Notes: a model not told the origin generated them from the letters alone. 64,000 nucleotides of DNA from Candidatus Paceibacter sp. (GCA_020725175.1 DYFM01000006.1:2190-66189); one strand, 5' to 3'; positions 1 through 64,000 are shown, counted from the first letter of the stretch. Made by a program: numbers and translations.

Positions 1-131
1 CGATGATAAGAATAAAATATGTATTTTTAGCGATTTTACAGGCATAGTATAGCACAAAAAATCGCGTTTGTCAATCAGATGTTATAGATAACACAACCGT
101 ATCATTCACGATACGGTTGGTATATCTTCTT

Positions 132-1466
132 TTACATGATACTTACCTGCTCAACATCGATACTCACACGACCATCTGTTTCCAAGCCACGGTAGTTCAG
201 CCGCAAATTCTGATCGACCGCTCCGTTTACTTCCACATACTTATTTACCGCTCGATACAAAACAATCTGTTGAGTTTGATTGCCATGTTGTATGGTGACA
301 AGCGCGAGATCATTAGTAGCAAATGTTGGTGTTATGGTTGTTCCATTGGTCAACTGAATCTGCTTATTGAGACACACTCGAAATATCTGGTCAGCAACAC
401 CATTGACATGTTGACACGTGCTCGTTTGTTTTGGTTCTACCCGTAGTACCGCTTTCCCTTCGGCACTTTCTCCAAGATAGGTTACCACAATAGTTTGATT
501 GTTTACAGAAGAAAGTAATTCCAACTTTTGTCCTACAGCAGTAAAGCTCCAAACCGTTCGTTGCGCGTTACCAATTTGCAAGGTAGCTGTATTTGGAGAA
601 ACACTGGTCGGACGAAGCGATATCATACTATCCGCATGAGTAAATGTCTCTTTCTCACAGAGATATACAACCGGACCATTCCCTACGATATTTCCACAAA
701 CAACTGGTGGCGGGGTTGATGTTTTCTTCGTTTCAAAACGTAAGAAAATTGGAATAATATCGTCTACCTCAACCGGCATATTTGGAACAGCAGAAATTCC
801 ATCATTATTTCGAACAAACGCAACCAACATAGAATACTTCCCACGGTAGTAATCAGTCACAGTAAAATGAAATGAGTTACTGCCGGTAAAGTTGACCAGT
901 TTGGCAAGAGCTGCTACTGTTGTTTGAGTATACTTTTGAGTATCCTTGGTATCTGACGTCCAAGCAAACGCATAGGATAATGAACCACCTGTTTCCGGAC
1001 TTGCCTCTACCAACAGACTGGTCAAATTATTTTTCACCAATTGATATGTCAAGTTGCTTCCAAAACTCAATCCATCTTGATACGAAGTATATGTGCGTGG
1101 CACTCCGGTATTTGGCATTTTGTGAAGCACTTCAAGCTTGGCCAATTCGGGTTGTGCAACCGGTGGCAAACTTGGAGTAGGCGGAAGGTTGACAGGTTTC
1201 CATGAAACAAAATACGTGGTACTTGATGTACAGGAATACGTATACTGCTTTATACCATTTCCTAAGTCTTTCGTCCCATTTAGTAGTGTATAATCTGAAC
1301 CAGATGCAAGAGTGATATAAATTCCACCGGAAATATCCACGCACGATTGTACACTAACTGGATTTCCACCACTTTCCGGCAATGAAACTGCCTTCGTAAT
1401 AAGCGGTGTTACCACTAAAAGGATTGCTATTGCTCCAAAAGCGATATATGTTGTTATTTTTTTCAT
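132..1466 (-). CDS. Secreted/surface hypothetical protein with N-terminal signal peptide or anchor (MKKITTYIAFGAIAILLVV), Thr/Ser-rich, Pro-rich linker
   Basis: 444-aa ORF with hydrophobic N-terminus, AT-rich codon usage matching the neighbours; no recognisable catalytic motif. Confidence 0.5.
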   Translation of the reverse strand: MKKITTYIAFGAIAILLVVTPLITKAVSLPESGGNPVSVQSCVDISGGIYITLASGSDYTLLNGTKDLGNGIKQYTYSCTSSTTYFVSWKPVNLPPTPSLPPVAQPELAKLEVLHKMPNTGVPRTYTSYQDGLSFGSNLTYQLVKNNLTSLLVEASPETGGSLSYAFAWTSDTKDTQKYTQTTVAALAKLVNFTGSNSFHFTVTDYYRGKYSMLVAFVRNNDGISAVPNMPVEVDDIIPIFLRFETKKTSTPPPVVCGNIVGNGPVVYLCEKETFTHADSMISLRPTSVSPNTATLQIGNAQRTVWSFTAVGQKLELLSSVNNQTIVVTYLGESAEGKAVLRVEPKQTSTCQHVNGVADQIFRVCLNKQIQLTNGTTITPTFATNDLALVTIQHGNQTQQIVLYRAVNKYVEVNGAVDQNLRLNYRGLETDGRVSIDVEQVSIM

Positions 1467-1634
1467 ATTGTAAGATTAATAGTAAGAAAAGTAACAGATA
1501 CGATAGGTTTGCGATCGCTATCACCTATAGCTAACGCTGATCCGTTTTTTTTGTGACGATATACCCATCTGATCTAAGGCATATCGACATGAACTATTTT
1601 TTTTTTGCTATATTTAGCTTTTTTTAATGAATTT

Positions 1635-1787
1635 CCCCGCCGCACGTGTCCGCCTTACCTGTCCGCCTGGGGTGGAGGGTGGAAGCGGACGGGGTACCAC
1701 TATAGGAAAATCCGTAGCAAGCTACGGGGAATAAGACCCGCTTCCGCCTTGCTGTGCACGCCTGGGGCTGTGGACGGATTCAGAACA
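1635..1787. repeat. GC-rich dispersed repeat, copy A (full length about 150 nt) with internal hairpins (GTCCGC..GCGGAC; CCGTAGC-aa-GCTACGG)
   Basis: High-GC island in AT-rich intergenic DNA; about 75% identical to the copy at 23830-23985; partial copies at 5565-5627, 49108-49168 and 61587-61625. Confidence 0.6.
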
Positions 1788-1873
1788 TGTCTCTTCTCTT
1801 TTTAGTATACCCCCTAGGTACAATCTATCAACCACTTGTATCGACCTGTTTCATTGATGAGGACGTACAGAAT

Positions 1874-1902
1874 AAAAAAATAGCTTATTTCAGCTATTTT
1901 TA
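1874..1902. terminator. Hairpin plus T-run terminator (AATAGCT-tatttc-AGCTATT), flanked by A/T runs on both sides
   Basis: Perfect 7-bp stem followed by TTTTT, directly downstream of the minus-strand ORF ending at 1955. Confidence 0.4.
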
Positions 1903-1954
1903 TTTACCGCGTCTTTTGAAGGAGTATTTTTTTGAAACTTGAATCACCTTTTTT

Positions 1955-2368
1955 CTACTTCTTATCTACATCCTCAAGAAACTCATGATATGCCTTCTCG
2001 TCGTCATATGGTAAAAAATCATCATGATAATTTGGTGGACGAAATCCCGGTTTTTTGGCATGTTGAATACCGCACCAATATCGTTCAGTTGCACCAGCAA
2101 TAGCAGCCGCGTATTGAAACAAACCATTAACATATCCACAGTACATACAATTGAACTTCTCTAAAGGATTCAGGTAAGCCAACTTATGTCGATCAACTGT
2201 CACATACGTTCCACGAGATACGTACGACAATCCGTACAAAGGAAAACAAACTCTGTGATATATTTCCATACATATGTCAAACAGCACAATCGGAATAATC
2301 ATACCATATATAAAGGGTGCTGAAATGAAATGTCGCACAAACCGCTGCTGATGTTTTTTAAATTCCAT
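1955..2368 (-). CDS. Conserved hypothetical small membrane-associated protein with Cys motifs (CMYCGY...WCG)
   Basis: 137-aa ORF with an N-terminal hydrophobic segment and conserved-looking Cys/Tyr/Gly motifs; family not recognised with confidence. Confidence 0.4.
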   Translation of the reverse strand: MEFKKHQQRFVRHFISAPFIYGMIIPIVLFDICMEIYHRVCFPLYGLSYVSRGTYVTVDRHKLAYLNPLEKFNCMYCGYVNGLFQYAAAIAGATERYWCGIQHAKKPGFRPPNYHDDFLPYDDEKAYHEFLEDVDKK

Positions 2369-2377
2369 AGAAGATGT

Positions 2378-3529
2378 TTAGGAGATGGAAATAACGATCT
2401 GATGTAATTTTTGTGCGGATTGTATCCAAGAAAATTTCTTTGCTTGTCCCAACCCTCGCTGAATGTACCTCGTTCTTGTTTCTAAACTATTCATAATTCT
2501 TTCCAATCCCTGAGTCAACTCATCAACACAAAGCGGATTGATAAGATATGCTGCGCCACTGGTAACTTCCGGTAATGACGTGCGATTGGTAGTAATAACC
2601 GACGTCCCGGCAGACATCGCTTCGAGTACCGGCATTCCAAACCCTTCATATAAACTTGGGTACACGAGGCAAAGAGCTCGTTCATACAAACCCGGCTTAT
2701 CTTCTTCCGCCACATATCCGAGGTACTGTACACCGGGTGTTTTTTTTATGAGAGAATGAAGTGACCTATTTTTCCATCCAGGGGCGCCTGCCAATATACA
2801 CGCAATTCCTTTTTTTTGCAACTGTAAAACTGAATATGCCTCAAGTAACACCTCTACATGTTTTCGTGGCTCGAGCGCTCCCACAAAAAGAAGATATTGT
2901 TCTGGTAATTGATACTTCTTTTGCAGGTCATTGAAGGAACTCGTACTTTTTAACGACGGTACTCCAGGATAGACAACCTGAATTCGCTCTTCGGAAATAT
3001 GAAATGTGCGCAGTACATCCATTTTTGTTGCTTGAGAAGGGACGATGATAGCATGAGCAGATTCTGCTCGTTTTTTCGGTCGAAGTAACCAATGCCGCAA
3101 GCGTTGCTTTCGCGTGTAACACTCCGGCAGATGCTCAAACGACAAATCATGAATCGTTTGCACATGCACTACACCTTTCCGAAGAGAAGTAAAATGAAGA
3201 TTGGGAGAGAAAAACACTGAAATCCGTTCTTCTGATCCGATCCAACCCTCCTTTCGCGCTTGCTGTTCGACTACGAAATCGATTGGTAGCACCTTCAACC
3301 ACTGTACTACGTGAAACAGTTTATTTGGTATTCGGGTTTTGATCACATGAACATTTGCCTGATCCCAAACCGGAACTATACCCGAAACATCCTTCCAAGA
3401 ATTGTAAAACAAAAAATACTGACTCGTCGTATCATGTAAAAAAAGAGCGTTGAGAAGCTCGTGAGTATACCTACCTACTCCGGTCCGATTTTGTTCTGTG
3501 AGACATCGGATGTCGATGGCGATGTTCAT
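2378..3529 (-). CDS. Glycosyltransferase, GT4 family (GT-B fold)
   Basis: C-terminal EGFGMPVLEAMSAG motif (E-x7-E region) typical of GT4 enzymes. Confidence 0.8.
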   Translation of the reverse strand: MNIAIDIRCLTEQNRTGVGRYTHELLNALFLHDTTSQYFLFYNSWKDVSGIVPVWDQANVHVIKTRIPNKLFHVVQWLKVLPIDFVVEQQARKEGWIGSEERISVFFSPNLHFTSLRKGVVHVQTIHDLSFEHLPECYTRKQRLRHWLLRPKKRAESAHAIIVPSQATKMDVLRTFHISEERIQVVYPGVPSLKSTSSFNDLQKKYQLPEQYLLFVGALEPRKHVEVLLEAYSVLQLQKKGIACILAGAPGWKNRSLHSLIKKTPGVQYLGYVAEEDKPGLYERALCLVYPSLYEGFGMPVLEAMSAGTSVITTNRTSLPEVTSGAAYLINPLCVDELTQGLERIMNSLETRTRYIQRGLGQAKKFSWIQSAQKLHQIVISIS

Positions 3530-3540
3530 AATTTTATCGA

Positions 3541-3684
3541 AACAGCGAAATGACGAAATAAAGAAATAAGGTAATAGTTATGAAAGTACAATTACTAGAA
3601 CATACAATGAACATTTAATCTGTTTCGTTATTTCGTTATTTCGTTATTTCGTTATTTCGTTATTTCGTTGTTTCTTTATTTCGA
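3541..3684. repeat. Inverted pair of octamer arrays: GAAATAA-type units (3541-3570) versus a (C)GTTATTTC x6 tandem array (3621-3684)
   Basis: Direct 8-nt tandem repeats readable in the sequence; the same architecture recurs at 5501-5660, 18340-18420, 24028-24065 and 39641-39735. Confidence 0.6.
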
Positions 3685-4359
3685 TACAACAACCGCATAC
3701 CATGTATAAAATCCATATACTCCTCCCCCACTCCAAAAATCCAACAGTTCTTCTTCAGAAAGCGTCCGATTTCCCGGTAGCACCCCATTATCATCCACAG
3801 TTAACCCACTCTCTCCCGCATCATGCCACGAATCATATACATAAAATTCCTTATCTTCAAAATGAAAACCAACCAAAGTAAGATAATGTTGTACGCCTTT
3901 TTTCTCTCCCAGCAGAATAATCGGTTGTCCAGCAGATAAATTTGAGCGTAAAAACGCAATTCGTTCACTATCGGTAATAGATGCATCATGAAGTCGGAAA
4001 GATTCTGGAATAAAATCCATTTCTCTCAGCGCCTGTTCGATTCCCAGTGGATGAGTACCGTAGCGGGGAATTTGGTACGAAATTGTAGCGGCAACTTTTT
4101 CAGAGGAAATATCATTCTTTCCCAAAACTCTTGCAACCGCCGCCACACTATAGGGTCCACAGGTCGTACCGGTTTGAAGATAGTTAAACGCTGAAGGATA
4201 ATTCAACGCGACCACATCTCGCGATTCAGTAAACACCGGAGGGATCTCCCGTGTACCAGAAAAAAGTCCACTATAATAAAAAACAAACCAAGCGAAAAAG
4301 AAAAGGAGAGGGATGGAAATTGATTGTAGAATAAAAACAATATTGACCGGTGAACGCAT
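3676..4359 (-). CDS. Membrane-anchored C39-like (papain-fold) cysteine peptidase domain protein
   Basis: TTCGPYSVAAVARVLG (Cys) ... QHYLTLVGFH ... VYDSWHD (His) pattern of Peptidase_C39_2; N-terminal TM segment. Start moved to the internal Met (MRSPV) to avoid overlap with the upstream gene. Confidence 0.55.
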   Translation of the reverse strand: MRSPVNIVFILQSISIPLLFFFAWFVFYYSGLFSGTREIPPVFTESRDVVALNYPSAFNYLQTGTTCGPYSVAAVARVLGKNDISSEKVAATISYQIPRYGTHPLGIEQALREMDFIPESFRLHDASITDSERIAFLRSNLSAGQPIILLGEKKGVQHYLTLVGFHFEDKEFYVYDSWHDAGESGLTVDDNGVLPGNRTLSEEELLDFWSGGGVYGFYTWYAVVVSK

Positions 4360-4360
4360 A

Positions 4361-5494
4361 CTAATGAAGTGGTAGCTGACACTGATTGAGCCCTTGTTTA
4401 TGTTCTTCGTACACTGATTCAACGTACCCTCTCATTCGTTTTTTAAAATGTGTTTCATCAAACGACTCCGCCCATGTACGAATTTTTTTCGTATCCCATT
4501 GTTCAGGCTTAAATGATAAAATAACATGAAGAAGTGTTTCCCACTCTTGCCGATAAAACAACTGACCAGTCAGTCCCGGAATTACCGTCTCAGTAGCGCC
4601 ACCAACACCATACGCAATGACCGGACGACCACTCGCCATAGACTCAACAACCGTGAGACCAAAATCCTCTACTTGAGGATTGAGAAACGCCAGCGCATGT
4701 CGCATAAGATGAGCTTTTTTGGTTTCCGAAACACGTCCCAAAAATTCAATGTTTGGTTTGGCATACTTCTTCAACGTATTGAGAGCCGGCCCATCGCCAA
4801 AAATTTTTAACGGTGTTCCGAGACGGTTGAATACTTGGATCAAAAGATCAAACCGTTTGTATGGTACCACTCTTCCTCCGGCTAAAAAATAATTTCCCAA
4901 CGTTTCTGTTTCATCAATCGGAAAAAACGTCGCTGTGTTAATCGGAGGGTATAACAAATCACTTGGACGACGATAATATTTCTGAATCCTCTGTTGCACG
5001 GTACGAGAATTGGCGAGAAACCGGTCAACCCGATCCACACTCATTTTATCCCACAGTCGCCATCGATGAATAAACTGCGGCAAAAGCGACTTAACGATCG
5101 GTCCATAACGCAACTCTTCCAGATATTCATGTGTATCAGTCCACAGGTACCGCGTTGGAGTGTGACAGTAGGAAATATGGAGTGTGTCCGGGCGTGTAAG
5201 CACCCCTTTGGCAAACGCACTGGTTGATGACACCACCACATCAAACTCATGTAAATTATGTCGTTCGGTAGCAATAGGCATGAGCGCGGTATACCATTGA
5301 TAATGTGTCTTTCCAAATGGTAACTTGGCGATAAACGACTCTCGTACATCACGACCCACAAACTGAGGGAGTTTTTTCCTGTCATGAAACAAGACAAAAA
5401 TAGGCGCTTCCGGCCACAATTCATGAAATGATTGAAGAACACGCTCCGCTCCCCCATCCTGAGAGAGGTAGTCATGCACGAGGGCGATTTTCAT
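4361..5494 (-). CDS. Glycosyltransferase, GT4 family
   Basis: N-terminus MKIALVHDYL..GGAERV, typical of GT4; C-terminal GT-B domain. Start set at MKIALV. Confidence 0.8.
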   Translation of the reverse strand: MKIALVHDYLSQDGGAERVLQSFHELWPEAPIFVLFHDRKKLPQFVGRDVRESFIAKLPFGKTHYQWYTALMPIATERHNLHEFDVVVSSTSAFAKGVLTRPDTLHISYCHTPTRYLWTDTHEYLEELRYGPIVKSLLPQFIHRWRLWDKMSVDRVDRFLANSRTVQQRIQKYYRRPSDLLYPPINTATFFPIDETETLGNYFLAGGRVVPYKRFDLLIQVFNRLGTPLKIFGDGPALNTLKKYAKPNIEFLGRVSETKKAHLMRHALAFLNPQVEDFGLTVVESMASGRPVIAYGVGGATETVIPGLTGQLFYRQEWETLLHVILSFKPEQWDTKKIRTWAESFDETHFKKRMRGYVESVYEEHKQGLNQCQLPLH

Positions 5495-5564
5495 AATTAG
5501 TTCGAAATATCGAAACAAAGAAATAGCGAAATAAATTGATTGACATAAAGAAATGTGCGTTATT

Positions 5565-5627
5565 TCCCCGACCCAGACAGGTCCGCCTTGCCTGTCCGCC
5601 TAGGGTGGGGACGGAGTTACTTCTTTA
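5565..5627. repeat. GC-rich dispersed repeat, partial copy C, flanked by octamer arrays
   Basis: CCCCGACCCAGACAGGTCCGCCTTGCCTGTCCGCCTAGGGTGGGGACGGAG shares the GTCCGCC-TNGGGTGGGG core with copies A and B. Confidence 0.5.
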
Positions 5628-5655
5628 TTTTTTTATTTCTTATTTCATTATTTCG

Positions 5656-7074
5656 TTATTCCACCTTCCGTTTCCGAAACAACACAAATGGTGTTTTAAT
5701 GAAAATAACAAAATCCAACATCACACTCCATTTTTCCGTATAAAAAATATCAAGCTTCACCTCTTCTTCAAAATCAAGGTCACTGCGTCCGGAGATTTGA
5801 GCAAGTCCGGTGATGCCTGGCTTCAACGTAAACACTGTAGGGTACATTGCCTCATACGCCTTCACCTCACGGGGCTGGTGCGGACGTGGCCCGACAATAC
5901 TCATCTCACCTCGCAACACATTCCAAAATTGTGGTAACTCATCTATACTCCAGCGACGAATAAACCGACCAAACGGAGTTACACGTGGATCATTGATAAT
6001 TTTATATATCGGACCTTTACGGCTATTATTCTTCTTGATCAATTCTTGTTCTTTTTTTTCAGCCAATGTTCCGTTTTCTCCAAATTGAGAACCAGTAGAA
6101 TCTTTTTGATACATCGAGCGAAACTTGAGCGTAAAAAATCGTTGCCCCCGAATACCAACTCGTTCATTGCGATAAATTATTGGACGACCGGTTTCAAGAA
6201 GAATCGTGATAGCGGCAACAAGAAATATCGGGCTGGTGAGTATAAGAACAACGATACTCAACAGAATATCAAACAACCGTTTTTCTACTCTTCCCCAGCC
6301 ATCAAGCGGTGTTTTTCGGAGTTCTACCACTGGCACTCCGGCAATGGGGTACATGGTCATATTTCCAGAAAGTGTCGCAAACAAATCGGCTGAATATTTG
6401 AATAAAATATGTCGCAAGTTACAAAACTCAATCGCTTTGAGTGCTTCTTCTTCTCTCCCTCTCGGGTTTGCAAAAACCAGCTCATCCAAGCGTGCTTCGT
6501 GCAATTTTTTTATTGTTGTACCTGTAAATGATTTGTAATTTCCCACCAACTGGTATCCAAGTTCTCGGCGAGTTTGAAATGCCGTGATAATTGTCTCAGC
6601 AACCGCGTCATCTCCAATAACGGCTACTCGACGAAGTCCTAGCCCATGGCGATACATGAGAGATTTTGCTCCTCGTATGAGCAATCTGCCAATACTCACA
6701 TACACTACTGCAAATGCCCATCCGGCTGCCACTAAGAACCGAGAATCAAATTCTTCATTGGCAAACATGACATAAATCGCAACTGCCGCCAATCCGACAG
6801 TACAGGCACTCAGTACGCGTTGCAAATCTTTAGCCATTTTGCGATTTGGATCCGTGGAATAGAGTCCGGCAAAAGCAAAGATAACCAACCAACCCACTCC
6901 TACCAGCCACACAATGTTGAGAAATTCCACTAATGAAAGTTTGAAGAGTACCGGTCGTAGTGTCACCGCCCAATCACTAAATCGAAGGGCATACGCTGAA
7001 ACCCCCGCCAACAATAACATAATAAAATCAATTGGCACCTGGAGAATCATGAGAAAAAGTTCTGCGCGCTTCAT
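5656..7074 (-). CDS. Undecaprenyl-phosphate sugar phosphotransferase (bacterial sugar transferase, WbaP/EpsL-like)
   Basis: Multi-TM N-terminus; C-terminal bacterial sugar-transferase domain (PRPHQPREV..KPGITGLAQISGRSDL..DIFY). Confidence 0.8.
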   Translation of the reverse strand: MKRAELFLMILQVPIDFIMLLLAGVSAYALRFSDWAVTLRPVLFKLSLVEFLNIVWLVGVGWLVIFAFAGLYSTDPNRKMAKDLQRVLSACTVGLAAVAIYVMFANEEFDSRFLVAAGWAFAVVYVSIGRLLIRGAKSLMYRHGLGLRRVAVIGDDAVAETIITAFQTRRELGYQLVGNYKSFTGTTIKKLHEARLDELVFANPRGREEEALKAIEFCNLRHILFKYSADLFATLSGNMTMYPIAGVPVVELRKTPLDGWGRVEKRLFDILLSIVVLILTSPIFLVAAITILLETGRPIIYRNERVGIRGQRFFTLKFRSMYQKDSTGSQFGENGTLAEKKEQELIKKNNSRKGPIYKIINDPRVTPFGRFIRRWSIDELPQFWNVLRGEMSIVGPRPHQPREVKAYEAMYPTVFTLKPGITGLAQISGRSDLDFEEEVKLDIFYTEKWSVMLDFVIFIKTPFVLFRKRKVE

Positions 7075-7135
7075 AAAAAAAGAAGTAAAATACGTGCCAC
7101 TATCATACTCCTTTTTTCCTCAGCCGTCAAAGCAA

Positions 7136-7161
7136 AAACCGGCCAATCTGACCGGTTTTTT
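7136..7161. terminator. Hairpin plus T-run terminator (AAACCGGCCAATCTGACCGGTTTTTT), ends the RNase P RNA on the minus strand
   Basis: CCGG..CCGG stem with T-runs on both strands. Confidence 0.5.
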
Positions 7162-7163
7162 AT

Positions 7164-7559
7164 AGACAATTGAGAATAAGCCGAATTTTGTATCCCAAAA
7201 TAATTGGGAGGTAATCATTTCTCTTGCTCTACCATTACTGATAGAGTCATAAACGAGCCAACTTTCCATCCCGACAAGTCGGGACGCTGCTCTTTCTCCA
7301 GGTAGGGTTTACCATCCCGACTGAGTCGGGAAGCATTGTCGCCTTTTATCTAGAACAAAAGACATCAATGCACTTTTCACCTTTCTCCCGACAATGTCGG
7401 GATAGTATTGTCTCTGTGGCACTGTCCCGTTCTATACCTTACGGTATAGAAGGTGGGTGTTACCCACTACCCTTTTCCTCAGTGTTAAACACCAAGAGGA
7501 GTTCGGACTTTCCTCACCACCCCTCGAAAGAGGTGGAGCGATTACCATGTCAATTGTCT
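7164..7559 (-). ncRNA. rnpB: RNase P RNA (bacterial type), about 396 nt
   Basis: On the minus strand: GAGGAAAGUCCGAACUCC (CR-I) and AAUUCGGCUUAUUC (CR-V). The P4 strands AG(U)CCGAA / UUCGGCU pair with covariation relative to E. coli GG/CC. P1 is formed by AGACAAUUG (5') and CAAUUGUCU (3'); a P3 hairpin CCACCUCUUUCGAGGGGUGG is present. Confidence 0.75.
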
Positions 7560-7571
7560 TGTGCTCAGGAG

Positions 7572-7654
7572 AGGATTTGAACCTCCACAGGGCGAACCCC
7601 GCTACCACCTCAAGGTAGTGCGTCTACCATTCCGCCACCTGAGCATATAATCAC
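7572..7654 (-). tRNA. tRNA-Leu (anticodon GAG), long variable arm
   Basis: Cloverleaf: acceptor GCUCAGG/CCUGAGC, D-arm GCGGAAUGGUAGACGC, anticodon loop UUGAGGU, variable hairpin CGGGGUUCGCCCUG, T-loop UUCAAAU; CCA not encoded. Confidence 0.85.
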
Positions 7655-7744
7655 CATTGATTACACGGATTCTATCGTGGATTACACAGACACAAAGCAT
7701 CTATCGAATATCAGTGTAATCTACAATAATCAGTGGAATCAATG

Positions 7745-8515
7745 TCAAAATCGCCTTTCTTTCCCCACAATCATGCGGATTCTTCCTTTTGCGAGACGAA
7801 TTTTTATTTTTGTTTCTTTAGATTGTTTTCCATCTGCCATCACCACAAATGGTTTACTGCCTGTCACCAACATTTCTTCAAATGGAAATATACTGGGATC
7901 TTCGTATACTTCTTTGAAAATTCCTTTCCCAATCATTGGACGCAAGAACGCTTCCAGTTTTCCATCCTGCGGGTGTACCACGAGATCCGGTGTTTTGGAA
8001 CGTTTTTTTTCAAACCAATAAAATGGTTGAAGGTTACAAACAACCAGTTCCATTTTGCCGTACTTAGCGGACACGCGAAATCGTTCATCGTACTGCACCT
8101 CAATATCACTCGGTGGAATGTGAAGTTGTGAAATAAAGTAGCGATTGTTCATCCAACCGATATCGAGTGCTACTACCCGACGCCGAGACAACATGTCGCA
8201 TGCTCCAACACCAACCGGTATTCCCAACACCTCAGCAATCGTGTTGTCCGGGCCAATCGGTAAAAACCCAAACGTGGTATCACACGTAGCCGCGTGAGAA
8301 AGAACTTGGCCAAACGTGGCATCGTTTCCAACAATAACCACGGTTTTAGCTCCGCGCTTGATCTCGTCGGTTATCACTGCTTCGGCACTGGTATAGTGCT
8401 GTAGCCGCAATATTTTACCAGCAATTCCATAATCTGTCAACCGTGTTTCCACCGCTTTTATGACCGCGTCAAACTTTTTTTGACGCAAAAAATTGTCGTA
8501 CAGATACACATACAT
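7745..8515 (-). CDS. Diacylglycerol/lipid kinase catalytic-domain family protein (DAGK_cat-like)
   Basis: VIVGNDATFGQVL motif resembling the GGDGT nucleotide-binding loop of DAGK/YegS/NAD-kinase-type kinases. Confidence 0.5.
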   Translation of the reverse strand: MYVYLYDNFLRQKKFDAVIKAVETRLTDYGIAGKILRLQHYTSAEAVITDEIKRGAKTVVIVGNDATFGQVLSHAATCDTTFGFLPIGPDNTIAEVLGIPVGVGACDMLSRRRVVALDIGWMNNRYFISQLHIPPSDIEVQYDERFRVSAKYGKMELVVCNLQPFYWFEKKRSKTPDLVVHPQDGKLEAFLRPMIGKGIFKEVYEDPSIFPFEEMLVTGSKPFVVMADGKQSKETKIKIRLAKGRIRMIVGKERRF

Positions 8516-8533
8516 AGCGGTGTCGTCTAGAGA

Positions 8534-9088
8534 TTAGACTGTATCCTCATCCCCTCCCTCTTCTTCAAGTGACATAGTATCCTCTACCGGACGTCTGGTT
8601 CGCGCTCGAGCACCTACTCGACGCTTTTCTCCCGGTACATCTATATCCAATCCGTCCATAGAAATTTTTCCCTGAATCAAAGCCCCTGGCTGTACCGCGA
8701 GACTACTGCAATATACATCACCCAAAATCTGCGCCGAACTGGTAATTTCGAGCTTTTCAGCGACCCGAATATTTCCTTTTACCTGTCCGGAAATAACCGC
8801 GTTAGCCGCCTTAACACTCGCATTGATACGAGCACCTTGCTCTATATGCACCGTCTGACTGGTTTCCACACTTCCAGTAACCGATCCTTTGATAATGATA
8901 TTTCCCTCAGAAGTAAAGTCTCCTTCTACATTCATGGATGGACCAACGACAGTTTCCACAGAATCTTGCTCATATGTATGTCGAGTAGGCTCTTCATCAA
9001 ATGAAGGACTGGAAGAAAAGTTTGAAGCAGAAGGTTTTTGAAACATAAAAAAGGAGTTAAAAAACGTATACCACACAGTATACGTCAA
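8534..9088 (-). CDS. Bactofilin (polymer-forming cytoskeletal protein, DUF583)
   Basis: Repetitive beta-helix motifs GNIIIKGSVTGSVET..IEQGARINASVKA..ISGQVKGNIRVAEKLEI; acidic C-terminal tail. Start uncertain (alternative Met at 9046). Confidence 0.7.
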   Translation of the reverse strand: MTYTVWYTFFNSFFMFQKPSASNFSSSPSFDEEPTRHTYEQDSVETVVGPSMNVEGDFTSEGNIIIKGSVTGSVETSQTVHIEQGARINASVKAANAVISGQVKGNIRVAEKLEITSSAQILGDVYCSSLAVQPGALIQGKISMDGLDIDVPGEKRRVGARARTRRPVEDTMSLEEEGGDEDTV

Positions 9089-9144
9089 AAATAAAAAAAA
9101 GACAATAATCTATTGAATACGAAAATTGTTCACCGAAAGTATTC

Positions 9145-10368
9145 TTACTGCTTATGACGCAATCTCTTCTCCAGTACTTGTGAATTCAGGTGATACAAGA
9201 ACTGAAAAAACATACCATAGAGCGGTGGTAAAGATGAAACAAGAGTTTTCAGCTCTTCATTTTTTTGTGCAATCTTTTCATGATCACTTGCCAACCACAC
9301 TTGTTTGACGTCTTCGAGGTAGGTGTGAAACAAGACTTTAAGTTCTCCGGTTTTTATGGGAGTTTTCATTACGCTATCAACTACTTTTTGTCCTCCTAAG
9401 CTAACAATATTTGAAGAATCAATTTTTTCCGTACCCTCTTTTTCCAACATATTATAAACAAAAGTCTTCGCGAACTGAACCAGCTCTTTCGGTAACGAAT
9501 ATTGCAGTACGTCCTCCTTGGTATCGACCAAAGCCAGTTCCCGAAGCGCTACCACGAACTCTTTTTTTACAGAATCTGGTTGTAAGCGATCAGGTTTATC
9601 ATACAACTGAAGCAACGACTGAAATCGTGAAGGAATTTTTTTTGCAAAAGATTCAAGTGCGGTAGTCACGCCACTGTCGTGAAGCCATGCGGTAAATTCT
9701 TTATACGCCACCATAAGTTCACGCAAAGTCACCCGAATATACTGATGTGCCAACTCTCGCTGACTAACATCTTGATATAAAACTTCTCTCTGACGTCCTT
9801 TTGAATCAGAATATCTCAACCAGTGCTGATATATATCTACCTGCCGAGGACCGCCCATTTGGACTGTACCGCCGGATTCTGTTTTATCTCCTTCTCCAAA
9901 AATCTCAATATCAACCGGAAGACCGTTATATTCTCCGGCAACTGCCAATCGAGTACTTTCACCGTATATATCTACTTCTTCACGTCCCAAAGATAGCCCA
10001 TATTTCTCTAGTATTGTCTTACCCTTCGATCCAGAAAAAAAATGAAAAATTTGAAATACCGCATCTCGTGTGGTAAAAATATCCAAATCATTTGATTCGA
10101 CCCCGTGCTTTCCTTTTCCCACTTTTGCTACACTACAAGATACCGCCCAGTCTTCTACCCCAAGCAACTCTAAAATAGCAACCAACTCAGCGTAAAATTC
10201 AAGATACTGAACAGGCATGATGTCATGAAGCGGATCTTCTTGAGAACGCATATCAAACAGGCGATTTCCTTCTTTTGTGGCATGGCCTTCTGGTTTTTGG
10301 TCTTGTGACTGGTTTACGTCAGGCTCAACAGCATACAAACTTTCAATTGAAGGGGCGGATCCTAACAT
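9145..10368 (-). CDS. Hypothetical protein with a pol-beta-type nucleotidyltransferase-fold motif
   Basis: GKGKHGVESNDLDIF (G[SG]..D.D) followed by an acidic DIEIF; helical C-terminal half; 5 nt downstream of argS, so probably co-transcribed. Confidence 0.4.
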   Translation of the reverse strand: MLGSAPSIESLYAVEPDVNQSQDQKPEGHATKEGNRLFDMRSQEDPLHDIMPVQYLEFYAELVAILELLGVEDWAVSCSVAKVGKGKHGVESNDLDIFTTRDAVFQIFHFFSGSKGKTILEKYGLSLGREEVDIYGESTRLAVAGEYNGLPVDIEIFGEGDKTESGGTVQMGGPRQVDIYQHWLRYSDSKGRQREVLYQDVSQRELAHQYIRVTLRELMVAYKEFTAWLHDSGVTTALESFAKKIPSRFQSLLQLYDKPDRLQPDSVKKEFVVALRELALVDTKEDVLQYSLPKELVQFAKTFVYNMLEKEGTEKIDSSNIVSLGGQKVVDSVMKTPIKTGELKVLFHTYLEDVKQVWLASDHEKIAQKNEELKTLVSSLPPLYGMFFQFLYHLNSQVLEKRLRHKQ

Positions 10369-10373
10369 ATCAA

Positions 10374-12101
10374 TTACATTTCCTCCACTGTCTCAATGGT
10401 AAGAAGCTGGAGTGCGCTTTGGAGTACGGTTTTGACAGCCGACGAAAGGCTTAGTCTGGCTTGTAATAGTGGCGTACTTGGCGCATTAAGAATACTATGG
10501 TTATTATAAAAATCATTGTAAGCTTGTGAAAGATCAAAACAGTAGCGAGCAATAACCGAAGGATTATATTGTTCCAGCGCTTTCCTGACTGTTTCTTCAT
10601 ACACCGCCAACATAAGGACCAAGGTTTTTTCTTCCGGTTCAGTGAGAGATGAATAATCAACCGAAGAATAGTCGATTACTAGTTCAGCTTTTCTCAGAAT
10701 ACTGTTGATTCGAGCAACCACATACAAGACATACGGGGCGCTGTACCCGTCAAAACTCACTGCTTCGTTGATATCAAAGGTGACTACTTTGGCGGCTTCG
10801 TGTTTTTGTAAGGTAAACTTGAGTACCGCAAGGGTTAATGACTTGGCTACTGACAGTATCTGTTCCTCACTCCAATCACCATGCCTCGATCGCGATTCTT
10901 CAAGCAGTCGATCGTAAATCTGATCACGAAGATCTTCATACAAAATCACATTCCCGGCTCGAGAAGACATCTTTCCACTCGGCAAGTTGATCAGTCCATA
11001 CCCGATATGCGTCAATTTTTTATCAAATCCCAACAATTCCAGAATTTTGTATAGTTGTTGAAAGTAAAAATTTTGTTCTGTACCGGTAATAACAATACTT
11101 TCGTCTACCGCGTATTTGGAAAATTTTTCTTCGGCTAACGGAAGGTCGCTCGTAAGGTACAGTCCGGTTCCGTCTGATTTTCGTACCAAGGCAATATTTA
11201 GATTGTATTGTTCCAAGTTGATGATAATAGCCCCTCGTTCTCCAACTTCAGCTATGCCTTTTTTTAACAACTCATCCACTATTTCCTGTCCTTTCTCCTT
11301 GATATCACTCTCATAAAATGTATTCACATGCTCTACTCCAAGCTCCTCAAACAGTTCAACAAATTTTTCAATACTCCACTGTCTGGTTTCCAAAAAAAGT
11401 GGCCAAATATCCGGATCTTTCGCTTCCAATTTCTTTTGAATTTCAGCTATTTCCTGTTTTGCATTCTCGTCATCTTTAGCTTTTTGACTTGCTTCAGCAT
11501 ACACATCGCCCAGCCATTTTTGTCGATTTCCTTCCGGTACAATCCCATCATGAAGCGCGAGAACACCCCAAAGACACCTTGCAACGTGAGCACCAAAATC
11601 ATTCAAATAATTTACCGGAATGACGGTATAGCCACTCTTGCGGTACAGTTGCACCAAGGTATTTCCAATACACACGTTTCGCAAATGACCTACATGAAAT
11701 TCTTTATGCGTATTGTTTGATGGATATTCGATCATGACGGATTTTCCAGTGCCTATAGCACTACTTCCATAATTCTCTTTCTGATGATGAATGTCCGTGA
11801 GCACCATGTTTGCGAGTGTTGATGTGTAAAAATAAAAATTGACATATGGTCCAAATACTTCCATTCTTTCAATGAAATCCAAAGTTCTCTGTGTATTTTC
11901 CAACTGCTCTTTGATAGAATTGGCAATATCATTTGGCTTCTTCCCTTGTTCTTTTGCCAGTTGAAAACATGGAAACGCAACATCACCCATTTCTGGCTTG
12001 GGAGGTGTGGTAAGTTCTATCTCTCCTGTGATACCGATTTCGTGGAGGAGTTCTTTTATCTGTTGATGGATATTGCTGATCATATTTTTTTGTTGGAACA
12101 C
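10374..12101 (-). CDS. argS: Arginyl-tRNA synthetase
   Basis: HVGHLRN class-I signature, C-terminal DALR anticodon-binding region, length 575 aa. Confidence 0.9.
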   Translation of the reverse strand: MFQQKNMISNIHQQIKELLHEIGITGEIELTTPPKPEMGDVAFPCFQLAKEQGKKPNDIANSIKEQLENTQRTLDFIERMEVFGPYVNFYFYTSTLANMVLTDIHHQKENYGSSAIGTGKSVMIEYPSNNTHKEFHVGHLRNVCIGNTLVQLYRKSGYTVIPVNYLNDFGAHVARCLWGVLALHDGIVPEGNRQKWLGDVYAEASQKAKDDENAKQEIAEIQKKLEAKDPDIWPLFLETRQWSIEKFVELFEELGVEHVNTFYESDIKEKGQEIVDELLKKGIAEVGERGAIIINLEQYNLNIALVRKSDGTGLYLTSDLPLAEEKFSKYAVDESIVITGTEQNFYFQQLYKILELLGFDKKLTHIGYGLINLPSGKMSSRAGNVILYEDLRDQIYDRLLEESRSRHGDWSEEQILSVAKSLTLAVLKFTLQKHEAAKVVTFDINEAVSFDGYSAPYVLYVVARINSILRKAELVIDYSSVDYSSLTEPEEKTLVLMLAVYEETVRKALEQYNPSVIARYCFDLSQAYNDFYNNHSILNAPSTPLLQARLSLSSAVKTVLQSALQLLTIETVEEM

Positions 12102-12259
12102 ATTTATCTACCAAGCTAGTAAGTATGAAACACTATGATAATACATGAAATTTTCAAACCAATAGGACACAGATATACCATGATTTCCCAGATAAACCAC
12201 GATCTTGAATGATCCTGGATATCTTGGTACATCTGTGGACCAAATATGTTGACGAAGGT

Positions 12260-13606
12260 TTACACAATCCGTACAAAAAACCGCTTTCCTTTTTGCACGA
12301 CATCGCCCGCTTTTAACATCAAATCATACACGCTCACTTTCTCATCGTTCACTTTTACACCACCACCATCAATATTTCGTCGGGCATCGCCATTACTACT
12401 TACAAATCCAGCTTCTACCAGCACCGTTACAATATCATACGCGGTCGGTTGGAGCTCAGGAATTTCTTCCGGTCGATCTTGATTTTGAATCACAGTGCGG
12501 AAATGTTCTTGACCTTTTGTAGCAGCGTCTCCACCTAAAAACGTTTTGGTGACTTCATACGCCAACCGAAGCTTGGCATCGCGCGGATTTTGCCCTTCTA
12601 CAATCTCTTTTTCAATCTGCTTCACCTCTTCCATCGGTACATGGGTACACAGCTCAAACCCAATCCCAATCATTTCATCCGGCCAACGCATAACTTTTCC
12701 AAACATATCTTCCGGACTATCAGATAGTGCCACCATATTTCCTTCACTTTTACTCATTTTCTTTCCGGTGGTCGCATCCACCAGAAGCTTGGTGGTTAAG
12801 ACAAACTTTTCTTTGTTCTTGAGACTCTTCATGAGATCTCGTCCGGCCAGCATGTTGAACGTTTGATCATTGCCACCCACTTCTCCGCTAACATCCATAG
12901 CAACAGAATCGTAGCCCTGCATAAGTGGGTAAAAGAATTCGTGAAGGTGAATTGGTTTTGTCGGATTAATATCTTTTTTATTAAAAACAGTAGTCCTCTT
13001 ACAATTGGAACAACAAAGCTCGAACTTTAATTCTTCTGAAGCCGCCCTTAAGCTCTTATCATTTAACAAACCAGGTACCCTTACGTCTACTTGTTGTTTA
13101 CAGTCAGGACAAGTAACTGTTAATGCCATCCTCTTTTCAAACATATCTCGCTCCAACATGCGTTGCACCGTAAAATGTGAAGCAAGCTCAATAACATCAG
13201 CAAAGGAGAGTTTTGCCAGCCATTCACTATTATATTTAATTTCCACTGGATTTTCACCCTCAAAATTTAATATCGCTTTGGCTTGATCCGCATACCCTTT
13301 GGCATTTTCAAGCACTTGCTCACGAGTCAACTTTTGCCGAGCCGCAGATTTATCAGTCGGATCACCAATCATACCTGTAAAATCTCCGATCAACATGATG
13401 ATTTTATGTCCTAAATCCTGAAACTGACGAAGTTTTACCATCGTAATACCATGACCAATATGAAGTGTTGGCGCGGTAGGGTCGTACCCAGTGTAAATAG
13501 TGAGTTGTTTTCCGGACTGCAATTCTTTTTCTAGAAACTCCGCTGATGGATAGATATTTTCTACGCCTCGAGTGAGTAGCTCGGTGACTTGTTGTTCGAT
13601 TATCAT
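12260..13606 (-). CDS. tyrS: Tyrosyl-tRNA synthetase with S4 C-terminal domain and a Cys4 insertion
   Basis: GYDPTAPTLHIGHG (HIGH), KMSKS, C-terminal GGGVKVND S4-like domain; CPDC..CSNC insertion. Start set at MIIEQQ to avoid overlap. Confidence 0.85.
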   Translation of the reverse strand: MIIEQQVTELLTRGVENIYPSAEFLEKELQSGKQLTIYTGYDPTAPTLHIGHGITMVKLRQFQDLGHKIIMLIGDFTGMIGDPTDKSAARQKLTREQVLENAKGYADQAKAILNFEGENPVEIKYNSEWLAKLSFADVIELASHFTVQRMLERDMFEKRMALTVTCPDCKQQVDVRVPGLLNDKSLRAASEELKFELCCSNCKRTTVFNKKDINPTKPIHLHEFFYPLMQGYDSVAMDVSGEVGGNDQTFNMLAGRDLMKSLKNKEKFVLTTKLLVDATTGKKMSKSEGNMVALSDSPEDMFGKVMRWPDEMIGIGFELCTHVPMEEVKQIEKEIVEGQNPRDAKLRLAYEVTKTFLGGDAATKGQEHFRTVIQNQDRPEEIPELQPTAYDIVTVLVEAGFVSSNGDARRNIDGGGVKVNDEKVSVYDLMLKAGDVVQKGKRFFVRIV

Positions 13607-13628
13607 AATTTTTCTGTTATGCAATTTA

Positions 13629-14681
13629 TTATTGTACAATTGGCAATCTTATTTCAAAAATTGTATTCATACTATTTAGTAAATCCGTTTTAAAAGTACT
13701 TCTACTCGTATTTGAAAAACGAGATAAATTACCTGTTCCTGGTTCTTTAGAAATCACAATTAATTCAACACCCATTGAGGCAAAACGTTTGTCGCTGTTG
13801 GCTAGACCTAAGCCAGTACTCTTCGTGGCTGATACACCTGATGCAAATATATATTTATCTGAACCACTATCCAGCTGCTCTTCACTGATTCCAATCCCAT
13901 TGTCACAAACTCTAATCACCAATTTATCTTCTTCAATTATGGCATCAATTTCAATAAAGTCTGCTTTTATATCATCTTTAAATGCATTACGCAACATATT
14001 TAGAACACCGTTCAGTACAGCCCCTAAATTTCCTCTCACTCTCCTACCACCCAACTGACTTTTCAATTGATCAAAATTTATATTGTTTATAAATTGCTTA
14101 TTTTCGATTTTTTGACATGGACTAACTTTCGCAGCAGCATTTTTTTGTTTATCTATTTTTTCTTTAAATGAAACAAGCTCAAAATTAGTGAAGTAATCTA
14201 ATATATATTTTAACATGTCAAGATCAAAGTTCTGACAATATTTTTCATCAATAGTATCTGATGCCAAAACTTTCAAAGCAGTATCTTCAGTGGCGCAGTA
14301 GAATCGTGGCCAAAAAAGCAAAAAAGAGTTTATAACTGCTTCCCTACTATTAGAAGTCTGACGTGTTCCGTTTCGGTCACTGGTATTAAGGCTTTCAAGA
14401 GTAAATATAACTATTGTTGCAATATTTCCTAAATCATGACTTATATATCTCTTGAACTCCGGAAATGTATTACTTTCACGAAAAAAATTTACAATACTGG
14501 TTACTATTTTTTTCGATATGCTACTCATATTACCACCCTTAATATCTTCTATGTGTGAGAAAATCGTATACAGTGAACCAAGGCATTCTATCGTAATTTT
14601 AAGAAACCTATCTTTTTCTCTTTCGTACTTATTCCTCCTAGTGTCAGGAATACGCGTGTGTGAAGATTTATCAATAGACAT
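13629..14681 (-). CDS. Histidine-kinase-like ATPase (HATPase_c) protein, cytoplasmic
   Basis: N-box NLGAVLNGVLNMLRNA, G1 box DNGIGI, G2 box TGLGL; possible H-box ISHDLGN; no partner response regulator in the window. Confidence 0.5.
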   Translation of the reverse strand: MSIDKSSHTRIPDTRRNKYEREKDRFLKITIECLGSLYTIFSHIEDIKGGNMSSISKKIVTSIVNFFRESNTFPEFKRYISHDLGNIATIVIFTLESLNTSDRNGTRQTSNSREAVINSFLLFWPRFYCATEDTALKVLASDTIDEKYCQNFDLDMLKYILDYFTNFELVSFKEKIDKQKNAAAKVSPCQKIENKQFINNINFDQLKSQLGGRRVRGNLGAVLNGVLNMLRNAFKDDIKADFIEIDAIIEEDKLVIRVCDNGIGISEEQLDSGSDKYIFASGVSATKSTGLGLANSDKRFASMGVELIVISKEPGTGNLSRFSNTSRSTFKTDLLNSMNTIFEIRLPIVQ

Positions 14682-14698
14682 ATGATATTACAATAAAA

Positions 14699-15166
14699 TT
14701 AACACCTCTGCGCCTTAATACTCACTGCTTTAATTTCCCCCACTTCCACCGCAAAATACTCAATCGTCTCCACATCATCCGGTCCCACCTGTTGCTCATA
14801 TGTCTGTGGAACGAGCTTGATCACCACATCAACAAAAATCTCAGGAGTTCCCATGACACACGATGGCATTGATCCTGCTGTCAAAATTTTGATAGTATAT
14901 TCTGATGAGATATAAAGCGGTTTACCATCTACTGTTACCCGCGTCCTTTGTGGTGCTGATAAAACTGTCTCACCAAATCCCCCTACACGTCCATAAGACA
15001 TATAAAACTGAACGGACTGTGGTTCTGTACTGTTTACTATCTGATACGTTTCTCCTTTTAACTCCTGCAAAGAATCCATATTTTCTACATAAGATTGTTG
15101 GACCTTAGGCTGAGTACAACCTGCGCCAAGCAAAATAAAAAAACCAAAAAGGAAAAAATAATGCAC
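14699..15166 (-). CDS. Putative lipoprotein
   Basis: Signal peptide with lipobox LLGAGC; 155 aa. Confidence 0.5.
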   Translation of the reverse strand: MHYFFLFGFFILLGAGCTQPKVQQSYVENMDSLQELKGETYQIVNSTEPQSVQFYMSYGRVGGFGETVLSAPQRTRVTVDGKPLYISSEYTIKILTAGSMPSCVMGTPEIFVDVVIKLVPQTYEQQVGPDDVETIEYFAVEVGEIKAVSIKAQRC

Positions 15167-15174
15167 AAGAAAGA

Positions 15175-17925
15175 TTATTTAGTTAATACACCCAGTTGCT
15201 CTTGAAGTTTTTTTAACTTCTCTCTCGCCTCTTCAAGTTTTTTCTTCTCGCCCTCCACCACTGCCGCCGGAGCATTGTTGACAAACTCATCATTCGCTAA
15301 TTTCTTTTCAAGAGAAATAACATAAGGCTCAATTAGTGCAATCTCTTTTTGAATTCGCTCTTTTTCTTTTTCAAGGTCAACACTTCCTGATAAATCCATA
15401 AACACCTCCACCTCCGATTCTATAAATCCAACGGCTCCATCTGGTTTGGCGATTGTTTTCTCAATTGTACAGTTCTCGAGACGTGCCATTCCTTTGAGTA
15501 TCTCAACATTTTTCTGTAGCAGTTCTATTTGCTTACCAGCACTTATGGTAACAGCAACTTTTTTCGCCGGTTCAATGTTATATTCTGAACGAAGATTTCG
15601 AACACCTGTAACAATACGCTTCATGAGTTCAAACTGTTCTTCTGTCCCTATAACGTCTTCACTCCTTTGAATAGTCGGCCATGGCGCAACCATAAGTAAT
15701 TGTTCTTCACCATACACCTCTTGCCAAATCGCTTCAGTCACAAACGGCGTATACGGATGCCACAATTTCAAGAGGGTATTCAGTATATAATTCAACACTT
15801 CTGCTTTGCCACCCTCAATCTTCGCGATTTCCAAATACCAGTCAGCCAAATCATTCCACGTAAAATCACGCAACGATTCAGCCGCATACGAAAAATCAAA
15901 TGAATCCAAATTCTTTGTAACACCTGTAACCAACGTATCAAGTTTTTTTAATATCCATTGATCAGCTAGTGTTTTTGCTTCCGGTCGAACTTGGTCCCCG
16001 CCTCTTCGGCGGACAGGCTTGTTCATTGTTCCTTGTTCCTTGTCCACGGTCATCAACATAAACCGACTCATATTCCAAAGCTTGTTTACTAAATTTCTTC
16101 CAGCCTCAACTTTTTCCATGTAAAACCGAGAATCATTTCCTGGAGCTACCCCAACCATCAGACTAAATCGAAGAGCATCTGTTCCATATTCTTTAATAAC
16201 ATCAAGTGGATCAATACCATTTTTTAGTGACTTGGAAAATTTCCTCCCATCTTTGTCACGAAGTATACCGTGTACATACGCATCTTTAAAGGGAATATCA
16301 TTAAATAAGTAAGCCGAAAACAAGATCATGCGAGCCATCCAGAGAGAAACAATTTCATAGCCCATTTGCATCCATGAAGTCGGAAAAAAAGTCTTGAAGT
16401 CTTTGTGCTCAGGTCCTCCCAATGTTGCAAATGGCCACATACCCGAAGAAAACCAGGTATCGAGCGTATCTTCGTCTTGGGCAATGTTTCCACCACATTC
16501 AGGACAAGCTTTCAATTTCTCAGATGTAACAACATATTGGCAAGTTGTTCCTTGTTCCTTGTTCTTTGCTCCTTGACAATACCACACCGGAACTCTGTGC
16601 CCCCACCAGATCTGCCGACTAATACACCAATCATACAGATTATCAACCCACGCAAGATAACTTTTCTCAAACCGCTCCGGATTGACAATCGTTTTCTTTT
16701 TCGCATTTCCATCTAGACCTATTGTTACCGCCTCTCGCATCAACTCTTTGAGCGACTTTCCTCGACCAGGGATTTCTTTATTTACATCCACAAACCATTG
16801 AGTCATAGGAATAGACTCAATAATATCACCAAATCGGTCAGATGTTGCCACACTCTGATCAATTTCCTGTTCCTCAATCAACAATCCCTCAGCTCGCAAC
16901 CAATCTACTACCTGCTCTCGAGCTTCTTCAACAGTTTTCCCTTCATACTTTGTACCAGCTTCTTTGGTCATAAGACCATCTTTTCCTATTACCTGAATCA
17001 AACCAATATCATTGCCCAACGCTTTCTGTTTCAAGTACATTTCAAAATCAATTGGACTATGAGCCGTTGTTACTCCCAACGCCCCCGTCCCAAAACTATC
17101 ATCAACATTTTCATCCGCGATAATTTTCAAACGTAATGTATGTCCAGCTTGCCCAAAGTTCTCAATCACGAATTCTTGACCTACATACTCTTTCCATCTT
17201 CCTTCCGGATGAACTGCTACTGCAGTATCACCAAGCTTTGTTTCGGGTCGAGTGGTTGCAATAGGAATCGGAAAACTCTCAGAATATTTAAAAGTATACA
17301 ACTTTGACTTGCGTTCAATATAAGCCAACTCATCATCACTCGAAGTTGACTGTCCTTTTACCGACCAATTTACAACTCGATATCCGCGATAAATCAATCC
17401 ATCGTCGTACATTTTCTTAAAGACTATATTAACAATTTTTGATCTCTCCTCATCAAATGTATACGCCAACCGTGACCAATCCGCACTGGTTCCCATTTTT
17501 TTAATCTGACTGAGAATAGTTGTTTTTGACTGTTCAGCATACTCACGAATCTTTTCGAGCAACCCTTCACGACCCAATTCCAGTCGAGGATTTTTCATAC
17601 CAGCCTCAACCAAATTTTTTTCCACCCGAGCCTGAGTTGCAACAGCCGCATGGTCAGTTCCGGGAAGTAGCAACACTTTTTTTCCATTCATTCGTTGATA
17701 CCGCGCCATCACATCCATAAGTGTGTTTTCTAGCGCATGTCCGAGATGAAGCACACCGGTCACATTTGGTGGTGGCATCATGATACTGTATGGCTCCCGA
17801 GAATCCGGATTATCCACCCAAGGCGGACACGCCTCGGGCGTGAAATATCCACTATCTTCCCAGCGTTTGTAGATAGCATCTTCGTATTGTTGTGGTTCGT
17901 AGGCTTTAGGGAGTTCTTTATTCAT
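15175..17925 (-). CDS. valS: Valyl-tRNA synthetase
   Basis: PPPNVTGVLHLGHA (HIGH region), KFSKS, editing domain, C-terminal coiled coil; 916 aa. Confidence 0.9.
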   Translation of the reverse strand: MNKELPKAYEPQQYEDAIYKRWEDSGYFTPEACPPWVDNPDSREPYSIMMPPPNVTGVLHLGHALENTLMDVMARYQRMNGKKVLLLPGTDHAAVATQARVEKNLVEAGMKNPRLELGREGLLEKIREYAEQSKTTILSQIKKMGTSADWSRLAYTFDEERSKIVNIVFKKMYDDGLIYRGYRVVNWSVKGQSTSSDDELAYIERKSKLYTFKYSESFPIPIATTRPETKLGDTAVAVHPEGRWKEYVGQEFVIENFGQAGHTLRLKIIADENVDDSFGTGALGVTTAHSPIDFEMYLKQKALGNDIGLIQVIGKDGLMTKEAGTKYEGKTVEEAREQVVDWLRAEGLLIEEQEIDQSVATSDRFGDIIESIPMTQWFVDVNKEIPGRGKSLKELMREAVTIGLDGNAKKKTIVNPERFEKSYLAWVDNLYDWCISRQIWWGHRVPVWYCQGAKNKEQGTTCQYVVTSEKLKACPECGGNIAQDEDTLDTWFSSGMWPFATLGGPEHKDFKTFFPTSWMQMGYEIVSLWMARMILFSAYLFNDIPFKDAYVHGILRDKDGRKFSKSLKNGIDPLDVIKEYGTDALRFSLMVGVAPGNDSRFYMEKVEAGRNLVNKLWNMSRFMLMTVDKEQGTMNKPVRRRGGDQVRPEAKTLADQWILKKLDTLVTGVTKNLDSFDFSYAAESLRDFTWNDLADWYLEIAKIEGGKAEVLNYILNTLLKLWHPYTPFVTEAIWQEVYGEEQLLMVAPWPTIQRSEDVIGTEEQFELMKRIVTGVRNLRSEYNIEPAKKVAVTISAGKQIELLQKNVEILKGMARLENCTIEKTIAKPDGAVGFIESEVEVFMDLSGSVDLEKEKERIQKEIALIEPYVISLEKKLANDEFVNNAPAAVVEGEKKKLEEAREKLKKLQEQLGVLTK

Positions 17926-17969
17926 ATAGCATTGATTACACAGATTTGGAATTGATTACACTGAGTTGT

Positions 17970-18233
17970 TTACTTTTTCTTATTTTCAATCCATTTCTTT
18001 TTTACAAATGGAAATGTGAGTGTGGAAATAAAAAAACCGAGTGATGGAACGATGGCATTTATCCAAGGACGACCAATATCGACTGAATAAAGAAACAAAA
18101 CAACCACAAAATATGTCAAAACCACAATCAGTACTTTTCTCACCAAACTTGTCTCCCAAGCCTTTTCAGCTTCGACCCGAGTATTTCTTGCCTCAATCTT
18201 ACTAATTCGTTGTGCCAGTTCTTCACTTATCAT
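17970..18233 (-). CDS. Small hypothetical membrane protein
   Basis: 87-aa ORF with one or two hydrophobic helices and a Lys-rich C-terminus. Confidence 0.35.
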   Translation of the reverse strand: MISEELAQRISKIEARNTRVEAEKAWETSLVRKVLIVVLTYFVVVLFLYSVDIGRPWINAIVPSLGFFISTLTFPFVKKKWIENKKK

Positions 18234-18288
18234 ATGGATACAGTTTACTGTTATTTAGCGAAAAAATCAAGCGTTACTGATAATTACT

Positions 18289-18469
18289 TTACGGATTACG
18301 GATAATACGGAGTGACGGATATTGTGTTGATTTAGAAAAAGTGAAATAAAGAAATAACAAAACAATTGACTATGAACAATTTACAACTATCTATTGTTTC
18401 GTTATTTCTTTTTTTCAGTCAAAGTATCCGTACCTCCGTATTATCCGTAATCCGTAACATATCCGTAAT
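18289..18469. repeat. Composite palindrome built from TACGGAT heptad arrays. Arms TTACGGATTACGGATAATACGGAG (left) and CTCCGTATTATCCGTAATCCGTAA (right) enclose a GAAATAA / TTATTTC inverted core
   Basis: Near-perfect inverted repeat of about 30 nt with a nested inner inverted repeat, readable directly in the sequence. Confidence 0.6.
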
Positions 18470-18672
18470 ACAAACAAAATACCCGCCTCTGAGGGCGAGC
18501 TTCATGTATTTCAATGAAAATACCGCGTCCTCAGGAGGAAACAAACACGACCACCACGCGGCGATATGCATTTGAGCGAGCATTATTCATATGTACCTAT
18601 CTAACCAAATTCATCTTCTTCTGTCAATGAAAATTATTGTACTTATCCCCAACCGTCAAACAAATTTACCCT

Positions 18673-18700
18673 TGACGACAAGTAGATTCCTCCTTATACT
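18673..18700 (+). promoter_or_regulatory. Sigma70-like promoter: TTGACG, 16-nt spacer, TATACT
   Basis: Near-consensus -35 and -10 hexamers immediately upstream of the GC-rich structured region. Confidence 0.55.
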
Positions 18701-18706
18701 GATTGC

Positions 18707-19055
18707 GGCTCGTGAACTGCCTTGAGACACTATTGTTTCGGCAGCAGTGTTGGACCGAACGACTGAGTGGAACCTAACCACTTAGGACAGTCGGCCCAAC
18801 CTCGTCCACCCGGTGCACGTCGTACCGATGCGGACATTTCTCGGGTCGAAAAAGGAGAAAACCATGTGTATTATCATGGTTTTCCTCTACTACGCCCTCA
18901 AGGGGCGTTAGTGGAGGCACGGACCAGCAGCGGAGGTTCGCCGGCAACGGCAGAACCTCCGCTGTCACGGTCCGTGAAGCGGACTTTTATTTCTAAAAGT
19001 ACGCAAGGATACCTTCATCATTTGAGAAATCCGCACTAGCGGTTTTTTGCTTTAT
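18707..19055 (+). ncRNA. Highly structured GC-rich ncRNA of about 350 nt, class unknown; ends in a hairpin plus T-run terminator (CCGCACTAGCGGTTTTTT)
   Basis: Consensus promoter upstream and terminator downstream. Multiple long perfect hairpins (ACGGACCAGCAGCGGAGGUUC-GCCG-GCAA-CGGC-AG-GAACCUCCGCUG..GGUCCGU; GGAAAACCAUG-ugUAUUAu-CAUGGUUUUCC). GC content far above the local background; no credible ORF. Confidence 0.5.
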
Positions 19056-19215
19056 AGAGAGAAAAATTATCCACATTTTGCATATTTCTCTCAGTTGACA
19101 GAAACCTGACTACATGATACACTCTGTTATCCCCTAGAAGAACTGTGGGATAATTTTGCTAAAAAAACATATTTTTTCTTTTGCTTGTCTTAGAACGAAA
19201 CGGTAAACAACCACC

Positions 19216-20367
19216 ATGGCCCTCACACAGATCCAGCAAATTCACCAACTTTTGGAAGACAAAAAACACGTACTTATCACCTTCCGATCGCAATACAGTA
19301 GTGACTCGGTAGCGAGCGCATTGGCTTTGGCATTGTTTTTGAAAAAAATCGGGAAACGAGTTGATATAGTCTCCGATCAGTTTTCTCTTCCGAAACAGTT
19401 GTCCTTTCTCAAACAAAGCGAGGTTATTCAATCACGGTTTCGTCATTTACAAAAATTTATTGTAACGATTGATGTTGCCAAAACCGGACTCAATGAATTG
19501 AGTTATGATGTAAAGGATGAAAAACTTCGAATTTTTATCACCCCGAAAGAAGGCTTTCTCACGCGCGACCAGATTCGAACAGCACAAACCGATTTCAAAT
19601 ATGACATGATCATGGTTATCGATTCGCCGGATCTTTCCTCTCTTGGCTCACTGTATGAAAACAACAGTGATCTCTTTTTCCAACTCCCAATTCTCAATAT
19701 TGATCACGCCCCGCACAATGAACAGTTTGGTCACATCAACATCGTTGATATTACCAAAGTGTCTACTGCCGAGGTAGTCTATGAACTACTAAACCAACTG
19801 GGCGCGGAGTATATTGATGAACCGATTGCCACTGCGCTTTTGACCGGCATGATCGCCAACACTCGCAGCTTTAAAACTGAGCATGTGAAACCGACAACAC
19901 TTACCACTGCCAGTAAACTCATGAGTCTGGGAGCAAAACGTGAGTACATTGTGCAACATTTATACCGTACCAAAACCATTGCGACACTCAAACTTTGGGG
20001 GCAGGCCCTGGCTCACCTTACTTCCTATCCAGATCTTTCATTGGTATCCACTTCTATTACCCGGGAAGACTTTTCTCGCTCAGGAGCAACCGAGCATGAT
20101 TTGTATGATATCGTTGATGAGCTCATCGCCAACGCTCCGGAAGCAAAACTTATTCTCCTTCTCCACGAACACGCTCGCCAAGAAAATGGCGCCGAAACCA
20201 TTCACGCCTTTCTCCATACCACCAAAGACTTTGACGCAAAACTTCTCACCCAACCATTTCATCCCGAAGGGGAACGGCAACGCGTAACTTTTACCCTCCA
20301 GAGCACATCTCTCAAAGAAGCAGAAGATAAGATCATAACCACCATACGAGAACAACAAAAACAATAG
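19216..20367 (+). CDS. DHH-family (NrnA-like) phosphoesterase homologue with degenerate catalytic motifs
   Basis: Collinear with NrnA (N-terminal DHH domain plus DHHA1), but DHH is replaced by DHA and the HxxPDGD motif by RSQYSSDS. Confidence 0.6.
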   Translation: MALTQIQQIHQLLEDKKHVLITFRSQYSSDSVASALALALFLKKIGKRVDIVSDQFSLPKQLSFLKQSEVIQSRFRHLQKFIVTIDVAKTGLNELSYDVKDEKLRIFITPKEGFLTRDQIRTAQTDFKYDMIMVIDSPDLSSLGSLYENNSDLFFQLPILNIDHAPHNEQFGHINIVDITKVSTAEVVYELLNQLGAEYIDEPIATALLTGMIANTRSFKTEHVKPTTLTTASKLMSLGAKREYIVQHLYRTKTIATLKLWGQALAHLTSYPDLSLVSTSITREDFSRSGATEHDLYDIVDELIANAPEAKLILLLHEHARQENGAETIHAFLHTTKDFDAKLLTQPFHPEGERQRVTFTLQSTSLKEAEDKIITTIREQQKQ

Positions 20368-20395
20368 AACCGCACCTAGCGGTTCTATTGTTTTA

Positions 20396-21979
20396 CTACA
20401 CCAGACTCCTCCCAGTCATTTCTAGCGGCTGTTCAATGCCGAGAATCTTAAGCATGGTAGGTGCGACATCGGCGAGCATGCCAACCGGAGGAAGTAAACT
20501 CAAATCGCCGTTTGGCGGATCTCCCGACGGTCCGGCCTGTCCATGAAACTGCTCACCTATGATATACAATGGAACAAGATTTGTACTATGTTCTTTATCC
20601 ATTTCCGTGGTTTGTAGATTCACGACTTCTTCCGCATTCCCATGATCTGCGGTAATAAGAAGCACTCCACCTTTAGCAAGGACATGAGCCGCAATGTCAC
20701 CCAAACAGGTATCGACTGTTTCACAGCCACGAATTGTTGCTTCCAAATTGCCGGTATGTCCCACCATATCTCCATTGGCAAAGTTGATCAAAATAGTATC
20801 ATATTGTTCTGCATCAATGGCTTTCACCACATCTTTAGCTATCTCCCGCGCAGACATTTCCGGTGCTTGGTCATAAGAAGCAACTTTTGGAGACGGAATA
20901 ATTTTTCGCTCTTCTCCCGGAAAGGGATCCTCTATCGTTCCATTTAGGAAAAAAGTGATATGCGCGTACTTTTCTGTTTCCGCTACATGGTACTGCGTTA
21001 AACCTTCTTTACTAATTACTTCCGCCAAACTGTTATGAATGATGACCGGCGGAAATGCTACCGTAACCGGAATTTCTTTTTCATACTCTGTCATTGCCAC
21101 AAAATTTAGATCATTGATATATGTTCGTTCAAATTTGGTAAACGCCGGGAGCACAAAAGCCTGAGTGATTTCTCGTGCTCGATCAGCTCGAAAATTAAAA
21201 AAGATTAACGCATCTCCTGACTCTACCGTAGCTACTGGCTTTTCTTTTGTCCCAATAACTGTTGGAACAAATTCTTCATCATATATTTTTTTTTCGTAAG
21301 AGGCCTCAATCGCCGTAATCGGATCTGTAGCATAGTCTTTGGCAATACCCTCCGCAATCGCTCGATACGCAGCCTCCACCCGATCCCAACGATTATCACG
21401 ATCCATTGCCCAATATCTTCCCATCAAAGAAGCTATTTTCCCCACTCCTAATTCTTTCATCTTTTCTTGTAACTGCTCAATAAATCCTTTTCCGCCGTTG
21501 TACAGTGCATCGCGTCCATCCATCATAGCGTGGACATACACCTCTTTCAAGCCATGTTTTGCGGCCAGTTCTAGGAGTGCAAAACAATGACTATCACTGG
21601 CATGGATATTCCCCGGACTCACCAGTCCCATGATATGAAGTTTGGACTTATTCTTTTTCACTTGTTCAACTGCTTGCAAAAATGCGGCGTTTTCAAAAAA
21701 AGAACCATCATCAATCGCTTTATTGATACGTGGAAACGTCTGATAATAAATTCTACCCGCACCTATGTTTAAATGTCCCACCTCTGAATTACCCATTTCT
21801 CCAAACGCCAGTCCAACTTCATTCCCGGACGCACGAATCGCCATAACTGGATACTCACGAGCGAATCGATCCAAGTTTGGTGTTTTTGCTTTGGTAATCG
21901 CGTTTCCGTCACCATCAGGTGCGATGCCCCAGCCATCGAGAATGGCAAGCACTACCGGACAAGGTCTTGACTTATTCAT
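20396..21979 (-). CDS. gpmI: 2,3-bisphosphoglycerate-independent phosphoglycerate mutase
   Basis: VVLAILDGWG N-terminus, metal-binding Ser region, ADHGN C-terminal motif; 527 aa. Confidence 0.9.
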   Translation of the reverse strand: MNKSRPCPVVLAILDGWGIAPDGDGNAITKAKTPNLDRFAREYPVMAIRASGNEVGLAFGEMGNSEVGHLNIGAGRIYYQTFPRINKAIDDGSFFENAAFLQAVEQVKKNKSKLHIMGLVSPGNIHASDSHCFALLELAAKHGLKEVYVHAMMDGRDALYNGGKGFIEQLQEKMKELGVGKIASLMGRYWAMDRDNRWDRVEAAYRAIAEGIAKDYATDPITAIEASYEKKIYDEEFVPTVIGTKEKPVATVESGDALIFFNFRADRAREITQAFVLPAFTKFERTYINDLNFVAMTEYEKEIPVTVAFPPVIIHNSLAEVISKEGLTQYHVAETEKYAHITFFLNGTIEDPFPGEERKIIPSPKVASYDQAPEMSAREIAKDVVKAIDAEQYDTILINFANGDMVGHTGNLEATIRGCETVDTCLGDIAAHVLAKGGVLLITADHGNAEEVVNLQTTEMDKEHSTNLVPLYIIGEQFHGQAGPSGDPPNGDLSLLPPVGMLADVAPTMLKILGIEQPLEMTGRSLV

Positions 21980-22016
21980 ATTGGATAAAGAATAAAAACA
22001 AAAAGTAGTTCAGAAA

Positions 22017-22140
22017 TCCCAAGACACAAGAAACAAGATACAAACAAATTTCAAATATCAAATGACAATTTCTCAAATGTATTGGGATTTTGATATTGTC
22101 TATTGAGCTTTGTTTGGAAATTGTACCTTGTGTCTTGGGA
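22017..22140. repeat. Intergenic inverted repeat (TCCCAAGACACAAG ... CTTGTGTCTTGGGA) enclosing about 95 nt
   Basis: 14-bp perfect inverted repeat between the two gpmI paralogs. Confidence 0.4.
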
Positions 22141-22141
22141 T

Positions 22142-23722
22142 TTACAATAATGATGTTCCAGTCATTTCTTTTGGTTTTGGAATGTGTAGTAATTTTAAAA
22201 TAGTCGGTGCCACATCAGCCAACCGTCCATTTTTTCTAAGTAGCTTCTTTGGCAGATTATTTGAAATTAAAATAAACGGTACTGGATTGGTCGTATGTTC
22301 TGTCATCATCTCGCCGGTTTTTTCATCAATCATTTGTTCCGCGTTTCCGTGATCAGCAGTAATACACACTTGTCCATTTTGCTTCAGTACCGCTTGTACT
22401 AATCGATCAACTTCTTTATCAAGAATATGAACTGCTTTTTTTGCGGCCTGGAAATTTCCAGTATGCCCAACCATGTCAGCGTTTGGGAGGTTCACGACAA
22501 TAAAATCATACGTACCTTTTGAAAAATAGCCAATTATTTTTCGCGTCACTTCTTTCGTCATCATTTGCGGAAGATCAGCATACGTATAGTGTCCAGAAGA
22601 ACGAATAAGTTCTCGATCTTCACCATTGATAGGGTCCGCAAAACCGCCATTGATAAAGTAAGTCACATGCGCATACTTTTCTGTTTCTGAAATGTACAAC
22701 TGTTTTCTGGTTTCACCAATTGCCTTGGCAAGACACATCTGAATATCCGGACTCGGAAAGGCGGTCAACACTCGAGACAGATCCGGTCCAAAATCTGACA
22801 TAGCCACAAAACAGATGTTTCGAAGCACCTTTTTTCGTTTGAATGATCCGGGATTTAATTTGTTAAATGCCGGCTGGACAAAGGCTTTTGTCAACTGTCG
22901 CGCTCGATCACTCCGTGCGTTGAAAAAAATTACCGCATCACCTTCATCCACCATAGCCAATGGTTTTCCGTTTTTTTGTATGACAGTTGGGTGAAGATAT
23001 TCATCGGTTTCATTTCTATTATACCCTTGTTCAATAGCCTCTTCAGCACTTACAGCCTTATGTTCTGCTTTTCCTCTTACAATTGCATCATACGCCATTT
23101 CGGTACGGTGCCACAACTTGTTTCGATCCATAGCATAAAATCTCCCCATGATTGATGCTATGCGTACTCGTGGTGTGAGTTGTTTTTGCAGTTGTTTCAA
23201 ATATTTAATCGCTGAGTGTGGAGAAGAATCACGTCCATCCGTAAAAAGATGTACATACACGTGCTTAACCCGCCTCAGTTCGCAATAACGAAGTAATGCG
23301 TACAAATGCTCAGGATGTGCGTGTGCACTATCACCGTCAGTCAAGAGCCCCATAACATGAACCGCACCACGATGTTTTTTTGCATGTCGAACCGCTTGTT
23401 CAAATGATGGATTGTTGAAAAATGTTTTGTTTTTAATTGCCTCAGAAATTCGAACCAAATCCTGCTCGACAATTCTCCCAGCCCCAATATTGAAATGCCC
23501 GGCTTCAGAGTTTCCTTCTTGCCCCACGAACAGTCCCACGTCTTTACCGTGTGCCTTGAGGGTTGTACTAGGATATTTTTTCATATACGCAAATATGTGC
23601 GGTACTGTTTCCGGCGTGATGGCATTTCCCGGTTTCTTCGGATCAGCAAGTCCAAATCCATCAAGAATAATCAGAAGAGTAGGGGGAATTTTTTGACTTG
23701 TTTTTGGGAATTTTGTGACCAT
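22142..23722 (-). CDS. Second iPGM-family paralog (phosphoglycerate mutase or related phosphopentomutase-like metalloenzyme)
   Basis: LLIILDGFG, GHFNIGAG, ADHGN motifs. Start set at MVTKFPK; the upstream ORF extension runs into GC-rich repeat B. Confidence 0.8.
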   Translation of the reverse strand: MVTKFPKTSQKIPPTLLIILDGFGLADPKKPGNAITPETVPHIFAYMKKYPSTTLKAHGKDVGLFVGQEGNSEAGHFNIGAGRIVEQDLVRISEAIKNKTFFNNPSFEQAVRHAKKHRGAVHVMGLLTDGDSAHAHPEHLYALLRYCELRRVKHVYVHLFTDGRDSSPHSAIKYLKQLQKQLTPRVRIASIMGRFYAMDRNKLWHRTEMAYDAIVRGKAEHKAVSAEEAIEQGYNRNETDEYLHPTVIQKNGKPLAMVDEGDAVIFFNARSDRARQLTKAFVQPAFNKLNPGSFKRKKVLRNICFVAMSDFGPDLSRVLTAFPSPDIQMCLAKAIGETRKQLYISETEKYAHVTYFINGGFADPINGEDRELIRSSGHYTYADLPQMMTKEVTRKIIGYFSKGTYDFIVVNLPNADMVGHTGNFQAAKKAVHILDKEVDRLVQAVLKQNGQVCITADHGNAEQMIDEKTGEMMTEHTTNPVPFILISNNLPKKLLRKNGRLADVAPTILKLLHIPKPKEMTGTSLL

Positions 23723-23829
23723 AGTACAAATACTATAGCGTAAAATGGGAGATAAATCAACCATAAAAAAGTGCTGTACAACACTTTTTATATTCAGAAA
23801 CACAGATAATCCCTCTCGATTCAATGAAT

Positions 23830-23985
23830 GTCCCCGCAGCACGTGTCCGCCTGGGGTGGAAGCTGACGGGGTATCGCTATAGGTAGTTTTTCCCGATCAA
23901 ATCGGGAGAGAATAAAACCCTCGTCCGCCTTGCTTTGCACGCCTTGCTTGTCCGCCTTGGGTGGGGGCTGTGGGCGGATTAAACA
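23830..23985. repeat. GC-rich dispersed repeat, copy B (full length)
   Basis: Aligns with copy A over about 150 nt; the internal hairpin is changed with compensation (CCCGATcaaATCGGG versus CCGTAGCaaGCTACGG); terminal GGCGGATTAAAC. Confidence 0.6.
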
Positions 23986-24027
23986 AACACTTACACGCAC
24001 AACCTCTTCTTTCTTCATTTGGTTATT

Positions 24028-25321
<1,294 letters not shown>

Positions 25322-25491
25322 TTAATAGTTTATTGGTAAAATAGTTTATTGGTGTGATGGTTTATTTTTGATCATGCATAAACAAAAATAACCTATAAGC
25401 AACCAGATAAACATTCAAACTAATGAACAAATTCGCTACCATTATAACAAAAAACACACCTCCTGAGAAGTGTGTTTTATGATCTATATTA

Positions 25492-26355
25492 TTACTCAAT
25501 CTCAAACGTAACACTCACATTCATCACCACATCATTTGTTCCTGGCTCTATCTGTGGCGCAGCCTCAGTTTTCATCATCATGTCTCCCATACCATAAAGT
25601 GGGTACGGACCATTTCCACCTTCGTACTCATTGTAACTCACAATCTCTGTAATAGAGACACCAAGTTTTTTCGCCAAATGATTGGCTTTTTCATACACCT
25701 TCCGCAGTGCCTCATCACGCGCTTCAGCCATATAAACATCACGATCATCAATGGTAAATGAAAGTCCGCCGACATTGTTGAGTCCAAGTTCTCCCGCAAG
25801 AGCCAGTACTTGGTTTGCTTTGGCAAGATCTCGAATTTTTACGGTTACTGTATTACTTACTTCATAACCGGTCAATTGTCTCTCCCCTTCCGGTGGATAG
25901 GTGTACCGTGGAGACACCGAATAATTACTGGTCTGAATATCTTTTTTCTCAATACCCAGTTCCGCCAATTTTTGGATCGCATTATTCATTGCCTCAGTAT
26001 TTTTTTGTTGCGCCTCAGACACGGTCGCTCCTTGACTGATAACTCCAAGCGAGGTCATAGCTATGTCCGGAGTAGCGGTTACTTTTGCTTGCGCCTCAAG
26101 GGTAATGGTTTTTATAGGCTTTTCCGCCTGGCCAATATACTCAAAACGTTCAATGTTATTACGAATCAACGTTCCTACCCACACAATGAGATAGGCAAGA
26201 AGAATTCCAGCTAAAGCTAGAAATATTTTTCGAGCAAATTCTCCAGCCGTTACTTTATGAATCCATGATTCTGAACAAGATTGTTCGAAACAACAATCAT
26301 GAGCTAGTTCTGGTGACGATGACCTCATCGTCGAAGATGTTTTTTTGACAGGCAT
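25492..26355 (-). CDS. SIMPL-domain (DUF541) secreted/periplasmic protein
   Basis: N-terminal membrane anchor, followed by the KVTATPDIAMTSLGV..A..N pattern typical of SIMPL / 26-kDa periplasmic protein family. Confidence 0.65.
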   Translation of the reverse strand: MPVKKTSSTMRSSSPELAHDCCFEQSCSESWIHKVTAGEFARKIFLALAGILLAYLIVWVGTLIRNNIERFEYIGQAEKPIKTITLEAQAKVTATPDIAMTSLGVISQGATVSEAQQKNTEAMNNAIQKLAELGIEKKDIQTSNYSVSPRYTYPPEGERQLTGYEVSNTVTVKIRDLAKANQVLALAGELGLNNVGGLSFTIDDRDVYMAEARDEALRKVYEKANHLAKKLGVSITEIVSYNEYEGGNGPYPLYGMGDMMMKTEAAPQIEPGTNDVVMNVSVTFEIE

Positions 26356-26460
26356 ATGTTTTAAGTCTAAATTCTAAAGTCTAAAGTTATAAGTAATAAT
26401 CCAAAATCAATGCGCATGACTTTAGACGTATAACTTATGACTTCAGTACTTCAAGCATAC
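26356..26460. repeat. Intergenic palindromic AAGTCTAAAG-type repeat cluster
   Basis: TAAGTCTAAATTCTAAAGTCTAAAGTTATAAGT ... CATGACTTTAGACGTATAACTTATGACTT, an imperfect inverted arrangement. Confidence 0.4.
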
Positions 26461-26470
26461 CACACTCCCC

Positions 26471-27676
26471 TCATTTCTCCAAAACAAGCATTCCCGGTAA
26501 TTTCTTGCCACTCAAAAATTCTAGCATGGCACCACCACCGGTTGAAACCAAATCTACCCATTCAAGCATCTTTACTCGTTCCATCGCTTGAATAGTCTCT
26601 CCCCCTCCTATGACGCCATAGGCCGGTCCTTTAGAAACGGTCGCTACGAGACGGGCAATTGCCAGTGTGCCAACATCATACGGTTTTTGTTCAAAGTATC
26701 CCATCGCTCCATTCCATACTAGCGTCAGAGCGGACTTAATGTACAAAGAGTAGAGCTGAACGGTTTTCGGGCCAATATCCAAAATCATCTCTCCTTTTTT
26801 GCAAATCTGATGCGGTGTTTTTTTCAGTTCCACCACACGATATTGTTTCCCGTTTGATGTACCTACTACCACGTCCACCGGCTTCACAATTTTTTTCTTT
26901 TTCAACAGTTGCAAGGCTTGTTTTTTGAACTGCTTATCTACCACCGAGTCACCCACTCGATACCCCAGTGCCCACAAATAGGTATTTACAATCCCCCCAC
27001 CGATGAGCACCTGGTCTACTTTGGGCAACAGTTTTTGTATCACCGGTAACTTGGTTTCTATTTTTACTCCGCCCATAATAACCACAAATGGTGCTTTTGG
27101 TTTTTCAAGTACTCGAGAAAGTCCTTTGATTTCTTTTTCAAAAAGAAGTCCAGCAAAAGATGGCAACAGTTTTGCTACCCCAGTTACTGAAGCAGCAGTC
27201 CGATGCGACACTGCAAACCCATCAAGGACAAATATGTCAGCCAATACCGACAGCTGCTCCGCCAACCGAATATCATTTTGTTCTTCACTAACGGCAAAAC
27301 GAATATTCTCCATCACCATGACATCTCCTGCTTGCATCGCATCAATTTGTTGTACCACAGTCCCCAACTGTTTATCAGTTAATTTCCAGTTTCTTGTTTC
27401 CAGTTTCCCAACATTCTTTCCTAGTAATTCCGAGAGTTTTTTTACAATCGGATCAACTTTAAGACTGGGAACAACCTTTCCTTCCGGCCTTCCCACATGA
27501 GTAACAAGGATTACTTTTGCCCCCTTGTCGGTAAGATACTGAATTGTTGGCAGTGAAGCTTGAATTTTTGTGTCATCAATAATTGTTCCTTTTTTCATTG
27601 GTACGTTAAAATCCGCCCGGAGAAGGACGGTATTTTTTTTTAAATTTTTCTTTTTTGAAATAACATTAATACCCAT
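26471..27676 (-). CDS. pgk: Phosphoglycerate kinase
   Basis: LLRADFNVP N-terminal motif, Gly-rich nucleotide loop GGGA, length 401 aa. Confidence 0.9.
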   Translation of the reverse strand: MGINVISKKKNLKKNTVLLRADFNVPMKKGTIIDDTKIQASLPTIQYLTDKGAKVILVTHVGRPEGKVVPSLKVDPIVKKLSELLGKNVGKLETRNWKLTDKQLGTVVQQIDAMQAGDVMVMENIRFAVSEEQNDIRLAEQLSVLADIFVLDGFAVSHRTAASVTGVAKLLPSFAGLLFEKEIKGLSRVLEKPKAPFVVIMGGVKIETKLPVIQKLLPKVDQVLIGGGIVNTYLWALGYRVGDSVVDKQFKKQALQLLKKKKIVKPVDVVVGTSNGKQYRVVELKKTPHQICKKGEMILDIGPKTVQLYSLYIKSALTLVWNGAMGYFEQKPYDVGTLAIARLVATVSKGPAYGVIGGGETIQAMERVKMLEWVDLVSTGGGAMLEFLSGKKLPGMLVLEK

Positions 27677-27752
27677 AATTTTTATGCTATTTTACTTTTT
27701 TACCATCCTCACCTCGCATATCTGCATCAGTACGAAAATCTTTTTCCATACT

Positions 27753-28757
27753 TCAGATTCTTTTTCCTACCCGCTCCACCAACTCAACCAATCGATTGGC
27801 ATAACCCCATTCATTATCATACCACGCAACTACTTTCACCAGATTTCCATCAACAACATTGGTAAGAGATAAATCAACCGTAGAAGAATGAGGGTCGCCG
27901 ATAAAGTCACTGGATACAAGTGGTTCGCTCGTAACAGCCAACACTCCCTTCAAATAGGTTTTGGCAGCTTTTGTAAGTGCTTGATTCACTTGTTCTTTGG
28001 TAACCTGTTTCTTTAAGAGCACTGTCACATCAGACAGCGAAACAGTCACAGTTGGTACGCGAAACGCTACACCATCAAATCGATTTTCCAGTGCCGGAAT
28101 AACTTTAGTCACCGCAATTGCCGCGCCGGTAGACGTAGGAACAATATTTTGCGCGGCAGCTCGAGCCCGACGGAGATCCTTGTGTGGACCGTCTTGTAAG
28201 TTTTGATCAGCCGTGTAAGAATGAATCGTTGAAAGCATAGCTTTTTCTACTCCAAATTGCTGTTCAAGGACCATCATAACCGGAGCGATACTGTTGGTAG
28301 TACATGACGCATTATCAACAATTTTTTCTAAGATAGTCTCAGTATCACTCACCCCAATAAGACAAGAAGAAACACCCTCACCTTTGGCCGGTGCCGAAAT
28401 TACTACCCGCTTTGCCCCGGCTTTTAGATGTAAACTCGCCCCATCTTTGGAAGTAAAATGACCGGTTGATTCTATAACTACATCCACATCCAGTTTTTTC
28501 CAAGGTAATACACTCGGATCTTTTTCAGCATAGACTGCTATCTTTTTGCTACCTACGTTTAAGTGTGTTTCATCAAATCCAACCTTGGCAGCAAAATCGG
28601 GATAGGCCGTATCATATTTCAATAAATGTGCCAGTGTCTTAGTATCGGTCAAATCATTAACCGCCACAATCTCAAGTTGTTTTTTCTGCCAGGCAACTTT
28701 GAATGCATGACGACCAATTCTCCCAAAGCCATTGATAGCAACACGAATCTTTTTCAT
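27753..28757 (-). CDS. gap: Glyceraldehyde-3-phosphate dehydrogenase
   Basis: INGFGRIGR NAD-binding motif; active-site SCTTNS. Confidence 0.95.
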   Translation of the reverse strand: MKKIRVAINGFGRIGRHAFKVAWQKKQLEIVAVNDLTDTKTLAHLLKYDTAYPDFAAKVGFDETHLNVGSKKIAVYAEKDPSVLPWKKLDVDVVIESTGHFTSKDGASLHLKAGAKRVVISAPAKGEGVSSCLIGVSDTETILEKIVDNASCTTNSIAPVMMVLEQQFGVEKAMLSTIHSYTADQNLQDGPHKDLRRARAAAQNIVPTSTGAAIAVTKVIPALENRFDGVAFRVPTVTVSLSDVTVLLKKQVTKEQVNQALTKAAKTYLKGVLAVTSEPLVSSDFIGDPHSSTVDLSLTNVVDGNLVKVVAWYDNEWGYANRLVELVERVGKRI

Positions 28758-28822
28758 AAAAAGACAACATTAATGATAAGTATTCATATCATAGCATAGC
28801 TCGGTAAAAAAAAGAAGAGGAT

Positions 28823-31800
28823 TTACCTCTTCTGTTCTTCTTGTTGAAGCTGTTCATTACGAGCAATAATTGCTCCACCACGCAATTTTGCTTCCACGGT
28901 AAAATCCATTGGCTCAGTCTGTTTCTTTTCATACGCCGGCTTTTCATACGTTACATAATACGTACTTGGACCAACCAGTGCGGCATATCGCCCCTTACTA
29001 TCGGTTATTTTTGTGTCAACCAGTTTGTTATACGCGGCATCGAAAATTCTCACTACTGTCTGAGCAAGTGGCTTTCTCGATACAACATCTCGAACAACCC
29101 CAAAACTATCCGGCAACGGACGGTACACATACCAACGAAACCCAAAGAATAAACCTACATGAAGAGCAAGGAGTGTAACCATGAGTGGTGTAGGAGAAAT
29201 GACGAAAGAAAGAACAGCGAGCGCGATTCCAATCTTCGACGCGGCCGTATGTCCAATGCGTCGCCCATGCTCACGAAGCACGTCTGTAACCGGTCGCACC
29301 TGATCAATCGGAGTAAGTGGAATATTGACCCCTACCACGTCATTTTTTCCTTGAACTGAAATTGTATCCCCATGATACACATGTGTATAGACTCCATCAT
29401 CTTGCACATATTTCAAATGTTCACTAATTCCTTGGAATCCTTGTTTGGTAACTTCTATCCTATATTCTCCCGGATCCACGATAAACAGATATCGTCCCTT
29501 CATATCAGTGACACGTGACTCTTTAATCGTGCCGGTTTTCGCGTCAAGCAAGCGTACAACTGCCAAGTCAAGTGGTTGCTTCGTAAAGCCATTGTAGACC
29601 ACTCCCCATTTTTTCCGACGTTTCAACCGAAATAACATGATTGGTTGCGTGAATAAATGTCGTAAAATAAGAAGAAGGGAAGTTCCAAAGCCGGTCGCGA
29701 CATTTGCTACCGCCGCCACTGCTGCTACCGGAGCGGCAATTCGTTGGTTTACCCGCTCTACCTCCGGATTATCGGTAAATCGCTTTATGCGATCCGTAAG
29801 GGGCTTAAGCGCCAAAGCCGCTGCTCGATATCGCTCTTCAATTGACCGCCAGCCGGAAATTGATCCAATCGATTCACCGGTACGCTCATCTAGATTCTCA
29901 GACCCTTCCTCTTGACTCTCAATCGGAGTGAAAATGTCTGTAGATGGCAGCCCTCCCTCATCTTCTCCTGTAGTATTTAAAGGCAAACCTGAACTTCCTG
30001 ACCCTGAAGATCCGGTGACCGGCGTATCAATAGGAGTACTATCCGGATACCCTCCGACCGGATTATTCGATGGATTTTCCGGTGTATCCGTTGGAGTATC
30101 TATTGGCAAATCAATCGGCGTCGGTTCAGGTTCTACTGAATCAAGCGGTTCTTCATCTTGTGGTGTCTCAGGCTGATCGATAGGTGCTTCCGCAGCTTCT
30201 GTGATAGTGAGCGTCGCAACACTACCTGAAGAAACGTTACCGGCCTTATCTTGCGCAGCTACCGTCAGTGCATAATCCCCGGTATCAAAATACGTGGGAA
30301 ATGTAAATGACCAATTTCCCTTATTATTAGCGGTTGTATAGTAGGTGGTCGCCACCGCTACTCGAAGGGTAGATACTGAAACCAACGCTGCCGACATGAT
30401 GCGTTTCTCTTTTTTAATTACGACTGTTGCGTACGGCTCTGTTTTCCCAGAAATTACCGGCGGAGATTTTTTTATCTTGTTCACAATTCCGCTATGAACC
30501 GCTCCAATCGTTGGTGGTTCTGGTGGGATAGTATCAAGCGTTACGCACAAATACGTCGCATACTCATATATTTTTGGACCGGTGTTTCGAAACTTTCCAT
30601 TGATACAATGTTTTCCCTGCACATCAGTCAGCTGCCAAGGAATTTGCTCTTGATCGTTTGTTTGATATGAAACAGAAGAAAAATCGGATGATGGTTCAAG
30701 GGACTCAAACAACGCCACCGTATTGGCGTAGCTCGTATCAAGTAATAAAACTACATCTCGACTATTCACCATCGTCATAGTTGGAAGTGAAGTCGGTTTT
30801 CCAACCTGTAGCAACCGAATCAACCGATTTCTTGGTAAAAAATCCTCATCCTCTTCACATTGCTCAATGGTCTCATCACACACCGGAGGGTCTTCCCCAT
30901 CAACCGGATCAATCGGTGGCGGAGGCGGTGGATTGTTTCCTCCGGGTGGAGCTCCTCCACCACTTGAATCATTATCACTGAGCGTAACCGTAACACTCCC
31001 TATCGTTATTCCATGATAATCCGCATCATTACTCGTTGCCGTGTGAGATATAGTCACGGAATGCGCTCCTTCTACCGTCGTATCATCAACCGGAGTCACG
31101 GTAACTGTCTGAGCAGTACTCCAGTTGAGAGTCGTAAAGGTGAGACTGGCAGTAGAAAGGGTAACCTGACTTCCTGAAGATACACCGAGCGCAATCGTGA
31201 CACTATCTGTTGGAGCAGTATTCAACACAACCGTATATGATCCACTTGAACCACCTTCACTGAGCGAAAGAGCGGCCGAGGACAATGTCACCGCCGGTGT
31301 CCCCGGACAGGCCCCGGTGGTAACAGCAATCGTAGCGGTCCAGTCGGTTTCAACAGTGGCACTATTTCGAGCCTTGGCTCGGAAGGTGTATTCTGTTTCA
31401 CAAGTTAAGTCTGAAATACTCAATGTTGTACTCGCCGTCCATCCCGAATTTTTTGCATTATCGAGTGTAGCAACATAGTACTCAGTTGAAGTTGGGTTAC
31501 CATTTGCCCCCACAGTAAACGTGATCGAAGAAGAAGCGGTGCTGGCGGCTGTCAAGTTTAATGGTAAGGCGGCTTTAGTGGTGGTACTAAATTCTGTAGA
31601 TGAATTGAAGTATCCCCAACTGTCGTACGCAAAGATGTTGAAGTAGTAAACAGTGTTTGGAGTAAGACCGGTAAATGTTTCACTAGTAGGCTGACCACCA
31701 AACGTACTGGAAGCCAAGTTTGCGTCTGTACTAGAAGTAAACGCGTTCGTAGAGGTAGTGAGTGGTGTTGAAGTACTATAGTGAATTTTGTATTCGGTAA

Positions 31801-34414
31801 AATTTTCATCGGTTGAGGTAGTGTTTGGGAAGGTAAACGCAACAGTTGAAGAAGTCAATGTAGAAATAGTCAATGCTCCGGGAGCGGTCGGGTCTTTGGT
31901 ATCGATTGCAAAAGCCGAAGTAGTTGCCGTCGTGCCATTTTCCGTGCCGTCGTTGGGGGTGAAACGCAGATAGATGGTTGATGTGGCGGTGTCAGGGATA
32001 TCAACGCCGATATTCCAGGTTGTCGTAACAGTAACGGTATTGGATGGCGCAATATCCGTTGCAATGTTGTACACGCGCCCGGCAGCGGTATTGGGTGCAC
32101 CGGTACTTGCTTCTACCGAACCAATTGTTGAGGAAGCCCACGTAACTCCATCGGTAGAATACTCAATTGAAAATTCGGTAATATCACCGTCAGTGTCTGA
32201 AATGGTGGTAGTGACAGTAACGAAGTTGGCGGAGGTTTGGGAGGGGGTGGAGGTGGTGAGGGTGGGGACATTATTATTATCAAAAAGTGCTAAAGAATAG
32301 TCGACAATACCATTGTGTGAAGAATCATATGGAGAGCCTGTCATAGGAAAATCAGCTGCGGGAGTCTTTGATACAAGTAATACCTGATTACTTGGGTTTA
32401 CAATAACATCCGCGACGATTTCATGTCCGGTTCCACCTAAGTATGATGACCCTAACAAGACATTTAATTCACTATTCATTTTAGCAATATACATATCTGC
32501 AGTAAAAGCTGCATCGCTAAAATTTTTATCATAGGAATCAGTGGTCGTAGGAAAAGCATTGGCGTACGTCTCCGTAAAAAAATAAACGCTTCCACTATCA
32601 TCTACCGTAACCTTTGGATTTAATAGAAAGGTATTCCCCTCTTGTCCAATATATGTAGAGTATTGAAGTGAGGTTAAGTCAGACGAAAAAGCACTCAATG
32701 CAACCGCATACTCAGCATGAGAAGTGGTATCATATGCTCCTGGTGTAGTTGAGGCAAATTCACCATTTTTACTTGTAGCCACATAAATTCTTTGGTTTAT
32801 CCTATCAAATGCTAAAGATTTCGCATCTGACCACAAATACGTTCCACTAACCAAGTTTTGTAGATTAGACGATAAAATACCAATATACCCTGCGGGAACA
32901 GAGCTGCCTTTTGGGACACTACTATAGGCACCTAAGCTCGTTTGAAAACCTGAACCAATATGACCTAAAAAAACTACTGTGTCAGACGCGGTAATTTCTG
33001 CATCAACAAACGTTTCACTATCACCTGTTCCTATGAATGTACCCGCATCATGTGTCTGCAAGTCAGAGGATAATTTTAAAACAAAAATATCACTAGACCC
33101 ATTGTGCGTATCATCAAACGAAGGAGTGGATGTAGGTGCATTACCTCCAGAGGTACCTACCACATACACACTTGTACCAGCATCATTTACAAGCACCTTA
33201 CCGTACACATCACCAACTACTCGAGAAGCAGTAAGAGAAGATAGATTATTGTTAAACTTAACAATATACCCGTTTGATGATAATGGGTCATACAACAATG
33301 CCGCCGTTGTGGTTGGAAAATCTGTACTAGCACTTTGCCCAGACAAATATACACTACCACTCGAATCTATAGCAATACTAGACACTTGATCTGAGTCGGA
33401 ACCTCCTATATAGGTACTCGCTAATAATTGTTGTAAATTACTAGACAACTTACTCACTACCACATCATTTACTCCTGTGTGTGTATTTGAATAAGGTGTT
33501 CCGCTCATCGGAAAATCCACGCTTGCGGTATACCCTGCAACAAATATATTCCCATTTGAGTCTATCGCCACATTACCTCCGTTTTCCTCATCTGTACCCC
33601 CCAAAAAAGTAGAAGCAGTTAAATTGGAGAGAATTGGATCAATAATTAGTGGAAAATTCTGATCATAAGATGCTACTGAAAATACTAGTTCTTGGTTATT
33701 TTTTACTACATATTCTGCAGGCACCTCAATTATTTTTCCGTCCTTTACTTGGTAAGAATAAGGAGCATCATGTGTAAATTTCTGATCACCTATCATAACA
33801 ACAACTTTCCCTTCTTCTACTACCATCAAATTATCAATTCCATTAAACTGAACACTAAATTTTTCTACCGGAAACAGTGCAGGAACAATTATATTATACT
33901 TTACCGTATTTTTATTGAACAAAAACTCAACCTCAACACCCGCTTTGTTTCTATAAACAATTTTTTCGTATGTGGGAATATCTGAAAAATGATCCTTACC
34001 TCGAAATTCACTTACTGTCATACCACCCCTTTCCTCAGCGACCAACTCATACCCACCTTCCTCAAGAAATGGAAACCACATATGATAAACAACTTCCTTC
34101 AGAACACCTTCATATTCTTCCACGTTTTGAATAACAACCTTATCCTGCAAAAAATATATCCCACCATTTTTGTTTTTTTGATAAAATTTTATATCATCTG
34201 GAGCTTGACCAATATTTTCAAGAAAAATCGAATTATTCAAGTTTTTTACAGCATTTTCTACCTCTTCAATATCAACATTATTTTTTGTTGAAATCTGTGT
34301 ATCTGTGCCTACGTTCTTTTGAACAATTTTAGTACCCAAAAAAAGTATAGACACTAATCCTACTGTAATTAAAGCTAATAAAAAAAACTTTTTCTTGTTC
34401 ATAAACAATTTCAC
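28823..34414 (-). CDS. Giant cell-surface protein (1863 aa): N-terminal anchor, SBBP beta-propeller repeats, FN3/Ig-like Thr-rich repeats, a Pro/Gly linker, and a C-terminal region with TM helices and two carboxypeptidase-regulatory-like domains
   Basis: Recurrent Y..G.T.S.DFP SBBP motifs; Thr/Ser-rich repeat region; PPGGNNPPPPPP linker; VRLLDAKTGTI..TDMKGRY and VRIFDAAYNKL..TDSKGRY CarbopepD_reg-like units flanking hydrophobic helices. Confidence 0.8.
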   Translation of the reverse strand: MKLFMNKKKFFLLALITVGLVSILFLGTKIVQKNVGTDTQISTKNNVDIEEVENAVKNLNNSIFLENIGQAPDDIKFYQKNKNGGIYFLQDKVVIQNVEEYEGVLKEVVYHMWFPFLEEGGYELVAEERGGMTVSEFRGKDHFSDIPTYEKIVYRNKAGVEVEFLFNKNTVKYNIIVPALFPVEKFSVQFNGIDNLMVVEEGKVVVMIGDQKFTHDAPYSYQVKDGKIIEVPAEYVVKNNQELVFSVASYDQNFPLIIDPILSNLTASTFLGGTDEENGGNVAIDSNGNIFVAGYTASVDFPMSGTPYSNTHTGVNDVVVSKLSSNLQQLLASTYIGGSDSDQVSSIAIDSSGSVYLSGQSASTDFPTTTAALLYDPLSSNGYIVKFNNNLSSLTASRVVGDVYGKVLVNDAGTSVYVVGTSGGNAPTSTPSFDDTHNGSSDIFVLKLSSDLQTHDAGTFIGTGDSETFVDAEITASDTVVFLGHIGSGFQTSLGAYSSVPKGSSVPAGYIGILSSNLQNLVSGTYLWSDAKSLAFDRINQRIYVATSKNGEFASTTPGAYDTTSHAEYAVALSAFSSDLTSLQYSTYIGQEGNTFLLNPKVTVDDSGSVYFFTETYANAFPTTTDSYDKNFSDAAFTADMYIAKMNSELNVLLGSSYLGGTGHEIVADVIVNPSNQVLLVSKTPAADFPMTGSPYDSSHNGIVDYSLALFDNNNVPTLTTSTPSQTSANFVTVTTTISDTDGDITEFSIEYSTDGVTWASSTIGSVEASTGAPNTAAGRVYNIATDIAPSNTVTVTTTWNIGVDIPDTATSTIYLRFTPNDGTENGTTATTSAFAIDTKDPTAPGALTISTLTSSTVAFTFPNTTSTDENFTEYKIHYSTSTPLTTSTNAFTSSTDANLASSTFGGQPTSETFTGLTPNTVYYFNIFAYDSWGYFNSSTEFSTTTKAALPLNLTAASTASSSITFTVGANGNPTSTEYYVATLDNAKNSGWTASTTLSISDLTCETEYTFRAKARNSATVETDWTATIAVTTGACPGTPAVTLSSAALSLSEGGSSGSYTVVLNTAPTDSVTIALGVSSGSQVTLSTASLTFTTLNWSTAQTVTVTPVDDTTVEGAHSVTISHTATSNDADYHGITIGSVTVTLSDNDSSGGGAPPGGNNPPPPPPIDPVDGEDPPVCDETIEQCEEDEDFLPRNRLIRLLQVGKPTSLPTMTMVNSRDVVLLLDTSYANTVALFESLEPSSDFSSVSYQTNDQEQIPWQLTDVQGKHCINGKFRNTGPKIYEYATYLCVTLDTIPPEPPTIGAVHSGIVNKIKKSPPVISGKTEPYATVVIKKEKRIMSAALVSVSTLRVAVATTYYTTANNKGNWSFTFPTYFDTGDYALTVAAQDKAGNVSSGSVATLTITEAAEAPIDQPETPQDEEPLDSVEPEPTPIDLPIDTPTDTPENPSNNPVGGYPDSTPIDTPVTGSSGSGSSGLPLNTTGEDEGGLPSTDIFTPIESQEEGSENLDERTGESIGSISGWRSIEERYRAAALALKPLTDRIKRFTDNPEVERVNQRIAAPVAAVAAVANVATGFGTSLLLILRHLFTQPIMLFRLKRRKKWGVVYNGFTKQPLDLAVVRLLDAKTGTIKESRVTDMKGRYLFIVDPGEYRIEVTKQGFQGISEHLKYVQDDGVYTHVYHGDTISVQGKNDVVGVNIPLTPIDQVRPVTDVLREHGRRIGHTAASKIGIALAVLSFVISPTPLMVTLLALHVGLFFGFRWYVYRPLPDSFGVVRDVVSRKPLAQTVVRIFDAAYNKLVDTKITDSKGRYAALVGPSTYYVTYEKPAYEKKQTEPMDFTVEAKLRGGAIIARNEQLQQEEQKR

Positions 34415-34495
34415 TGAACATATTATAAAGCATTTCTGTTTAAACTACAAGAAAAGAGGTTGATAACCTCTTTTCTAACAATATATAATATATTT

Positions 34496-36721
34496 CTATC
34501 TTCTAACCGATCTTTGCCCAGCCCAACTTCTTGAATATACAGTTACTTCTTTTTCTGACAACACCTTTCGATTTACTGTATCATACAAACGAACACGATA
34601 CTTATCTGACATAACATTCATCGAGTAAGTGTAGGTCGTAAGTAGCGAAAAACCATCAGTAGGATTTGGACCAGAAATAATCGTTGGATACACCGTAATA
34701 CCTTGTGAATTTTTCCATTCCACCTTTATCTCTCCACTTAACAGTTTATCGTACGCAACAATTCCAGGATAAACAGAGATCTCAATCATCTGTCCTTGGT
34801 ACAATGTATTCTTGTCTGTATTAAGAATATAGACAACTTCTTTACTCTTAATTTCAAAAGCAGAACTTTGTGCAACAACGGTATTGAGCTTGTTTCGAAC
34901 TTCCACTACATACTTTCCAGGCAAAAGATTACTTGTACTATATAAAAAGTAAGTATGACCATTTGAAAGACTGGTGGTAATGGCTGGCAATAATGAAACC
35001 TGATTCAATTCGTTTCTAATATACGAAGTAAAGCCATAAGTTAAATCGCCCGGGACACTCACGGCAACAGGTTCTTGCTGTTCATAAAAAGGTAAAGCTC
35101 CCTCAACTGGCAGAATATGAAAAGCTGAAACAGGAGTTGCCCCTGCAGTACCGTTTAACTTAGTTACAAAACCATCCTCCGCACCTTCGTCTAAAGAGTG
35201 ATTTTTTTGAAAAGCATTAGGAGAAACCGGAAAATCATAACTCTGCGTGTTACCTACAACCACAATACTAGAATTTGGACTAATGATAATTTCAGACCCT
35301 GAATCATACGAACTACCACCCAAATAGGTTCCTGATACAACATTGGTTAGAGTTGAATTATAATTTAGCACAACTGCATCTGCTATACCATTAATAGTGG
35401 TATCATACCCGCTTACTAAACTTGTATTTGGATCTAAAAATTTTGTTCCAGCAACATACACATCTCCAATCGAAGTCACCTTAACACTGTTTAAAGAAGC
35501 TGTGAGTACTGAGTTCATTACTGCACCTAGCGAACTTGAAAATTTAGTTACAAACCCACCTCTTAAACCTGAAGGACTATTAACAGGATTAACGGTAGAA
35601 GGAAAATTTGTACTCAAAGTTTTTCCCACAACATATACGTGACCACTAGAATCAAGAGCTATATCTTCTGGATAATCCTCATCTTTTCCACCTAGATAAG
35701 AAAAAGCTTGCACGCTTGAAAAATCAGAACTAATCTTTGCCACAAACACATCACTTTGAGACGGATAAGTAGAATTAAAACTCACATCATATCCATTTCC
35801 AGGTACAGCAGAAAAGTATTTACTCGTAGTTAAACCTGTCACATACATAGATCCATCACCAGCCAACACAATACCTCGTAAATCATCTTTTCCGTTTGTT
35901 CCACCAACAAATGTACTTTTTAATAAAGTTGATAAAGAATTGTTAAGCTTTGCCATAAACCCTTCAGTATATCCACCATGAACAGTTTTTAACGTACCAA
36001 CAGTGACCGGAAAATCGGAACTTTCTGTTTGCCCCACGACATAGACTGACCCAACAGAATCTATGGCGATATCATCTATTTCGTCTGTATTTGTACCACC
36101 AATAAATGTGGATGCCATCAAAGATGTTAAGTCAGGATTTAATTTACTAACAAAACCCACTGTTCCCCAAAGTCCTTGACTATACCCATCATAAACCGTG
36201 TCATAAGCACCTGAAGTTACTGGGAATTCAAAACTTCCTGTAAACCCAGCAATAAATATATTTCCACTTGTGTCTAGAGCAATAGCCTTCCCAACCCCAC
36301 CTCCACCAATAAAAGTACTCGCTAAAACAGTCGACAAGTCAGAACTAAATCTTGTAATATAGACATCAGAAGGTACATTATTTTCCTGACTGATTACAGT
36401 TGAATATGCGTTTGTTGTGACTGGGAATCCAGGAGAATTTGTGTTACCAACTACATAAATAGTTCCATCACCAGCAACCTTCACATCATTAATCTTATCC
36501 CAAGCTGAACTACCCAAGTAAGATGAAGCAGATAAAGTACTCAAACTGGCAGCCTGAGTAGTAGGTACAAAACAAAACAAAGAGAGAATAATTCCTAACG
36601 TTACCAAACCAGCACCTCTCACTAACGAATAAATTCGGGCAACTAACATAGTGTCCGTTTTAAATAATAAAGAATGATAAGCCATAGGGCATGTAGTTAT
36701 ATAATCACAAAAAAGCCTCAT
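34496..36721 (-). CDS. SBBP beta-propeller-repeat surface protein, a paralog of the N-terminal part of the giant protein
   Basis: Signal anchor; multiple xSxDFP / GxTxSxDFP repeats (NSPGFPVT, GSFEFPVT, ESSDFPVT, LSTNFPST, QSYDFPVS). Start uncertain (alternative Met at 36649). Confidence 0.75.
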   Translation of the reverse strand: MRLFCDYITTCPMAYHSLLFKTDTMLVARIYSLVRGAGLVTLGIILSLFCFVPTTQAASLSTLSASSYLGSSAWDKINDVKVAGDGTIYVVGNTNSPGFPVTTNAYSTVISQENNVPSDVYITRFSSDLSTVLASTFIGGGGVGKAIALDTSGNIFIAGFTGSFEFPVTSGAYDTVYDGYSQGLWGTVGFVSKLNPDLTSLMASTFIGGTNTDEIDDIAIDSVGSVYVVGQTESSDFPVTVGTLKTVHGGYTEGFMAKLNNSLSTLLKSTFVGGTNGKDDLRGIVLAGDGSMYVTGLTTSKYFSAVPGNGYDVSFNSTYPSQSDVFVAKISSDFSSVQAFSYLGGKDEDYPEDIALDSSGHVYVVGKTLSTNFPSTVNPVNSPSGLRGGFVTKFSSSLGAVMNSVLTASLNSVKVTSIGDVYVAGTKFLDPNTSLVSGYDTTINGIADAVVLNYNSTLTNVVSGTYLGGSSYDSGSEIIISPNSSIVVVGNTQSYDFPVSPNAFQKNHSLDEGAEDGFVTKLNGTAGATPVSAFHILPVEGALPFYEQQEPVAVSVPGDLTYGFTSYIRNELNQVSLLPAITTSLSNGHTYFLYSTSNLLPGKYVVEVRNKLNTVVAQSSAFEIKSKEVVYILNTDKNTLYQGQMIEISVYPGIVAYDKLLSGEIKVEWKNSQGITVYPTIISGPNPTDGFSLLTTYTYSMNVMSDKYRVRLYDTVNRKVLSEKEVTVYSRSWAGQRSVRR

Positions 36722-36851
36722 AGTAAAGCATAAAATTCACTATCTGTCAATGGCAGAGAAATACACGCACCTGAAAATTTGCTTAAAACAAAAGAAATAC
36801 CTAACAAATAGGTATTTCTTACCTTGTGGATAACTCTTCTGTATCCTGTAT

Positions 36852-37496
36852 TTATTCACCAAGCTGCTCCGCCACTTCGGCCGCAAAATCAGTCGATTTC
36901 TTTTCAATTCCTTCGCCAAGTTCATACCGCACAAACCGACGAACTGAGATCTTTTCACCAATTTCCGCTGTCTTTTCCGTCAACAACTGTTCAATAGTTT
37001 TTTCTTCATCCTTGATAAACGGTTGTTCGAGAAGACACACTTCCGAATAGTACTTCCCCATCTTACCTTCCACAATCTTTTCAATCATCGCTTCCGGCTT
37101 TCCTTCCGCTTTCAACTGTTCTGTATACACTTCTTTCTCTCGCGCAATCATATCTCCAGATACTTCTTCGCGAGTCGTACACTTGGGAGCTGCTGCCGCA
37201 ATATGCATGGCGATATCATTGCAGAGCTCTTTAAATTTGTCAGTTTTAGCCACAAAGTCGGTCTCACAGTTTACTTCCACCAATACGCCGATTTTTCCGG
37301 CACCGTGAATATAACTGTACACCAAGCCTTCGGCCGCTACTTTGTCAGCCCGCTTGGCAGCTTTTGCAATACCTTTTTTCCGCAAAAGATCTACCGCTTG
37401 TTCATAGTTTCCACCAGCCTCATCCAGCGCTTTTTTACAATCAAGCATCCCAGCGCCAGTCTGCGCGCGAAGTTTTGCAATATCAGAAGTTGACAT
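36852..37496 (-). CDS. tsf: Elongation factor Ts
   Basis: [22 protein letters not shown]-like N-terminus and EF-Ts dimerisation core; start set at MSTSD. The longer ORF extension is unsupported. Confidence 0.85.
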
Positions 37497-37752
37497 AGTT
37501 GTTGAAGAATTAAGCAGAATAGGCAGAATAGGCAGAGTAAGCATTGATTTTTTAGAAGTATCAACACTCACATAGCATCCTCTAAGCTGCAAGATTTACT
37601 TTAAAAATTTGACTATATATAGTGGTAGTAGCCTGTACAACTATCTATATAAAACAGAACACCGGTCAAAACAAATGCACAATCTACCTAATCTGCTTAT
37701 TCTACCTACGCACCCTTTTCACCACCATTAATTTCTTTATTTCGCTATATTA

Positions 37753-38481
37753 TTATTTCGCCACCTCTTTATTCTCCTGCTTCACAAGGGCATTGTTTCT
37801 CATTTCCTTCCCCTCTTTCACCGCTTCCGCCACCAGGTTAACCATGAGAGTAATAGATTTTACCGCATCATCGTTCGCAGGAATAATATAATCTGCCTTG
37901 AGAGGGTTTGCATTTGTATCGGTAATACCGATAATTTCCACACCGGTTTTTCCCGCCTCAGTCACAGCGGTTTTTTCTCTCTGAAGTGATGGAAGAAAAA
38001 TCGCATCCGGCATTTTGGTCAGCGTTACCAAACCACCGAGAGACTGGTCTTGTTTTTCGAGTTTTTTGTTAATTTCCAGTTGTTCTTTTTTGGTATATTT
38101 ACCAAGCTCTCCGGCTTCTTGCTGCTTCTTGAGAGAAACATACGACATGATCATGCGGTGGATTTCCGGGAAATTGGTCAACATACCGCCGATCCATCGG
38201 TCGGTAAGATACGGCATACCACAGTCAATCGCCGCCGCTTTGACGATATCACGTGCTTGCGGTTTGGTCGTGACAAACAAAATGGTTTTTCCTTCTGAAA
38301 CCATGCGAGTAATAGCCGCCAAGGTTTCTTGCAGTTTTACCTGAGTTTTTTCCAGATCAATTACATGAACACCATTTCGATCGGTGTAAATGTATGGCTT
38401 CATTTTTGGATGCCAGCGAGACTTCTGATGACCGAAGTGTACTCCGGCCTGCAGCATCTCCAAGATGCTTGGTAATTTCAT
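37753..38481 (-). CDS. rpsB: 30S ribosomal protein S2
   Basis: MLQAGVHFGHQKSRWHPKM signature; 242 aa. Confidence 0.9.
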   Translation of the reverse strand: MKLPSILEMLQAGVHFGHQKSRWHPKMKPYIYTDRNGVHVIDLEKTQVKLQETLAAITRMVSEGKTILFVTTKPQARDIVKAAAIDCGMPYLTDRWIGGMLTNFPEIHRMIMSYVSLKKQQEAGELGKYTKKEQLEINKKLEKQDQSLGGLVTLTKMPDAIFLPSLQREKTAVTEAGKTGVEIIGITDTNANPLKADYIIPANDDAVKSITLMVNLVAEAVKEGKEMRNNALVKQENKEVAK

Positions 38482-38619
38482 ACTATTTCCTTTTTACCTC
38501 CTTTCCTTCTACCGTCCGAAGGGTCGGACAGAGGAAATATGTGGGAAAGTGAGGGATAAATAAATGTGGCGACAGTATAAATGATGAGAGGATGTTTGTC
38601 AATACGATAGTTATCCACG

Positions 38620-39510
38620 GTGAACACTGATTTCTTTTCGAACCTTTTTAATACTCGTTCTAAACACTTACTCCTTGTTTACAACGCAAAAAACATGCTA
38701 TACTACGACCTTGAAGACTCTTCTCACTTTTTTTATATGCCTGAACAAGAACCAGGTTTCAGCCCCCAAACTCCCTGGCACAAAACCTCAGGTGGTTTGG
38801 TATTTGTAGGAACCATTGGAACAATTATTACCATTTGTCTCATCTTTTTTTTGTACACGGTCTATTTTATTTGGCAAGTAAAGTACGGAGATGCCGAAAA
38901 AGCGGCTCGCAGTGTAAACCCAAACTTTTCTTCACTCGCCACCAGTACCGATGCCATGCCTATCTCCCCTGCCGTCATGCCGGTAGAGCAATTTATTCAA
39001 ACAACCAATCCTGTTCAAGGACAACCTGAAGCACCCCTTACCATCGTTGTTTTTATTGATTTTGAATGTCCTTTTTGTCAAGCATCACACCCCATTTTTA
39101 CCAATGTTGTAAAACAATTTGGACCAGCAGTAAAAGTGGTATTCAAACATTTCCCGATCACCGCACTTCATCCCAATGCCATACAAGTCGCCAATGCCGC
39201 CGAATGTGCCGGAGCACAAGGGAAGTTTTGGGAATTTTATACTCAAGTATTTGACCGTAAACTTACCACTGAGCAAGCTATCAGCGAGTACGCGACAAAT
39301 CTCAACTTAAACCTAACAACCTTCGCCGCTTGTAGAAACGCAGAACCATTTCAAAACCGCATTGAACAAGATATAAAAGATGGCTTGACACTGCAAGTTC
39401 GTGGCACCCCCACCTACTTTGTCAACAATACCAAAATTGAAGGAGTGATTTCCGAAACCGATTGGAGTATTATTTTAATTGAAGAATTGAAAAAAATGAC
39501 ACAGCAGTAG
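38620..39510 (+). CDS. DsbA-like thiol:disulfide oxidoreductase (thioredoxin fold), membrane anchored
   Basis: CPFC active-site motif inside a thioredoxin_4-type domain; TM helix near the N-terminus. Start uncertain (alternative Met at 38695). Confidence 0.7.
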   Translation: MNTDFFSNLFNTRSKHLLLVYNAKNMLYYDLEDSSHFFYMPEQEPGFSPQTPWHKTSGGLVFVGTIGTIITICLIFFLYTVYFIWQVKYGDAEKAARSVNPNFSSLATSTDAMPISPAVMPVEQFIQTTNPVQGQPEAPLTIVVFIDFECPFCQASHPIFTNVVKQFGPAVKVVFKHFPITALHPNAIQVANAAECAGAQGKFWEFYTQVFDRKLTTEQAISEYATNLNLNLTTFAACRNAEPFQNRIEQDIKDGLTLQVRGTPTYFVNNTKIEGVISETDWSIILIEELKKMTQQ

Positions 39511-39640
39511 TGGGCACTACAATACGGGATCACAGGAACACTACAGCACTACATGACTGCGGTACTAGTAAACGAGATGGTTGAGGGAGGGAATCTATCG
39601 AAATACTGTACAACTATTTAGAATATGCAACCAATTTCGA

Positions 39641-39735
39641 TATTTCCCTATTTCGTTGTTTCTTAGTTTCTTTATTTCCCTATTTCTTTATTTCCTTATT
39701 TCGATATTTCTCTATTTCGATATTTCGTTGTCTCT
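39641..39735. repeat. Octamer array (CTATTTCG / TTATTTCC units, about 11 copies)
   Basis: Direct tandem 8-mers; translating it causes a spurious N-terminal extension of the downstream ORF. Confidence 0.5.
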
Positions 39736-39745
39736 TTCACCACCT

Positions 39746-41170
39746 ATGAAAAAACGCATTCTCTTCCTATTAATCATCATTCTCATAGGAAACATTTTCC
39801 TCACCTCAAATGTTCATGCCCAGCTCGATCAACGCTGTTGGACAAAACAAGAATGTATTGACGCTCGAAAAGAAAGTGCCAAGCCCTTTGAAATGACTGA
39901 AGCTGAAGCTGCAGATGGGTTTTACAACGAGCCGGACGCAGTGGCGATATGCGGTGAAAAGAGTGCTGCCGGTGAAGAAATGGGATTTTGTCTACCTTCT
40001 TACAAAACAAAGACCCAAATCAAGTTTGGCGGTAATGATACGTTTCTCCACATGGGAGAATTCATTCAATTTATGTACCGCTATGGTATTTGGATTGTCG
40101 GACTAGCAGCGGTATTTATGATTATTGTCGCCGGCTTCCAACGATTGACATCGGGTGGAAATCCTGATAGCATTCAATCTTCGAACAAAAAAATTACCGG
40201 GTCAATTATAGGGGTCACGCTCGCGGTTACCTCGTATCTTATTTTGAATACCATCAATCCAGCTCTCGTAAATTTACGCCTCCCGCAGATCTGGATGGTG
40301 AATCCGCAGGCTCTAACGCCATCATTTTGTTCTGAACTTGATGATACTCAACTGGTAGCTCCACTTGGCCCTTCCGGACAACAGTACAGCAATGAACAGA
40401 AGGAGACAGCTTACAAAAGCAGTATTGCTTCCAGCGCATTCCAACCGATTTCCCAAGCAAAACCAAAATGCGGAACAGATTTTCTCGTTGACGGTGCCGG
40501 CAGCGCCACCTGTTCCGGAACATTTTGTAAAGAAGGTGGTGGACAGGTGTGTTTTCAAGGTGTGAATAATAATGATAAAGTACCAACCTGTAAAAAAGGA
40601 AATATTGCCGGGCTTGTTTACAATTCAAACATTTTTGCCGATACGTTTATTGGAGCATTAAATGAAGACTTTGAATGGCCATGGGTAACTGATCCAATTA
40701 CACCTGGTCAAGATGCTTTAGACTTAGAAGCAACCTGCATGGATGGCACACTGATTGAAAACATTGTTTCACTAGAGGACCTCTCTACTTACGATGACAT
40801 TAAGAAAATACAATTCTATTCTTTATCCATAAGTGAGAATGAAATATCTGAAACAATAGATACATGCTCATCGCACGGCGGATTAAAAGGATTTATGCTT
40901 GACATGTCATTCAATGAAGATTTTGCACTTGACAGTGAGGACCATTATATAGTTAATAATTCTTCACGAGTAGGAATTGACTTAGGAGATTTAGCCGCAT
41001 TTAAAAAAACTAGACTTACCACACCAAAAGAAATGTTCATTTCTCCTGATGATTTAAGACAAGGAATACAGTTGGATATTAATGCAGGAAAAGTTTGTGA
41101 CATTGATAACGCTTTCGAAGATGGACACCCAAGAAGAAAACAATGTTATGGAAAATATGGTTATGAATAA
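39746..41170 (+). CDS. Secreted Cys-rich hypothetical protein with a central two-helix membrane hairpin (TrbC/VirB2-pilin-like topology)
   Basis: Signal peptide MKKRILFLLIIILIGNIFLTSNVHA; TM1 YGIWIVGLAAVFMIIVAGF, short loop, TM2 IIGVTLAVTSYLILNTI; about 290-aa C-terminal domain with many Cys; 12 nt upstream of uvrA. Confidence 0.5.
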   Translation: MKKRILFLLIIILIGNIFLTSNVHAQLDQRCWTKQECIDARKESAKPFEMTEAEAADGFYNEPDAVAICGEKSAAGEEMGFCLPSYKTKTQIKFGGNDTFLHMGEFIQFMYRYGIWIVGLAAVFMIIVAGFQRLTSGGNPDSIQSSNKKITGSIIGVTLAVTSYLILNTINPALVNLRLPQIWMVNPQALTPSFCSELDDTQLVAPLGPSGQQYSNEQKETAYKSSIASSAFQPISQAKPKCGTDFLVDGAGSATCSGTFCKEGGGQVCFQGVNNNDKVPTCKKGNIAGLVYNSNIFADTFIGALNEDFEWPWVTDPITPGQDALDLEATCMDGTLIENIVSLEDLSTYDDIKKIQFYSLSISENEISETIDTCSSHGGLKGFMLDMSFNEDFALDSEDHYIVNNSSRVGIDLGDLAAFKKTRLTTPKEMFISPDDLRQGIQLDINAGKVCDIDNAFEDGHPRRKQCYGKYGYE

Positions 41171-41182
41171 ACAAACAATAAT

Positions 41183-44029
41183 ATGCCCCACCAACACATC
41201 ACCATCACCAATGCGCGGGTGAACAATTTGAAAAATATCTCGGTGAAGATCCCCAAAAATAAGTTGGTGGTAATTACCGGTTTATCAGGATCAGGAAAAT
41301 CGAGCTTAGCTTTTGATACCATTTATGCCGAAGGACAACGTCGCTATGCCGAAAGCTTGAATGCCTATGCACGACAATTTATGGATCTTCAAGATAAACC
41401 GGATGTCGATGAAATCACCGGACTCTCCCCTACCATTGCCATTGATCAAAAAAATACTTCAAAAAATCCTCGTTCGACCGTCGGTACCAGCACCGAAATT
41501 CACGACTATCTTCGTCTTCTGTTTGCACGCATTGGAACGCAGTACTGTCCGGACTGTCACGAACAAGTGAAAGGCTATACCGTAGGAAATATTGTTGAAT
41601 CTATTCGAAAAATCGGTCGTGATAATATGTCACTGACAATTATTGCGCCACTCCTCACACAACATCCGGGAAAGAAAAAGGATATTGTTTCTCGCCTTGA
41701 ACAAACCGGATATGAAACAGTCCGTTTAAACGGCGCCGTCATGAAGCTCTCGGCTATTACCGGTTACAGTTTTGATCCGCAAAAAAAATATGATCTCGAT
41801 ATCGTACTGGGAACTATTGAAGATACCAAAAAACAACCAGTCCAACTACTGGTAGACAAAGCACTTGATCTTGGCAATGATACCATGATCGTTGTAAACG
41901 AACAGACCGGCGATGAACGAAGTTATTCTCTTATCCCACAATGCCCAACTTGTCATCGCTCGTTTCAAACTATTGAACCACGTTCGTTTAGTTTCAACAG
42001 TCCGTATGGTGCCTGCGGACGTTGTACCGGTCTCGGACGAACGCTTGAAGTAGATCCGGAGCTCGTGATCCCGAATCCGCGATTAACACTGGCGGAAGGA
42101 GCAATTCAACCATGGACTAGAATTGTTGGAAATCAACAATTTTATCACAAACTTCTTTCGGCGGTTGCTGACCGACACGGGTTTTCTATTGATGTACCGA
42201 TCAAAGATTTACCACAAGCAGTTATTGATATTTTATTCTATGGGACAGATGGTCAAGACTACACCATCGATGGAAAAACGGTTCATTTTGAAGGAGTCGT
42301 ATCAAATCTTACCCAACGACACGCAGAAACCACTTCTGACTACATTCGCAAGGAAATCGAACACTACATGCGGGAAAAAGTTTGTCCGGTTTGCAAGGGA
42401 CGACGACTGAAACAGGAATCACTCTGGGTGAAAATTGGCGATTATAGTATTGCCGACATTATGGAAATGAATATTGATGAAGCTATCGACTTTTTACACT
42501 CAGTCCTTGGTACGTCAAAAACAGCAAAGAAAGGTACGACAACACTCGAATTCAGTAAACAAGAAGAGCTCATTGCCACTCCGATTATCAAAGAAATTTC
42601 GATCCGTCTCAGTAATCTTAGTCAAGTAGGTCTTTCCTACCTTTCCCTTGACCGTTCACTCTCTTCTCTTTCCGGTGGAGAAGCACAGCGGGTTCGTCTG
42701 TCAACCCAACTCTCTACCGGACTCACCGGTGTTATTTATGTACTCGACGAGCCATCGGTTGGTCTACACCCTCGCGACAGCGATACACTCATAGCGACCC
42801 TGAAACAGTTACGCGATCTAGGAAATTCCGTCATTGTAGTTGAACATGATAAAGCTATGATGGAAGCAGCTGACTACATTATAGACGTTGGGCCCGGAGC
42901 GGGAATTTATGGTGGGGAACTGATTGCTGAAGGGACGCCAGAACAAATCAAAAAGACCCCTAAGTCCGTTACCGGTCAGTATTTAACGGATAAGGCTTCT
43001 ATTCCAGTACCAAAAAAACTTCACAAAGGAAATGGAAAATCCCTCACTATTATTGGAGCAAAAGCGTTTAATTTGAAGAATATTGATGTTTCAATTCCAC
43101 TCGGTAAACTAGTCTGCGTGACCGGGGTGTCCGGGTCTGGAAAAACCAGCTTGATTCACGACATTCTCGGACGTGCGCTGAATAAGCATTTTTACCGCGC
43201 CAAAGCCGAACCGGGTGCGCACAAAAAAATTACCGGCATTTCCCATATAAATAAGGTCATTGCTATTGATCAATCTCCTATTGGTCGTACACCTCGCAGC
43301 AATCCGGCAACGTACACCGGTGTTTTTACCGCAATCCGTGACTTATTTACCGAACAACCGGAAGCGAAACTCCGCGGCTATGATGCGGGTAAATTTAGTT
43401 TTAATGTCAAAGGTGGTGGCCGATGTGAAGCCTGCACCGGTGAAGGGTATGTGCGAATTCCCATGCAATTTTTAACTGATGTGTTTGTCGAGTGTAACGA
43501 GTGTGAAGGAAAACGCTACACTCGAGATACACTTGATATACATTACAAACAAAAAACAATCGCCGACGTGCTCGAAATGACAGTAGAGGAAGCCACCACG
43601 TTTTTTGCCGAAATTCCGACTATTGCGGATAAACTCAACACGCTTCGTGACGTAGGACTTGGCTACGTACATCTTGGGCAACCAGCAACAACACTATCTG
43701 GCGGAGAAGCACAGCGAGTAAAACTGGCCACCGAACTCTCACGAAAAGCAACCGGCGATACGCTTTATATTCTTGATGAACCAACCTCTGGACTTCATTT
43801 TGATGATATTAAAAAACTATTGCATGTCTTAAGTCAACTCGTCGACAAAGGCAATACAGTTCTTATCATCGAACACAATCTCGACATCATCAAGTGTGCC
43901 GATTGGATCATTGATATCGGGCCAGAAGGCGGAAAACATGGTGGTGAAGTAGTCGCTGAAGGAACCCCGAGTGATGTAGTCAAGGTAAAAGGTAGTTTGA
44001 CTGGAAAATACTTAAAAGCAGCGATTTAA
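41183..44029 (+). CDS. uvrA: Excinuclease ABC subunit A
   Basis: Two ABC ATPase modules (GLSGSGKSSL; GVSGSGKTSL), zinc-finger Cys clusters, LSGGE signature motifs; 948 aa. Confidence 0.95.
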   Translation: MPHQHITITNARVNNLKNISVKIPKNKLVVITGLSGSGKSSLAFDTIYAEGQRRYAESLNAYARQFMDLQDKPDVDEITGLSPTIAIDQKNTSKNPRSTVGTSTEIHDYLRLLFARIGTQYCPDCHEQVKGYTVGNIVESIRKIGRDNMSLTIIAPLLTQHPGKKKDIVSRLEQTGYETVRLNGAVMKLSAITGYSFDPQKKYDLDIVLGTIEDTKKQPVQLLVDKALDLGNDTMIVVNEQTGDERSYSLIPQCPTCHRSFQTIEPRSFSFNSPYGACGRCTGLGRTLEVDPELVIPNPRLTLAEGAIQPWTRIVGNQQFYHKLLSAVADRHGFSIDVPIKDLPQAVIDILFYGTDGQDYTIDGKTVHFEGVVSNLTQRHAETTSDYIRKEIEHYMREKVCPVCKGRRLKQESLWVKIGDYSIADIMEMNIDEAIDFLHSVLGTSKTAKKGTTTLEFSKQEELIATPIIKEISIRLSNLSQVGLSYLSLDRSLSSLSGGEAQRVRLSTQLSTGLTGVIYVLDEPSVGLHPRDSDTLIATLKQLRDLGNSVIVVEHDKAMMEAADYIIDVGPGAGIYGGELIAEGTPEQIKKTPKSVTGQYLTDKASIPVPKKLHKGNGKSLTIIGAKAFNLKNIDVSIPLGKLVCVTGVSGSGKTSLIHDILGRALNKHFYRAKAEPGAHKKITGISHINKVIAIDQSPIGRTPRSNPATYTGVFTAIRDLFTEQPEAKLRGYDAGKFSFNVKGGGRCEACTGEGYVRIPMQFLTDVFVECNECEGKRYTRDTLDIHYKQKTIADVLEMTVEEATTFFAEIPTIADKLNTLRDVGLGYVHLGQPATTLSGGEAQRVKLATELSRKATGDTLYILDEPTSGLHFDDIKKLLHVLSQLVDKGNTVLIIEHNLDIIKCADWIIDIGPEGGKHGGEVVAEGTPSDVVKVKGSLTGKYLKAAI

Positions 44030-44032
44030 AAT

Positions 44033-44190
44033 CTCTAATTCACCTAATGTCTAATTTCTAATGAAATGTCAAATACAAACAAACAACTTCCATTCGCCTT
44101 TGGTTACTGCGTGTAATGTAGTACTACTGAAAACAAATGTATGGAATATGGTGAACAATTGTTAGAAATTAGACATTAGAAATTAGAAAT
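44033..44190. mobile_element. MITE-like unit bounded by terminal inverted repeats: TCTAATTCACCTAATGTCTAATTTCTAATG ... TTAGAAATTAGACATTAGAAATTAGAAATT
   Basis: Inverted repeats of about 30 nt enclosing about 100 nt; closely related TIRs bound the element at 49053-49270. Confidence 0.45.
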
Positions 44191-44211
44191 TTTCTTTCCT
44201 CTATCATAAAC

Positions 44212-44238
44212 AAAAAACCGCCGTCTTTGGCGGTTTTG
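44212..44238. terminator. Bidirectional hairpin terminator (AAAAAACCGCCGTCTTTGGCGGTTTTG) shared by uvrA (+) and rplS (-)
   Basis: GC stem CCGCC/GGCGG with A-run and T-run flanks. Confidence 0.6.
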
Positions 44239-44266
44239 TAGTAGCCTGGTAAGCGTCGTAAGCCTT

Positions 44267-44590
44267 TTATTTCTTCACTTCTTTCAATTTCTTCTTAGTG
44301 GTTCTCAAGTAGTACGCACGCGCTTGTCGCACTTTCATTTGTCGAACCAACTCTATTTTTTCTACTACCGGGGAATGAAGCGGGAAGATTTTTTCTACAC
44401 CGATACCACCGGAAACTTTTCTGACAGTTACGGTCGCACCGGCTTCTTTTCCGTGTTTCACCGCGAGAACTGTTCCTTCAAAAATCTGAATACGTTCTTT
44501 TTCCTCACCTTTAGCATTTACTTCTTTAATTTTCTGATGCACGCGGACAATTGCGCCCGGCTTCAGTTCAAATCGTTTGTCGTCTGACAT
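44267..44590 (-). CDS. rplS: 50S ribosomal protein L19
   Basis: L19-like core from [19 protein letters not shown]...[19 protein letters not shown] onward; start set at MSDDKR. Confidence 0.85.
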
Positions 44591-44705
44591 AATAGATAAC
44601 TTATCGAGAGGTTGAGAGGATAGGATACCCAACGTCGCGGTCGGGATAAAACCCAACCCTAGAGATTGAATAGTGGCTAGAGAATACTATATTTGTGAGA
44701 ATTTG

Positions 44706-45296
44706 TCAAGTATTGATACGAACACCCTTATGATCCAAAAAAACCAAAATTTCTTCTACCGCCTCCATCATTTTTCCTTCCCGGTTTATAATAATTTTGT
44801 CATATCGCTTTGCCTGTCGCATTTCTTCCCCCGCAATTGTCATCCGCTCCATTACAGCCTGATCATCGGTCCCTCCTCGACGTACAATTCTTTCTTCCAA
44901 AGTATCCAAGTCTTCTGGAGCCAAAAAAATGGCAATATGAGGTATCTCCAACCGGTCTAGTGCTTGCTTTCCTTGCACTTCCGGATTGGCAAACACCACA
45001 TCATACTGCTCTAATGCTTGATAAAGGTGTTGTTTTTGCATGCCATATAAATTTCCGACATATTCAGCGTGCTCCACAAAGTCCCCCTGTTCCACTTTAT
45101 GAATAAACGTGTTCCGGTCAAGAAAAAAATAGTCAACCCCTTCCACTTCTCCCGGTCGCATAGCACGGGTTGTGGTAGTTACTAACCGCGTTGCATTTGG
45201 TACCCGACGCAAAAGCTCATTGATAATAGAATTTTTTCCTGTTCCTGATGGAGCAGATATGACTACAAGTCTGCCGGTTGTTTCTTTCGAATTCAT
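44706..45296 (-). CDS. gmk: Guanylate kinase
   Basis: P-loop SAPSGTGKNS and GMP-binding motifs; 196 aa. Confidence 0.9.
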   Translation of the reverse strand: MNSKETTGRLVVISAPSGTGKNSIINELLRRVPNATRLVTTTTRAMRPGEVEGVDYFFLDRNTFIHKVEQGDFVEHAEYVGNLYGMQKQHLYQALEQYDVVFANPEVQGKQALDRLEIPHIAIFLAPEDLDTLEERIVRRGGTDDQAVMERMTIAGEEMRQAKRYDKIIINREGKMMEAVEEILVFLDHKGVRINT

Positions 45297-45320
45297 AAAA
45301 TAGTAGACAAGTATCAGTAC

Positions 45321-46307
45321 TTAGACACCTTCTAAAAAAGATTGTAATTCAGGCGGGAGTTCACACGTATAACACACCCTCTCTCCCTCGTTCGTCACAA
45401 AACACAATCGCTCGGCATGTAAAAACAATCTTCCGAGAGCAGTATCCATTTTTCTATTTTGTTTTTTACCATAGTAGAGCATATCTCCCACCACCGGATG
45501 ATTGTACGCAAAAAAGTGCACCCGAATCTGATGCATACGTCCAGTATGAATGCGCACCTTGAGTAATGTGAGATGAGGAAATCGCTTCATGACATCATAT
45601 TCGGTCTTCGCATCTTTTCCGGGCTGCTCTTTAGCAACGTTTCGTACTTGCAGTGGATCAAGTTTTGGTCTCGCAACCATTTTTCCTTCTCTGCCCCGGT
45701 CGATAAGAAAGTCAATTACATCATGATCTTTTGGTACCGCACCGTGCACCAATACAAGATACTCCTTTTCCACCGAACGGTCTTTAAACTGTACCTTCAA
45801 ATGATTGAACATATTTTGTGTTCGAGCAATAACTAACAATCCAGATGCCTCTCGATCCAAGCGATGAACAATTCCCGGACGTTTTTGGTCTTCCCCCACC
45901 TTCTCTATTTCAGGATATCGCTCAACTACCCATGATGCCAATGTTATTAGTTCGTTGGCCTCGGTTTGGTGTACCAAAAGTCCGGCTGGCTTATACACCA
46001 CCAGATACTCTGGAGTTTCCGCGATACATCGTACTTTACTATATATATGTGTATCATTGTCTACTGACGATGTTTCTTCTACAACCTCTTCTGGTAAAAC
46101 CGCTTCACGAATTTCAACTACCGCCCCAGGTTTCAATTGATCCCCGGCTTTCTTTGACAGTTTTCCATTAACCCTAACCTGTCCTTCTTTTATCAGTTTT
46201 TGTGCTTGAGAACGAGTAATTGAGAGTTGTTCAGATAAAAAAAGATCGAGACGAATCACCTCTTTACTATCCATTGATTGATACAAAAATGTTTTAGGAA
46301 GTTTCAT
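45321..46307 (-). CDS. rluD: 23S rRNA pseudouridine synthase, RluA family (RluD-like, S4 N-terminal domain)
   Basis: S4 domain followed by the HRLDREASGLLV catalytic motif. Confidence 0.85.
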   Translation of the reverse strand: MKLPKTFLYQSMDSKEVIRLDLFLSEQLSITRSQAQKLIKEGQVRVNGKLSKKAGDQLKPGAVVEIREAVLPEEVVEETSSVDNDTHIYSKVRCIAETPEYLVVYKPAGLLVHQTEANELITLASWVVERYPEIEKVGEDQKRPGIVHRLDREASGLLVIARTQNMFNHLKVQFKDRSVEKEYLVLVHGAVPKDHDVIDFLIDRGREGKMVARPKLDPLQVRNVAKEQPGKDAKTEYDVMKRFPHLTLLKVRIHTGRMHQIRVHFFAYNHPVVGDMLYYGKKQNRKMDTALGRLFLHAERLCFVTNEGERVCYTCELPPELQSFLEGV

Positions 46308-46421
46308 ATTTGCTGAGTATACATGAATTTTTTCTTTCTGTCTAGATGAACAATCACTTTCTCTTATTGTTTCTATGACTTGATTTTTCTTTGCAACACT
46401 GCTATACTTTTTGTGTTTTAC

Positions 46422-46494
46422 GGGCCTGTAGCTCAGGGGTTAGAGCACAACGCTTATAACGTTGGGGTCGGTGGTTCAAAACCACCCAGGCCCA
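46422..46494 (+). tRNA. tRNA-Ile with anticodon UAU (Ile-type body, reads AUA)
   Basis: GGGCCUGUAGCUCAGG...GGUGGUUCAAAACCACCCAGGCCCA closely resembles the bacterial tRNA-Ile(GAU) body; anticodon loop CUUAUAA; extended -10 (TGCTATACT) upstream. Confidence 0.75.
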
Positions 46495-46497
46495 CAT

Positions 46498-46791
46498 ATG
46501 CATTATGTGTACTTTCTTTGGAGTGAAAAACTGCAAAAAATATACATCGGAGAAAGTGCGGATATTATCGCAAGATTACAGTATCATAATTCCGGCAGAC
46601 AAAGATTTACCTCACGCGGCATTCCTTGGAAACCAATTGCTTGTATACCATTTGCGAGTAGAGCAGAAGCACTAAAAGAAGAAAAACGTTTAAAAAAGTT
46701 ACGTAGTAGGCCGTATCTTAAACAATATCTCCTAACTCAGGGGAGAAAGTTTCCTTTCTCAGGGGTTAGTCCCGATCACATCGGGATATAA
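46498..46791 (+). CDS. Small stand-alone GIY-YIG nuclease-domain protein (about 97 aa), filling the gap between the tRNA-Ile and its duplicated 3' half
   Basis: GIY-YIG motifs YVYFLWS..KIYIGESADIIARLQYHNSG; the ORF starts 4 nt after the tRNA and its stop codon overlaps the start of the duplicated tRNA segment. Confidence 0.7.
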   Translation: MHYVYFLWSEKLQKIYIGESADIIARLQYHNSGRQRFTSRGIPWKPIACIPFASRAEALKEEKRLKKLRSRPYLKQYLLTQGRKFPFSGVSPDHIGI

Positions 46792-46828
46792 CGTTGGGGT
46801 CGGTGGTTCAAAACCACCCAGGCCCACA
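46787..46828 (+). repeat. 42-nt direct duplicate of the tRNA-Ile 3' half (TATAACGTTGGGGTCGGTGGTTCAAAACCACCCAGGCCCACA), followed by the presumed original tRNA terminator
   Basis: Exact 42/42 match to 46455-46496; followed by the hairpin AAATAGCCAAATTTGGCTATTTTTTG. Confidence 0.85.
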
Positions 46829-46853
46829 AAATAGCCAAATTTGGCTATTTTTT
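46828..46853 (+). terminator. Hairpin plus T-run terminator after the duplicated tRNA segment
   Basis: ATAGCCAAA/TTTGGCTAT stem followed by TTTTTT. Confidence 0.65.
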
Positions 46854-47020
46854 GTTTTAGAAATATTTGTTCTCTTTTGATAAACTATGTTTTGTAGACC
46901 AGATAATTAAAATAACCGAACGTTCAACACATACTACACCAGAAAATAACGTACAACAAAATACAATAATTGATTTCCCCACCCTTCTCTGTTATACTGA
47001 GTTACAACATATTTCTATCT

Positions 47021-47737
47021 ATGAAACAGCATATCTATCTCACCCTTATTTCTATCGCTTCAGAGCGAATGCAACGATCAAAAGACCCTATTCATGATCA
47101 TGCCCATGTATCAAGAGTAGTAAAATACACCCAAGATTTAGCAAAAAAACTTTCTGTATCAGAAACAAACCTCCACGCCCTTCTGATTGCCGCATGGTGG
47201 CACGATGTCAGCAGAACCCTCACGAAACAACCCTCCTTCATCTGGATGCCTCTCATTGATGATATTGTATCTTCTGTTATGCTCCTCTATACCATAGTGA
47301 GAAAAAAACTCTGGAGCAAAGATTCACTACTTGCAGCTCGGATTGTGTTTTGTAAAAGCACTGCGGCCGGTACTTTTTTACGAAAACTTTTACTCAATCC
47401 TTCGCAACAAATTCTGGTTGATATTCTCAAAGATGCTGATGCTCTTGATCTACTTCACACTGATCGGACGAAACATCTTCAAGAACTCGTCAACATCTCT
47501 CTTCTATATGCCTACGGATACAAATTGCAGGCCTGGTGGTTTTTCTCTTGCCAACAGATAAAATTCAAAACTGAAGCAGCTAAAGAACAATTTGTTACTC
47601 TTCTCAAAGAATTTCTCGCTTGGATATCGGAGGAAATGACTATCGCATGGCATAAACACACATTTGGAGAAGAGTGGGTATCAAACATGATGAATGATAT
47701 CAAACGACTCATTGCGCAATTTGAAGTGCAGCACTAG
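47021..47737 (+). CDS. HD-domain phosphohydrolase family protein
   Basis: HD motif (IHDHAHVSRV ... WWHDVSR); start set at MKQHIYL; about 238 aa. Confidence 0.6.
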   Translation: MKQHIYLTLISIASERMQRSKDPIHDHAHVSRVVKYTQDLAKKLSVSETNLHALLIAAWWHDVSRTLTKQPSFIWMPLIDDIVSSVMLLYTIVRKKLWSKDSLLAARIVFCKSTAAGTFLRKLLLNPSQQILVDILKDADALDLLHTDRTKHLQELVNISLLYAYGYKLQAWWFFSCQQIKFKTEAAKEQFVTLLKEFLAWISEEMTIAWHKHTFGEEWVSNMMNDIKRLIAQFEVQH

Positions 47738-47803
47738 TTATGCACGCTCTCCAACACCAAAATTGACAATTGGAAATTAAAAATTGTTATTTGAAAATTA
47801 TTT

Positions 47804-48442
47804 ATGTTTCTCTTCCACTCGCATATCGATCGACTTCGAGAAAAAACTGCTCGTCGTTTGGATGCATACACCAAAGAACAATCAAGTTTTTATTTCCTTA
47901 TTGCAGCCGCAGCGGCTATTGCTGCCATGGGACTACTTCTCAATAACGCGAGTATTATCATTGGAGCAATGGTCGTCGCACCTCTTATCACTCCGGTATT
48001 TGGTTTTTCACTAGGACTGATCCTCCTTCGAGGACAAACAATTTTCCGCACACTTCTCGCCATTACCCTTGGTTCTCTACTCGCTCTTTTGGTAGCATAT
48101 ACCATTGGAATCTTATCAATATTTCTCGAAGGAACAGTGTTTACCGTCACTAATGAAATGTTTACTCGCACTGATCCAAACATTTGGTATTTTCTCATAG
48201 CCATATTAAGTGGTATGGCTGGCGCGTTTGGATACACCAGACCACAAGTAGTTGAATCAATTACCGGTATTGCGATCTCTGTGGCCGTCATTCCACCCAT
48301 AGCTGTTACCGGCTTAGCACTATCTATTGGAAATGATCTTCTCCTATGGCAGAGTTTATTTCTGTACCTGTTCAATCTCGCCGGAATTTGTTTTGGAAGT
48401 ATCATTATGTTTCTCATTCTCGGATTCGGAAAAACCGAGTGA
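47804..48442 (+). CDS. Multi-pass membrane protein (DUF389-like)
   Basis: Five or six predicted TM helices with a GAMVVAPLITP motif. Confidence 0.5.
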   Translation: MFLFHSHIDRLREKTARRLDAYTKEQSSFYFLIAAAAAIAAMGLLLNNASIIIGAMVVAPLITPVFGFSLGLILLRGQTIFRTLLAITLGSLLALLVAYTIGILSIFLEGTVFTVTNEMFTRTDPNIWYFLIAILSGMAGAFGYTRPQVVESITGIAISVAVIPPIAVTGLALSIGNDLLLWQSLFLYLFNLAGICFGSIIMFLILGFGKTE

Positions 48443-48471
48443 ACATAAGGAAGAAAACAAAAAAAACATGA

Positions 48472-48556
48472 AAACAATAAAGCAATAAAGCAATATAACA
48501 ATTTAGCAATATAACAATTTAGCAATATAACAATTTAGCAATATAACAATGTAACC
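48472..48556. repeat. Tandem repeat, 16-nt unit CAATATAACAATTTAG x about 4, preceded by AAAGCAATA units
   Basis: Direct tandem repeat readable in the sequence. Confidence 0.7.
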
Positions 48557-48879
48557 ATTTAACACATAACACGATAATTAAAAAATATCACACTACATCC
48601 GTAGTGTTTTTTTAAACAACAAACATACAAACAAAAAAGTTATTCACAGTTTTACTTGCAACACTATTTCAAAAAAACAAAAAACATTTTATACTATATG
48701 TGAAAGGTCGAAGAAAAAATTTTTGTAAAAAAATTTTTTCGAATAGTTTTTACATCAATGCTTGTCATGTAAAAACGGCGACGTATTTGTAGGATCATTT
48801 GGTGTGTACCATGGTCATGTCAAATATGATTGCAAATACAATCTTCATCCTTCATTAGAAGGAATTACTTCAATATATT

Positions 48880-49002
48880 ATGCCAGCAAAGAAACGTCCA
48901 GCAGCTAAGAAGGCTGCAAAGCGACCAGCTAAGAAAGCTGCAAAGAAGCCAGCTCGAAAAGCTGCAAAGCGACCAGCTAAGAAGGCTGCAAAGAAGAAAT
49001 AA
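48880..49002 (+). CDS. 40-aa lysine/alanine-rich basic protein (histone H1-like / AKKA-repeat)
   Basis: ORF MPAKKRPAAKKAAKRPAKKAAKKPARKAAKRPAKKAAKKK with a GAAGGA RBS 8 nt upstream and a perfect intrinsic terminator 10 nt downstream; absent from the ORF track because it is under 60 aa. Confidence 0.55.
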   Translation: MPAKKRPAAKKAAKRPAKKAAKKPARKAAKRPAKKAAKKK

Positions 49003-49012
49003 ATCTTCTCAC

Positions 49013-49041
49013 AAAAAACTCCTCGGCAACGAGGAGTTTTT
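49013..49041 (+). terminator. Intrinsic terminator AAAAAACTCCTCG-gcaa-CGAGGAGTTTTT
   Basis: Perfect 8-bp GC-containing stem, GNRA-like loop, T-run. Confidence 0.7.
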
Positions 49042-49052
49042 GAATTTCTATC

Positions 49053-49270
49053 TTCTAATGTCTAATTCCTAAAGAAGTATACAGCGGATTCAAAATTTTA
49101 ATTAATGTCCCCGTAGCAAGCTCCGGGAAATAAAACCCTATGCACGCCTGGAGCTGTGGGCGGATTTACATTTTAGCTTTTCTTTAATGAGGTGGTAGGT
49201 GTAATGCAGACTTATTCTAGGTTTTACATTAGGCTTTGTATTAGAAATTAAACATTAGACATTAGAAATT
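49053..49270. mobile_element. TIR-bounded MITE-like element carrying a partial GC-rich repeat (copy D, 49108-49168)
   Basis: TIRs TTCTAATGTCTAATTCCTAA / TTAGAAATTAAACATTAGACATTAGAAATT resemble those at 44033-44190; the core CCCCGTAGCAAGCTCCGGG..CACGCCTGGAGCTGTGGGCGGATTTACA matches the 3' half of copy A. Confidence 0.45.
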
Positions 49271-49288
49271 TCCTGTCTCCAATTTTTT

Positions 49289-50557
49289 CTATTCAAGTAG
49301 CCCTCGCAATTCTTCATCTGTAAAAATCTTCACGACCCCAAACACCCCATCGTATCCCGGATGTATGTCAATGTCTCCTTGCCGCATTTTTTCAATAGCT
49401 CGAGCGAGTACCGTTGAGCTTACGTTCTCCACATCTTCCAATGGTGCTTCGAGTACTACATAAAACTCATTTCCTAATTTCCTCAACAATTCTCGATACG
49501 CCGTCTGAACTTTTTTGGAACCTACTCCCACCTGAAACACATCCGCAATTATTTCCGGAAGCGGAACAATACTTTTGAATCGTGAAACATACTGCTTCGC
49601 TTCTTCATTTGTCCTGTCTCCAAGTTGAACCACCCGATTCAAAACACCGATGACGAGCGGTTTCTTGCACACCGGACAAATACCATGATACTTGGTAGTG
49701 TCTTCGGGAGAAAGTACTACGCTACAGGCGGCATGCCCATCGAGATGATACTTTCCTTCCTCTGGATAAAATTCAATTGTATAATCTATAGCTGAGGTTT
49801 TCTTGTTCAATCCACTCATGATCGTAGCATACGTAATGGATTCCTCAGAAGTAAATGTCATGACATTGGCTTCACGACCCAATTTTGCCGGACTATGTGC
49901 GTCAGAATTTGAAATCAAAGTTACTGAATCCAAAAATGAGCATCGTGCATTCATAAGCGGATCACTTGAGAGTCCTGTTTCAATTGCTGGAATGCATGGT
50001 GTAAGTTCATCAAACGCTTCCTCGAGACAATCATATCCACCTTTTGAACCAAGTATTCCAAACCACGGCGTCCACACATGAGCCGGCACCATGACCATTC
50101 GGTCATCAACTTCCAACATCACCTGCAGTAATTCTTTTGGAGTAAGCCCAATGATCGGTCGCCCATCAGAACGCAAATTAAACCCATCCACTTCAAGCCG
50201 TCGATTAAACTTTTCTACCACTTCAATATTAGGCGCAAACACCAACACATGCACCCGCCGCGTCTTCCCTTTATGTTTTTTGATACATGCAATTTCTGTC
50301 CCAAGAATGAAGCGTGTCTTACTCCCTCCCCTACCAGGGGAGGGCTGGAGAGGGGTCAACGTATACACCCCCTCTCTCACTTCCACCAAATTCTCCCGAA
50401 TATACTCAAACCACTTCGGATGCGTAAAATCCCCCGTCACCACAATATCAATTCCCCGCTGTTCACATGCCTCAGCAATTTTCGGCAAATCCAAATCCTT
50501 GGAGCAAGCGCGCGAGTATTTGGAGTGAATATGAAGGTCCAGGATTTTTTGGAGCAT
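49289..50557 (-). CDS. PHP-domain (polymerase/histidinol-phosphatase-like) metallophosphoesterase family protein
   Basis: N-terminal LDLHIHSKYSRACS PHP motif and further His/Asp metal ligands; 422 aa. Confidence 0.75.
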   Translation of the reverse strand: MLQKILDLHIHSKYSRACSKDLDLPKIAEACEQRGIDIVVTGDFTHPKWFEYIRENLVEVREGVYTLTPLQPSPGRGGSKTRFILGTEIACIKKHKGKTRRVHVLVFAPNIEVVEKFNRRLEVDGFNLRSDGRPIIGLTPKELLQVMLEVDDRMVMVPAHVWTPWFGILGSKGGYDCLEEAFDELTPCIPAIETGLSSDPLMNARCSFLDSVTLISNSDAHSPAKLGREANVMTFTSEESITYATIMSGLNKKTSAIDYTIEFYPEEGKYHLDGHAACSVVLSPEDTTKYHGICPVCKKPLVIGVLNRVVQLGDRTNEEAKQYVSRFKSIVPLPEIIADVFQVGVGSKKVQTAYRELLRKLGNEFYVVLEAPLEDVENVSSTVLARAIEKMRQGDIDIHPGYDGVFGVVKIFTDEELRGLLE

Positions 50558-50564
50558 AAATAGG

Positions 50565-50670
50565 TAATTTCCAAATAAAAAATTCCAATTTCCAATCTGC
50601 GTGATTTGATACTACCACATAATGATCGCTTTGGAAATTGGAAATTGAAATTTGGAATTTATTTACCAGC
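50565..50670. repeat. Intergenic inverted repeat AAATTCCAATTTCCAA ... TTGGAAATTGGAAATT
   Basis: 16-bp inverted repeats about 35 nt apart, made of GGAAAT / ATTTCC direct sub-repeats. Confidence 0.4.
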
Positions 50671-50840
50671 TCCTTTCCAAGCAAGTTCAAACATGAGGCG
50701 CATCATGTTGTGAGTAATATCATCTTCAAAATAAATTTCAAATTTTCATTCGTATCCTCCTACTACTAACACCCCAAAAAATCACTAGTGGATGTAGAAA
50801 GACATTCCGATCTTCCTTATTGAAAATTCTTGATAATAGG

Positions 50841-52114
50841 TCACTCCTCCTTCTTTGCGGGATAAAAACGAGTTTCTAATAATTCACACTTAACAAAACT
50901 ACATTCCCCGACAGGTGGCACATCATGATCGGAAGCTGTCTCTAAATAATAGTAAGAAATACCATTGTAATTGGTAAATGGACGCACCCCATTATATTTA
51001 CCTGGAACACCGACAGCTGCGTGTCTCCTATCATCTTCTGTGGCAATACTTAAATAAAGACAATCAATATGAACGGCATTGAGTAAGGAGATAGCCAACA
51101 TTGCAGATTCATTACACTGAGCATGTCCATTTAATAAAACGGCTTCTGGAGAAGCATTTCCGTCAGTGTTATTTGAATATTCTATTTCTTTTGAAACAAA
51201 TGTATGTATTTTTCTTACTTTACCTTCTACTATTCTCTCTCCTCCAACCACCGCCTCTGCTAATTCTTTTATAACTGAGGTTAACTTTATTTCTTTTTGA
51301 TCATAAGAGGGTAATTCATACTTTTCTTGATTATCAAGAACTTGTTGTATGGGAACTACGTAACTTTTTTTTCTCCATTAACATCAAGATGGACAGTAAC
51401 ATTCGGATCTTCTCTAAGCATGTTCGTAGGTATTTTAATAGTACCGCCAGCCTTAGGAGGAAGTATTAAATGATTCTTTATTCCAAAAATCCTATATGTT
51501 CGATCATACACCGCCCATCTCCCCTCTTTCTTTCTATATACACCAATTGTATATTCTTGGTTTTTTCCATGATACTTAACATCACGTATTTTATTATTTC
51601 CATCACGGATTATATCTATTTTTTCTCTATCAAGACTTACGCTTGTAAGAAGTTTCATGTTATTTACTACCAATTCAATAAGCTGTTCATCTGTTAAATC
51701 ATCTCGAAGATAATCTTGAATGTCAGCCCATGAACCTTCCTTTTCACCCTGCAGGTCTTTTTCAGTAAAATATGGCATTTTATCATACTTTTTTCTAGGA
51801 GCTTCCGAAAGAGGACCGATTGTCATTGGACCCAGTAGAGACAATGATAACTCAGAATCAGTAACTTGTACCGGCAAGAAATATGGTGAAATACATCTTA
51901 TTGCCGCTTTTGTTTCTAAGCCATTTCCTTCTATATTTTTTTTAATAAACGTAGTAAATTGTGTTTTACTATCATTTTCCTTTTGTTCAGGTTGTGATTC
52001 TATACCTGCTTTCACATATATCACTTTCACATCCCTTTTACACCCATTTCCTCCACCGAACACCAAAGAAGCAGCTGCCGCTGTAGTTGATAGTAGAAAT
52101 TGTCTTCTCGACAC
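50841..52114 (-). pseudogene. Tat-signal (SRRQFLL) transglutaminase-like cysteine-protease domain protein, split by a single-nucleotide frameshift in an A8 tract (plus-strand T8 at 51365-51372)
   Basis: ORFs 51356-52114 and 50841-51251 become one continuous reading frame if the A-run is A9 (or A6); downstream half carries the transglutaminase-core pattern GHAQCNESAMLAISLL...HAAVGV. Confidence 0.55.
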
Positions 52115-52168
52115 ATTTTTTCACAACTCATATATATCTATTACTTTTAATACCAAGGCAAACAATAA

Positions 52169-52894
52169 TTATCTCCCCACATACTCAATCTCTCCCTGAT
52201 CCAACCGTCGCAAACCAGCATCATTTGTCATTTCTTCATATATATGTGCCACCAGCCCTGGTACACGCGCAATAATAAACAACCCCTTCATGATCTGCCA
52301 ATCAAATCCCATGTCAGACAAAATCGCTGCCATTGAGCCATCGATATTGATTGGCAACGGCTTTGAAGATTGTTCATTCAGTGCATCGTGAACCGCAAGG
52401 GCAAATTCACAATGTTTTCCAAAAAAACCAACCTCACGTGCCATATCAAACAGAGCTTTGCTCCGATGATCAACTTTTAAAACAGCATGCCCATACCCCG
52501 GAATTCGTATTTTTTCTTGTTTAAACGTTTTTACCAAGCCCGCGACATGTTCTTCTCCAACATGAAACTGAAAAAACTTGGCCGCCCCTTCAATTGCCCC
52601 ACCATGTCGTTCACCCATCGCCAAGATGCCGGCAGCCAGCGACGTGTGGAGATTATTTTTTGCTGACGCCGTGATTCGGACCACTTGTCCAGAAGCGGTG
52701 CCAGGACCATGATCGATTGCAGCGGTAAACAATGCGTTTAACATCTTCGTTTCTTTTTCCGTCGGTAATTGCCCCCGCAAGATCAAAAAAATAGTCTCGA
52801 CAAAAGAATGATTTTTGATTAGTTCTTCGAGCGCATAACCGCGGATGAATTCGTGTTCGTTGACGATGTTGGTGATGGAGGTGGTGTATTTCAT
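52169..52894 (-). CDS. Citrate-synthase-family C-terminal-domain protein (citryl-CoA-lyase-like, 241 aa)
   Basis: Retains the three citrate-synthase catalytic positions (MGERHGGAIE, GYGHAVLKVDHRS, a downstream Asp) but lacks the N-terminal half of a full citrate synthase. Confidence 0.65.
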   Translation of the reverse strand: MKYTTSITNIVNEHEFIRGYALEELIKNHSFVETIFLILRGQLPTEKETKMLNALFTAAIDHGPGTASGQVVRITASAKNNLHTSLAAGILAMGERHGGAIEGAAKFFQFHVGEEHVAGLVKTFKQEKIRIPGYGHAVLKVDHRSKALFDMAREVGFFGKHCEFALAVHDALNEQSSKPLPINIDGSMAAILSDMGFDWQIMKGLFIIARVPGLVAHIYEEMTNDAGLRRLDQGEIEYVGR

Positions 52895-52914
52895 ATTTTT
52901 ATATCAATAACTAA

Positions 52915-53292
52915 CTAAACCTTATCCTTTAGACATTTAATACCCTTAATCAACTTATTCAACTCTTTTGCAATCTCATTTAGTGTTTGCAAGATTTTTA
53001 CAGAGATAGCATCCGATACTAAAGAACGTTTATTTGCCTGCTTTATCCAAAATTGCGATTCGTACAATGAGCCGCGGGCGTAATAATAGAATTTTACTTT
53101 ATCAGCATAGTGATATCGCCCAAATGCCTCAGCAATGTTTGCAGCAATTGAATCTACAGCCCTCGTCAATTGTTTTCCAATACTGTCCTTCTCAAAATAT
53201 TTCCACTTTACTATTTCATTCCAAACCACATCGGATACTTCTACCGAAGCAATATACACCGGCATATCTTGCAAGTAAAGTATTTCTTTCAT
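52915..53292 (-). CDS. Four-helix-bundle protein (TIGR02436 / rRNA intervening-sequence protein family)
   Basis: Characteristic length (about 125 aa) and helical pattern YASVEVSDVVWNEIVKW..QLTRAVDSIAANIAEAFGR..YYARGSLYE; start set at MKEILY. Confidence 0.65.
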   Translation of the reverse strand: MKEILYLQDMPVYIASVEVSDVVWNEIVKWKYFEKDSIGKQLTRAVDSIAANIAEAFGRYHYADKVKFYYYARGSLYESQFWIKQANKRSLVSDAISVKILQTLNEIAKELNKLIKGIKCLKDKV

Positions 53293-53365
53293 ACTATACC
53301 CGATACTGATATTAATATCGATATACAACGTATTAAACTGCTATAGCCTTGATATTTATTTTACC

Positions 53366-54262
53366 TTATGCAAAGGGTGCTACTAAAGTAACAAGATCTT
53401 CATATCGCTCTGCAATCATCACACCCACCTCTTTCAGTACAACTTCCTTCTCCTCGGCACTCTGCCCTCGCCCGACAATCGCCCCAGCATGACCGATGTT
53501 CATTCCTTCGGGAAATAAATTGGCAAATTTCCCACCGATGTAAATTGCGAGAGGTTTGGTAAATCCACCAGATTTAATCAAATCAACAATTTCAAATTCA
53601 TAACTACCACCATGTTCTCCAAAGATAACTACGGCTTTCGTATTTTCATCCTGCTCAAATTCTTTTAACAAATCAGCATACGTAGTGCCCATCAACAAAT
53701 CACCGCCCACATGTACCGCCGCACTTTGTCCCAGACCGGCTTTTCGAATTTGCCAGGCGACTTCATTGGTCATACCACCTGATCGAGAAATAAGACCAAT
53801 TGATCCCAGTTGAAATACCTGATCACAAAGTTCTTTTGGACCACCGACCACACCAATTCGTCCGACCCCCGGAACGATGAACCCAAGCGAGCTTGGTCCG
53901 ATGATGCGAATGTTTTTTTCTTTAGCGGCGGCGAGACAGTAAGCAGTATCTTTAATTGGAATACGTTCAACGATTACACTGATGAGTGGAATATCAGTAT
54001 CAATCGCTTCCAGAATTGCGGCTTTGGCAGCAAACGGTGGAACATAAACAGCGCTCACCGAAACATCTGGGTATTGTTGCTTCGCTTCTGTTACGGAATT
54101 AAACACCGGCTTTCCTTCTACTTCCTGTCCACCCTTACCCGGTGTTACCCCACATACAACATTTGTACCATACTCAAACATAGCCTTGGCAGCTTTTTGT
54201 CCTTCTTTACCGGTGATACCTTGGATAAGGACAGAAGTATGTTGTTGAAGAAGAAAACTCAT
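53366..54262 (-). CDS. sucD: Succinyl-CoA synthetase alpha-subunit-like protein (CoA-binding plus CoA-ligase domains)
   Basis: Collinear with E. coli SucD: VLIQGITGKEG, GVTPGKGG, SRSGGMTNEV, active-site GHAGAI. Start set at MSFLLQ; the upstream ORF extension is unsupported. Confidence 0.8.
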   Translation of the reverse strand: MSFLLQQHTSVLIQGITGKEGQKAAKAMFEYGTNVVCGVTPGKGGQEVEGKPVFNSVTEAKQQYPDVSVSAVYVPPFAAKAAILEAIDTDIPLISVIVERIPIKDTAYCLAAAKEKNIRIIGPSSLGFIVPGVGRIGVVGGPKELCDQVFQLGSIGLISRSGGMTNEVAWQIRKAGLGQSAAVHVGGDLLMGTTYADLLKEFEQDENTKAVVIFGEHGGSYEFEIVDLIKSGGFTKPLAIYIGGKFANLFPEGMNIGHAGAIVGRGQSAEEKEVVLKEVGVMIAERYEDLVTLVAPFA

Positions 54263-54738
54263 ATGGATGTAAATGCGCCAATAAAGACAGTAAACAAAAT
54301 TATTAGGGAAATAACAGTACTCACAAAAAACCAAACAGAAAAAATACCGTGCACAATACGGTACATTTGGACAGATTTTGATGAAACAAGAGCCAATAGC
54401 CAAAAAAATAGTACATAATATACCGCCGGAACCAGAAACAACCAAAAACTTTCGCCACCTGAAAAGATACTATCCACTACCCACAAAATGAACGTAGAAG
54501 GAAACATGGTGACAATCCACAAAACAATCACTGGCAGGGATGTGAGATAGCTCCAAACAGTATCAGGAATATTGGCAATACGTCCGAGATATATAAGAAA
54601 GGTAATAATGATCAATGCAAACAACAATAATGTTCCGTGAAGTCCAAGCCAAAAGAAGGCCATCTTTTTTCGCGAACGATGATATATGTTTTCTCCTTGC
54701 TCAGTGAAACCGAGAATTAGATTCAGAAGTTTTTTCAT
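54259..54738 (-). CDS. Hypothetical 4-TM membrane protein
   Basis: 159-aa hydrophobic ORF with no recognisable motif. Confidence 0.45.
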   Translation of the reverse strand: MKKLLNLILGFTEQGENIYHRSRKKMAFFWLGLHGTLLLFALIIITFLIYLGRIANIPDTVWSYLTSLPVIVLWIVTMFPSTFILWVVDSIFSGGESFWLFLVPAVYYVLFFWLLALVSSKSVQMYRIVHGIFSVWFFVSTVISLIILFTVFIGAFTSI

Positions 54739-54739
54739 A

Positions 54740-55009
54740 CTATATTTGTTGCAACAACTCTTGTTTCCTTTTTTTAGATATCTTCGTCCAATGTTTATTC
54801 GTCAAAGCACCCTCGATAGCCCACAATGCATTTAGAGATACTGATGGCACATGTGCTTTCAGTGCTTTATACGCTTCCACCACACCCACCTCTTTCAGAT
54901 CTTCTTTCGAAAAAATTCCGACATGGTTTAGCCAATGGCCGGTGGTTTTGCCGATGTTTTTGAGTTTGGTGACGGGAGTGGACATACAATCTAAAATGTA
55001 TAGATACAA
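54740..55009 (-). CDS. TfoX C-terminal-domain (helix-hairpin-helix) protein
   Basis: VTKLKNIGKTTGHWLNHVGIFSKEDLKEVGVVEAYKALK pattern of the TfoX_C family; 89 aa. Confidence 0.6.
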   Translation of the reverse strand: MYLYILDCMSTPVTKLKNIGKTTGHWLNHVGIFSKEDLKEVGVVEAYKALKAHVPSVSLNALWAIEGALTNKHWTKISKKRKQELLQQI

Positions 55010-55188
55010 AACAATAAACTAATGATCTTGTGGCAATAAATAACTGACCAACCAACCGACTAGTGTGTTAAGTAATCAGTACTGAACAATACCAGAAAAA
55101 GCAACAAAAGTCATTTCGACACCCAGTGACTCATAAAACACCAAAAACCCCTACCTAAGCTTATTTTCAAAGCATCTTTTTACTTTTT

Positions 55189-57417
55189 CTATCTTTTTTT
55201 TGATTGCTTCTTAGGTTTAACCACAGGATCACCTATTGACCTTGACCGACGATATTCTTGAATTAACGTCATGTTTTTTAACATATATGTATACACATCT
55301 GTATACGAACCATTCCTAAAACCAAAATTAAAATTATAGCTTGATAATGGATTTGCAGTATGTTCAAAAGCCGCAGATTCGGCTTCAAACCCAAAAGCTG
55401 TATATTCAGATGGAACACCGTATGTACTAAGTTTTGAGTTTTTTATTTGGGGAGTCGTCATCCAAACCCTATCATATGAATCTCTAAAAAAAAGATATTC
55501 CAATGTACTGTCTTTTGATGGTATACACTCTACCTCGACTGGACCATAGTATAAAGGCGCGTCGATAGACATTTTTTTACCAGCTTTTGAAAAATCTGGT
55601 TTCATTTCTTGGGTAATTTGTCTTACATCATAATTTGACCTAAATCCAGGCTCAATATATTGATATCTCAATTTTGTTTTATTTGAGAATCTCATATCGG
55701 ATGTCCTCTTATCCCCCAACTCTTCGGTCAAATCCTCATAACCAAAAACCCTGTCATGCTCAGGAGCTAGTTTTTTAATTCCATCTGACTGTTTTTCAAT
55801 CGTCCATAAGGAAAACTGTACATCAAAGGGAAGATTAATATCATGCTCTCCATCCCCTTTCCCATGCCACGTTATTTTTCCATTCTCCTGTGAATGGTAT
55901 GGCAAAATTCTCCATACGAGGTGTGATGTACTTTTATATATTCCTCTACCATACACTTTTTTTCCCACTTGCACATACATTATCCTCCAAATATGATCTG
56001 ACTTCCCCCCACTATAACAATCTGAAAAGTATAGTGTGACTCCATCTTTCTCACATTTATACACTGGTAATAAGCCCATTTCCTCTAAATGTTCAGTAGA
56101 TATACGGTCACTATCAAATTTTGCACTTCTTAGCAACCATTTTGCTTTTTTAGGATCCACCTTCTCAAATCCATTCATATCCACGCCATCATATTCCACA
56201 TTAGCCCTGTTCTTTTCATATTCCACCGGAGGACGAATAAGGAATACTTGATCATAACCACGATCGTCGCCTACTTCTACTCGTAGTTTTTTCTTTTCTC
56301 CATCAGAAAAATATATATCATTTCCACTAAAAGAAATTCTCGGGTTAAAGCTCACACCTATCTGCTTTCCACCAGAATAATATGACGCTTTAAAACCTTT
56401 TTTTTGCCTCCATATTTTAAAATAAGAAGGTTCTTCGCCATTTGTTATTGCGTCAAACAAGACATATATTTTTAAATAACTTCCTGGTATTAATAACTCT
56501 TCGGGTATATTTATTTTATCTCGTTTATTCATGGATCTACCTTCTCTTCCTCTAATCTCCCGATATAATTGTTGTTTTCTCACCCAAAATTCATTCCTTC
56601 TCTTTTCTAATCCACTGAATAACCACGGTGGTAAAGGTTGTTCTTTATGTCTATGATCAATCATATATCCAAATTGTGGAGACTTAGCTATCCTCTCAAT
56701 AACTTTTTGTTTTTTCTCATTGTCAATTTGTTCATTATTAGAAAATGAACTCAATATCCTAGTAAAAATATTAATATCTAGATCTGGCAAATGTAAAAAA
56801 GAATCTATAGCTTGGGCCAAAAATTTACTCATCACATCGCTACTGACTGTTCCTCCACCTTGATTCATATCACGTGATTCTAATAAAAAATACAAATTTT
56901 CACAATTCATTAAAACAATTTTTGCATTTGTATCTGTTAAACTTTCGGTCTGATTCAAATTAATAAAGGTTTCGATATTATCCAAACTTTTTTTGATTAG
57001 ATCAATACCAGATTGTTCAAAAGAAATAAATTCTAATAGTCTTTTCAGCAAGAGCAGGTTTCCGTCTGGACTTCTTTGCGCTAACGAACTCGAATTCCCT
57101 TTTTTATGGTTTGCAAACTCATAAGATAGAATTAAACCATTTATTTCACGACTCTTGCCATATCTCAACTTGTTGTTATAAAAATCATCAACCGCAGATG
57201 TCTTATCTTCCGGAGAAACACTATCATTATTTAAAATTGCCACAACGTCACTGTATCCGGTTTCTAATTCTCTTAAGTATTCTTTATTTTCAGGTGATAC
57301 CTCTGATTGAGAAATGCTCTTTACCAAATCTGCAAAAGAACCATTAAAATTAACTCCTCTAAATTTTTTTTCAAGTTCTTCACTCATAATATTTTTTATT
57401 AAAAAATTTTTATACAT
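55189..57417 (-). CDS. Large hypothetical protein (742 aa), no recognisable domain, apparently cytoplasmic
   Basis: Long uninterrupted ORF with host-like composition; overlaps the SucC-like gene by 8 nt, which suggests translational coupling. Confidence 0.5.
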   Translation of the reverse strand: MYKNFLIKNIMSEELEKKFRGVNFNGSFADLVKSISQSEVSPENKEYLRELETGYSDVVAILNNDSVSPEDKTSAVDDFYNNKLRYGKSREINGLILSYEFANHKKGNSSSLAQRSPDGNLLLLKRLLEFISFEQSGIDLIKKSLDNIETFINLNQTESLTDTNAKIVLMNCENLYFLLESRDMNQGGGTVSSDVMSKFLAQAIDSFLHLPDLDINIFTRILSSFSNNEQIDNEKKQKVIERIAKSPQFGYMIDHRHKEQPLPPWLFSGLEKRRNEFWVRKQQLYREIRGREGRSMNKRDKINIPEELLIPGSYLKIYVLFDAITNGEEPSYFKIWRQKKGFKASYYSGGKQIGVSFNPRISFSGNDIYFSDGEKKKLRVEVGDDRGYDQVFLIRPPVEYEKNRANVEYDGVDMNGFEKVDPKKAKWLLRSAKFDSDRISTEHLEEMGLLPVYKCEKDGVTLYFSDCYSGGKSDHIWRIMYVQVGKKVYGRGIYKSTSHLVWRILPYHSQENGKITWHGKGDGEHDINLPFDVQFSLWTIEKQSDGIKKLAPEHDRVFGYEDLTEELGDKRTSDMRFSNKTKLRYQYIEPGFRSNYDVRQITQEMKPDFSKAGKKMSIDAPLYYGPVEVECIPSKDSTLEYLFFRDSYDRVWMTTPQIKNSKLSTYGVPSEYTAFGFEAESAAFEHTANPLSSYNFNFGFRNGSYTDVYTYMLKNMTLIQEYRRSRSIGDPVVKPKKQSKKR

Positions 57418-58633
57418 TAATTATATTTGTAAGTACTTTCACACTCTCACTCATACTCATTTCCTTCCCAAACAATTTCATATTCAACCCATTCCGTTTA
57501 GCACATTCTCGCATCAATTTCATTCCTTCCTCTTCATAAGGACCAGCTCGACGGACCACAATCGGATACGCCGGCTTCAATTCATCGAGTGCGTCAACTA
57601 TGCCATGGAAAGTTTCTTCAATATTCGTAAAGTTGGCCACACCACCGGCAACCCAAAGTCCTCGCAACCCGGGTTTTGACAGTACAATTTTTGCAAGTTG
57701 ATACACTTTTTCGCGCGGAGGATTTCCGGAATATTCGGTATAATTTGCCGGTTGCAAACCTTCTTTTATGAGCGCATCCATGTTGGCAATACTGGCACCG
57801 CCTCCGGAAAACAAAATTGCAATATCACCGTCCATTTCTATGTATTTACCGGCAGTTCCTCGATAATAACCTTCACCCTCGTCTATCTTCTTCACCGCCA
57901 ATTCTCTTTCCGTCGGTAAGCGACCCAACATCGTGCGAGGTTCAAATTCATCCCATTTAGTGATACTAGCAGGATCAAGTCCTTTTTCTTTAGCTTTTTC
58001 TTGTGCTTCTGTGGAATGACGATAAAACGCATCATCATCAAGCGCAACTTTAGCATCAGCTGCTACCCACTGCCCATCACTCGTTTTAACCAATGGGTTA
58101 ATCTCTACCAGACGAGCATCTTCTGAAAAGAAACAGCTCCAGAGATTCTGAATGATATTGATATCGATATTAATATCAATATCAGTTAGTAATTTTACTT
58201 CTTTTGTCCGAACGTCTAATGGTAATTTTATAATCTTTGAACTTGCAACGTCTTCAATATCCATCCCACCTTCACTCGAATACACCAACACCGGCTGTTT
58301 CGTATTTGTATCGTAAATAATTGATAAATAATGTTCTTCGGCAATAGAAAGTTTTTCTTCAATTCGAACGACCGCGACATACTGTCCTTTAATTTGAATA
58401 CCAAACAATTCATTGACCGCTTTTTCAACTTCTTCAGCAGTTGAACAAAATCGAATACCATTATTTTTTCCCCGTTTACCTGAGAGAACTTGTGCTTTTA
58501 CCACCACCTCTTCTCTATTTAATTGTGCATAGGTAGCGACAATATCATCACCACGACGAACCACAACTCCGTGTGGAATTGCTATACCATGTTTTTGGAA
58601 GAGTTTTTTGCCTTCGAATTCATAAAGGTTCAT
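57410..58633 (-). CDS. sucC: Succinyl-CoA synthetase beta-subunit-like protein (ATP-grasp plus CoA-ligase domains)
   Basis: MNLYEFEGKKLFQKHGI N-terminus collinear with SucC; C-terminal GGGASIANMD...AGGVANF ligase domain. Confidence 0.8.
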   Translation of the reverse strand: MNLYEFEGKKLFQKHGIAIPHGVVVRRGDDIVATYAQLNREEVVVKAQVLSGKRGKNNGIRFCSTAEEVEKAVNELFGIQIKGQYVAVVRIEEKLSIAEEHYLSIIYDTNTKQPVLVYSSEGGMDIEDVASSKIIKLPLDVRTKEVKLLTDIDINIDINIIQNLWSCFFSEDARLVEINPLVKTSDGQWVAADAKVALDDDAFYRHSTEAQEKAKEKGLDPASITKWDEFEPRTMLGRLPTERELAVKKIDEGEGYYRGTAGKYIEMDGDIAILFSGGGASIANMDALIKEGLQPANYTEYSGNPPREKVYQLAKIVLSKPGLRGLWVAGGVANFTNIEETFHGIVDALDELKPAYPIVVRRAGPYEEEGMKLMRECAKRNGLNMKLFGKEMSMSESVKVLTNIINV

Positions 58634-58666
58634 AGAGGTTTATGGAGTATACTATTTTACTATTGG

Positions 58667-59917
58667 TTAAGAATAAAAACTTGTTTCACCACGTTGTAAA
58701 CCAGCCACTATTTCATCATCAATTGCTTTTACCAATGACTTTGTTAGTATAGCATCTGTCGATTCAACATCTTTAAAATGCATTGACAAAAATAGTTTTC
58801 TTACAACTTCTAGTCTTTGAAAAGACTTACCACTAATTCCAAAAATATTATTCTTGAATAAATCTAACCAATTAGGTGACACTTTAGAACGATGCGTAAG
58901 CATCTCTTCCAAAAATTGCATCTTTTCATTTCCACCACATCTTTTTATATCCACACTAAACAGCTGTTTCCTAATCCCATCATGCTCATCAGTGTGATCA
59001 CTACTCGGTCTACTAGAAAAAATAAGGAAGCCAAATTCACCAAAAGCTTCCACTACACCAGAAATAACCTCTCCAAGCCTAACTTCACTACCACTATCAT
59101 AGGCTCTTTTCGCATCACCAAAAGTCAATGTGCTAGTTGTAGAAAAAAGAATACTTACAAGAGAAGTCAATTCTTGATACGACAATCCAACATTTGTACA
59201 CGGTTCATCAAGAATTCGCAATAATTTATCATTTTCAGAACTAAATTTTCTTTGCGTATGCCGGTATTCATGGACTAGCATCTCAGCCGCGCCGATAGAT
59301 TTTTTTTCTTGAGATATTATCAAATCAGCATCATCTTTGGACAAATAAATTGTTGCGTGAGTATTCCCCCTAACCATAAATTGACTTGGTGCATTTGTTA
59401 ACCGATACCATTCCGAATCCTCCCAACCTCTTTCTCCGCTAGCTGATAGATCCAGTACACGAACAGAAAATGGCTTACGACTATCATTGTCAATACCCAT
59501 CATTTCGTCATATTTTTTACGCAAGTGAAAACGGTCCGAAAACATAAATTCTTCAAGTTTTCGACCCCTCTCAATATCATTATATTGACTTAACTTGCGT
59601 TCAAATTCCTCATGCTCTTCTCTTTGTGATGATAATACTTCTAAATATCTCTTCGCAAAATCAACCTGCCCTTGACTCGTTCCAAGGATCTCACCTGAGA
59701 CAATCTTCAGTGCAACATCAAATAATCGGCGATCAACCTCAGAACTAAAACCACCCTCAGGAATAAATTTTTGTTTCACTTCATTTGTATCTAAAAAAAA
59801 ATCCTTCTCAGCACGAGCACTCAGCCCTATCGGACAATTCACATCGTGACCATGTGGAACAGTTTTAGCGCAAGCATAACATATATCATGATCACCTACT
59901 CCAATTCTTTCTCTCAT
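58667..59917 (-). CDS. Hypothetical protein with an N-terminal Cys/His cluster and an HExxH motif (putative zinc metallopeptidase-like)
   Basis: CYAC..H.H..C cluster near the N-terminus; LVHEYRHTQ mid-protein. Confidence 0.45.
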   Translation of the reverse strand: MRERIGVGDHDICYACAKTVPHGHDVNCPIGLSARAEKDFFLDTNEVKQKFIPEGGFSSEVDRRLFDVALKIVSGEILGTSQGQVDFAKRYLEVLSSQREEHEEFERKLSQYNDIERGRKLEEFMFSDRFHLRKKYDEMMGIDNDSRKPFSVRVLDLSASGERGWEDSEWYRLTNAPSQFMVRGNTHATIYLSKDDADLIISQEKKSIGAAEMLVHEYRHTQRKFSSENDKLLRILDEPCTNVGLSYQELTSLVSILFSTTSTLTFGDAKRAYDSGSEVRLGEVISGVVEAFGEFGFLIFSSRPSSDHTDEHDGIRKQLFSVDIKRCGGNEKMQFLEEMLTHRSKVSPNWLDLFKNNIFGISGKSFQRLEVVRKLFLSMHFKDVESTDAILTKSLVKAIDDEIVAGLQRGETSFYS

Positions 59918-59924
59918 ATTATTT

Positions 59925-60584
59925 CTAATTAACCCATTCCACAGGTAACTGTATTAGTAAACTCATAATATCCTTTTTTGTCACCAAACCAAACCCCATC
60001 TCCGTCGACACCAACTCAATCCGCCCTTTTTTCAACACTGTATCGGCTCCATACTTTACATCACCGACAATTGGGTGTCCAATATATGCAAACTGCGAAC
60101 GAATCTGGTGTGAGCGACCGGTCTTGAGGATGATTTTGACAATAGATTGATTCTGCTTTATTTCTACCACTTCATAATCCAATTCAGCTCGTTGTGATTC
60201 CGGAACAGCTCGTTCGTATACTTTAACCATGTTTCTCTCTCGGTCTTTTTTTAAATAATGCAGCAATGTTCCTCTGTTCTCTTTTAGCGTCCCTTCTACT
60301 AGCGCATGATATATTTTCGTTATCTTATGACTACGAAATTGCTCCGACAGTCTCGATGCGCCTTTACTCGTTTTGGCAAAAAGAATAATTCCGGCAACCG
60401 GACGATCAAGACGATGTAATAATCCCAAAAAAACATTTCCTGGTTTATGGTATTTTTGTTTTAGATAATATTTTACCTCATCCATGAGTGTTGCGTCACC
60501 TGTTTTATCCCCCTGCACCAGAACACCGGCCGGCTTATAGACGGCGATGAGGTGGTTGTCTTCGTAGAGAATATTTACAGCCAT
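59925..60584 (-). CDS. RluA-family pseudouridine synthase
   Basis: LLHRLDRPVAGIILFAKT catalytic motif; start set at MAVNILYED. The upstream extension is a translation of the ACGGAT palindrome. Confidence 0.8.
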   Translation of the reverse strand: MAVNILYEDNHLIAVYKPAGVLVQGDKTGDATLMDEVKYYLKQKYHKPGNVFLGLLHRLDRPVAGIILFAKTSKGASRLSEQFRSHKITKIYHALVEGTLKENRGTLLHYLKKDRERNMVKVYERAVPESQRAELDYEVVEIKQNQSIVKIILKTGRSHQIRSQFAYIGHPIVGDVKYGADTVLKKGRIELVSTEMGFGLVTKKDIMSLLIQLPVEWVN

Positions 60585-60601
60585 ACTATATACAAGCGTA
60601 A

Positions 60602-60682
60602 TAGGAACGCGGATTGAACGGATTGAACGGATCACGACGGATCCGTTCGTATTCGTTGAATCCGTTTCATCTGTGTTCCTAT
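60602..60682. repeat. ACGGAT-heptad palindrome: TAGGAACGCGGATTGAACGGATTGAACGGATCACGAC | GGATCCGTTCGTATTCGTTGAATCCGTTTCATCTGTGTTCCTA
   Basis: Imperfect inverted repeat of about 38 nt built from (TGA)ACGGAT units. Confidence 0.6.
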
Positions 60683-60689
60683 CAACACA

Positions 60690-61574
60690 TTATTTACTCC
60701 ACCTCGCAAAAATTCCACACGGCAACAACCGTTCACTCCCCGCCTCTGCAATCGTCAATTCGCCAATTTCTACACCACCACCAAATTTCTCAACCAAATC
60801 ATCCAAATTTTGTTTGTACGCAATCGGTGAATATCCACTGGCATATCCATTCAACAAGAAAAATAGCGGTTCATCAGATAATAATTCTTTACACAACTCA
60901 ACAAACCCTACAAAATCTTTCTCAATCTGCCACATTTCTTTTTTTGGCCCATGTCCAAAAGCCGGCGGATCCATAATAATCCCCTCATACTTATTACCCC
61001 GGCGGATTTCTCTTTTTACAAAAGCCACTGCATCATCTAGAATCCAGCGAATCGGTCTATCAGCTATTCCAGAGATCTCCGCATTCTCCCGAGCCCAACC
61101 AATCGCTACTTTCGATCCGTCCACATGCACCACTTCCGCTCCCGCCTGTGCCGCCGCCAGTGATGCCGCCCCAGTATATCCAAACAAATTTAACACCCGA
61201 GGACTTTGGACTTTAGACTTTTGACTTTTGACTTGCTCGCGTATCCACTCCCAATTCTCCACATGTTCCGGAAACAACCCGGTATGTTTAAAAGTAGTCG
61301 GTCGAATCCAAAATTTCAATCCAGCTAGTTCTATTTGCCAACGCTCCGGAATATCATGATGAATCACCCACTCAGTACTTTTTCCATCGCGGACAAATTC
61401 AGCATCAACGTTTTTCCATTCTTTGACAGACAATCTTTTTTTCCACAGTGCTTGAGGATCAGGACGTGATAAAACAACAGAACCATAACGTTCCATTTTT
61501 TCTCCGTCTCCACTGTCGAGGAGTTCGTAGTCTTGGGTTGGTTTGGTGATTAATATACTTGTATTCGTAGACAT
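60690..61574 (-). CDS. Class I SAM-dependent RNA methyltransferase (RlmI/RlmK-like, DPPAF motif)
   Basis: NLFGYTGAASLAAAQAG SAM-binding motif and DPPAFG catalytic motif. Confidence 0.7.
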   Translation of the reverse strand: MSTNTSILITKPTQDYELLDSGDGEKMERYGSVVLSRPDPQALWKKRLSVKEWKNVDAEFVRDGKSTEWVIHHDIPERWQIELAGLKFWIRPTTFKHTGLFPEHVENWEWIREQVKSQKSKVQSPRVLNLFGYTGAASLAAAQAGAEVVHVDGSKVAIGWARENAEISGIADRPIRWILDDAVAFVKREIRRGNKYEGIIMDPPAFGHGPKKEMWQIEKDFVGFVELCKELLSDEPLFFLLNGYASGYSPIAYKQNLDDLVEKFGGGVEIGELTIAEAGSERLLPCGIFARWSK

Positions 61575-61586
61575 AAGTTATAGGAA

Positions 61587-61675
61587 CACGCCTGCCCGCC
61601 TTGGGTGGGGATTAAACGGATTGAACAGATGTTAACGAATCAGTTCTAATTCGTTACATCCGTTTAATCCGCGGT
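61587..61675. repeat. Partial GC-rich repeat (copy E, CACGCCTGCCCGCCTTGGGTGGGGATTAAACGGATT) fused to a 13-bp perfect palindrome GGATTAAACGGAT ... ATCCGTTTAATCC
   Basis: Matches the 3' end of copy B (CACGCCTTG..GTCCGCCTTGGGTGGGGG..GGCGGATTAAAC); an inner inverted repeat GTTAACGAAT/AATTCGTTAC is also present. Confidence 0.5.
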
Positions 61676-61679
61676 CTAT

Positions 61680-62009
61680 TTATAAATCCATTCTAAAATT
61701 TATTCCATGATTTCGAAAGCCAAATTTTTCATATAATGCATGAACCTCAAGCTTTTCATGACGGCTTTGGGCTACCAACTTATAACAACCTTGTTTTTTC
61801 GCTTCTTCTATCACTCTTGCAATTAGCTGTTTACCAATTCCTTTTCCACGATGTTCTGGCTCAACAAATACATCTTCCATTAGACCATACGGTTCTTTAT
61901 GAAGATCATTTTTTATTATGTATAAATACACTCGAGCAATAATATCTGTGCCATGTTGTACAGTAATTTTGAAAAAAATAGTTTTCTTATTGTCAACGTG
62001 AAAATCCAT
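61680..62009 (-). CDS. GNAT-family N-acetyltransferase
   Basis: Acetyl-CoA-binding motif HRGKGIGKQLIARVIEEAKKQG; start set at MDFHV. Confidence 0.75.
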   Translation of the reverse strand: MDFHVDNKKTIFFKITVQHGTDIIARVYLYIIKNDLHKEPYGLMEDVFVEPEHRGKGIGKQLIARVIEEAKKQGCYKLVAQSRHEKLEVHALYEKFGFRNHGINFRMDL

Positions 62010-62016
62010 ACACAGA

Positions 62017-62952
62017 TCAATACCAATATTTCTGTTTATCCAAATTAATATCATACTTTTTTGCCAATTCTTTCATCTCTTGATCCGTTGAAGGTAAAAA
62101 AAGATCACGAATTATCTTTTTTTCTTCAGTTGGTAGCTCACTCATAACTTCTTGTAAAAATCTCGAATTTCCAGTAAGAAAGTACTTTAGGAAAATATGT
62201 AGTAAAAAATTACGTGGTTTATTAATTCTCTCTTCTATCTCTCCGATTATCTGCTCCACAATACGCACATGCATTTCATAAGGTACCTGAAATGAAATCT
62301 TTAGCGTCGGGTCTTTTCTTCTAACACAATCTCTTAAACGCTCTGCCAAAAATTCGGCAAAAGCTTCGTTTAACATTTCTCCTCTTCCTTTTTCTTCTGT
62401 ACTTTGTCTAAACCGAAACAGTCCCATCATCTCACTTTTAATTGTATGTTTTGGCTTTTCATCACTTTTAACATACGATAGCTTTTGTTGACTAATAAGA
62501 TGCGCAAATTCATGAGAAAGTTCCAAAAAATAATCCTCCTCTTTCCCTCTTTTCATGACAACGGAATGACCTCGATTTGTAAACGTAACTGCTTTCTGTA
62601 CATCTTTAGGATCAAACAAATGTATCCGATTGGCACTTATCTGTGGAATTTCATGATCATCAATTCCTAAACTTTTTCCTGTTTCATGCACAGCCTCATT
62701 AAGCAAAGTTATATACTTATTCTCATTCTCTGTTTTTTCCAATTCTTTTTCAAAGATGAAACCACCACCCTCTTTTCTTATAACAGGAAATCTTTTTTTA
62801 AATGCTACTTCCTCAAAAACCTGAGCCAAATCATTGATGGTACCATCATCAATATCAACTTCCGACCCCTCAGAAGTTAAACGAAATTCTCTGTTTGGTG
62901 CTCCTGAGGTCTCTGAGGGTACAAAAAGTTTTTTCACTGATCTTTCCTTCAT
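62017..62952 (-). CDS. Hypothetical protein with an HExxH motif (LSHEFAHLIS); possible ImmA/IrrE-like or other zincin-like metallopeptidase
   Basis: HEFAH motif in a mostly helical 311-aa protein; weak resemblance to the HExxH protein at 58667-59917. Confidence 0.45.
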   Translation of the reverse strand: MKERSVKKLFVPSETSGAPNREFRLTSEGSEVDIDDGTINDLAQVFEEVAFKKRFPVIRKEGGGFIFEKELEKTENENKYITLLNEAVHETGKSLGIDDHEIPQISANRIHLFDPKDVQKAVTFTNRGHSVVMKRGKEEDYFLELSHEFAHLISQQKLSYVKSDEKPKHTIKSEMMGLFRFRQSTEEKGRGEMLNEAFAEFLAERLRDCVRRKDPTLKISFQVPYEMHVRIVEQIIGEIEERINKPRNFLLHIFLKYFLTGNSRFLQEVMSELPTEEKKIIRDLFLPSTDQEMKELAKKYDINLDKQKYWY

Positions 62953-62958
62953 AATTTT

Positions 62959-63906
62959 CTACAATAATGTCGATATCACCTCCCCCAACACCACCGGATC
63001 AATCGAAGTCTCTTCACCTCGATTGGTAAACGTAACAACAGTACGATCCTTCAATTTATCAAGGTCCGCCACGACCTCTTTCCATCCTTTTTCCCGACAC
63101 TGTTTCAATTGTTTCTCCCCTAGCAGTGCCTCATCATAGAGTATCACATCTACCGGACGGGGTAAATATTGCTCCAATTCAAAAACAAATTCACTTAGTT
63201 TCTCAGGACCGGTTTCACCCTCGACATCAATCACTTTGTTAGCAACAAAAATCAATTTTGCCGCTGATTCTCGAATAGCGTCCTTTACCCCTTCCGGCAA
63301 GAGCGTTGCAATAATACTGGTATAAAAACTCCCCGGCCCAATAATAAGTGCATCTGCCTGAAGAATTTCTTCCCGAGCACGATCATACACCATTGGTGTT
63401 GGCTGAAGCCAGGCTCGACGAATTCGATGCTTCCGAGAATATACCGGTCGATCTATTTCATGCTCACCGATCACAATATCACCATTGGTCAACTCAACAC
63501 ACAGATCTGCCGATTCCGTAGTAACCGGAAATACCGGAGCAACCACATCTACTGCTTGCGCCAAAGCTCGAATAGCATCTACTATACCACCATTATACTT
63601 CTCTGCTAAACCAATAAATAAATGACCAATGCCAAATCCCTGTAGTTTCCCGTGTTCAGAGTACCGCGTATCATAAAATATTCGCTTCATGAGTTCATAA
63701 TCATACCGACTCATAGCTAAAACAGCTCGAAGAATATCTCCAGGGGGAAGTACACCTAGTTCTTTGCGAAGCTTACCTGAAGAACTACCAGAATCACTCA
63801 TGGCGATGATGGCGCTGATACTGAATTTGTCGAGATGATTCTTTAGCGCACGGATACTGATTGAACCGCCGTTGCCGCCACCTAAAATTGTAATACGTTG
63901 TTTCAT
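62959..63906 (-). CDS. yvcK: YvcK / CofD-like gluconeogenesis-factor family protein (UPF0052)
   Basis: ITILGGGNGGS N-terminal motif and overall collinearity with the YvcK/CofD family; start set at MKQRITIL. Confidence 0.75.
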   Translation of the reverse strand: MKQRITILGGGNGGSISIRALKNHLDKFSISAIIAMSDSGSSSGKLRKELGVLPPGDILRAVLAMSRYDYELMKRIFYDTRYSEHGKLQGFGIGHLFIGLAEKYNGGIVDAIRALAQAVDVVAPVFPVTTESADLCVELTNGDIVIGEHEIDRPVYSRKHRIRRAWLQPTPMVYDRAREEILQADALIIGPGSFYTSIIATLLPEGVKDAIRESAAKLIFVANKVIDVEGETGPEKLSEFVFELEQYLPRPVDVILYDEALLGEKQLKQCREKGWKEVVADLDKLKDRTVVTFTNRGEETSIDPVVLGEVISTLL

Positions 63907-64000
63907 AAATATCATTCTACCCACCTTTAGGTGGGGTAATTGAGGCTTTAGCCTCATACAAAACTGTCAATTTGGAAAACTCCGCAAATAACACTTCTTC

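Follow-up and report, generated by a model that had tools for sequence, protein, structure and literature searches.

A frameshift at a poly-A tract splits a predicted transglutaminase-like cysteine protease gene in a Magasanikbacteria-like bacterium

We analyzed a locus on the minus strand of a 64-kb stretch of DNA, called the window throughout. The host is assigned by protein similarity to the CPR/Patescibacteria and is Magasanikbacteria-like; its ValRS was 60-65% identical to proteins named Candidatus Magasanikbacteria. At the locus, two open reading frames meet at a run of eight adenines (A8). The features of the junction are as follows.

51356..52114, minus strand: upstream ORF in frame 0, with a GTG start, 252 aa, ending ...NGEKKVT and a stop
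50841..51377, minus strand: downstream frame, -1 relative to the upstream ORF, with 179 open codons and its stop at 50843-50841
51365..51372, minus strand (T8 on the plus strand): A8 tract, the frameshift site, located from the sequence and from the frame switch in a tblastn comparison with the homologue P0007
51359..51377, minus strand: stretch open in both frame 0 and frame -1, 19 nt, 8 of them the A tract
50841..52114, minus strand: reconstructed whole ancestral gene, predicted to encode a two-domain transglutaminase-like cysteine protease of 424 aa if the tract is A9, from the alignment with P0007

The minus strand here reads ...GTT AAT GGA GAA AAA AAA GTT ACG TAG, with the frame-0 stop TAG (51358-51356) two codons past the A8 tract; from stop to stop, frame 0 extends over 51356..52120. 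In the -1 frame the nearest upstream stop is the TAA at 51380-51378, which means that this frame opens 5 nt ahead of the tract. Because the two frames are jointly open over only the 19 nt from 51377 to 51359, any change of frame must occur there. Reading the tract as A9 gave a product of 424 aa and reading it as A6 gave one of 423 aa, so that an earlier note on this DNA had described the arrangement accurately when it placed the split at A8 just before the stop of the 252-aa ORF and stated that A9 or A6 would restore the frame. A -1 shift at the A8 tract likewise yields a 424-aa protein, in which the sequence continues as ...GEKKSYVV.... The junction peptide of this transframe or A9 product is NGEKKSYVVPIQQ (peptide form NGEKKSYVVPIQQVLDNQEK), while the frame-0 C-terminus is ...DVNGEKKVT. 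The earliest start codon in the downstream frame is the GTG at 51251-51249, from which gene callers predict a 136-aa ORF. Scans for terminators and promoters between the upstream and downstream ORFs returned results at chance level. We also considered stop-codon reassignment and rejected it: past the TAG, frame 0 meets further TAA and TGA stops within about 30 codons and has no homology.

To relate the two ORFs to known proteins, 1.84 billion cluster representatives were scanned exhaustively by HMMER with the fused sequence. Only 3 homologues with the N-terminal region were found. The closest, P0007, is a 411-aa protein from the Candidatus Magasanikbacteria MAG GCA_016182415.1, and its residues 1-410 aligned to residues 1-420 of the fused protein in a single stretch that ran across the junction (44% identity, E 5e-102). 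In the two more distant homologues, P0008 (700 aa) and P0012 (493 aa), the two domains are likewise found in a single chain, and the P0012 match (137-395) covers the junction. When P0007 was compared with the window DNA by tblastn, two HSPs were obtained in frames +1 and +3, and the frame switched inside the A tract; the second HSP begins at 51368, within the tract, with 'KSY'. The same K-S-Y just past the junction occurs in P0007 (DSKSY) and in P0012 (GKSY). In the P0007 gene, the corresponding DNA reads GAT AGT AAA TCA TAT (DSKSY) within a continuous ORF that has no A run. These alignments show that the upstream and downstream ORFs are pieces of one ancestral gene, and the continuity between them, as judged from the homologues, far exceeds chance. 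The earlier note had proposed a single transglutaminase-like gene split by a frameshift and had suggested a comparison of orthologous loci; P0007, an intact single chain rather than two genes, together with the two distant single-chain homologues, bears this out.

We also built an AlphaFold2 model from a 15-sequence alignment (mean pLDDT 63, about 90 for residues 280-420). In this model the junction falls at the turn of a predicted beta-hairpin whose strands are residues 238-245 and 248-255, and truncation inside this hairpin is, on the model, structurally disruptive. The model, the homologues and the gene calls all bear on the alternative that there are two genuine genes here, one for an exported 252-aa protein and one for a cytoplasmic, 136-aa transglutaminase-core protein translated from GTG 51251. 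Two genes are indeed called at this locus in all sources, and a GAGG sits 2 nt ahead of the GTG. However, all three homologues that have both parts are single chains, and the 105-nt 'gap' between the ORFs holds conserved sequence in the -1 frame. The 136-aa ORF would begin within a domain (its GTG is fused residue 289, and the Pfam match described below starts at 284) and has no signal, and the upstream ORF would stop in the middle of the predicted hairpin. We regard two separate genes as extremely improbable.

The reconstructed protein has a signal-like N-terminus, an N-terminal domain with no assigned function and a C-terminal predicted protease domain, with the following features.

52040..52114, minus strand: N-terminal signal-like segment MSRRQFLLSTTAAAASLVFGGGNGC, twin-arginine-like, with the motif S/T-R-R-x-F-L
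50856..51278, minus strand: predicted transglutaminase-like / papain-like cysteine protease domain, fused residues about 280-420
51116-51114, 51023-51021 and 50942-50940, minus strand: predicted catalytic residues Cys334, His365 and Glu392, respectively, invariant in alignment A1

The upstream ORF thus contains the signal-like segment and the N-terminal domain and is cut inside the predicted hairpin. Pfam Transglut_core (PF01841) matched fused residues 284-359 with an E value of 1.1e-8 and 35.8 bits, against a cut-off of 23 bits; the match ends at residue 359, ahead of His365. Cys334, His365 and Glu392 were invariant in the four-sequence alignment, so the downstream half does retain conserved putative catalytic residues, a point on which the earlier note had made its proposal depend. 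That note had described a Cys-His-Asp core, and the Cys and His were found as described, but the invariant acidic residue is a Glu and not an Asp.

A sequence search of the PDB returned nothing significant (best E 0.41). For the C-terminal domain, Foldseek against the PDB matched LapG (4u65, 4fgq), 3isr (a Cytophaga putative cysteine protease), the TGase 4xz7, CPR-C4 (7ob6) and the pseudomurein endoisopeptidase PeiP (8z4f), with E values of 5.8e-5 to 3e-3, probabilities of 0.99-1.00 and identities of 12-22%. From the Pfam match and the predicted fold, we assign the C-terminal domain to the transglutaminase-like (PF01841) cysteine protease superfamily. It resembles LapG/BTLCP (4fgq, 4u65), 3isr, CPR-C4 (7ob6, PMC9108980) and PeiP (8z4f) in its predicted C-terminal fold, its membership of PF01841 and its invariant Cys and His. 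It differs from LapG, 3isr, CPR-C4 and PeiP in that identity to them is only 12-22%, the acidic position is a Glu, and the N-terminal domain comes from a tiny family, to which that domain appears to be unique by sequence.

The N-terminus reads MSRRQFLL..., and the twin-arginine pattern is common to P0007 (MTRREFL). The curated models scored below their thresholds: Pfam TAT_signal (PF10518) gave an E value of 0.0059 and 16.9 bits (cut-off 22.7), and TIGR01409 gave 13.5 bits (cut-off 16.7). The Tat signal named in the earlier note is therefore present as a motif common to both proteins but falls short of both TAT models, and Tat export of the reconstructed protein is plausible.

Protein searches through a word index, using either the fused protein or a profile of two sequences, recovered nothing beyond P0007 and the window's own upstream ORF. 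A scan of GTDB genomes returned only the P0007 locus and an unrelated transglutaminase-like match in Bacteroidia. Two metagenome scans, using peptide patterns and the back-translated HAAVGVPGKY, gave no match, in a collection that evidently does not include the JGI metagenomes that hold the contig. No orthologue closer than P0007 was found in the protein, genome and metagenome searches.

Homopolymers are classic sites of length miscalls, and sequencing error had been named in the earlier note as an alternative. If the A8 were a sequencing or assembly artefact, the true state would be A9 and the gene would be intact. We found the exact 252-aa product on 8 contigs from at least 4 datasets; the sources are NCBI GCA_020724605.1, Logan SRR5011273 and SRR5011277, and JGI 3300029892 and 3300029893. 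Five loci were fetched from these 8 contigs (L001-L005), and the A8 was identical in all 5. Over up to 12.7 kb, the fetched loci shared 99.85-100% identity with the window, and they represent one nearly clonal population. The sole difference was in the JGI assemblies, which carry one extra unit of a 16-bp tandem repeat (48489-48550). This repeat lies 2.8 kb from the A8 tract, and its copy number differs between assemblies while the A tract is constant. Since the JGI consensus differs at the repeat, the assemblies are not copies of one consensus, and at least 2 distinct consensus sequences are represented.

Other homopolymers of the window served as a further comparison. The 64 kb contain 25 A/T runs of 8 or more, including A9, T9 and T10, and 20 of these 25 are inside ORFs. 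Of these 20, 19 keep the frame, among them two A9 and one T9 in the sense orientation, and genes with such in-frame A8/A9 tracts include valS (15175-17925) and the iPGM genes; the tract at 51365-51372 is the only run of this length at which a frame is broken, and no other split gene was seen in the window. The A8 shared across assemblies and the 19 in-frame runs make a homopolymer miscall unlikely, and together these data show that the frameshift is present at the DNA level and is not an assembly error. It is true that the assemblies may share a sequencing chemistry and some possibly share reads. Nevertheless, different assemblers recovered A8 from one NCBI MAG, two SRA runs and two JGI metagenomes, the JGI consensus differs from the others elsewhere, and none of the 19 further runs of 8-9 A/T bases inside ORFs breaks its frame. 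We judge an artefact highly improbable.

The main proposal of the earlier note was phase variation, in which slipped-strand mispairing would toggle the gene between OFF (A8) and ON (A9 or A6) within the population. Several properties of the locus are in keeping with this: the homopolymer lies within the coding region of a putative surface or secreted enzyme, a single-base change brings back the frame of an otherwise intact gene, and the 16-bp tandem repeat demonstrates that repeat-copy variation exists in the same population. The locus, with a homopolymer inside the coding sequence for a probably exported protein, is in this respect like the simple-sequence contingency loci of host-adapted bacteria, such as the phase-variable surface genes of pathogens. 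Unlike those loci, it showed no tract-length variation among assemblies, and its tract is short and typical of the genome. All assembly sequences, from at least 4 datasets, were A8. We performed exact look-ups of the products of A5, A6, A7, A9, A10, A11 and A12 in a collection of about 15 billion proteins and all of them were absent; the A8 product was the only tract-length product in that collection. Within the 64 kb, about 20 further A/T runs in coding sequence are at least as long, none of them out of frame, and the P0007 gene has no tract at the matching position.

The length of the tract was also unexceptional. In length, a poly-A8 falls toward the short extreme of the tracts for which useful switching rates are known. 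The share of A/T runs of 8 or more that fell inside ORFs was 0.80, compared with a coding fraction of 0.87, indicating no avoidance, and sense poly-A runs of 8 or more numbered 15 in the 64 kb. The A8 tract is neither unusually long nor over-represented for this genome. With A8 in all assemblies, no product of another length and a tract that is ordinary for the genome, the phase variation proposed in the earlier note finds no support, and we consider it very unlikely.

In frame 0 the tract is read GA_A AAA AAA G, which forms the -1 slippery heptamer A_AAA_AAA. Two further elements flank it.

51373..51376, minus strand: Shine-Dalgarno-like GGAG directly 5' of the A8 tract, read from the sequence
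51311..51359, minus strand: imperfect 49-nt RNA hairpin starting 5 nt past the A8 tract, -10.4 kcal/mol, z -2.3

The -1 slippery heptamer and transcriptional slippage had not been among the considerations of the earlier note. The sequence would permit either -1 ribosomal frameshifting or transcriptional slippage, but no positive support emerged for either. We know of no documented case of cellular, non-mobile-element recoding in a CPR or Magasanikbacteria-like lineage.

A recoding site would act through a -1 ribosomal shift, through RNA polymerase adding one A, or through both, and if the A8 were used or tolerated in this way a functional level of protease could result. The 252-aa product would then be a by-product or a second functional form, as in dnaX or tssM1. 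The A_AAA_AAA is in the correct frame and the shift that is needed is -1; the hairpin follows 5 nt past the tract and the frame-0 stop is 2 codons away; and the downstream frame is intact, with invariant catalytic residues and no acceleration of rate. Precedents exist. Slippage can restore disrupted genes that have single-ORF homologues (PMC1088944), tssM1 is rescued to about 20% by transcriptional slippage on A11 (PMC4256274), and A_AAA_AAA and A_AAA_AAG account for 72% of the frameshift heptamers of IS elements (PMC4066793).

We dropped the hairpin as evidence for a frameshift stimulator after comparing it with the background. The stability of the hairpin was equalled in 12% of 49-nt windows overall and in 2.3% of those matched for GC, and also by the segment downstream of 12 of 104 A7+ runs, so that it is not distinctive. 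The Shine-Dalgarno-like stimulator of -1 shifting in dnaX sits about 10 nt upstream of the slippery site, and the GGAG here, which abuts the tract, is too close. The locus is thus like the -1 frameshifting sites of IS elements and dnaX in having the identical in-frame heptamer, a hairpin 5 nt downstream and a predicted transframe fusion, and unlike them in that the site is not conserved in the orthologue, the hairpin is undistinctive, the GGAG is mis-spaced and the gene does not belong to a mobile element.

Efficiency is a further consideration. In E. coli, heptamers without stimulators shift at 2-10 times a background of 0.055%, with A_AAA_AAA above 0.10% (PMC4066793). Transcriptional slippage has been described for tracts of at least 9 A/T, the threshold of the survey, so that A8 falls below that length and is shorter than the proven slippage sites, A9 to A11. 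Slippage of E. coli RNA polymerase on A runs is also poor: to bypass indels, the enzyme requires at least 7 T, and a larger number of A's (PMC6260861). The host's genes hold many in-frame A8 and A9 tracts without avoidance, and, following the logic of Baranov et al. (PMC1088944), this abundance argues against efficient slippage on them in this host. The only orthologue, P0007, has neither the A run nor a frame break at the site; it is continuous and without a tract, whereas conservation is the basis on which functional slippage is called (PMC1088944). In addition, the truncated product would end in the middle of the modelled hairpin. Altogether, we consider it rather unlikely that the A8 is used or tolerated as a recoding site that gives functional protease. 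The stronger proposition, that it is a working recoding signal that fixes the ratio of an exported 252-aa N-terminal fragment to full-length protease by a ribosomal shift, aided by the hairpin and stop, and/or by polymerase slippage, we consider quite unlikely.

Together these observations lead us to favor a different reading, which we hold to be probable: the loss of one base from a single gene, A9 to A8, has become fixed and has left a young pseudogene, from which slippage would give no more than a low, unprogrammed leak. The ancestral gene would have encoded an exported protein of about 420 aa composed of an RR-type signal-like N-terminus, the N-terminal domain and the C-terminal protease domain. 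A9 to A8 would be the most parsimonious change, inside a lysine-coding A tract, and it would now be fixed in the population; we infer that A9 was the ancestral state. Under standard decoding, A8 would lead to a stop two codons later and to a 252-aa product with none of the catalytic domain. Ahead of GTG 51251 the 179 codons of the downstream frame would offer no start, nor would they supply a signal peptide, and so this frame is unlikely to give a working exported enzyme on its own. Loss of function of the split gene is the expected consequence. A little full-length protein could still come from -1 ribosomal slippage on A_AAA_AAA or from polymerase slippage on A8; any such leak would be expected to be small. 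Nothing indicates selection for any leak.

The state of the gene downstream of the junction speaks to the age of this event. The downstream half has 179 codons without a stop, the gene is about 36% GC, and identity to P0007 is 50% in the downstream half compared with 37% in the upstream half. Relative-rate tests against P0008 and P0012 gave 11 versus 15 and 11 versus 10, indicating, at the low power of these tests, no acceleration in the lineage of the window. The absence of further damage in the gene suggests that the frameshift is recent. An undamaged downstream half fits a very recent event and fits equally well a gene that is still expressed through slippage. A genuine pseudogene, which the earlier note had listed as an alternative, is nonetheless the best-supported reading.

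Baranov et al. 2005 (PMC1088944) surveyed genes that are broken at A/T homopolymers and that have single-ORF homologues elsewhere. The gene described here is like the 'authentic frameshift' genes of that study in that the break is at poly-A and one added A restores a protein collinear with a single-ORF homologue. It differs in that the survey concerned runs of 9A or 9T, whereas the tract here is A8, and in that the host genome does not avoid such runs. A second comparison is tssM1 of Citrobacter rodentium (PMC4256274), in which, as here, a poly-A tract is closely followed by a premature stop and a different frame encodes the C-terminal domain that the truncated product lacks. In tssM1, however, the tract is A11, restoration of about 20% was measured and both forms are needed, whereas the tract here is A8. 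The truncated form here, unlike that of tssM1, would also end inside a predicted beta-hairpin.

On the pseudogene reading, the locus adds to the homopolymer frameshifts of metagenome-assembled genomes, a well-known kind of event. The 252-aa and 136-aa gene calls should be annotated as a single disrupted gene. Because the family is very rare, with 3 homologues that have the N-terminal region, the reconstructed 424-aa sequence is the one to use for work on structure and function. The locus also offers a clean test case for slippage of CPR ribosomes or RNA polymerase on A8, as the shift needed (-1, or one added A) and the diagnostic junction peptide given above are both unambiguous. If recoding did prove to be true, the Magasanikbacteria-like lineage would gain a first example, of modest interest.

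A literature search on the run, assembly and metagenome accessions found nothing. One other pair of ORFs in the window, 4361-5518 and 3676-4422, overlaps and was considered as a second split gene. We rejected this candidate, as the pair consists of a complete GT4 glycosyltransferase and a separate Peptidase_C39_2-like protein. The window also holds a bacterial RNase P RNA and two tRNAs.

Over 12.7 kb, the only difference among otherwise identical contigs was the copy number of a 16-bp repeat, AGCAATATAACAATTT. Two JGI assemblies matching the window (L004 and L005) each carried one copy more than the window, and because no other position differed, this is therefore a copy-number-variable repeat. 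The array adjoins a DUF389 gene. The repeats recorded in the window were:
48489-48550: 16-bp tandem repeat, 3.9 copies in the window, the array reaching 48473-48564
48902-48993: 24-bp tandem repeat, 3.8 copies, 79% match
49240-49270: ATTAGAA heptamer repeats, after the gene following the transglutaminase-like ORF
50565-50661: imperfect inverted repeat of 31 nt, arms 84% complementary and 35 nt apart

The 24-bp repeat sits between the DUF389 gene and a 422-aa MJ0043_C/PHP-like gene and, when translated, gives a QLRRLQ-type repeat within a spurious 80-aa ORF. The inverted repeat falls in the gap of 284 nt that follows the transglutaminase-like ORF. It is composed of TTGGAAA-type heptamers, to which the ATTAGAA heptamers are related, and on the minus strand a T run comes after it. 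The heptamer repeats at the two sites may be terminators or members of a small repeat family.

Gene calls from NCBI, Logan and JGI placed the start of the upstream ORF at GTG 52114 (252 aa), while the GEM call (P0003) began at Met29, giving a 224-aa product that lacks the RR signal-like segment. The start at GTG 52114 is supported by homology with P0007, the intact single-chain orthologue from Candidatus Magasanikbacteria. The P0007 gene lies intact at 18-1253 of contig JACPGR010000076.1, where its neighbors are ruvA, ATP-grasp enzymes, a HepT/MNT toxin-antitoxin pair and gyrA. That neighborhood differs from the one around the window copy, with no conserved synteny between the two. The family is extremely sparse.

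Beside the split gene and elsewhere in the window we recorded the following genes:
52169-54262, continuing past 57400 (1-5946 in L001, a fetched matching locus): ATP-citrate lyase or citryl-CoA synthetase/lyase-like genes
52915-53328: 23S_rRNA_IVP four-helix protein
46422-46495, plus strand: tRNA-Ile, anticodon TAT (UAU)
20396-21979 and 22142-23842, minus strand: adjacent iPGM paralogues (iPGM_N + Metalloenzyme)
28823-34414, minus strand: 1863-aa ORF
34496-36721, minus strand: 741-aa protein with SBBP beta-propeller repeats

The citrate-lyase-like genes form a metabolic set that is unusual in a CPR genome. The set comprises ATP-grasp_2+Citrate_bind (407 aa), CoA_binding+Ligase_CoA (298 aa) and Citrate_synt (241 aa) proteins, and interspersed among these genes are unrelated ones encoding a 732-aa unknown, TfoX_C, a 159-aa unknown and the 23S_rRNA_IVP protein. 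The cofactor-independent phosphoglycerate mutase paralogues are 527 and 566 aa long. The products of the 1863-aa ORF and the adjoining SBBP gene are probably large surface proteins. The tRNA-Ile anticodon is uncommon in bacteria.
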